In this document: positions 1-47,808 of the stretch, piece by piece
Numbering within the stretch: the stretch's first letter is position 1
Layout of the letters: each line of letters opens with the position of its first letter
From: Candidatus Fiminaster equi
GTDB lineage: Bacteria > Bacillota_I > Bacilli_A > RFN20 > CAG-826
Direction of reading: 5' to 3'
Length of the DNA: 47,808 nt
Assembly (NCBI GenBank): GCA_018064745.1
Contig: JAGHUR010000004.1
Span: forward strand, 1 to 47,808
Notes under the pieces: model-generated
Databases searched by the model: none
Told to the model about the DNA's origin: nothing
Seen by the model: the letters and a program-made list of their open reading frames with translations, nothing else
Position numbers and translations under genes: made by a program

Positions 1-1383
1 AAGGATAAAGGCGATGGAAAAGAAGAAGTTCACTATACCAAAGTTAATGAAGTTTTAGCGAACAGCAGAATTTTTGAAGTTAACTATGACAAAGTTAATT
101 ACGAAGCTGGCGATGAATTCTGGTCAAAGAACAATGATAACTGGGCTGGCGGATGCTCTGCTGTAACAAAGAAAATCCAAGGTCACCGTGTTGTCGGACG
201 TAACATGGACCTTAACTATTCAAACAAAGCTGCTTACATTTTACGCACAGGCGCTAACGAGAAGGGTTACAAGACAATAGGTCTTGCTTACACTTTCCGT
301 GACTATGCAATGGATTATTCTGAAGTTAAGGAAAAAGGTCTTACTGATGAATTTAAAGATATTCTTCCATTCCTTTGCGATGATGTTATGAATGACCAAG
401 GACTTCATATTGAAGTCAACATGAGACATGCTGAGGTTGATTTCTCAGGTTATGATCAATTCTCACTTGAGGGAACAAACCCAGGAAAACATAGAATCCA
501 CATGTTCGAACTTCCACGTTATATTGCAGAACACTGCAAAACTGTTGCAGAAGCCAAGAATCTTGTTAATAACGAATTAGACATCTATTCAAAGAATGGA
601 TATTGGGATTATTGCTTTATTATCTCTGACTCTAACACCGATGGCTCAGTTCAACACTCCTCACTTCTTGAGTTCTCTGAAATTGGCGCACTTGGTGAAA
701 TTTATAATGCCCTTCCAGCAGAGTCTAAAAGACCTGGCATTGATAAAGTCAGCGCGGTTAACTGGATTGATGAAGAAGACATCGGTAATATCGATTGGTT
801 AAGAACTGGCCAAACAGGACATGAAACATATTACAAAATGAATGCTTTAGCACAAACAAACTTCTACATTAACTGGTGGGCATTTGAAAGACAAGATGTC
901 AAATCAGGTGAAGGTAGATTTATTACAATGCAAAAGCTCATTGAAGATGTTAATAGCAAATCAGAAATGTATGATTTAATGAGAAGAATTTCTTATTCAT
1001 CATTTTATGATGCTTATGACACAGTAAATGATTATCACTTTGATCCAAGAAGTGAAAACTTAGGAGAAGGTCAAGGTTTAACATATGACTTCCTCTTCAA
1101 TGATGACTTCTTAGATATTGTCAAAGATATCTTTGATGCTGCTATTGCCCCACAAAAGAATTATAACTTTCAACAAAAGGTTGAAAATCATATGTGGGAA
1201 TCAACATTTACTGAGGTTGTTGATGTTACCGAAAGAAACATTGAAGTTAGATTCTTTGAAAATGAAGACTTCAGATTCAAAGTTGACTTTAATGGAACAA
1301 CCAAACTTGAGAAATTAAATGCTCCAGATTGGACACAATCTCAAAAAGTTAGTGAAATTCCATTACCAGCAGTCGTTGATTAA
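1..1383 (+). CDS. Linear amide C-N hydrolase / choloylglycine hydrolase family protein (5' end outside window)
   Basis: Frame 1 is open from base 1 (...NWAGGCSAVTKKIQGHRVVGRNMDLNY...), so the Met at 205 is internal. A Cys followed about 15 aa later by GRNxD is the Ntn-hydrolase pattern of this family. TAA stop at 1381-1383, followed by a terminator. Confidence 0.65.
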   Translation, partial: KDKGDGKEEVHYTKVNEVLANSRIFEVNYDKVNYEAGDEFWSKNNDNWAGGCSAVTKKIQGHRVVGRNMDLNYSNKAAYILRTGANEKGYKTIGLAYTFRDYAMDYSEVKEKGLTDEFKDILPFLCDDVMNDQGLHIEVNMRHAEVDFSGYDQFSLEGTNPGKHRIHMFELPRYIAEHCKTVAEAKNLVNNELDIYSKNGYWDYCFIISDSNTDGSVQHSSLLEFSEIGALGEIYNALPAESKRPGIDKVSAVNWIDEEDIGNIDWLRTGQTGHETYYKMNALAQTNFYINWWAFERQDVKSGEGRFITMQKLIEDVNSKSEMYDLMRRISYSSFYDAYDTVNDYHFDPRSENLGEGQGLTYDFLFNDDFLDIVKDIFDAAIAPQKNYNFQQKVENHMWESTFTEVVDVTERNIEVRFFENEDFRFKVDFNGTTKLEKLNAPDWTQSQKVSEIPLPAVVD

Positions 1384-1404
1384 TTTGTATTAAAATACAA
1401 AAAA

Positions 1405-1431
1405 ATCGGCAGCAATGCCGATTTTCTTTTT
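1405..1431 (+). terminator. Rho-independent terminator of the hydrolase gene
   Basis: Stem atcggca (1405-1411) / tgccgat (1416-1422), followed by ttttctttt. Confidence 0.75.
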
Positions 1432-1495
1432 GGCTAATGTCTTTCGTGGACAGAAATAATACGGATTTCACAACATTAGACTGAAAAAATACATT

Positions 1496-1531
1496 TTAAT
1501 TGCATATTTTTCGCGTATTTTATGCAATTAA
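1496..1531. repeat. 36-bp palindromic element, copy A (TTAATTGCATA-N14-TATGCAATTAA)
   Basis: Perfect 11-bp inverted arms with a 14-nt spacer. It overlaps the Fic stop codon (1528-1530). A near-identical copy lies at 2606-2641. Confidence 0.85.
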
Positions 1532-2568
1532 ATTTTGTAATATTTAGCGTATTTGCCGCTTTGAATCATTTGAATTTTTGATGAATCAGTTAATTCTTTT
1601 AACGATTTTTCAATTGTGGTTCTTGATAAATTAATTAAAACTTCTTCAATTTCAGCTTTTGTTATAGGCAGTTTTGAATCATTAATAACTTTAAGCACCT
1701 TATCGTTTGCAACACCACTCATATTGTTGGCTTCAATAATATATGCGAGTTTTTCATAGCCTTCCTTGAGACATTTGAGCATAAAATGAGTAAAGAATGC
1801 ATAATCATTTTTATCTTCGTGCCATCCTATTGACGATTTTTCTAAAGTCTCATAATATTCATTCACGTTATTTAGAATAACATATGACAAAGAATAATAT
1901 TGATCTAATTCATAACCATACTTAAGCAAAAGGAATGTGGTTAATAATCTTGATACGCGGCCATTGCCATCATAAAAAGGGTGAATACATAAAAAATCAA
2001 TAATAAAGACAAAAATTGTTAATAATTTGTTACAATCTGGATCTTTCATGCATTCGTTGAACTGATAGACAAGGTTTCCCATTAAACCATCAACCTCTTC
2101 TGGTTTTGAAGGGATAAAGACTGTTCTAACTAAATTTCCTTTTGAATCAAACTCTCTAATATAGTTTTGTTCAACCTTGTATTTACCACCAAATTCTGGA
2201 GTAATTGATTGATATAAAAAGTAATGTAAATCTTTAATATAAGATTCAGAAAGAGATTGATATTTATAAACTTGAAATACATTTTCTAAAGCATTGTTGT
2301 ATCCCAATAAAAAATATTCTTCCTTAGTTTCAGGATCCATGTGTTTTAGCAAAATATCATTTTCTCTATATTTTTCAACTTTAATACCCTCAATTTCATT
2401 TGAACTAGTTACACTTCTTCTTTTATTTAAATCATGTAAACGGTTCAATTTAATCTTTGGAGGTAAATTAAAAGTTTTGCCTCTATTAACCTCAACTGCT
2501 TGTATCATCGAAATTATTAGAGGATCATTTAGTTTTAACACTTGTTCTTTAAGATTTATGAATTTCAT
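1528..2568 (-). CDS. Fic family protein (class II, putative AMPylase) with C-terminal wHTH-like region
   Basis: Canonical Fic motif HPFYDGNGRVSRL and an N-terminal inhibitory-helix-type motif SNEIEG ((S/T)xxxE(G/N)). I prefer the ATG at 2568 (MKFINLKEQ...) over the TTG at 2637, because a TTGACA-17-TATCAT promoter sits between the two. Confidence 0.88.
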   Translation of the reverse strand: MKFINLKEQVLKLNDPLIISMIQAVEVNRGKTFNLPPKIKLNRLHDLNKRRSVTSSNEIEGIKVEKYRENDILLKHMDPETKEEYFLLGYNNALENVFQVYKYQSLSESYIKDLHYFLYQSITPEFGGKYKVEQNYIREFDSKGNLVRTVFIPSKPEEVDGLMGNLVYQFNECMKDPDCNKLLTIFVFIIDFLCIHPFYDGNGRVSRLLTTFLLLKYGYELDQYYSLSYVILNNVNEYYETLEKSSIGWHEDKNDYAFFTHFMLKCLKEGYEKLAYIIEANNMSGVANDKVLKVINDSKLPITKAEIEEVLINLSRTTIEKSLKELTDSSKIQMIQSGKYAKYYKI

Positions 2569-2574
2569 GACTAT

Positions 2575-2603
2575 ATGATAATATAGCCAAAAAACTATGT
2601 CAA
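2575..2603 (-). promoter_or_regulatory. Sigma-A-like promoter of the Fic gene (probably leaderless mRNA)
   Basis: On the minus strand: -35 TTGACA (2598-2603), 17-nt spacer, -10 TATCAT (2575-2580). Only 6 nt separate the -10 from the ATG at 2568 and there is no SD. Confidence 0.55.
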
Positions 2604-2605
2604 GT

Positions 2606-2641
2606 TTAATTGCATATTTTTTGCGAATTTTATGCAATTAA
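2606..2641. repeat. 36-bp palindromic element, copy B
   Basis: TTAATTGCATATTTTTTGCGAATTTTATGCAATTAA, with 2 mismatches (both in the spacer) to copy A. It lies 2 nt beyond the Fic -35 box. Confidence 0.85.
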
Positions 2642-2707
2642 AATTTTAAAACAAAATAAAAAGTTCCTTCAACTCTTTATGAATTTTGGGAACATTTTCA
2701 TTAAAAA

Positions 2708-2799
2708 TGGCGGAGATTTAGAGATTCGAACTCTAGCTAGACCGGAGGCCTACTATCGGTTTTCAAGACCGACCCCTTCAACCACTTGGGTAAATCTCC
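2708..2799 (-). tRNA. tRNA-Ser (anticodon UGA), CCA encoded
   Basis: Reverse complement GGAGATTTACCCAAGTGGTTGAAGGGGTCGGTCTTGAAAACCGATAGTAGGCCTCCGGTCTAGCTAGAGTTCGAATCTCTAAATCTCCGCCA. It folds as a canonical cloverleaf with anticodon loop CTTGAAA, a long variable arm and a TTCGAAT T-loop. Confidence 0.93.
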
Positions 2800-2803
2800 G
2801 TTT

Positions 2804-2878
2804 TGGTGGACCCGGCTGATCCTGACACAGCAACCGATCGGTTATGGGCCGAGCGCTCTTCCTTTGAGCTACGGGTCC
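2804..2878 (-). tRNA. tRNA-like gene with CAU anticodon (Met/Ile2-type), non-canonical; possible tRNA pseudogene
   Basis: Reverse complement GGACCCGTAGCTCAAAGGAAGAGCGCTCGGCCCATAACCGATCGGTTGCTGTGTCAGGATCAGCCGGGTCCACCA. The acceptor and D arms are perfect. However, the anticodon loop is CCCATAA (C33 instead of U33), 27:43 is a C/T mismatch, and the T-arm is GCTGT-GTCAGGA-TCAGC (no TTC, 53:61 mismatch). Confidence 0.55.
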
Positions 2879-2964
2879 AGTGGGTTCGGCAAATAGAATA
2901 ACACAAATAATAACTTATAGTTAGAACTTTTTAATTTTTCTATCTGCTGAAACACTAATTTTTA

Positions 2965-5900
2965 TTAGATTTTGAATTTCTTAAGGAAGAAGAAGATACC
3001 AACTGCAATAGCAGAGACAGCAATTACTGCGCCGCCTGCAACAGCAACTGTTTGATATGGTTCAAGAGGTGTCTTTGTTTGAATTACATTAACTGTAATG
3101 TCAACAGATACGCCACCAAAGCTTACTTTAGCAGTTTGTAAACCATGTCCTGAAGTATCAAGTTTAGAAACCTCTACACCTTCTGGATTTTCAATTGTTG
3201 AACCATCTTGATAATGAGCAACAACTTTTCCGTTAAAGACGTAGTCTTTTCCTTGATCAACAGTTGTATCATAACCTGAAACTTCCAAGGAGACAACTTT
3301 GTTTGTAACAACAACCGTGAGTGTTGTAGTCTTTGTTACATCATCTTCAGTATATGAAACTGTTGCTTCGTATGTACCAGGTGTTTTGTTGTCATAACCT
3401 ATGATTTCAAAATCAGTTACTCTGGCACTGTCTTTTCCAACATTATAGAAAGCTGTAACAACTAAATTATCCTTATTGACTGTACCATCGTAATCAATTT
3501 CAACTGATTCTGGTGAAACTGTAATATGATCGAGGACAATTTGAACTGTGTTGACAGTAATTGATAAGTTATTTGTAACACTTTCAATAGAAAGTGCATT
3601 TCCTTGAACTGTAACTGATTCACTACCTTCAATTGTGTATGTAATACTTTCAATATACCAGCCTTCTTGTGCTGTAAAAGTATTGTTGTATGCTGAACCA
3701 TGTGTAAGTTTTGTGACTTCACTTTCTGGCGTAGAATGACCAGCATTAGTAATTACTGAATAGACATTAATTTCAAAGTGAGCATAAAGGGTTTGTGCTG
3801 CAGATAAATTAACAATGGTAGATGATGTGATTTGTGCTCCACCAACTTCTTCAGTAAACCAACCCACAAAGTGATAACCAACTTTAGTTGGTACATTTAC
3901 TGGAAGTACATAAGCTGAACCGTATATTTCATCAATAACTTCTGTTGTCCAAACATCTGCATCATTTCCATCAAATGTAACAGCATACTTATTTGCGGTC
4001 CAATGTGCATAAAGTGTTTGATTTGCGGTAATTAATACTGTATCTGTTGAGACAACCTTACTTCCGCCTTCTGACGCAGTATACCAACCAGCAAATGTGT
4101 AGCCTGTTTTACTTGGTTCTGGTAATTCGCCATATGTTGAATTATATGTAACTGTTTTACTTGAGCAAGATGAACCACCTTGAGAATCAAATGAAACTGT
4201 GTAGGTATTTGCAGTCCAATGTGCGTAAAGTGTTTGATTTGAAGTAATTGAAACAATATCTGTTGAAACTACTTTAGTTCCACCTTCAGCAGCTGTGTAC
4301 CATCCATCAAATGTGTAGCCTGTTTTACTTGACTCTGGTAATTCGCCATAAGTTGAATTATATGTAACTGATTTGCTAGCGCAAACTGAGCCACCTTGAG
4401 AATCAAATGACACTGTGTAAGTATTTGCGGTCCAATGTGCGTAAAGTGTTTGATTTGAAGTAATTGAAACAATATCTGTTGAAACTACTTTAGTTCCACC
4501 TTCAGCAGCTGTGTACCATCCATCAAATGCATGGCCTGTTTTACTTGGTTCTGGCAATTCGCCATACTGTTCGCCAACAATAACATTTTTGTATGTTGGA
4601 CTAACGGTTGCGCCATCTCCTGGAACAAATGTTACACGATAAGCAGCGTCAGTCCAGTGTGCGTAAAGTGTTTGATTTGCGGTAATTAATACTGTGTCTG
4701 TTGAGACAACCTTACTTCCGCCTTCAGCAGCTGTATACCAACCACCAAATGCATTACCTGATTTAGTTGGTTCTGGTAAATTACCATAAGTTGAATTATA
4801 TGTGACTGTTTTGCTTTCACAAGCTGAACCACCTTGAGAATCAAATGAGACTGTATAAGTATTTACGGTCCAATGTGCGTAAAGTGTTTGATTTGCGGTA
4901 ATTAATACTGTGTCTGCTGAGACAACCTTACTTCCGCCTTCTGCCTCTGTATACCAACCAGCAAATGTATAACCTGTCTTACTTGGTTCTGGTAATTCAC
5001 CATATGTTGAATTATAAGTAACTGTTTTACTTGAGCAAGATGAACCACCTTGAGAATCAAATGAAACTGTATAAGTATTTGTAGAATATTGAGCATAAAG
5101 TGTAGAGGCACTTGTTTTATCCCATACATGAGCGCTGGAACCATCAGTATTGTAATATTTGGTGCCACCTGTTTCAGCGTCAAAATAACCATTGAATGTA
5201 TAACCAGCCTTAGTAGGTGCTGTTATTTTTGGCATATTAGCATTATAGGTAGCAGTTACTGATGTAGATCCACCAGTGCCTCCTTTTGCATCTAATGTGA
5301 CTGCGTATGTTAGTCCACTCCAGTGCGCATAAACTGTAACAGGATTTATTTTTGGAACTACTGTTGTTGTTGTAATTTGCGTTCCGCCAGTTGTAGAAGT
5401 AAACCATCCAAGAAATTCATATCCAGTTTTTGATGGGTCAGTTTCTGGTAAAACATAGTTTGACATCCATGTTTCAGAAACTGTTGGATTTTCCCAAGTT
5501 TCATCAGCCCCATTTCCGTTAAATGTAACATCATAAGGTGTGAAATAAAAATCTCCAGTATTTACTTCATATGTTGAACCAAATTTTTGCAATTTTTCGC
5601 CCTTACAAGATACGATTATTGCATCGCCACTTCCATAACCAGGATCTTCTGTACAATTAATTCTGAAAAATTCAAATTCATTTGGACTGCCGCTTGGAGA
5701 ATTAGTGACCCAATAAGAAATGTTTTTATAATCAGAACTATAAGCCGCAGCAGTTGAATAATAGTAACCTAAAATATAATAAGTTTTATTTTTATCTGCA
5801 TCAGATATTCCAGAATCAATCTTAGCCTTTGCTTCAGAAATTGATAGTGGATCACTTGAAGTTGTACCGTGTTCAGCAGAGACTGTATAAGGAATATTTG

Positions 5901-7608
5901 TCACTGTTAAAGTTTTTGTTCCGTCAGTTTTATATGTTGCTGTAACTGAAGCAATTCCAGTACCAGCAGAACTTGGAACAGGTGTATTAACAGTTACATT
6001 ACAGTCTGAAGTAATGTTTTTGGTTGTTGAATTTGACATTAAACCTGTAACAACTAAGTTACTGGTATTCCATGAACTGCCAATAGTAGCTGTTAAAGAA
6101 CCTGTGATGCTTTGAATTGATGTTAATGTAACAGCTGGTCCAACTGTGATTGTTTGATTGCAGCTCTTACCGCCATAAGTAATTTGAACACTTGTTGTTC
6201 CTTGAGTTAAATTTGTTGATGGATTAAAAGTAAATTTACTTTCATTACCTGCATACGGAATATCTTCTGGATCACCACTGTCATATGTTGCGGTAATTAC
6301 TAATCCGACCGGATCGAAATCTTCACCTGCAGCATACTCTGTTTTTGAAGGGGCTGCTTTTACAGCGATTGATTCAACTGTTTTTGCTGTTCTATAATTA
6401 ATTGTAATTTCAGCAATTGTAGTACTGCTAGCAGTTCCTTTAAGTGCTAAGAAAGTATAATTAGTTGATGAACCAAATTTATAAGTAGCTCCGGAAGATG
6501 TAACATTCAAAGTACCAGTCGCGTCACCAGAAGGAGCACCGGTAAATGCTGTAGCACTACCATAAATATTTACAGTTTTACTTGCACCTTTTATAGTTAC
6601 GCTATCAAGTGTTCCACCACTAGTTGTTTGGTAAAGGAAACCATTAGCATTCCATCGTAAAGCATCAGTAGTGTCTTTAGTTCCCATCGAATGAATAGTA
6701 ACACTTGCGCCAGATGACAATGTTTTACTAAAATCAGTAACCCAACCGCTAGTAGCAGTTCCATTTAATTTATCTTTTGTTAAATCAAAATTAATGATAT
6801 CAGCATCGCCAACTGGAGTTGGAGAATCTTGAGTCCATTTTGCATATAAGGTTGTATTAGAAGTAATATTGAAAGTTCCGCCAGCTGCACGATCTGTGCC
6901 ATTGCCATCAGCTTGAGTGTTCCAACCCGCAAATGTGTAACCGGTCTTTACTAAGCTTCCTGTATTACCTTTAACAGTAACTGATGCACCAGATGAATAA
7001 GAAGTGCTATCTGTAGGAACAGAACCACCAGTATTTCCGTTGCCATCATAAGTTACGCTATACGTTGTTGGCTCTGAACCATTACTTATTGTTATAGACA
7101 TACTGCTAAAGCCCATTGTGCCACTTATGCTGAAAATAATTTTATTATTGCTACCAGTCCAGCTCATTGAAGCTGCGTCAGTGGCAATAGATAAAGTTCC
7201 AACATCAGCAGCAATATTATTTATTGTTTTTCCGCTTTTTGAAGCACTAAGACTTGTTATGTTATAGTTTGTTGGGGCAGTTACTGTTAATGTATAGCCA
7301 CTATACATTCTAAAATCAGTATTATTTACATAACCATTTGTAGAAGAACCGTTTTTAGCAACAAGTGAAATACCATTAGTTGTATTGCCACTTAAAGTAA
7401 GTTGATTAGCTTTAACGCCACTAATAGACCCACTATATGATGTGCCAAATAATGTATTCCAATTAGCAATCTGGTCGGTGATTGTTGCGGCATCTACCCT
7501 ACTAATATTATGCTTTCCTAATGATCCAAAGGCTACCGCACCTGCTTCTAAAACAAGTGCGCCACAAATGGCTAGAGTTGAAATAATTCTTTTTGTAATA
7601 CCTTTCAT
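2965..7608 (-). CDS. Large surface protein with InlB B-repeat (Listeria-Bacteroides repeat, Flg_new) and Ig-like domains, C-terminal TM anchor
   Basis: 1547-aa ORF. It has an N-terminal signal peptide (ISTLAICGALVLEAGAVA) and at least 10 copies of the YTVTFDxxGG...GYTFxGWYT...LYAxW module. Big_3-like segments (KTEYAAGEDFDPVGLVITATYDSG) are present. The C-terminus is hydrophobic (VAVAGGAVIAVSAIAVGIFFFL) followed by KKFKI. Confidence 0.88.
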   Translation of the reverse strand: MKGITKRIISTLAICGALVLEAGAVAFGSLGKHNISRVDAATITDQIANWNTLFGTSYSGSISGVKANQLTLSGNTTNGISLVAKNGSSTNGYVNNTDFRMYSGYTLTVTAPTNYNITSLSASKSGKTINNIAADVGTLSIATDAASMSWTGSNNKIIFSISGTMGFSSMSITISNGSEPTTYSVTYDGNGNTGGSVPTDSTSYSSGASVTVKGNTGSLVKTGYTFAGWNTQADGNGTDRAAGGTFNITSNTTLYAKWTQDSPTPVGDADIINFDLTKDKLNGTATSGWVTDFSKTLSSGASVTIHSMGTKDTTDALRWNANGFLYQTTSGGTLDSVTIKGASKTVNIYGSATAFTGAPSGDATGTLNVTSSGATYKFGSSTNYTFLALKGTASSTTIAEITINYRTAKTVESIAVKAAPSKTEYAAGEDFDPVGLVITATYDSGDPEDIPYAGNESKFTFNPSTNLTQGTTSVQITYGGKSCNQTITVGPAVTLTSIQSITGSLTATIGSSWNTSNLVVTGLMSNSTTKNITSDCNVTVNTPVPSSAGTGIASVTATYKTDGTKTLTVTNIPYTVSAEHGTTSSDPLSISEAKAKIDSGISDADKNKTYYILGYYYSTAAAYSSDYKNISYWVTNSPSGSPNEFEFFRINCTEDPGYGSGDAIIVSCKGEKLQKFGSTYEVNTGDFYFTPYDVTFNGNGADETWENPTVSETWMSNYVLPETDPSKTGYEFLGWFTSTTGGTQITTTTVVPKINPVTVYAHWSGLTYAVTLDAKGGTGGSTSVTATYNANMPKITAPTKAGYTFNGYFDAETGGTKYYNTDGSSAHVWDKTSASTLYAQYSTNTYTVSFDSQGGSSCSSKTVTYNSTYGELPEPSKTGYTFAGWYTEAEGGSKVVSADTVLITANQTLYAHWTVNTYTVSFDSQGGSACESKTVTYNSTYGNLPEPTKSGNAFGGWYTAAEGGSKVVSTDTVLITANQTLYAHWTDAAYRVTFVPGDGATVSPTYKNVIVGEQYGELPEPSKTGHAFDGWYTAAEGGTKVVSTDIVSITSNQTLYAHWTANTYTVSFDSQGGSVCASKSVTYNSTYGELPESSKTGYTFDGWYTAAEGGTKVVSTDIVSITSNQTLYAHWTANTYTVSFDSQGGSSCSSKTVTYNSTYGELPEPSKTGYTFAGWYTASEGGSKVVSTDTVLITANQTLYAHWTANKYAVTFDGNDADVWTTEVIDEIYGSAYVLPVNVPTKVGYHFVGWFTEEVGGAQITSSTIVNLSAAQTLYAHFEINVYSVITNAGHSTPESEVTKLTHGSAYNNTFTAQEGWYIESITYTIEGSESVTVQGNALSIESVTNNLSITVNTVQIVLDHITVSPESVEIDYDGTVNKDNLVVTAFYNVGKDSARVTDFEIIGYDNKTPGTYEATVSYTEDDVTKTTTLTVVVTNKVVSLEVSGYDTTVDQGKDYVFNGKVVAHYQDGSTIENPEGVEVSKLDTSGHGLQTAKVSFGGVSVDITVNVIQTKTPLEPYQTVAVAGGAVIAVSAIAVGIFFFLKKFKI
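3990..5090 (-). repeat. Five tandem in-frame 216-222 bp coding repeats (72-74 aa Flg_new modules)
   Basis: The string ccaatgtgcgtaaagtgtttgattt recurs at 4000, 4216, 4432, 4654 and 4870. The protein units (NTYTVSFDSQGGS.C.SKTVTYNSTYGELPEPSKTGYTF.GWYT..EGG.KVVS.D.V.IT.NQTLYAHWT) are nearly identical. Confidence 0.9.
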
Positions 7609-7660
7609 AACTCTGACTCCTTCACGTTTAATACGTTCACATTATACATACGCGTTTATG

Positions 7661-7712
7661 AAAAAAGCGCATAATCCCCCGCTTCATACTAAAGTATGAC
7701 TGGGATTAGCGC
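7661..7712 (-). terminator. Strong hairpin plus U6 in the region upstream of the 1547-aa gene
   Basis: Minus-strand RNA is GCGCUAAUCCC...GGGAUUAUGCGC followed by UUUUUU. The arms are at 7702-7712 and 7667-7678, and the A6 tract at 7661-7666 on the plus strand. Confidence 0.6.
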
Positions 7713-7820
7713 ACCATTTTTGCGTACAAACATACACCTACATTATACATACATATGCAAGAAAATTGAATAAGTAATTTGTTTTTACAAAACTTTACCC
7801 TTATATGAAACAAAGCAAAG

Positions 7821-7854
7821 AAAAAACCAGATATGAAGGTTTAGTTCAATCTGG
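7821..7854 (-). terminator. Terminator of the tandem lipoprotein genes
   Basis: Stem CCAGAT / ATCTGG followed by a U-tract (plus-strand aaaaaa at 7821-7826), 20 nt after the stop at 7875. Confidence 0.7.
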
Positions 7855-7874
7855 TTTTTAGTAGTTTTGTAAGA

Positions 7875-8723
7875 TTATTTCGTTTCTGGTGTAATATCTA
7901 AATATTTGCTAATATCTGGAGATTTAACTGAAACATCTTTCTTTTCAACAATTGCGTGTGATTTATTGTGTGTCACGTATTTGCTTGTTTCATATTGTTG
8001 TTCATAATCATAATTATAGAAATATTCAATAGAATCAGCATTAACAACTAATTGATAAAGATATGTACGAGAATAAGAGTCTTTTAAATCTTCGTTTGAA
8101 TCTTTTTCGTTAATAACGAATGTGTAAATATTGTCATCAATGTAGAATTTTGTTTTTTCTTCATTTGCCATACTAGCACGTGACATGACACTACTAATCA
8201 ATGATGAAACAGCACCATAAGCTTCTCTGAATAATTCCAATTCTGCTTTTTCTTTTGGAGCTTCATCCTTCATAAATGTTTTTTCTGTGTTATTGATATT
8301 GTAGAAGAAACCTGAATCAAGTTTTAAAACACTATCAAATTCATCAGATTCTTCTTTTTCAATAGCAACGCCTTTAAAAACTGTTTTGCTTTCTTCCTTT
8401 TGTTGAACAATTTTGTTTGCAGAATCATATTTAAGTTCTGCTTCTCCATCGGTTGTGGTTGTTTTCTTATTGTATTCAGATGAACCTTTTAAATTTGAAG
8501 TAATACTTTCATTGTGTGCTTCATTCTTTAAAGCAAATGAGAATGGTTGTTTGCCTTCTTCAAGAGCATAAATAAGAGCATTGTCTTTTGTGTTTTCGAT
8601 GAATTTTGCTGTAAAATCAGCTTTCTTAACTTCGTTTTTGTAGGCATTTGGTTCTTTAACACCGCCACAGCTTGCTAAAGCAACTGCAGATAAGCCTAAT
8701 AAGAATGCACTTTTAATTTTCAT
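7875..8723 (-). CDS. Lipoprotein (paralog 1 of tandem pair)
   Basis: 282 aa with signal and lipobox MKIKSAFLLGLSAVALASCGG. Clearly homologous along its full length to the adjacent 282-aa ORF. Confidence 0.85.
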   Translation of the reverse strand: MKIKSAFLLGLSAVALASCGGVKEPNAYKNEVKKADFTAKFIENTKDNALIYALEEGKQPFSFALKNEAHNESITSNLKGSSEYNKKTTTTDGEAELKYDSANKIVQQKEESKTVFKGVAIEKEESDEFDSVLKLDSGFFYNINNTEKTFMKDEAPKEKAELELFREAYGAVSSLISSVMSRASMANEEKTKFYIDDNIYTFVINEKDSNEDLKDSYSRTYLYQLVVNADSIEYFYNYDYEQQYETSKYVTHNKSHAIVEKKDVSVKSPDISKYLDITPETK

Positions 8724-8750
8724 AATTTTAAGTTTCCTTTCGTTACGCTA

Positions 8751-9599
8751 TTATTTTAATTCTGGGGTGATATCAAGGTATTTGCTTGTATCAGGCGCTT
8801 TTACTGAAACATCTTTCTTAGAAATAACAGCATGATTTAATGAGTGTTCTTCTTCTCTGCTTGTTTCATATGAATCGACACAATCATATTTCCAGAAATA
8901 TTCAAAGGAATCACCATTAAGAACGATTTGATAAACATATTTGCTTGTAGAAGAATATTTCATTTCTTCATCAACATCTTTGTCTTCAATGACAAAGGTA
9001 TAAGCATCACCATCGATGTAGAATTTTGTTTTTTCTTCATCGGCATGTGCTGCTTGATTAGTAACTGATTGAATCATGTATTCAATTTGATAATATACGC
9101 CTTGGAATAATTCTTTCTCTGCGTTTTCTTTTGGAGCTTCGTTCTTATAGATGGTTTTATCTAAATCATCAATTTGAACAAAGAAACCTGAATCAAGCTT
9201 CATGAAGGTATGATCTTTTTCAACACTTTCAGATTTTTCTTCATCAGATTTTTTAACTGTCTTTTCTTCATAAACTTGTTCACCAACTTTGTTAGCTACA
9301 TCGTACTTAAGTGATGATTCATCTTTGCTTTCGCTTGTGCTCTTACTATATTCCTTACCATTTTTTAATGATACCTTAAGTCCACTTTGTGAGCCCTCGC
9401 CTTCACAAACAAATGAAAACGGTTCCTTGCCTTCATCGAAAGCATGGAAAAGGATGTTGTCTTTTACGCTTTCTTCAAATTTTGCTAAGAAATCAACTTT
9501 CTTAACTTCGTTTTTGTAGGCATTTGGTTCTTTAACACCACCACAGCTTGCTAATGCTGCTGCAGATAAGCCTAATAAAAATAAACTTTTAATTTTCAT
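8751..9599 (-). CDS. Lipoprotein (paralog 2 of tandem pair)
   Basis: 282 aa with MKIKSLFLLGLSAAALASCGG. It shares blocks with paralog 1: VKEPNAYKNEVKK, KLDSGFF, EEKTKFYID, KKDVSVK.PD.SKYLDITPE. Confidence 0.85.
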   Translation of the reverse strand: MKIKSLFLLGLSAAALASCGGVKEPNAYKNEVKKVDFLAKFEESVKDNILFHAFDEGKEPFSFVCEGEGSQSGLKVSLKNGKEYSKSTSESKDESSLKYDVANKVGEQVYEEKTVKKSDEEKSESVEKDHTFMKLDSGFFVQIDDLDKTIYKNEAPKENAEKELFQGVYYQIEYMIQSVTNQAAHADEEKTKFYIDGDAYTFVIEDKDVDEEMKYSSTSKYVYQIVLNGDSFEYFWKYDCVDSYETSREEEHSLNHAVISKKDVSVKAPDTSKYLDITPELK

Positions 9600-9669
9600 A
9601 ATTTCAAGTTTCCTTTCGTTGTGCTGTTATTTTATAAAATGGTTTTATTTACTGTCAAACAAAATATAC

Positions 9670-9704
9670 AAAAAACCAGATTTGAACGGAATTTTTTAAT
9701 CTGG
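9670..9704 (-). terminator. Terminator of the Big_2 adhesin gene
   Basis: Stem CCAGATT / AATCTGG followed by U6. The sequence is related to the terminator at 7821-7854. Confidence 0.7.
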
Positions 9705-9722
9705 TTTTAAGTTTCTAATTTT

Positions 9723-12700
9723 TTATTTCAATAATTTACGTTTTTTAGCTTTAATTGCTAATGGAATACCAACTCCACAACCAACACCAGCTACTACAAC
9801 ACCACCGCCAACAGAGGCAATAATTATGATGTTTTCTCTATTTTGTGCGGCCTTATCTACAACCTCAACTTGTACTGTTGCGGTTTTACCACCATCAACT
9901 GATTTAACTGTAATTGTAGCTTTACCTGGTGCAACAGCTGTAATAACGCCATTTTTAACTGTAACAACTTTAGTATCACTAGATGACCAAGTCACAGCTT
10001 TATTTGTTGCGTTTTCTGGGTTAATTGTAACCTCTAAATCTTTGTATACTTCGCCAATATCAAGTTCTAAGTTATCTTTATTTAAAGATATTGATTCAAC
10101 GTGGATTGGTTCAGGTACGTTTCCAACTTTCACTGTACATGTTGCAGTTTTATTACCATCAACAGTTTTTACTGTAATGACTGCTTGACCATTTGAAACA
10201 CCTGCTACATGTCCATTTGAATCAACGGTTGCAACACTTGGATTTGATGATGACCAAGTTACACTCTTATTATCTGCATCAGATGGGTTTACGGTTGCAA
10301 TTAAATCAAACGATTCATTAACATCAATGCTCTTATTTGCAATATTGAGCGAAACAGATGTTACGTGTACTGGATCAGAACCACCTGATGTGATTTTAAA
10401 ATCACAATATGCTGTAAAACCACCATCATTTGTTTTAACAGTGATTCTTGCGGTCTTACCTATACCAGCTGAAGCTTTAATTTGAACAAGACCATTTTTG
10501 CTAACGCTTGCTAAATCACTATTATTTGTGGTCCAAGTTACGTTTTTATCTGTTGCATCACTTGGATTGATTATTGCTTCTAATTGGTAGGTGTCACCAC
10601 GTTTAACTTCTTTATATTCACAATTTAAGCTAACGCCTTTAACTCTAACGGCAGTTCCGCCTTCAACCTTTACTGTACAAGTTGCTGTTAAAGGTTCATC
10701 TGCACCAAATGGTTTACCTTGAGTTGTACAAGTGATTGTTGTTGTGCCTTCGCTTAAGCCTATAACAACACCTTGGCTATTAACTGTTGCAACATTTCTG
10801 TTAGAAGAATCCCATGTAACACCTGGGTTTGAGGCATCTGCTGGTAATACTGTTGCAGCAATTGTTTCAGTTGAACCAGCTTCCATTGTTATATTTGTCT
10901 TATCCAAACTTAAATCTGTAACATTTTGGAAGATTCTAACGTGTTCAAAGTCACTATAAGTGCCATCAAATGATGTTGCAATTACATCGACATAACCAGC
11001 CTTTAAACCTGTAACGTTACCATTTTGGTCAATTGATGCTAAGGTTGGATCAGAAACAGACCATGTAACTGGTTCGCCCTCTGGTGGTTCATAATGATCT
11101 GCCAAATGAGCTTGTAATGTTTCACCAACGCGGATTGGATCTGGACAAACAACATCAAACGCTTGAGTTTTGCCTTTAACATAGATTGTAAATTCTTTAT
11201 CTGTTTGATGTCCATTTTGACCATAAGAGATAATACCTGTTGAAGTACCAATAACGCTTGTATCAGGTTCTTGTTTTAAAGTATAACCCCCTACAGGGAT
11301 GATTTTTGAGGCACCACCAGCGTAGTTTACTTTAACAATTAATGCTGAAGTCCATGGGAATTGTTCACCAACAGTGACTGTATTCATTACTTCACCAGTT
11401 TCGGAACCATCAATTGGTGTAAAACTAACGCTTACTGAGGTTGGATTAGATGCAAGTGGCTTGTCGTTATCTCTAAAAACCATAACTGGAGTATAGGATG
11501 AACCTCTTGTATAAAAACCAAATTTCCCATCTTTATTAAAATAGAGTTGTTTATCTTGATGTGGTTTTGAAGAAACAATCCATTCTTCATAATCTGCATC
11601 ATAACTCATTGTGAATAAGCATTCTTCTGGAAGTGTTGAGGAAATTTCTAATGCGTAATAGAATGCACCACCTTCAAACTTCCAATCTGCAATTGTTACT
11701 TCTGCTGTATCGTAGACTTCTTCATAATTATTCTTTTCACTCCACATTTCGAATGTAAATTTATTTTCGTCTAATTGTGAAGTGCCAACTACATAGTCTG
11801 TATAACCATCAACATAAGTCATTGATGAGAATACCATTGGATCATCAAAATCAGGATTCAAACCTGTCTTCATTGTTATTAATCTTGATGCTCCACCAAT
11901 AGTAACATTTAAATTAAACTCATAGTGGCCATCTGCTTCAGCGTAAACTGATTTATAATCAGGTTGATTAAATCCAAGTGATGAATTATCACCTTTTAAG
12001 TAATAGCCTGTTACTGGATCTTTAAGTGTGAAATAACTACCTTGTTCCCCTACTTCAAGTGGTAATTCACCATGTGGCATATAGTCAAATGTTGAATAAC
12101 CAAATTTAGAACCATCATATGAAACTTCTTGACCACCAGTTATTTCGTAAGGCGTATAACCAAGCGTTCCAAGAATGATTGTATCACCAGCGTGAATGTG
12201 TGCTGCTGCTACATATGGATTATCCTTAATTTCGATTTCTTTTTCATAGTAAACAGTTGGATCTTTTGCTAAAGCAATTCTTACCTTTTCTGTACCTTCA
12301 ACAATCTTTTCTGGTGTAATTGTGTAATCGTCGTTGAGAAGCTTATCTTTAATGATGTCTTCAGAACCACTTAGTTTATACGTAATTCCAACAGTTAAGT
12401 TGTCTTTATTAATTCTTTCACCAATTGAGAATGTATCTGCTAAACCTGAAATGACAAATGTGGAAGCATCGCCTTTATAGATTTTTAAGCCATCCATTTC
12501 AATATCAATTTCTTCACCTAATATTGTGCATGTACCATAAGCTTTTGTACCTGCAGTTAATGTTTCCCAAGAAATTCTGTCTGTTATTTCAACTTTAAAG
12601 CCATTTGTGTAATAAGCATATACATGTGCATTTAATGGTTTTAAAGTATCTCCGACAAAGTATTGCTTTGTGGTTGGAAGAGCTTCGACTGCATAGTGGT

Positions 12701-14711
12701 CATAAGTTCCACTTTCATATAAATCAACGTAGTTGTTTCCAGTAAATGCATACCATTGTTCTTCATGAGTAGCAAGTGAACGAACGCCTTTTTTCTTTGT
12801 CTCCGTTGCAATTTTGTATCCATTTGATGCGCTATAAGTTACAACCCAAACATTGACTGGTGTATCGGTTAATTCAATTTCTGAAATATTCTTTCCATCA
12901 GCATAAACATCTTCAGAGAAAGAAAGGTATTTTTCATTTGCAATTAAATAGTAAGAGTTATCACCAGCATAGGCTTTTTCAAAATGCCAAATGTTAGCAG
13001 GATCAAAATCAACATCAGTAATATAACTTAAATCACCACCAAGCATAGCGCCGCCAGTAGTAATGTAATAATTATCCTTATCTAAAATGTTGTACTTATA
13101 GTCATGTACGTTTACAACAGCTTTAGCTTTAACGCCATCCACTGTAACTGTAACTTCTGCTTCACCTTCTAAAAGGGCTGTTACTTCAACTTCACTAGTA
13201 CCTTGTCCATTTGTTATTGAAACAATATCAGAACCTGATGTAACTTCCCAAGAGTATGTTGTTGGTTCAAATCCAATGCATTCACTTACTGCAATAATGC
13301 CTTTAAAACCAACATTCAAATCTAATTCATTAGTACTTAAGTGAACTTCTTTAGCATGCCCACTCTTTGCCCACATTTCTACTGGGCTCATTGAGGTAGA
13401 AGAATAGTTAGAAAATCTACCAACGCCACTACCATTATAGAAAATAGAATGGTTCACACCTTCAACAGATGATGTAACCTTAACATTGCCGTCATTGAAT
13501 GTGATAGTCCATCTATTTGCTTTTGACTTTTCTTTAAATGCAAGTTTGTTACTACTATTAGCAGTTAATGTTAAATATGAACTGCCTGACTTAATTAACC
13601 AGTTAGAACCTTCTTTTTCTAAAGAAAGAGGAACGATTTTATCGTTATCATAGGTTAATTCATCATCAATTATTTTAGCGTCGTATGCTTTAAAGTAATC
13701 TCCACCTTCAAGTCCACCATTAGCTTTAACTGTGGAACCTGAGTGGAATACAAATAAGAATGAAGAAACTGAATCTAAATCACTTACACTAGTAATTTTT
13801 GTAAAAGTATCACCTACAGGAATGTATTCATCATCCCAGATTGCAAATAATTCTGTATTCTTTAGAATTGTGAATTTGTCATCAGGAGCGTATGAATCGC
13901 CAGTTCCATCTGTTTTTGTATTCCATTCTTTGAATACTTTACCCACTGGTTTATCAAAACCATTTGCTAAAACTGTTACTTCTGAACCAATATTGTATTC
14001 ATTTGAATCTGTTGTGAAACCTGTTGCTCCATTTCCGCTATATGTAACTGTAAATTTATCAACTTCACCATTTTTTGCTTTATAGATTTCTGGTAATGGC
14101 ATGCTTTCAGTAGGTTCACCTGTGTAACAGGAGAATCTTGGACTGTTCACGTTATATTTAATCTTGTAAGTGCCATTATCAATTGTTGCTGCACCACCTT
14201 CTGCAATAGAAATGGTCCAGGTATCTTTTTTGTCTTTAGATAATTTTCCTGATTCGCCACAGCCAATATAGCCTTCATCTTGTGTGTACAAGTTCCAACC
14301 ACCATCGGTAGCAAGCAATGTAATAACATCTGGGTTGGTTGGTGTTAATTCTCCATCTCCAAATGTACCTTGTGTTGCTGTAAAGTATTGATATGAGCCA
14401 AATGCTCCAGCGACCGTTTCTTTTGCAACATTACCCAAGACAATCTTGTCACCTGTATTTAATTCTGAGACACTCTCAACCAATTTATAATCTCCTTCGA
14501 ATGGAGGTAATGGTTGATCGCTTTCTTTTGTAAAAGTAATATTTAAAGTTTTAATTTGACTTGTGCTACCGCCAGACATAATTTTTAAGTATTTATATCC
14601 TTGAGTTTGCGTATATGTTGAACTGAAGTCTCCAACAGAAACACCAGATGATGCAGTAATTGTTGAAGTAGCACTAAGTCCTAAATTACAAGCGTTGCTT
14701 GCAACTTTCAT
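9723..14711 (-). CDS. Large adhesin with Big_2 (Ig-like group 2) repeats, one Flg_new module and a C-terminal TM anchor; lacks its own signal peptide (see 14708-15040)
   Basis: 1662-aa ORF. It has five or more Big_2-type units (e.g. VTWSSSNPSVATVDSNGHVAGVSNGQAVITVKT) and one Flg_new unit (FTVTYSGNGATG...FKEWNTKTDGTG...LFAIW). The C-terminus is IIIIASVGGGVVVAGVGCGVGIPLAI followed by KAKKRKLLK. Confidence 0.85.
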   Translation of the reverse strand: MKVASNACNLGLSATSTITASSGVSVGDFSSTYTQTQGYKYLKIMSGGSTSQIKTLNITFTKESDQPLPPFEGDYKLVESVSELNTGDKIVLGNVAKETVAGAFGSYQYFTATQGTFGDGELTPTNPDVITLLATDGGWNLYTQDEGYIGCGESGKLSKDKKDTWTISIAEGGAATIDNGTYKIKYNVNSPRFSCYTGEPTESMPLPEIYKAKNGEVDKFTVTYSGNGATGFTTDSNEYNIGSEVTVLANGFDKPVGKVFKEWNTKTDGTGDSYAPDDKFTILKNTELFAIWDDEYIPVGDTFTKITSVSDLDSVSSFLFVFHSGSTVKANGGLEGGDYFKAYDAKIIDDELTYDNDKIVPLSLEKEGSNWLIKSGSSYLTLTANSSNKLAFKEKSKANRWTITFNDGNVKVTSSVEGVNHSIFYNGSGVGRFSNYSSTSMSPVEMWAKSGHAKEVHLSTNELDLNVGFKGIIAVSECIGFEPTTYSWEVTSGSDIVSITNGQGTSEVEVTALLEGEAEVTVTVDGVKAKAVVNVHDYKYNILDKDNYYITTGGAMLGGDLSYITDVDFDPANIWHFEKAYAGDNSYYLIANEKYLSFSEDVYADGKNISEIELTDTPVNVWVVTYSASNGYKIATETKKKGVRSLATHEEQWYAFTGNNYVDLYESGTYDHYAVEALPTTKQYFVGDTLKPLNAHVYAYYTNGFKVEITDRISWETLTAGTKAYGTCTILGEEIDIEMDGLKIYKGDASTFVISGLADTFSIGERINKDNLTVGITYKLSGSEDIIKDKLLNDDYTITPEKIVEGTEKVRIALAKDPTVYYEKEIEIKDNPYVAAAHIHAGDTIILGTLGYTPYEITGGQEVSYDGSKFGYSTFDYMPHGELPLEVGEQGSYFTLKDPVTGYYLKGDNSSLGFNQPDYKSVYAEADGHYEFNLNVTIGGASRLITMKTGLNPDFDDPMVFSSMTYVDGYTDYVVGTSQLDENKFTFEMWSEKNNYEEVYDTAEVTIADWKFEGGAFYYALEISSTLPEECLFTMSYDADYEEWIVSSKPHQDKQLYFNKDGKFGFYTRGSSYTPVMVFRDNDKPLASNPTSVSVSFTPIDGSETGEVMNTVTVGEQFPWTSALIVKVNYAGGASKIIPVGGYTLKQEPDTSVIGTSTGIISYGQNGHQTDKEFTIYVKGKTQAFDVVCPDPIRVGETLQAHLADHYEPPEGEPVTWSVSDPTLASIDQNGNVTGLKAGYVDVIATSFDGTYSDFEHVRIFQNVTDLSLDKTNITMEAGSTETIAATVLPADASNPGVTWDSSNRNVATVNSQGVVIGLSEGTTTITCTTQGKPFGADEPLTATCTVKVEGGTAVRVKGVSLNCEYKEVKRGDTYQLEAIINPSDATDKNVTWTTNNSDLASVSKNGLVQIKASAGIGKTARITVKTNDGGFTAYCDFKITSGGSDPVHVTSVSLNIANKSIDVNESFDLIATVNPSDADNKSVTWSSSNPSVATVDSNGHVAGVSNGQAVITVKTVDGNKTATCTVKVGNVPEPIHVESISLNKDNLELDIGEVYKDLEVTINPENATNKAVTWSSSDTKVVTVKNGVITAVAPGKATITVKSVDGGKTATVQVEVVDKAAQNRENIIIIASVGGGVVVAGVGCGVGIPLAIKAKKRKLLK

Positions 14712-15040
14712 TGAAATAGAAGAAATATAATATCCTTCAAAAGTGGTTGTTGACCAAAAACCGTTGCTGTTCCGCTTTTAATTTGGAGATATTCAGAACC
14801 AGAACTTCCTTGATAACAAATGTTTTTAGAGTCAAAACTTAAATTATCAATAGTGAATTTGTAATTATTATTAGACTGTCCTAAGACGCTTTTAACTTTA
14901 GAACTAGTAAATTTGACAGCTATAGTTTCAGCATCCTCAGCCTTAACCCCTGCTGCTTCAAATGCTGCAGGTGCTGCGGCAAGACCCAAAACTCCACCAA
15001 GTAATAGAAATGGTAAGATTCTTAATAGTTTACGTTTCAT
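14708..15040 (-). CDS. Signal-peptide-bearing N-terminal fragment of the same adhesin (separated by a frameshift)
   Basis: 110 aa starting MKRKLLRILPFLLLGGVLGLAAAPAAFEA. Its TGA overlaps the ATG of the 1662-aa ORF. The downstream frame stays open back to 14790, so the two ORFs overlap in different frames around an A5 tract (14756-14760). Confidence 0.7.
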   Translation of the reverse strand: MKRKLLRILPFLLLGGVLGLAAAPAAFEAAGVKAEDAETIAVKFTSSKVKSVLGQSNNNYKFTIDNLSFDSKNICYQGSSGSEYLQIKSGTATVFGQQPLLKDIIFLLFQ

Positions 15041-15053
15041 TTTGATACCTCAG

Positions 15054-15094
15054 AAAAAAATGTGGTTAATCCCTTAAAAGGTCGATTAATCACA
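15054..15094 (-). promoter_or_regulatory. Terminator-like hairpin plus U7 inside the 5' leader of the adhesin gene
   Basis: Minus-strand RNA is UGUGAUUAAUC-N13-GAUUAACCACA (10 of 11 bp paired) followed by UUUUUUU. The SD GAGG and the ATG follow directly. Confidence 0.5.
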
Positions 15095-15118
15095 TATCAA
15101 ATTTTTCATAACGCTTAT

Positions 15119-15147
15119 ATTATACGTGCATACACGATTTATTGCAA
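15119..15147 (-). promoter_or_regulatory. Sigma-A-like promoter of the adhesin gene
   Basis: On the minus strand: -35 TTGCAA (15142-15147), 17-nt spacer, -10 TATAAT (15119-15124). Confidence 0.55.
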
Positions 15148-15537
15148 ATCATACGGTGAACTACTCGGCATTGAATTACCGAGCATCGACTCAAGCATAC
15201 TTTGTAGCATGTTGATATCAGGGCAGTCCCTGCCCATTATCCCTACTTCTTTCTTAGTAGAATTTGAAATTACAGGAATACTTATTTTCTTTGGATTTGA
15301 TAAGCACTTATAAGTTAATTTTTTGTTAATATTGTTCTCTTGATAATACTTTCTTAGAATGTTAAATGTTCCAACAGAATCTGCGTTGTAAATAGCGTTC
15401 CCATCTTGATATAGGCCACGATATATGCGTTTGTTTTTGCCCGCGTATTCTGAAGAAATTTCAAAAGAAGTTGGAGAACATTGACTTGTAAATGCTTCAT
15501 TTGTGCTTGTTTTAAAAATAAAACTTATTTTCTTAGA
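15139..15537 (-). pseudogene. C-terminal remnant of an IS200/IS605-family TnpB-like (RuvC-III region) gene
   Basis: The frame is open only from a TAA. It reads KISFIFKTSTNEAFTSQCSPTSFEISSEYAGKNKRIYRGLYQDGNAIYNADSVGTFNILRKYY.... The E-A-(F/Y)-T-S-Q and N-A-D-x-x-G/A-x-x-N-I-L blocks are typical of TnpB C-termini. There is no N-terminal part and no start codon. Confidence 0.5.
15156..15183. repeat. Hairpin element copy 1 (GTGAACTA-CTCGG-N10-CCGAG)
   Basis: gtgaactactcggcattgaattaccgag, located in the 3' tail of the TnpB remnant. Confidence 0.7.
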
Positions 15538-15581
15538 AAATAATATTTGTTCATATACTCAATTTTGGGGCTCGCTTTCAT

Positions 15582-15623
15582 CTCGGCAATTGAATAACCG
15601 AGGATTCCCGCTCGTTTCCTAAA
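15582..15623. repeat. Hairpin element copy 2
   Basis: ctcggcaattgaataaccgaggattcccgctcgtttcctaaa, about 85% identical to copy 3. Confidence 0.7.
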
Positions 15624-15679
15624 AGAAATTGTCTCAATGCTTTATAACGAAATCAAAAACCCATAACATAATTAAGTTT

Positions 15680-17011
15680 TTAGAACCCGTACCAGAAATC
15701 AAGATCGTATGCACCAATGGTTCTTCCATAAATAATATTTGTTCTATCTTCTTGATCATCATCGTATAAATCAAATTTTAGCTCTTTATATTCAAATGTT
15801 GCATTTTTAGTGTAGTAATTGTCTCCATCATCATATGACTTATCAATTTCACTCACGATTAAGCCGTTTTCATTGCAAACATAATCACATACAACGAAGT
15901 AACCATGCTCAATATCAGAATCAACAGGACTTGCTGATTCAACATGCTTCAATGATCTATCTTCATTATACTCGATAGTAACCTTTGTATCTTCATACCA
16001 TTCGCCTGTATCAGAATCATACTCTGATGTAATATTAGAAATCATATCTCCGTACTCGTTGTATTCAAAAATATCATATGCGGACCAATCAGAGTAAAGT
16101 CTTTCGATAAGTTTTCCGGTGTCGAAGGTATAAATTTCATAACCTGTATATTCTTCTTCTGAAGAAAGATACGACTCAACATAATCAACTCTTTTTGTGT
16201 TATGTTCTATATCAATTGCCACTTTTTTTATAGTTGTAAAACAATCTTCTAAATATTCTTCAGTCTCATCATCATAATATTCGAAATACCTCTTACAAAT
16301 GCATGTAAAATTATCAGGGTATTCAAATGTTGTAAGATTGTAGGCTTCCTCGCCCCACATTAATACAGATTTTGTAATTCTATTATATTGATCGTATTCA
16401 CGTTGTTCGAAATTCTTAGTACCATCTTCATCGTCAGGAAAATCTACTCTTACAATATTACCGTTTTCATATGTGTAATTTATAAAGTTAGATTCAACAT
16501 CACCTTCATTATATTTTTCTACTTCCTTAAAGCTTGTAAGGCGTCCGTTTTCATAAGAATATGTACGTACATCAACAGTTTCATAATACCAGGTTGAAAC
16601 CAGCTCTTTTCCATCTTCTGATAATTCGCTACTTGAATGAATTACTTCATCATTATATTCGGCGCTTAAATAATATTTAGGTTTTTCAAAAGAAGCACAA
16701 TAGATTGTTGTGTCTTCATTAATTGTAAATTTTAAAGTTCCATCATATTTATTGTAGGAATAAGATCCACCATAAACATAAACTTCTAAAGGATAGGCAT
16801 ATCCTTCATTTGGTGTTATTTGGATGTTTACTTCTTGCCCTTCATTATAACTAGCTTGAGCATTCGAAGTACATTTAACACCATTAAATGATACATTGTA
16901 TGTTGTTACTGGCTCTGGTGTATCAGGTTGATCATTATTTTTAGAATCACAACCTGTTAGGAAGATCGAGAAACCACAAACTGCTAACAAACCATATTTT
17001 AATTTTTTCAT
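15680..17011 (-). CDS. Acidic lipoprotein with YD/RHS-like short repeats
   Basis: 443 aa with lipobox FSIFLTGCDS. The N-terminal module resembles Flg_new (YNVSFNGVKC...EGYAYP). It then has many Y-x-Y-(D/E)-x-x-G-x-(L/I) style beta-hairpin repeats and a high D/E/Y content. Confidence 0.8.
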   Translation of the reverse strand: MKKLKYGLLAVCGFSIFLTGCDSKNNDQPDTPEPVTTYNVSFNGVKCTSNAQASYNEGQEVNIQITPNEGYAYPLEVYVYGGSYSYNKYDGTLKFTINEDTTIYCASFEKPKYYLSAEYNDEVIHSSSELSEDGKELVSTWYYETVDVRTYSYENGRLTSFKEVEKYNEGDVESNFINYTYENGNIVRVDFPDDEDGTKNFEQREYDQYNRITKSVLMWGEEAYNLTTFEYPDNFTCICKRYFEYYDDETEEYLEDCFTTIKKVAIDIEHNTKRVDYVESYLSSEEEYTGYEIYTFDTGKLIERLYSDWSAYDIFEYNEYGDMISNITSEYDSDTGEWYEDTKVTIEYNEDRSLKHVESASPVDSDIEHGYFVVCDYVCNENGLIVSEIDKSYDDGDNYYTKNATFEYKELKFDLYDDDQEDRTNIIYGRTIGAYDLDFWYGF

Positions 17012-17255
17012 AATGTTTCGTGTTATTCAGTTAAGCCTAGTTTGATGACTGAATGACTTTCTCCTTTCTAGGCTATAATGTATATGCTGTGTACCTGTCT
17101 CATAATTTTGCCACTAGATGGCTTAGGGGATTTTCAGGACACGGGTTTTTAATAACATCATTAATAAGTTAAGTAACGCTAACGTTTTATCATTCGCGAT
17201 TATACGAGAGTAAAAAGTCCATGCATTAACAGCAACTCAATAAAGAGGCGATTAT

Positions 17256-17378
17256 ATGCTTTATATTGGAATCGACATTTCCAAATACAAGCATGATTGC
17301 ATCGTTATCAATGATGCGAGTGTTATTGTTAGAAATGTGTTTTCTTTCAATAACAATCCTCTTTTTAAAATGCTATAG
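17256..17378 (+). pseudogene. N-terminal stub of an IS110-family transposase
   Basis: An SD (aaagagg) precedes an ORF reading MLYIGIDISKYKHDCIVINDASVIVRNVFSFNNNPLFKML*. The (V/I)GID(V/I)SK start is the IS110 DEDD-transposase signature. The ORF ends after 40 codons. Confidence 0.5.
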
Positions 17379-17602
17379 AAGGAATTGTAAAAACTACAAT
17401 TGAACCCTTCTCTTTTTATATCGTTTTTTTACAGTATTGGGTGAAACCCACTACTTTTCAACGATATGCTTAAATTTTACCCATTTTTTAATAAAAAATC
17501 AATTGTCTTGTTTTTATTTCCAAATCGTTTACAGGTAATGCCAAAATTATATTGATATGGACATTTACGAATAGTAAACTAAAAAGCAATTAGGAGTATG
17601 CT

Positions 17603-18400
17603 ATGAAAAATTATAAATCTTTAGTTAAATTTATGGCCGTTGGAGCCGCTGCAACGTTGCTATTAACTTCTTGTTCAACGGAAGATAACATAAACAAACA
17701 TTTTAATGACATCGACTCAAATATTAGTAATGTCATTGTAAAAGTCGATGCCAACGAAAGTGCATTAGAAGAACAAAATGAAATTCTTAGCGACATCAAA
17801 GCTACAATTGAAAGTCATGAAAAATCATTTGAGGAAGTCAAAAATGAACAGATCGGTCTTCTTTTAAGACACTATTTTGATTCTTTCGCTAGACTACCAG
17901 AAGCAGCATCGTATCTTAATAGTGCCAAAGATAAATTACTTTTAGCAATGAATGATGTTTCAACAATTGGAAAAGCTTTAGCCTTAGGCACTATTGGCGG
18001 ATCCAATTCGGGCGTTGAATCTATGTATAGTGGAATCGCAGGATCAGGAATTTTTGATGCCATTGGTAGACAACCTGAACTTTCAGAGACAATGATTTCC
18101 TTTGAAATGTATACAATAGAAAAAATTAAAAATACACCTAATGATTTATATTGCGAAATGATTGGTTTATCAGCATCCTCACTATTTGATGGAATAGGAA
18201 GATCACCAAGTATTGCGGATAAATTTGTGAATTATGGAAAATATATTATGGACGCATTAACAAATGTTAAAGAAGAGGAAAGCTCAATTTCAATTGGATA
18301 TTCTTCTGTCGGTTTCTTTGATGGAATTGCACGTCAAACAGAAGCAGCGGACGATATGTGGTCTATCTACAAAGACTTTATTGATTCACTAGTCAAATAA
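17603..18400 (+). CDS. Lipoprotein with three internal F-D-G-I-A-R-Q-x-E repeats
   Basis: 265 aa, SD aggag, lipobox LLLTSCST. It is one of only two plus-strand genes in the window. Confidence 0.8.
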   Translation: MKNYKSLVKFMAVGAAATLLLTSCSTEDNINKHFNDIDSNISNVIVKVDANESALEEQNEILSDIKATIESHEKSFEEVKNEQIGLLLRHYFDSFARLPEAASYLNSAKDKLLLAMNDVSTIGKALALGTIGGSNSGVESMYSGIAGSGIFDAIGRQPELSETMISFEMYTIEKIKNTPNDLYCEMIGLSASSLFDGIGRSPSIADKFVNYGKYIMDALTNVKEEESSISIGYSSVGFFDGIARQTEAADDMWSIYKDFIDSLVK

Positions 18401-18418
18401 TATTTAATGTTGAATAAT

Positions 18419-18472
18419 AAAAAGTTCTGCCTAACATTGCTTAACTCGCAATAATCGCAGAACTTTTTTATT
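18419..18472 (+). terminator. Rho-independent (probably bidirectional) terminator
   Basis: Stem aaaagttctgc (18420-18430) / gcagaactttt (18457-18467), followed by tttatt. Confidence 0.75.
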
Positions 18473-18531
18473 TAAACATCGTATTTTTTACAATGTGCTT
18501 AAGTAATATATCGCACTAGTTATCTATAGAT

Positions 18532-18581
18532 GTGAACTACTCGGCAATTAAATAACCGAGAATTTCCACTCATTTCCTAAA
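18532..18581. repeat. Hairpin element copy 3
   Basis: gtgaactactcggcaattaaataaccgagaatttccactcatttcctaaa. It contains the TAG stop (18577-18579) of the 898-aa gene. Confidence 0.7.
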
Positions 18582-21273
18582 CAGCAATTGTCCAAACAAA
18601 TAAGGTATGGTCTTTAATCTCTTTGGCAGCATTTTCACAATCTTCAAGTTTCGAAGGTTGAATAATTGTTATTCCAACAATCCACCTGTGATGTTTTGCT
18701 TGGCCAAAATCAAACCATTCAAGATTACTACAGCCCTGAAATGCACCTACACCAATAGTATGGAAGGAAGTGCTTTCGTCATTTTCGCCTTCGATGATAA
18801 ACGAATTTAAAAGAGAGCAGCCCATGAATGCGTTTGTATTAATACAACCTAAGCTAATCTTATCATTTGTTTTAACAACATTAACCGTTCTTAAGTTTGT
18901 GCACAAAGTGAAAGCATTAGTGCCGATTTTTATAACATGGCCATTTAAAACAACATGCATTAAATTGGTTTTGTTTACAAATGCAGAATCACCAATAATT
19001 ACTTCACAATCATCATTGCTTTTTATTTGCTCTTGGATAATGAAACGAGAAGCAAAATTTCCTAATTTGGAAGAAGAAAGAATTGTTTGGCTAGTAAGAA
19101 CGTTATCTTGTGATAAGGTGTAACTAAAGTTAAACAATCCATATGATAAATATTCTTCACCTCTAATTAAATTAACTTTTGAAGATGTTGCTTCTTGTAA
19201 ATTTTCGTTTTGATTATCGTAACGAACATTTATTTTAGACATATCTTCATTTTTATCATTTCTAATAGCGAATCCAGCAGTATTTTTAATACTATCATCA
19301 GTTCCATTATGTTTTAACAAAACAGGTGAAAGTATGGTGACATTTGATAAAGTGATGTAGTTATTTGCTTCAACAACCAAATCTTTGCCTTCTTTACCAA
19401 TTGTTACATTCTCAACTGATGGATCAGCAAAAATGCTAATCGATTTATTGAATGTTAAACATGTTATATGTCTATTTTGAGCTGGTGTTCCCTCTGTGAC
19501 ATTTATCCAACCTTGATCAGCACAGTTAAAAATTGCAACATCGATATTATCAGTAAAAGAAACATCTATATATCTGCCTGTAGAATCTGTTTTTGTGGTT
19601 TTTGTAAAAGCTATATGACCAACGCTTTCTCTTACCCATTTTACATCTGAATATTCATGAGCAAGGCAGAATGCAACGTATTCAGGATCAAATTGATTAG
19701 GTAAAAATGTTCTTCTAACAGAATGTAGTTTAGGTCCTTGAGTCCATCCTAATGGAGGTAAATAAACTTCCATCAATGAATTGCATGAATCGAATGCGTA
19801 TTTTTCAATTGTGGTTAAAGAGTATGCTTCTGAAAAATCAACATATCTTAAGGACATGTCTTCATGGAAGGCATATTGAGAAATTCTAGTTAATCCTCTA
19901 CCACCACTTACCTCTTCTAAAGATCCTTGATATTCGAAAGCGGATTCGTCAAGAGCAGTTACGCTATCGCCAATCTCTAAAGATCTAATATGAGAAAGTA
20001 AAATGCTAATTTGCAATTTAACTTCGTAGAAAATATCGTCAGTTGTTTCATTTGTAAATGCATGAGATCCAACCCCAATAATTCCATCACAAAGATGAAG
20101 GGAAGTAAAAATGCCCTTTGTTTGGTATAAAGTAATATGAGTATCTTTAATCTTATCTATATTAATCTTAATATCGGTGTAAACAGAGAAACCATACGGG
20201 GCCACTGTAGCATTAATTCCTTTTACAACATTAGTGATATACAAATCACTAACTGCTTGTCCGTAATAAGTTAATCCTTTAATGTATTTATAATCTTTTG
20301 AGAATGTAAATGTGCCATATGCGTAATGGGTAACAGGAAGAACTAATACAGAATTAACAACTTGTTTACTTCCAACCGCCTCACGACCAAAACCTGTTTC
20401 TTGTTCAAAATTATCAACGTATTCAACATAAACGTTTTCAGGTTTAACATCTGTATTAACAAAGGCAATTGTTCCAGAGCTATAAACATTTTCCCAATCT
20501 TCGCCAATTTCTTCACGCGTATTAGCAAGCATTAATTTAACGTTGCTTGTTAAATCAATTGATGAAGGAACATTTAAAATTCCACCTGAATTAATGTTAA
20601 AATCACAATTCAATTTAACATGATTATGATATGTCTCTAAAGTAACAATGTGATTAATTACAGGAGCTTTTGTTAATGTTAAATCATCTTTAAGAATAGT
20701 AATTGTTGTCTCATCTGTTGCTACAGCATCAAATGCTTCATTTAAAGTTTTATATAAAACGTCGTCAATTTTTGCATCATATTCAGTTAAAATATCGTGC
20801 TTGTAGCAAATACCATCTACAAGCTCCCAAGCAACTTCTTCTTCTGCTGTTTTAACAATTAAGTTTGGTTTATCAAAGGCACCTTCATAATAACCAACGA
20901 ATTCTTTGCTAAGATTTAAAAGTAAAACATTAGAGTCTACTAAAGCGTCTTTTGCAACATAAAGAACTGTAGATGGGAGATCGATGATAGCCTTAGTTTT
21001 TCCGTGTTCAGTTAAACCAGTCATCACGCCATTTTCATCAATAACAACAATTGGATCCTCATAATCACAAAGAATACATTTATCTGTTACATCTAGAATT
21101 TTGTGTTCACCAACCATAAACTTTTCGCCACATGAAGTACAAGTTTTCCAATGCTCGGTTTCATTATGTTCAAAAGGAGCTTCGAATGTGTGAATATGCA
21201 ATTGTTTACAACCAGAAAGTAAGCTAATTGACATAATCACGCCAATAAAAGGTAAAATTGTTTTTCTTTTCAT
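18577..21273 (-). CDS. BspA-type leucine-rich-repeat lipoprotein (paralog B)
   Basis: 898 aa with lipobox SLLSGCKQ and an N-terminal His/Cys cluster (HIHTF...HWKTCTSCGEKF...HK...CILCDYE). LRR_5-type units are present (IGDSAFVNKTNLMHVVL, IGTNAFTLCTNLRTVNV, IGVGAFQGCSNLEWFDF). It aligns with the 915-aa ORF along most of its length. Confidence 0.85.
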   Translation of the reverse strand: MKRKTILPFIGVIMSISLLSGCKQLHIHTFEAPFEHNETEHWKTCTSCGEKFMVGEHKILDVTDKCILCDYEDPIVVIDENGVMTGLTEHGKTKAIIDLPSTVLYVAKDALVDSNVLLLNLSKEFVGYYEGAFDKPNLIVKTAEEEVAWELVDGICYKHDILTEYDAKIDDVLYKTLNEAFDAVATDETTITILKDDLTLTKAPVINHIVTLETYHNHVKLNCDFNINSGGILNVPSSIDLTSNVKLMLANTREEIGEDWENVYSSGTIAFVNTDVKPENVYVEYVDNFEQETGFGREAVGSKQVVNSVLVLPVTHYAYGTFTFSKDYKYIKGLTYYGQAVSDLYITNVVKGINATVAPYGFSVYTDIKINIDKIKDTHITLYQTKGIFTSLHLCDGIIGVGSHAFTNETTDDIFYEVKLQISILLSHIRSLEIGDSVTALDESAFEYQGSLEEVSGGRGLTRISQYAFHEDMSLRYVDFSEAYSLTTIEKYAFDSCNSLMEVYLPPLGWTQGPKLHSVRRTFLPNQFDPEYVAFCLAHEYSDVKWVRESVGHIAFTKTTKTDSTGRYIDVSFTDNIDVAIFNCADQGWINVTEGTPAQNRHITCLTFNKSISIFADPSVENVTIGKEGKDLVVEANNYITLSNVTILSPVLLKHNGTDDSIKNTAGFAIRNDKNEDMSKINVRYDNQNENLQEATSSKVNLIRGEEYLSYGLFNFSYTLSQDNVLTSQTILSSSKLGNFASRFIIQEQIKSNDDCEVIIGDSAFVNKTNLMHVVLNGHVIKIGTNAFTLCTNLRTVNVVKTNDKISLGCINTNAFMGCSLLNSFIIEGENDESTSFHTIGVGAFQGCSNLEWFDFGQAKHHRWIVGITIIQPSKLEDCENAAKEIKDHTLFVWTIAV

Positions 21274-21274
21274 A

Positions 21275-22222
21275 TTAATTGCTCCCTTCTTTTTTCATTT
21301 GAGTCGGTTGTCCAGGGTTCTGCATAACTTGTTTCTTTTTATATTGATTGACATAGTCAATAACTATATTTTCATTAATAATATTGCTAATAATAATTAA
21401 AGGTAACAAAATAACAAATCCAATTACATTGTTAATCAAATACACAATTAAGAAAATGAGTGCAGATGCCGCAAGAACCGCCAAAGATGAGGCCCACAAA
21501 AATAAAAGGTTTTTAATATTAAATAATTCTATTAATTTAACATCTTTATCCTTATAAAGTAGTACAGACCACAATAGAATTAAAACTAACATCGCCATCA
21601 AAATACCAATGATGGAAAAGACAAGTAACGCTCCATCCAAATTAATTAAAGATAGAATTATCAAATAATAAGCAAGTGAGACAGTAGCTAAATTTGAGAA
21701 GAATGATGCAAAGAATCTACCAATGCTTTTCTTTGATGTGCTTCTGATTTGAATAACTACTCTTGAAGAAACAAGAGCGAGAATCGAAGAAATCAAAACA
21801 CAAACCGAAAGATTTACAATTTGCTCTCTAATAACTTTTATCAAACTATTAGAACAAGCAATAACAGTATCATTCATTTCGATTAATACTTCTTTGTTAA
21901 AATTCGCATCTTCGAGTGCGTTCATAAAGATTCTATAAAGACCATTTTGCTCAATTAAAACAGTAATTGTTCTCATAGGATTTCTTAAATCAAGATTCTT
22001 AAATTGATCAGTTGTAGACTTTAAAAAACTTGCAGGATCAAAACCAGAATAAGGAATAGTTGTAGCGTGGGCAACAATTTTGCTAACCGAAATATCGATT
22101 TCGTTATTTATCACTGGCATCGTGATTAATAAGCCAAGCAATATTCCAATTGTAACAAAACCTGTAATGGCAAATACGTCCCAGATATTTTTTCTAAAAA
22201 CTTTTAAGGCTGAACGAAACAT
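21275..22222 (-). CDS. Polytopic membrane protein of unknown function
   Basis: 315 aa with about 5-6 hydrophobic segments. It is separated by 1-2 nt from both LRR genes, suggesting translational coupling. Confidence 0.8.
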   Translation of the reverse strand: MFRSALKVFRKNIWDVFAITGFVTIGILLGLLITMPVINNEIDISVSKIVAHATTIPYSGFDPASFLKSTTDQFKNLDLRNPMRTITVLIEQNGLYRIFMNALEDANFNKEVLIEMNDTVIACSNSLIKVIREQIVNLSVCVLISSILALVSSRVVIQIRSTSKKSIGRFFASFFSNLATVSLAYYLIILSLINLDGALLVFSIIGILMAMLVLILLWSVLLYKDKDVKLIELFNIKNLLFLWASSLAVLAASALIFLIVYLINNVIGFVILLPLIIISNIINENIVIDYVNQYKKKQVMQNPGQPTQMKKEGSN

Positions 22223-22224
22223 AT

Positions 22225-24972
22225 CTATTCCTCCTCAGCATTCTTATGCCAAACGTATTGTGAATATTGTTTAACTAATTCAGCAGCATCATACGGATTT
22301 GCTAATTGATCTGAAGTTATTTCTACAATCTTAGTAGAAAAACTATCATCAGAATAAACTGTCCAATCACCAATATTGCCGTTGAAATCAAAGTATTCAA
22401 GAGCAGTACAGTTCTTAAAAGCATCTTCTTCAATTTCAGTCAACGAACTGCCCGGACCTAAGTCAACTCTTTTTAATTTCATACAATTTATAAATGCTTC
22501 AGATAAAATGTACTGTACATTTTTACCAACAGTAACTCTTTCAAGATTAAGGCATAAATCAAAGACATTTACTCCAACTCCAGTAACAATGTCAGCCATT
22601 GAAACAAATCTGATAGATAAAGGATGTTTTTTGAATAAACTATTTGATAGTCCAGCATTTTTTACATAATAATCTTCACTTTCACCAAGAGGATTATCAA
22701 AAGTAACACTGGTTATTGAACTAAATAATGAACTCGTTGATCCAAACAAAACTTTATTTGGCGTCAACAAATCTTTTTCATTGCAATATGTAAATACGAA
22801 AAGACCATAAGTTAGATATTCAATTCCGTCTTTAAAGGCTGCGGAAGTACCTCTTGCAGGAACTTCTTCACCTGTTGATGGATCTCTAAAGTAAACAGGA
22901 GTATCAAAATATGTTTCTTTGTCTTGAGCTCTTAGTCCAAAAGTGGCAATATCACCAACAAATTGTGAGCCATCGTCATGTTCACCAAAATCAACATACT
23001 TCTCGTGATGCGCAATGGTACAATTCAATCTAACTTCGCCAAGAGGTTTAATGTTCTCAAGAGTCAAAAAGCGATTATTTAAAATTGTTATCCCTGCTTC
23101 TTCTGATCCGATAGTAACTTCGCCAGCTGATTCATACGCAACAATATTTACACTTTTCGCAATTGCAACAGCTGCAATGTGTTTTGTTTCTTCTTTGTCT
23201 GCGTTCAAGATATAAATCCAACCTCTATCGCAGCAGCTTGTAAGAGCGGCCTGAATATCATATGTGTAAACAACGTTAGAAAATTTTCCGCATGCATCAG
23301 TTGCAAGACTTGCTGTATAGCAAATATTGCCATTAACAGTCCTTGTCCATACAACTTTTTGATCATGCTCATCAATGTTCGCATGATATGCAGCTACAGC
23401 ACCACTAAATTGATGAGCTGCAAATGTCTTTCCATTTACATTCCAGTTATCACCTGGGAGTTCAAGTTGAACAAGACAATCTTCATTTGCAAAAGCATAT
23501 TTACCAATTTTTTGAATGCTAAAGGCTTCTGCAAAATCAACGCTTTTTAAACTAATGCATTCATAAAAAGCGTAATCAGCAATTTCAACTAGGCCTCTTC
23601 CACCATAAACATCTTGAATACTTAGACATGAGGCAAACGCGGCTCCTCCGATGTAGGTAACACTTTCGCCAATGTAAACAGATTGAATTCTTGAAAGAAT
23701 AGCAATCATCTTTTTAACTTCGTGGAAAATATCATCTGTAGTTTCATTAGTAAAAGCATGATCTCCAATTGACTTAATACCTCTATCAACACATAAGCTA
23801 GTAAAAATGCCTTTTGTTTGATAATAGGTGATATGTGTATCATCAATAACAGCGATGTTAATTTTTACATCTGTATAAATTGCGAAAGCGTACGATGCAA
23901 TATTTGCATTAATATTCTTAACTACATTTGTAATATGTAGTTCACTTAATGTTTCACCATAAGGAGACAATCCTTTAATTGTTTTAAAATCATATGAGAA
24001 GGCAAACGCGCCATATGCATACTGTGTTACTGGAATGAGTAATAAATCGTTCGCAATTTGCTTAGAACCAACTGCTTCATATCCTACGCCAACACCTTGC
24101 ATATAGTTGTCTACATATTCGACATATACATCAGTAGGTTTTGTATCTTTATCAATAAATGCGATAGCACCACTTTTAAGAACTTGTTCCCAAGATTTAT
24201 TACTTTGTTCATATGAATGGACAAGAAGTAATTGAGCGCTACCTTTGAAGTTAACGGAGCTTTTAATTTTCAAAATTCCACTACCACCAACTTGGAAATT
24301 GCACTCTAAATTTGATGTTTCATAATATGAATTTAAGCTAACTATGCGATTAACACGTAAAGATTCATTAACTACCAAATCCTTTTTTGTTAAAGTAATT
24401 GTTGTGTCATCGTTTTTAACGCTATCAAAAGCTTCCTTTAATGTTTTGAAGTATTTGTCGCCAATCATCGCGTCAAATTCTTCTAAAACATTATGCTTAT
24501 AATAAATTCCGTTTTCTAAAGTCCAAACGACTTTTTCTTCATCTGCAACAACATTGACATTGTTATAATCGAAAGCTCCTTCGTAGTATCCTACAAATTC
24601 CTTTGGAATATTTACTCTAGTTACATTTGAACCTTTTAAAGCGTCTTTTGTAATAAATTTAACGTTTGAAGGAATATCTAATTCGTATCTCGTTTTTCCG
24701 TGATTAGTTAAACCAGTCATTAATCCATCGCCATCTACTACAAAAGTAGGGTCAACATAGCCACAAATTAAACATGTATCATTAAAACTATTAAATGCAT
24801 GAAAATCTTCATTTAATACTTCATGACACGTTTCACAAATTTGCCAGTGTTTGACTTCATTGTATTGATATTCAGTATCATAATTGTGAACATGAACAAT
24901 GGAACAGCCACTTAATCCAGCAATTGCAATCGAGAGAGTCATTATATGTTTAAGCATTTTCTTCACTTTCAT
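22225..24972 (-). CDS. BspA-type leucine-rich-repeat lipoprotein (paralog A)
   Basis: 915 aa, SD aggagg, lipobox AGLSGCSI. The same His/Cys cluster is present (HVHNY...HWQICETCHEV...H...CLICGYV), as are LRR_5 units (IGGAAFASCLSIQDV, IADYAFYECISLKSVDF, ILSEAFINCMKLKRVDL). Confidence 0.85.
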   Translation of the reverse strand: MKVKKMLKHIMTLSIAIAGLSGCSIVHVHNYDTEYQYNEVKHWQICETCHEVLNEDFHAFNSFNDTCLICGYVDPTFVVDGDGLMTGLTNHGKTRYELDIPSNVKFITKDALKGSNVTRVNIPKEFVGYYEGAFDYNNVNVVADEEKVVWTLENGIYYKHNVLEEFDAMIGDKYFKTLKEAFDSVKNDDTTITLTKKDLVVNESLRVNRIVSLNSYYETSNLECNFQVGGSGILKIKSSVNFKGSAQLLLVHSYEQSNKSWEQVLKSGAIAFIDKDTKPTDVYVEYVDNYMQGVGVGYEAVGSKQIANDLLLIPVTQYAYGAFAFSYDFKTIKGLSPYGETLSELHITNVVKNINANIASYAFAIYTDVKINIAVIDDTHITYYQTKGIFTSLCVDRGIKSIGDHAFTNETTDDIFHEVKKMIAILSRIQSVYIGESVTYIGGAAFASCLSIQDVYGGRGLVEIADYAFYECISLKSVDFAEAFSIQKIGKYAFANEDCLVQLELPGDNWNVNGKTFAAHQFSGAVAAYHANIDEHDQKVVWTRTVNGNICYTASLATDACGKFSNVVYTYDIQAALTSCCDRGWIYILNADKEETKHIAAVAIAKSVNIVAYESAGEVTIGSEEAGITILNNRFLTLENIKPLGEVRLNCTIAHHEKYVDFGEHDDGSQFVGDIATFGLRAQDKETYFDTPVYFRDPSTGEEVPARGTSAAFKDGIEYLTYGLFVFTYCNEKDLLTPNKVLFGSTSSLFSSITSVTFDNPLGESEDYYVKNAGLSNSLFKKHPLSIRFVSMADIVTGVGVNVFDLCLNLERVTVGKNVQYILSEAFINCMKLKRVDLGPGSSLTEIEEDAFKNCTALEYFDFNGNIGDWTVYSDDSFSTKIVEITSDQLANPYDAAELVKQYSQYVWHKNAEEE

Positions 24973-25135
24973 TGTAATAGCCTCCTAATAGTCATTTTTA
25001 AAAAATTATTGAGACATAATAATTAACACGATTTTGAAAAATTATCAAGACTTTGATAATTCGCAATGACAATCATACGTTGTAGATGTATTGCGTTTTT
25101 ATCACGAAATTACATTGGTGACGTACTCCCACCAC

Positions 25136-26311
25136 TTAAGCAATATTTATATTGCTTTGAAGTGGGGGCTTCTTACTCAAGGAATCTGTTGATTCCAGTA
25201 TCAATAAGCTATCCGGCTGCGCCCCAGCCTTAATTTGTTTAATTGCTTCAACTAATATATTTTTAGCAGCGTTTTCGTCTCTTTTTAGTTTTGCTCCACA
25301 ATTTGGACATGTATATGATCGAACCGCTAAATTTTTAACTTTATCATTCTTGTAACCACATACATTACAAATTTGCGAAGATGCGAAATATTTATCAACT
25401 TTTACAAGTAATCTTCCATACCATTTTGCTTTGTATTCAAGCATAGTAGAAAATCTTGCAAAACTTGCATCAACAACTGACTTTGCAACTAATTTATTTT
25501 GTTCCATATTTTTAACATCCAACGTTTCAATGGCAATCACTTGGTTATCGCGAATGATTTGAGTTGAAAGTTTATGGAGAAAATCATCTCTTTGTTTATT
25601 TATTTTGTCATGAATTTTTGCAACTTTAATTCTTTGTTTATTTCTATTATTACTTCCTTTTTGCATATGGGAAAGCTTACGCTGTTCAATTTCTAGACGC
25701 TTCTCTAATTTCTTAAAATACTTGGGATTTTCATAGGATTTTCCATTAGAATCAACGATAAATGACTTAATTCCTAAATCAATACCAATAGCATTTTTGT
25801 TTGGAGATAACATCTTATTGTCATTAGTTTCTACTAATAATGAGATATAATATTTACCACTACATGTCATTGAAATAGTGACTGATTTTATTACACCATC
25901 AAAATTCCTGTGCTTCTTAATTCTGATTCTTTTACATTTTGGGATGGTTATGTATCGATTATTATCTGAAAATTTGACATTTCCACCCTGATTATTAGTT
26001 GTATAAGATTGATTGTTTTTCTTTGATTTAAACTTTGGAAAATCAGATCTATGTGCAAAGAAATTTTTATAAGCAGTTTCTCTTGCTAATTGTGCATTCG
26101 CTAAAGCTAATGAATCAACTTCCTTTAAGAATTCAAATTCTTGTTTGTATTTAGCTGGTGTTGGATTAATCGTTTCTTTTGTTTCTTTATAATGATCAAT
26201 TTTATCTTGGAGAGATTTATTGTAGAAAAAGCGTACACAGCCAAAACACTTTGCAAAGTATTCTTTTTGCAATGAATTTGGATAGATTCTATACCTGTAC
26301 GCTTTTTTCAT
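25136..26311 (-). CDS. tnpB: IS605 OrfB / TnpB RNA-guided endonuclease family protein
   Basis: 391 aa with N-terminus MKKAYRYRIYPN..Q. It has RuvC-like blocks (IGIDLGIK; VIAIETLDVKNM; DENAAKNIL) and a Zn-ribbon CNVCG...CPNCG. Confidence 0.9.
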   Translation of the reverse strand: MKKAYRYRIYPNSLQKEYFAKCFGCVRFFYNKSLQDKIDHYKETKETINPTPAKYKQEFEFLKEVDSLALANAQLARETAYKNFFAHRSDFPKFKSKKNNQSYTTNNQGGNVKFSDNNRYITIPKCKRIRIKKHRNFDGVIKSVTISMTCSGKYYISLLVETNDNKMLSPNKNAIGIDLGIKSFIVDSNGKSYENPKYFKKLEKRLEIEQRKLSHMQKGSNNRNKQRIKVAKIHDKINKQRDDFLHKLSTQIIRDNQVIAIETLDVKNMEQNKLVAKSVVDASFARFSTMLEYKAKWYGRLLVKVDKYFASSQICNVCGYKNDKVKNLAVRSYTCPNCGAKLKRDENAAKNILVEAIKQIKAGAQPDSLLILESTDSLSKKPPLQSNINIA

Positions 26312-26707
26312 TTATTCTACTTGGCTTTCAATGTATTTCTTTATAACTTCAATTGTTGCTCCGCCTGTTGTTATTAAGCAAAAACTTGTACTCCAGAAAT
26401 TTTGTTTCCAAAGTTGTTGTTTAATCTCAGGAAATTCTTTTTTAATAATTCTTGAAGATGCACTCTTATAGGCATTTATGAATTTTGAAATGTTTGTATT
26501 CGGATTTGCATTAAAGAGAATATGAACGTGATCAATGTCATGATTCCGGTCTTCAAGCCTGATATTATAATTTTCTCATACTTTTTCAAATTCTATTCCC
26601 AATTTTCGTGATATTTCATCAGTAATGACTTTTCTGCGATATTTTACCACCAAAATCAGGTGATAATGAAGTATGAACACTGAATGATTATTTGACATTA
26701 ATTCCAT
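26312..26707 (-). pseudogene. tnpA: IS200/IS605 Y1 (HUH) transposase TnpA with one in-frame TGA
   Basis: The 132-codon frame reads MELMSNNHSVFILHYHLILVVKYRRKVITDEISRKLGIEFEKV*ENYNIRLEDRNHDIDHVHILFNANPN...FWSTSFCLITTGGATIEVIKKYIESQVE. The HUH motif (HVH) and the C-terminal Tyr motif are present. The TGA is at 26576-26578. Confidence 0.8.
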
Positions 26708-26834
26708 ATAATAATTATATCACATAATACTTAGTATTACTATGCATATTATAGAAAATTTTGTTCACATACGACCGAGTGGGATTCATCCCCCGCTTAC
26801 GCAAAAAAAGCGTTGAAGGCGGGGGACTTCTTCC

Positions 26835-26978
26835 TTATTTAGTTAAAATAGCCCCAAATAAGGCTACTAACCAATAAGTTGAGATATTTAGCTTACCCAC
26901 CTTAATTTTAGGCAAGAAAACGATTGATAAGATAAGCAGTACAAAAGTAACTACTGCTAATATTATAGTTAATGTCAT
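26835..26978 (-). pseudogene. Possible 5' fragment of a permease gene truncated at the IS left end
   Basis: A 47-codon ORF reads MTLTIILAVVTFVLLILSIVFLPKIKVGKLNISTYWLVALFGAILTK*. It is hydrophobic and looks like a transporter N-terminus. Its stop abuts the IS LE sequence, and no continuation is seen beyond the IS. Confidence 0.3.
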
Positions 26979-26979
26979 T

Positions 26980-27525
26980 TTACTTATGTTTTTCTAACCA
27001 TTCATCTCTAAGAACAGCGTATTGATACGTATTCTCATAGATTGGGTTACCATTTTCGTCATCAATGAATGAGACAAAATCTTTAAATAATCCTTCGTTG
27101 CGCATTCCTAGTTTTTCAAGCAAGTGTTGAGATACTTTGTTGTAATCTTCAGTATATGCGTATAAACGATGTAGGTTTGTTTCCTTAAATAAATAATCAA
27201 TAAAGCCTAAAGCAGCTTCAAACATATAGCCGTGTCCTTGATACTTAGGATTAAGCATCCAGGCTAGGCCTAAAGTATTCCTTTCTTGAAGTTCATGATC
27301 TGTTGCAGATATCTCTCCTATTACTTTGTTTTCGCTTTTAAGCACAATAGCGAAATTTATTTCCGAAGATTTAACTCTGCGTTTAAGTTCTTTCTTTGCA
27401 TCTCTAACAGTTTCTAGCTTCATAGATTCAAAGCAATGTACTTCTGGTTTATGAAGATAATCAAAAACATCAAGGTAATCATCCTTCTTAAAAGGTCTTA
27501 ATATTAAGTTATCTAGTTCAACCAT
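26980..27525 (-). CDS. GNAT family N-acetyltransferase (RimJ/RimL-like)
   Basis: 181 aa. It begins LILRPFKKDDYLDVFDYL, as Acetyltransf_3 members do, and carries the core QGHGYMFEAALGFIDYLF. Confidence 0.8.
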   Translation of the reverse strand: MVELDNLILRPFKKDDYLDVFDYLHKPEVHCFESMKLETVRDAKKELKRRVKSSEINFAIVLKSENKVIGEISATDHELQERNTLGLAWMLNPKYQGHGYMFEAALGFIDYLFKETNLHRLYAYTEDYNKVSQHLLEKLGMRNEGLFKDFVSFIDDENGNPIYENTYQYAVLRDEWLEKHK

Positions 27526-27532
27526 ACCAAAA

Positions 27533-28399
27533 TTATAAAACTTCTAATCGTTTTTTGTATTCTGAATCATCAAAATTAAGTTGTTTTTTCTCCATATCAT
27601 ATATGTAAACGACAAGAACAGATGCTATAGCTTCCTTAGCTTTTTCTTCGCCTTTTTTAGACTTTAATCTTTCATAAACGTCTTTTACGTAAGGAAGAAT
27701 TTTAATTTGTTCATCAACAACATTTAAAATTGCATTTTTCAAACGCGAATTATAAAACTGTCCATTGTTGTCAAGAGAAAGACCGCTTTGTTTAATATAT
27801 TCCTTTTCGTTTTTAAGTACTTCATCTAAATTAAATTCGCATTCTTCGTTAAGCAATTCATTTTCGTCTTCAAGAATTAAAGGTTGGTCAAAATCGCTAT
27901 ACTTATCAACAGGAAAATTCCAAGGTTTATAAATTCCTTTTTCTGCATCTTCTCCATCAAAATTAGGATCAATATCGCCTTCAAACAAAGCATATAATGA
28001 GCAAATATTATCTTCCCAAATTCCTTGACCAGCCCCTTCTAACAAAATAATATTTTTATTAGATTTGTATTCAATTGATTTTCTATATTTTTTACAAGTA
28101 AAATCCCAACCATCCCCTGTATCATATTCAAAAACAAAATTGTCTGGCAAATCGCTTAAATGAAATTTTCTAATATAGTTATATCCCGGTAAAGGGTCTT
28201 CCATAAAAGGCGCCATAACATATTTTATTTTGCGATTGTTGCAAGTTATTAAAAAACAATGTTCAAAAGTAGCGCCTAACACCGTTCCGAACATAATAGA
28301 TAATTTAAATAGGTCTGGATTACCTTTAATTAAAACTACACGATAGAATCGATTTTTTGGTCCATATTTGAAATCTAATCTTATTTTTGTGTATTCCAT
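27533..28399 (-). CDS. pRiA4b ORF-3-like (MM3350-like) family protein
   Basis: 288 aa. The pattern FYRVVLIKGNP...FEHCFLI...FEYDTGDGWDF...LLEGAGQGIWED matches the family layout (YxYDFGDxWxH followed by a G-x-x-x-PPED-like block). Assigned from memory of the family. Confidence 0.6.
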   Translation of the reverse strand: MEYTKIRLDFKYGPKNRFYRVVLIKGNPDLFKLSIMFGTVLGATFEHCFLITCNNRKIKYVMAPFMEDPLPGYNYIRKFHLSDLPDNFVFEYDTGDGWDFTCKKYRKSIEYKSNKNIILLEGAGQGIWEDNICSLYALFEGDIDPNFDGEDAEKGIYKPWNFPVDKYSDFDQPLILEDENELLNEECEFNLDEVLKNEKEYIKQSGLSLDNNGQFYNSRLKNAILNVVDEQIKILPYVKDVYERLKSKKGEEKAKEAIASVLVVYIYDMEKKQLNFDDSEYKKRLEVL

Positions 28400-28414
28400 A
28401 TTTCTTACTCCATT

Positions 28415-29647
28415 TTATAAAGACTTAATTGGTACAGCATAAAAGCCTGATTTTAGCGAATAAGCTTTGTCGGTGTTACAAATAATACCACTTCCAGATA
28501 GCTCAAATGCTGTATTTTTTAATTGATCAAACGATTTTATATCAGAAGCATTATACATTACTCCGGATTTGCATTCTATTAGGTTTAATTTGCCATTGTG
28601 TTTAACTATCAGATCTATTTCGTGTTGGTTTGTGTCTCGATAATAATAAAACTTAGCACTCACACCATTGTTATTAAATGATTTTATTATTTCGTTAATT
28701 ATGTAAGTTTCAATAAATCTACCCGCAAATCTCGACTTTTTTAGCACTGTTGGATTAGATAAACCTGCTAGATATGCTGCAAGACCAGTATCATTGAAAA
28801 TTAATTTAGGTCTTTTAACAACGCGTTTTGTAACAGAATTTTCAAAATATGGTTGAAGAAGTGTAATTATATTTCCAGATACAAGAATAGAAATCCAAGA
28901 ATCTATTGTTTTAGACGTAACTCCAATTATTTTAGCAAGGTTATCAGAAACTAATTCTTCACCAGTTGAAGATGCAACAACCTCCATAAATCGTTGAAAT
29001 TGTAATTTGTCTTTTAGATTTATTAGTTGTGAAACATCTCTTTCGATATAACTCATGACATAATCTGAATAAAAGGATTCAATATCATCTATGTTTTTAT
29101 CAAATATTTCCGGATAAAAACCTCGAACAATATTGTTGTAAACATCTTCTAAATTATCTTTATTTTCGTCGGCATCCTTATTATTGATTTCCGAATTTAT
29201 TTCAAAAGGTATTTCTTTTCTGTTTTGAACTTCCCTATTACTAAGAGGAGACATAGTAATAAACGTAACTCTTCCAGCCAATGACTCTGTAACATTTTCC
29301 ATCAAATTATATGATTGACTGCCTGTAAGTACATACATTCCTTCGTTACTAAAACCTTCAAATTTACGTTTGTTTACTATTGATTCAATTTCTGTAAAAA
29401 GAGCAGGACATTTTTGAACTTCATCAATAATAAGTGGAAATTTGTGTTCAGCTAAAAAGGCTGCTGGATCATTGCTCGCTGTAGCTAAATCTTTAATATT
29501 GTCCAATGAAACATAGTTGAAATTCTCATTATCAACCAAGATTCTACATAGTGTAGACTTGCCAACTTGCCTTGAACCAGTAATAACAGTGACTGGCTTT
29601 GTTCTTATTTTTTTAAGAACTTCTTTATAAATAGTTCTTTCAATCAT
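28415..29647 (-). CDS. AAA-family ATPase with DUF4143-type C-terminal domain
   Basis: 410 aa with Walker A ITGSRQVGKST and Walker B-like PLIIDEVQ. The C-terminal region (HEIDLIV...LIECKSG) is restriction-endonuclease-like, as in AAA_14/DUF4143 proteins. Confidence 0.8.
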   Translation of the reverse strand: MIERTIYKEVLKKIRTKPVTVITGSRQVGKSTLCRILVDNENFNYVSLDNIKDLATASNDPAAFLAEHKFPLIIDEVQKCPALFTEIESIVNKRKFEGFSNEGMYVLTGSQSYNLMENVTESLAGRVTFITMSPLSNREVQNRKEIPFEINSEINNKDADENKDNLEDVYNNIVRGFYPEIFDKNIDDIESFYSDYVMSYIERDVSQLINLKDKLQFQRFMEVVASSTGEELVSDNLAKIIGVTSKTIDSWISILVSGNIITLLQPYFENSVTKRVVKRPKLIFNDTGLAAYLAGLSNPTVLKKSRFAGRFIETYIINEIIKSFNNNGVSAKFYYYRDTNQHEIDLIVKHNGKLNLIECKSGVMYNASDIKSFDQLKNTAFELSGSGIICNTDKAYSLKSGFYAVPIKSL

Positions 29648-29840
29648 ATGAAATTCCTCAATAATATTATATTAAGTATTTTTTGGAGTGCAAGTACAAA
29701 TTTTACTAATTTTTATGTTTCAGTAAAGAAAACGGCTGTTTTTAATTTTTATATTAGTGCCTCTTAGATAATTCTAACGACAATTAATATTTTTGCACAC
29801 AGGTATTAAAAAACAACCAATTAAGGTTGTAATTCACTAT

Positions 29841-29916
29841 TGGTAGCTGAGGACGGATTTGAACCGCCGACACGCCGGGTATGAGCCGACTGCTCTAACC
29901 AACTGAGCTACTCAGC
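29841..29916 (-). tRNA. tRNA-Met (CAU), canonical, CCA encoded
   Basis: Reverse complement GCTGAGTAGCTCAGTTGGTTAGAGCAGTCGGCTCATACCCGGCGTGTCGGCGGTTCAAATCCGTCCTCAGCTACCA, with anticodon loop CTCATAC. An Ile2 (lysidine) identity cannot be excluded by eye. Confidence 0.88.
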
Positions 29917-29922
29917 CATAAA

Positions 29923-29998
29923 TGGTGGATCTGAAGAGGATCGAACTCTCTACCTCCTGAATGCAAATCAGGCGCTCTCCCAGATGAGCTACAGACCC
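29923..29998 (-). tRNA. tRNA-Ala (UGC), CCA encoded
   Basis: Reverse complement GGGTCTGTAGCTCATCTGGGAGAGCGCCTGATTTGCATTCAGGAGGTAGAGAGTTCGATCCTCTTCAGATCCACCA. The G3:U70 identity pair is present and the anticodon loop is TTTGCAT. Confidence 0.93.
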
Positions 29999-30080
29999 AC
30001 GTGGCTTATAAGCTTTTATCGGCTTACAAGTTTAGTATTATACATAGTTAATACTCAATTAACAACAAAAATATTTATTT

Positions 30081-30506
30081 TCAGCTTATTTTCATTGCCT
30101 CATATAGTGTGTGAAATTCTTTCGGAGAATAAATAACACTTTTTGCTTTGGTGAAATGTTTTGAATTTCTAGTAATTAAACCATCGCAGCAATAAAGTTT
30201 TGCACTATCATCAATTGAGGCATCCTCTATATCAGTGAAATCACTTTTAAAACCATTTAACAAATTAAATTTATCATAAGGTACAACAACAAAAAGTTCG
30301 CAAATAATTGAGCATATTTCTAGTGCTATTTTTTTATCTAGCATTTTTGATGCTACATAATAAATATCACTTAATTGTTTAGCATTGATATAACCCTTTA
30401 TAAGATTATGTTCAACTAACCTATAACAATAAATGGAAAATTCACTTTCTTTATCCCTATTAGAAAAAACATCAATTAATATATTTGTATCAAAAAAGAG
30501 TTTCAT
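30081..30506 (-). CDS. PIN-domain toxin (VapC-like)
   Basis: 141 aa beginning MKLFFDTNILIDVF, the first PIN acidic motif. Further conserved acidic residues are present. Its ATG overlaps the antitoxin stop (TAATG). Confidence 0.82.
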   Translation of the reverse strand: MKLFFDTNILIDVFSNRDKESEFSIYCYRLVEHNLIKGYINAKQLSDIYYVASKMLDKKIALEICSIICELFVVVPYDKFNLLNGFKSDFTDIEDASIDDSAKLYCCDGLITRNSKHFTKAKSVIYSPKEFHTLYEAMKIS

Positions 30507-30715
30507 TATTTATAGCGATCCTTCCATGCATCAAAAGGAACATTGTCTGGTAAACAACCAATTAATGATTCTGCTCTTCTAATAATGGAGTCTCTTGGAG
30601 GGTTGATTTCAAAAATTACCTTTCCGTGGCTTGTTACTTTAATTGTTTCTTTTTGGGCTAACTTAGCGTACTTTCCAAAGTTGGTTTTAAATTCGGTTGC
30701 TGTTATAGTGCACAT
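30506..30715 (-). CDS. Type II antitoxin (Phd/YefM-like)
   Basis: I prefer the ATG at 30715 (MCTITATEFKTNFGKYAKLAQKETIKVTSHGKVIFEI...), which is preceded by the SD aaaggtgg. The GTG at 30781 in the ORF track adds 22 poorly supported residues. Confidence 0.7.
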   Translation of the reverse strand: MCTITATEFKTNFGKYAKLAQKETIKVTSHGKVIFEINPPRDSIIRRAESLIGCLPDNVPFDAWKDRYK

Positions 30716-30746
30716 AGTGAATCCACCTTTCGCACTATTAATTATA

Positions 30747-30779
30747 AAGAAAATATGCGAATTGCTCAACACAAATCGC
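30747..30779 (-). terminator. Probable terminator of the riboswitch-1 operon
   Basis: Minus-strand GCGATTTG-N7-CAATTCGC (7 of 8 bp paired) followed by ATATTTTCTTT, 36 nt after the stop at 30815. Confidence 0.45.
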
Positions 30780-30814
30780 ACATTTTTCTAAGATACATTA
30801 CTCCACCTTAAACG

Positions 30815-33800
30815 TCAGGGCGAGTAATGATATTCATTAACTTCAAGGTTATGACCTTCACCATCGTCCAGCTTCACATTATTAACGTAAACACTGTAAT
30901 TATCAATTTCATAATTAAATATGTTAATTGTTATTGCAGCACTTGCAGAGAATGTAATGTAGTAAATACTATCATTCTTATTAAAATACACTTTAATTGA
31001 GTAATTTAATTCTGCCGGTGCATCAAAATAGAAGTTAAGAATTGTATCTGTGATTGTATCATTAGCATCTCTATAGCCAACTGGACCGAAAGAACCGCCA
31101 GAACCTTCATGGGCTTTATATGAGAACTTAACATCAGTAATGTATGTTCCGTTAGTTGAAGATCTTGAGGATGAACCTAAAACAATAACATAGGTAGCAA
31201 TGTTGCTAACTCTGTCTTTATTAAGTACATAGGAACCACTTGGATCCTTTTCATATGTACCATATGGATTTTGATCATATTGAGTTGTTCCTGGATTATA
31301 AGTAACGTGTCTATATCTTTCTTCTGCTGGCTCAGTTGTTGCAGCTTTAAAGAAACCATAACCTGGGTTACCGTTTAAATCATAAATACCAAGCATTCTG
31401 CCTTGTCTATCTAAGCATACATAGGATGTTTTTCTTGCACCACTTTCGGTGATATCACCATCAAATGTAGAGACAAAGTTAACATATTGTTCGCCTTCTT
31501 CGATTCTACCTAAAGTTTCAACGTTAACAAAGTTACCATTGCCTTTCTTGAAGGATGGACGAGTAACATTAATTAAGGTTCTACCTTGAATATTCATGTT
31601 AGCGTATGTAAACTCAACGTGGCCAAGTTGACTATCAATATTATCAAGACCGTTACCAGAGTTATTGACATACATAACAATTGAACCTGGGCAGTACTTA
31701 GTTGCATAGAATTGACTCATTGCGTCAAGGTCAGACATTTCTGGAAGTTCAACAATGTTTGTATTTTGAGTTTCAGGTGGAAGCGTGATAACTTCAAGGT
31801 TTACTGGTATGAATAAAATTGTACCAAGATAATAGAAGGTAACATTACCACCAACAATATCGATATTCTTAAACTTATAATTATTATCAATCAACGATTG
31901 AGCATCAGAAAGGTATACTGGATCTTTAGAATAGTCAGGAGATCTTGTTGGATTATCGGCTGCTATCCAAACTTTCCTTGAGACTTCATGAGGATTGCCT
32001 TGATCATCATATTCAATATCAGTCACTGTTTCTCTAGTAAAACTTTCAATTGATGATTCTTTTAACAATGCAGTTGAACCATCAGAACGTTTTGTGCCAG
32101 TTAAAGTTATTTCATAGGAATTTGGGTTAACGTATTGTGGTACTTTTCCATCCCATTTATTTGAATCGATCTCAATAGTTGGACTTTGATCAGCAACCGT
32201 ACAGTTTCCACCATCATATTTTGCACCAGCAAAAGACATTGTTCCTCTAATATAATCATCAACATCAAATACAAACGTACCTTGTCTAACAGTCCAGTTT
32301 TTTCTATTTGCTCCACTCATAGTCACTGATGTACCGGAACTTGTTTGATTACTACCATCAATGCCTTTTGTTTTAGCATTATCTGCAATATAGGCAAATC
32401 TCATAGCATTGTTCTTTGTAGCAAAAGCTAAGAAGAAGGCATAATAATGGGTTCCACGTTGTAATTTATGAGTAAATGATGTTTTAGTTAAAGAAATGTT
32501 ATACAGCCTATATTTGTAGTTAAATACCGATCCGGTACGTTGAATGCTATTATTAACAGGTTCATCATAAACTTTTACGCCATCAATATAGAAATATGCT
32601 CTGGCACTATACATAGAAGGGCTACTATCACCGCCAGATTCGCCGACAGAGAATTCGCTAATAGTGCTTAAATTAAATGTAATATCTTTTTCAGCAACAT
32701 AGCTTGTACTATCGTTTTCAGAATGTTGATAATACCATTGTTGTCCACTTGAATCATATCTAAAGAAATCACCAGTAGCAGATTGATTTGCTAAAGCAGG
32801 TGCATTTTTATTTGTTGTTACATTATCAGGATTACTCCATCTTGAATCAGTTGAAGATACTTCGAATTCACTACGAATACCACCAGTTAATGGTTGATAA
32901 CCAACAGTTGAAAGCGAATAGGTTCTATCAGCATATTCTTGTGTGGTTGTACCATTTAAACGATATGTGTTGCCATTGACACGTGTAATAGCCTCACTAA
33001 CTGGATGTGATGCCTCATTGTTTGCCCAATCTGGTTCACCTTCAATTGGGAAATCATAATCGGTATAATGTCTTCCCATATCATCAGAATCTAGACCAAC
33101 ACGAGCTCTTAATGGGTTATCACGAACATTTGCATAGTCTTCATTAATAGCGTCATAAATTTTTTTAGCACTTAAATCAAATGAATAGTTATCACCAGCA
33201 TGTCTTTGACCACCCGTATGGTCGTATTCAACCTTACCATAGTAGCCATATGTATCCACTGTTCTATCTTTTGCGGTTTTACCATCAATAGTACAGTTAT
33301 TAACGTAAACGTTATTTATATCGGTAGCACGAACAACGTGGCCCGCAATATAGCCAACGTGTGCATTTTCAGAGTGAACTCTAGTTTCTGGTGATCCGTG
33401 CGCATCAGTAGCGGTTGCACCTTTAGTGTTAACTTTAAAATCACTAAAGTAGGCATTATCAATCTTTGCGCCTACGCCTTCACTAGTTTCACCAACGAAA
33501 CCAAAAATACCAATATCGTGATGTCCACTACCATCGATTTCAAAATTTGTGATAGTTAAATTATTACCATTTAAGTTTCCAATGAAAGGTTTTTCTTCGT
33601 TGCCAATTGGTTCAAAGACATCACCACCAAGGTTTAATGTAGTAGCGTTTGTAACATCAAAATCAACAGCACCATTTTCATCAGTGCCATAAAAATATCT
33701 AGTTGTGCCACCATTTAAAGGATAACCAAATTCAAAATAGTATCCAGCTTCAGCAAAACCATCCATAGAATAGTGAAGCTTTGCAAAGTTTTCATAGTGC

Positions 33801-34003
33801 CATGGAGTGGTAATTGTAAATGGGTCTGCTTGTGTACCAGTTCCAGAATGGAAATAACCACGTAAAACGGCACCACCTAGGATATCAACAACACCAATTG
33901 AGTTTCTACCACCGAACCAAGCAACGGTTGCTAAAGATAAACCTGATACAAGAAGACCAAGAGTAGAAGCAAATAATACGATTTTCTTCTTACTTATTTT
34001 CAT
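30815..34003 (-). CDS. 1062-aa secreted adhesin-like protein with SipW/TasA-type N-terminal signal and probable beta-helix start
   Basis: The N-terminus is MKISKKKIVLFASTLGLLVSGLSLATVAWFGGRNSIG. It is followed by GTGTQADPFTITTPWHYENF, the usual opening of right-handed beta-helix adhesins. Its ATG overlaps the upstream stop (ATGA). Confidence 0.8.
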   Translation of the reverse strand: MKISKKKIVLFASTLGLLVSGLSLATVAWFGGRNSIGVVDILGGAVLRGYFHSGTGTQADPFTITTPWHYENFAKLHYSMDGFAEAGYYFEFGYPLNGGTTRYFYGTDENGAVDFDVTNATTLNLGGDVFEPIGNEEKPFIGNLNGNNLTITNFEIDGSGHHDIGIFGFVGETSEGVGAKIDNAYFSDFKVNTKGATATDAHGSPETRVHSENAHVGYIAGHVVRATDINNVYVNNCTIDGKTAKDRTVDTYGYYGKVEYDHTGGQRHAGDNYSFDLSAKKIYDAINEDYANVRDNPLRARVGLDSDDMGRHYTDYDFPIEGEPDWANNEASHPVSEAITRVNGNTYRLNGTTTQEYADRTYSLSTVGYQPLTGGIRSEFEVSSTDSRWSNPDNVTTNKNAPALANQSATGDFFRYDSSGQQWYYQHSENDSTSYVAEKDITFNLSTISEFSVGESGGDSSPSMYSARAYFYIDGVKVYDEPVNNSIQRTGSVFNYKYRLYNISLTKTSFTHKLQRGTHYYAFFLAFATKNNAMRFAYIADNAKTKGIDGSNQTSSGTSVTMSGANRKNWTVRQGTFVFDVDDYIRGTMSFAGAKYDGGNCTVADQSPTIEIDSNKWDGKVPQYVNPNSYEITLTGTKRSDGSTALLKESSIESFTRETVTDIEYDDQGNPHEVSRKVWIAADNPTRSPDYSKDPVYLSDAQSLIDNNYKFKNIDIVGGNVTFYYLGTILFIPVNLEVITLPPETQNTNIVELPEMSDLDAMSQFYATKYCPGSIVMYVNNSGNGLDNIDSQLGHVEFTYANMNIQGRTLINVTRPSFKKGNGNFVNVETLGRIEEGEQYVNFVSTFDGDITESGARKTSYVCLDRQGRMLGIYDLNGNPGYGFFKAATTEPAEERYRHVTYNPGTTQYDQNPYGTYEKDPSGSYVLNKDRVSNIATYVIVLGSSSRSSTNGTYITDVKFSYKAHEGSGGSFGPVGYRDANDTITDTILNFYFDAPAELNYSIKVYFNKNDSIYYITFSASAAITINIFNYEIDNYSVYVNNVKLDDGEGHNLEVNEYHYSP

Positions 34004-34899
34004 TCTACAATACCCTCAGATGAAACAGTAATCTTTTGAATATCCTTTTGGAAGGCAATTCTACTAGACATCATTCCAATATCTTGTGCACCAACAATTT
34101 CGGTGTTATTTAAGAAAGAATCAACTAAATCGGTGTTATAGTTATATTCAACGTATAAGACAACACTACTTGCTCTAGAATCTACTTGTTCTAGGTCAAA
34201 TTGTAATTTATTGTTCTTTGAACCACTTGAAACAAATGTTGCTTCTGATGTTCTTTCAATGAACTCATTAGTAGCATCTCTATATGTAGTAGCTGGAGTT
34301 GATTCATCAATTACAATTGAATCGTCATAAAGATGTGTTACGCCATCCAAAACATATGAATAAACGAAACCTTTAAAATAAATAATGTTTGAAATATTGT
34401 TACAAATATAATTTTGATCTTTTGAAGCATTGTGATACTTGTAACCTTGTTCATCAATAAAAGTTCTTGAAACACTGTCAGTGAATCCACCATAAAAGTT
34501 ATCTCCAATAGTTGTTGGATTCAATAAAGAAGAGACTCTAAGATTTCTTAAACCTTCAGAAGTTGAAGGGTGTGGTAAAGCAACATTAAAACGAATAATA
34601 TTGTTGTTATTAACGTTTCTTTCACGAATAAAGTTATCGAAGTCATTTAATTGAAGATTGAATTCTGTAGTGCCTTCAACAAATTCAACGCCTTCCTTCT
34701 TATCGAAGTCATATTTATAAAGCTTAAAGTTAATATCAATTAAGTTTGTATCAACTTCAACTCTCATATCCATTCCTGTTGCTGTTGTTTTTTTATTTGC
34801 TGAGAACCATGCAAAAGAAGATACGGCTAAACCAATCAGAGTCGAGAAGAATCCGATTGAGATAACTGTTGATACAATTTTTGCTTTAAGTGATTTCAT
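34000..34899 (-). CDS. 299-aa protein with SipW-cognate (TasA/camelysin-type) signal peptide
   Basis: The N-terminus is MKSLKAKIVSTVISIGFFSTLIGLAVSSFAWFSANKKTTATGMDMRV. The AWFSANK.TTATGM block is shared with the 255-aa protein at 45129-45896. Confidence 0.78.
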   Translation of the reverse strand: MKSLKAKIVSTVISIGFFSTLIGLAVSSFAWFSANKKTTATGMDMRVEVDTNLIDINFKLYKYDFDKKEGVEFVEGTTEFNLQLNDFDNFIRERNVNNNNIIRFNVALPHPSTSEGLRNLRVSSLLNPTTIGDNFYGGFTDSVSRTFIDEQGYKYHNASKDQNYICNNISNIIYFKGFVYSYVLDGVTHLYDDSIVIDESTPATTYRDATNEFIERTSEATFVSSGSKNNKLQFDLEQVDSRASSVVLYVEYNYNTDLVDSFLNNTEIVGAQDIGMMSSRIAFQKDIQKITVSSEGIVE

Positions 34900-34910
34900 G
34901 ATAATAAATT

Positions 34911-34940
34911 AAAAAGCCAACTGCATTTTAGGCAGCTGGC
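34911..34940 (-). terminator. Expression-platform terminator of riboswitch 1
   Basis: RNA is GCCAGCUGC-CUAAAAU-GCAGUUGGC followed by UUUUU. The 5' arm is the conserved 3' end of the aptamer. Confidence 0.7.
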
Positions 34941-34995
34941 TATCTCATCGAGACCCTATAGTTTTGCGTCCCTACATTACTGTAGGTTTGCTTTT
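34931..34995 (-). promoter_or_regulatory. GEMM-I (c-di-GMP-I) riboswitch aptamer, copy 1
   Basis: Minus-strand RNA is AAAAGCAAACCUACAGUAAUGUAGGGACGCAAAACUAUAGGGUCUCGAUGAGAUAGCCAGCUGCC. This matches the GEMM-I layout: GCAAAnC, a hairpin with a GNRA-like loop, (G)GACGCAAA(G/A)C, a second hairpin, then AGCC..G.UGC. Confidence 0.85.
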
Positions 34996-35005
34996 AACTG
35001 TCTAT

Positions 35006-35034
35006 ATAATACACACATACGTAAAATAATGCAA
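35006..35034 (-). promoter_or_regulatory. Sigma-A-like promoter driving riboswitch 1
   Basis: -35 TTGCAT (35029-35034), 17-nt spacer, -10 TATTAT (35006-35011). The predicted start lies a few nt before the aptamer. Confidence 0.6.
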
Positions 35035-35142
35035 ACATTTATTTTATAAATAGGTGCTAAAAAACTCTTTAGTGCCCATACGTATCGAGTAAACGCGCAA
35101 AATAAAAAATAATCAAAATTTCTTATTTCTTGCTAAAGCTAG

Positions 35143-35174
35143 AAAAAAGGACCACCGATTATAGGTTGTGGTCC
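35143..35174 (-). terminator. Terminator of the riboswitch-2 operon
   Basis: GGACCAC-N12-GTGGTCC followed by UUUUUU. The 5' arm lies within the last codons of the EAL gene. Confidence 0.8.

Positions 35175-47808: not shown

Follow-up and report, generated by a model that had tools for sequence, protein, structure and literature searches.

The 299-aa and 1062-aa genes that lie one after the other on the minus strand of the window (the whole stretch of DNA that was analysed, 47,808 nucleotides) are likely to form an operon controlled from its own promoter by a transcriptional ON riboswitch of the c-di-GMP-I class. We named this element RS1. A cmscan search of the whole window against Rfam 15 found three c-di-GMP-I (RF01051) aptamers, each on the minus strand; RS2 and RS3 denote the other two. 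The features of RS1 and its genes are as follows.

35006..35035, minus strand: promoter-like block, TTTGCA-18 nt-TATTAT (consensus scan, 9/12 matches)
35002..34928, minus strand: c-di-GMP-I (GEMM-I, RF01051) aptamer (cmscan, Rfam 15)
34992, minus strand: equivalent of Vc2 position 20, A instead of G (consensus 'aGGCAAA' aligned with 'AAGCAAA', cmscan)
34966..34991, minus strand: first hairpin, with GC closing pairs and a CCUACA/UGUAGG stem (cmscan alignment)
34934..34963, minus strand: second hairpin, with 5′ strand AACUAUAGGGUCUC and 3′ strand GAGAUAGCCAGCU (cmscan alignment)
34932, minus strand: equivalent of Vc2 C92, in the conserved 'UGCC' (cmscan alignment)
34911..34941, minus strand: intrinsic terminator (terminator scan)
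34900..34914, minus strand: spacer from the terminator stem to the start codon, made of A/U and one C only (sequence)
34000..34899, minus strand: first gene under predicted control, 299 aa; hydrophobic helix at the N-terminus and a AWFSANKKTTATGM motif (ORF list)
30815..34003, minus strand: second gene under predicted control, 1062 aa, with a signal-like N-terminus (TVAWFGG) (ORF list)

Identity and anatomy of the aptamer

The alignment of RS1 with RF01051 covers the full model (positions 1-87) and scores 59.1 bits (E = 3.9e-9), where the gathering score is 35. An earlier, sequence-only reading of this DNA had called a GEMM-I aptamer here and proposed a search with the Rfam model; the covariance model agrees with the call, and cmscan placed the match at 35002..34928 of the minus strand. 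The RNA strings quoted in that reading, GCAAACCUACAGUAAUGUAGGGACGCAAAACUAUAGGGUCUCGAUGAGAUAGCCAGCUGCC followed by UAAAAU, GCAGUUGGC and UUUUU, are found exactly on the minus strand. The range that it gave, 34911-35034, has its ends at the final U of the U-tract and in the promoter-like -35 region, with the qualification that the element runs along the minus strand. A plus-strand element was ruled out, as the Rfam matches are all on the minus strand, and what looks like a terminator on the plus strand (34971-34986) is explained as the complement of the aptamer's first hairpin. The sequence and pairing of RS1 are real and not a chance pattern; the whole leader folds at -32.2 kcal/mol (z = -3.95), and 0 of 200 shuffles fold as well.

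Residue equivalents were assigned by mapping the cmscan alignment to the numbering of the Vibrio Vc2 RNA (PMC6140456, PMC11705072). The first hairpin carries a GUAA (GNRA) loop at 34980-34977 and contains the C44 equivalent at 34968, and the equivalent of the intercalating A47, A34965, stands just after it. The second hairpin contains G34940, the equivalent of G83 and inter-helix partner of C34968, as well as an A x C mismatch (34962/34935) that is seen in 11 of the 13 orthologs. In Vc2, A47 and the C44-G83 pair serve in ligand intercalation and as the inter-helix pair, respectively, and C92 forms a Watson-Crick pair with the second ligand guanine (PMC6140456, PMC11705072). RS1 keeps all of these ligand-contact and junction nucleotides (the A47, C92 and C44-G83 equivalents), and both GACGCAAA and AGCC...UGCC are conserved. 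The 11-nt tetraloop receptor (CUAAG...UAUG) is absent from RS1, being deleted in the cmscan alignment. GYRA loops usually dock onto two G-C pairs of a plain helix (PMC7913685), and the GG/CC pairs at 34956-34955 and 34939-34938 of the second hairpin could provide such a dock for GUAA.

The promoter-like block has identical spacing in orthologs L001-L007. If, as we infer from its sequence, this block functions as a promoter, transcription probably begins near 35000-34998, about 6-8 nt ahead of the aptamer core. The closing helix of RS1 (P1a of Vc2) would then amount to at most about 2 bp; in Vc2, shortening of P1a weakens ligand binding (PMC11705072). An additional leader helix, CAGUU/AGCUG, is predicted in the aptamer-only fold; it was rejected as a closing or anti-aptamer helix, as it is not conserved in L008, L009 and L130.

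A terminator that shares a strand with the aptamer

The terminator scan identified AGCCAGCTGC / GCAGTTGGCT at 34941..34915, a hairpin of 10 pairs (6 G-C) with a 7-nt loop, followed by TTTTT. Its parts are the 5′ arm AGCCAGCUGC (34941-34932), the loop CUAAAAU (34931-34925), the 3′ arm GCAGUUGGCU (34924-34915) and the U-run (34915-34911). The sequence-only reading had described a 9-bp stem followed by U5; the hairpin and the U5 stand as described, and an A-U pair (34941/34915) brings the stem to 10 bp. Folded alone, the hairpin has a predicted energy of -15.9 kcal/mol with pair probabilities of 0.85-1.0, and the scan found 2 terminator-like sites over 800 bp, where shuffled sequences would give 0.4.

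As that reading had also proposed, the conserved 3′ strand of the aptamer is the 5′ arm of the terminator, which can be read directly off the sequence: the arm consists of the last ten nucleotides of the aptamer (34941-34932). This shared strand holds the G83-like G, the CC of the candidate dock, the base of the second hairpin and the C92-like C; the last of these, C34932, is the final base of the terminator arm, where its partner is G34924. Because both structures need 34941-34932, the aptamer and terminator folds are mutually exclusive. On the 90-nt transcript, the terminator fold comes to -30.4 kcal/mol in a secondary-structure model; the aptamer fold comes to -11.2 kcal/mol in the Rfam register or -14.5 kcal/mol with the aptamer pairs enforced. 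This model thus favours the terminator by about 16-19 kcal/mol. A transcript containing the aptamer only folds at -17.0 to -17.7 kcal/mol and reaches -28.6 kcal/mol once the 3′ arm of the terminator is added. C34935, which is mismatched in the aptamer, pairs with a G in the terminator and thereby biases the default state toward termination.

These observations provide the basis for a model in which termination would be the default and bound ligand should give read-through. In this model, the transcript would begin a few nucleotides ahead of the aptamer, and both aptamer hairpins would form during synthesis. In the unbound state, the more stable terminator would oust the weak lower part of the second hairpin, with its A x C mismatch, and RNA polymerase would stop at the U-run once the terminator had formed. 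Ligand bound at the junction, by A34992, A34965 and C34932, would keep the shared strand within the aptamer; the terminator would then fail to nucleate and transcription would continue into the 299-aa and 1062-aa genes. The ON direction, which had been predicted in the sequence-only reading, follows from the mutual exclusion of aptamer and terminator, and it gains support from the energies and from two experimentally validated ON switches that are built alike, Bc2 (PMC4933901) and pilM (PMC9262584). From the completed aptamer to the U-run, RNA polymerase transcribes only about 20 nt, and a decision window of this size would suggest kinetic control and a fairly high need for ligand. The pilM ON switch has likewise been modelled as kinetically controlled (PMC9262584).

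Conservation in related loci

We recovered 14 related loci; 13 leaders were aligned, and 11 loci had enough upstream DNA (L001-L004, L007-L010, L130, L132 and L133). In each of these 11 metagenomic loci, an RF01051 match or the same sequence is located directly upstream of the ortholog of the 299-aa gene, and the 1062-aa gene is always the next one after it in orthologous loci. The ortholog aptamers score 41.9-62.1 bits against RF01051. Across the 13 leaders, the 19 aptamer pairs are paired in 94.7% of cells and 5 of them have changed on both sides; slid registers of the alignment are 24-38% paired. The covariation score of the aptamer is 0.155, compared with 0.076 for shuffles (0 of 500 reach 0.155), which, in an alignment of close relatives, is supportive of the fold. 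Compensatory changes are present in 3 of the 6 stem pairs of the first hairpin.

The terminator hairpin is kept in 11 of the 13 orthologous leaders, with 92.7% of cells paired. Its covariation in these leaders does not exceed the control (216 of 500 shuffles score at least as high), because the 5′ arm is frozen by the aptamer. In leaders with a different shared strand, the 3′ arm has changed along with it: L008 has CCAGUUGCC/GGCGGCUGG, L130 has a U-A pair in place of C-G, and L005 has U-G in place of U-A. In two distant orthologs the terminator is unconvincing: L010 has only a weak hairpin (about -8 kcal/mol) and a U-run, and L009 keeps the aptamer and lacks the U-run of the terminator.

Position 20 and the ligand

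The sequence-only reading had left the choice between c-di-GMP and 3′3′-cGAMP open, and rightly so, since the position that sets specificity, G20 of Vc2, is A34992 in RS1. RS1 thus lacks a G at position 20 and still belongs to RF01051. By cmscan, RS3 also has A20, and RS2 has the canonical G. According to two reports (PMC6140456, PMC6456294), position 20 reads the first ligand base, a G there being the Hoogsteen partner of the first guanine, and A20 is a hallmark of the cGAMP-sensing GEMM-Ib RNAs that is required for cGAMP selectivity in Geobacter. Changing A20 to G switched a Geobacter GEMM-Ib RNA to c-di-GMP (PMC6456294), and the G20A mutant of Vc2 is bispecific, with a Kd of 53 nM for c-di-GMP and 120 nM for cGAMP (PMC6140456). 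Cbe 1-2, an A20 aptamer that occurs naturally in a clostridium, has a 15-fold preference for c-di-GMP (30 nM) over cGAMP (463 nM) (PMC6140456).

For RS1, c-di-GMP is the most likely ligand, and it is favoured because the neighbouring genes encode EAL phosphodiesterases. The gene immediately upstream of RS1 encodes an intact EAL domain together with a degenerate GGDEF domain (GHMDNGQF replaces the GGDEF motif), and the RS3 operon is headed by an EAL-like protein. The canonical G at position 20 of RS2 likewise points to c-di-GMP. Against this, no diguanylate cyclase (GGDEF cyclase) is encoded within the 48-kb window. The A at position 20 probably lowers the affinity of RS1 for c-di-GMP and probably allows 3′3′-cGAMP to bind in vitro as well. 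Overall, a moderate affinity would be expected because RS1 combines A20 with a GUAA loop and a minimal closing helix; a Vc2 variant with a GUAA loop has a Kd of 2.2 nM (PMC5888326).

The genes predicted to be regulated

The 299-aa and 1062-aa reading frames overlap by 4 nt and are therefore probably co-transcribed. The 299-aa protein has no match in Pfam or NCBIfam and only 17 homologs among 5.8 billion sequences; its sole genome match is a horse-faeces MAG labelled 'Bacilli bacterium'. Its AlphaFold model (pLDDT 78, pTM 0.75) consists of an N-terminal helix followed by a beta-sandwich, for which a search of the PDB returned no fold match (best E = 0.022, TM-score about 0.2). The 1062-aa protein has 40 homologs among 5.8 billion sequences, the few named ones being 'hypothetical protein'. 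It has no Pfam or NCBIfam match, and no Pfam domain or informative name was found among the 40 homologs; comparison of its all-beta, multidomain model (pLDDT 77, pTM 0.50) with the PDB gave TM-scores of 0.1 or less, none of them a meaningful match. The name 'adhesin', given to this protein in the sequence-only reading, thus finds nothing to sustain it in Pfam, NCBIfam, homolog names or the fold search.

The designation of the 299-aa product as a SipW-signal protein fares better in part. The TIGR04088 model (SipW signal peptide) matches neither the 299-aa nor the 1062-aa N-terminus, even at E values up to 10. On the other side, the FAWFSANKKTTATGM motif of the 299-aa protein nearly matches that of a 255-aa paralog in the window (45896..45129), AWFSANK.TATGM being common to this paralog and the 299-aa N-terminus. 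The N-terminal 64 residues of the paralog alone score 19.3 against TIGR04088 (cut-off 19), and the whole protein scores 16.3. The neighbouring RS2 operon also encodes two SipW-like signal peptidases (44800..43982 and 38107..37475). It is plausible from these sequences that the 299-aa product is SipW-processed and secreted. The 299-aa and 1062-aa products are probably surface or matrix proteins made at high c-di-GMP, and the riboswitch link provides the first functional hint for either family.

Comparison with characterised switches

A survey with a 19-nt core pattern yielded 124 distinct GEMM-I sequences from species-representative genomes, and in 59 of them the AGCCAG strand contains the start of the 5′ arm of a terminator-like hairpin. 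The design of RS1 is therefore common, and tested precedents have been published for its aptamer, for the A20 variant and for an ON design based on competition with a terminator. RS3, in the same window, has the same ON build as RS1.

Among the closest precedents is Bc2, in the leader of cap (collagen adhesion protein) of Bacillus thuringiensis and B. cereus (PMC4933901). Like RS1, Bc2 comes from Bacilli, and it has a class-I aptamer of the A variant (A11, corresponding to A20 of RS1) and a terminator that abuts the ORF, here for a surface protein. In B. thuringiensis, Bc2 gives c-di-GMP-dependent read-through both in vitro and in vivo, for which a repression/de-repression model was put forward (PMC4933901). 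In Bc2, a 76-nt leader precedes the aptamer and the expression platform is longer, whereas the RS1 transcript apparently begins with the aptamer and its terminator loop measures 7 nt. The genes downstream of the two RNAs are unrelated, and that of RS1 is without a Shine-Dalgarno sequence.

In Geobacter, the GEMM-Ib RNAs pilM and Gs1761 (pgcA) have A20, as RS1 does (PMC9262584, PMC6456294, PMC6140456), and are transcriptional ON switches with mutually exclusive aptamer and terminator, as predicted for RS1 (PMC9262584, PMC6456294). They are under kinetic control with no pause site beyond the terminator (PMC9262584), a likeness that RS1 would share if our model is correct. These RNAs are described, in PMC6140456 and PMC6456294, as selective for 3′3′-cGAMP made by a Hypr-GGDEF enzyme in a deltaproteobacterial host; RS1, unlike them, lies among EAL phosphodiesterase genes in Bacilli. 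Cbe 1-2 of Clostridium beijerinckii is an A20 aptamer from Bacillota that binds both dinucleotides and prefers c-di-GMP, and the same behaviour would be expected of RS1; it was studied as an aptamer alone, and its sequence and gene context are unlike those of RS1 (PMC6140456). Vc2 (Vibrio cholerae tfoY) and Cd1 (Clostridioides difficile flgB) share the aptamer fold of RS1 and its A47, C92 and C44-G83 contacts. However, both differ from RS1 in having G20, a GAAA loop with the 11-nt receptor and a longer closing helix, and Vc2 binds c-di-GMP at picomolar affinity. Both are OFF switches, whereas RS1 is predicted to be ON; in Cd1, aptamer and terminator coexist (PMC9262584).

Alternative explanations

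The same ON architecture could be built around a different natural ligand, 3′3′-cGAMP as in the GEMM-Ib type, or RS1 could be bispecific in the cell. A20 is kept in RS1 and in all 9 of the 9 other orthologs that cover the position, which speaks for such a ligand, as do the effects of this single residue in Geobacter A20G (PMC6456294) and Vc2 G20A (PMC6140456) and the coexistence of G20 (RS2) with A20 (RS1 and RS3) in one gene cluster, as in Geobacter. Yet, of the natural A20 switches of Firmicutes, Bc2 responds to c-di-GMP (PMC4933901) and Cbe 1-2 prefers it (PMC6140456), and A20 is common, being present in 36 of the 124 related GEMM-I sequences of the survey, mostly from Bacillota. Moreover, the enzymes that flank RS1 are EAL-type c-di-GMP phosphodiesterases, and no cGAMP synthase (CD-NTase) was seen within the 48-kb window. 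We therefore regard cGAMP sensing as improbable and retain c-di-GMP as the preferred ligand. A second alternative, that RS1 is an attenuator that does not switch, its aptamer having decayed so that the terminator either wins every time or fails to form, draws on the 16-19 kcal/mol by which the terminator exceeds the aptamer fold, the minimal closing helix and the missing tetraloop receptor. It is hard to reconcile with an Rfam score well above threshold, with ligand contacts that are all kept, and with stem changes that are compensated across orthologs whose proteins are 37-70% identical; the kept contacts and compensated stems indicate purifying selection on a working aptamer, and we consider decay of the aptamer very improbable.

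RS1 might also act, wholly or in addition, on translation or RNA stability, either through ribosome access or through a terminated 90-nt RNA with a role of its own. The start codon stands 16 nt from the hairpin and U-run, and the spacer before the 299-aa gene contains no Shine-Dalgarno sequence as read from the sequence, unlike nearly all other genes of these operons, which have a strong one. An earlier start codon for this gene is ruled out by an in-frame TAA at 34911-34909. The missing Shine-Dalgarno sequence is conserved in the orthologs, and it recurs in 14 of 18 surveyed ON-terminators with an ORF start at most 25 nt from the stem. The minimum-energy fold of the full leader ties the U-run to the 5′ leader, L009 retains the aptamer without the terminator, and, in a preprint, Vc2 is reported to control how stable an upstream small RNA is (bioRxiv 10.1101/617340). 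Against this reading, the stem and U-run form a textbook intrinsic terminator and the start codon lies outside all helices predicted for the terminator state. There is also no anti-Shine-Dalgarno element in RS1, because there is no Shine-Dalgarno sequence to hide. We thus hold control of translation or stability to be an unlikely account, and prefer control of transcription by the c-di-GMP-I aptamer.

Implications

RS1 itself leaves the knowledge of its class unchanged. As predicted from its sequence, it would add a c-di-GMP-responsive control point to a lineage of uncultured gut Bacilli and would link second-messenger signalling to two uncharacterised protein families, with 17 and 40 homologs. 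The points of note are the specificity at A20, the mix of A20 and G20 in one cluster and the recurrent absence of a Shine-Dalgarno sequence after such terminators. We can also speculate, with low expectation, that RS1 represents a sub-type of class-I cyclic-dinucleotide riboswitch in uncultured gut Bacilli, in which the mix of A20 and G20 serves to stage production. Such a sub-type would be marked by A20, by a closing helix reduced to almost nothing because the transcript begins with the aptamer, by a highly compact terminator of the ON type and by a start codon that follows right after the U-run and lacks a Shine-Dalgarno sequence. If this were true, the A20 (RS1 and RS3) and G20 (RS2) elements of the 17-kb cluster would read two dinucleotides or two thresholds of c-di-GMP, and output would be staged, with signal peptidases and a phosphodiesterase made first, followed by an uncharacterised family of SipW-processed surface proteins.

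Default state and 5′ end of the RS1 leader

In RS1, the c-di-GMP-I (RF01051) aptamer whose 3′ strand is reused as the 5′ arm of an overlapping ON-type terminator, the base equivalent to Vc2 position 20, which reads the first ligand base, is an A (A20). We compared A20 and G20 sequences among the surveyed GEMM-I loci (L011-L129, genome_contigs), with RS1 orthologs left out. The terminator-overlap ON design was commoner in the A20 class (21/28) than in the G20 class (30/85; Fisher p = 3.7e-4, ignoring phylogeny). The features of the RS1 leader and its orthologs considered here are:

34935 / 34962, minus strand: basal A x C mismatch of the second aptamer hairpin
34900-34914, minus strand: spacer before the 299-aa gene, lacking a Shine-Dalgarno sequence
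L009:2662-2772: distant ortholog (aptamer 52.9 bits)

The A x C mismatch is present in 11 of the 13 RS1 orthologs, and its C is G-C paired in the terminator fold; the mismatch appears to tilt the default state of RS1 toward termination. At the 5′ side, many such Bacilli riboswitches carry a -10-like hexamer whose distance upstream of position 20 is 9-14 nt, promoter-like boxes having been noted ahead of the RS1 orthologs as well as survey loci L023, L052, L080, L094, L116, L119 and L123. Judged from the position of this predicted promoter element, the transcript would start almost at the aptamer core, so that the closing helix would be limited to ~2 bp at most. The distant ortholog L009 has kept the aptamer, yet lacks a U-run terminator. 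Translation of its called gene with the standard code does not give the query protein, which could mean that the sequence differs or that another genetic code is in use.

Translation start downstream of the terminator

No Shine-Dalgarno sequence precedes the 299-aa gene, and the stretch between terminator and AUG is purely A/U-rich. The same absence was found at the related loci L001-L007 (including L005) and L131-L133 and at survey loci L013, L069, L119, L123, L108 and L057; AAAGGAG- or GGAGG-type sites precede nearly every other gene of these operons. Among surveyed ON-terminators with an ORF start ≤25 nt from the stem, 14 of 18 are likewise without a Shine-Dalgarno sequence.

Two further RF01051 aptamers

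47588-47662, minus strand: RS3 aptamer (50.4 bits)
~47597-47556, minus strand: RS3 terminator, CAGUUGC...GCAACUG followed by a U-run
44866-44940, minus strand: RS2 aptamer (56.5 bits), leader down to 44800
35159-37453, minus strand: 764-aa membrane protein, last gene of the RS2 operon
~35176-35140, minus strand: strong terminator after the 764-aa gene, AAAGGACCAC-N11-GUGGUCCUUUUUU

RS3 is also an A20 variant and repeats the ON-type design of RS1; downstream lie genes for an EAL-like 260-aa protein, a 253-aa protein and a 255-aa SipW-signal protein. RS2 carries G20, the canonical base, together with a GAAA loop. Its leader, down to 44800, contains no U-run terminator. Close to the ribosome-binding site, a pairing of CCUCUC...GGAGA suggests control at the level of translation. 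The RS2 operon contains genes for two SipW-like peptidases, for proteins of 513 aa and 1417 aa and for the 764-aa protein, in which the GGDEF domain is degenerate (GHMDNGQF) and the EAL domain intact (GAEALVRW). The 764-aa protein is probably a c-di-GMP phosphodiesterase, and its place within the operon would create a negative feedback loop.

Other genes in the window

2965-21273, minus strand: several very large surface-type proteins, among them one of 1547 aa with Listeria-Bacteroides repeats, one of 1662 aa with Big_2 Ig-like repeats and one of 898 aa with BspA-type LRR
30081-30781, minus strand: Phd/YefM-like antitoxin and PIN-domain toxin pair, after the RS1-controlled operon
29844-29998: two tRNA genes, next after this pair

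No further riboswitch match was found ahead of the large surface-type genes. The antitoxin/toxin pair occupies the same position in L003 and L005.
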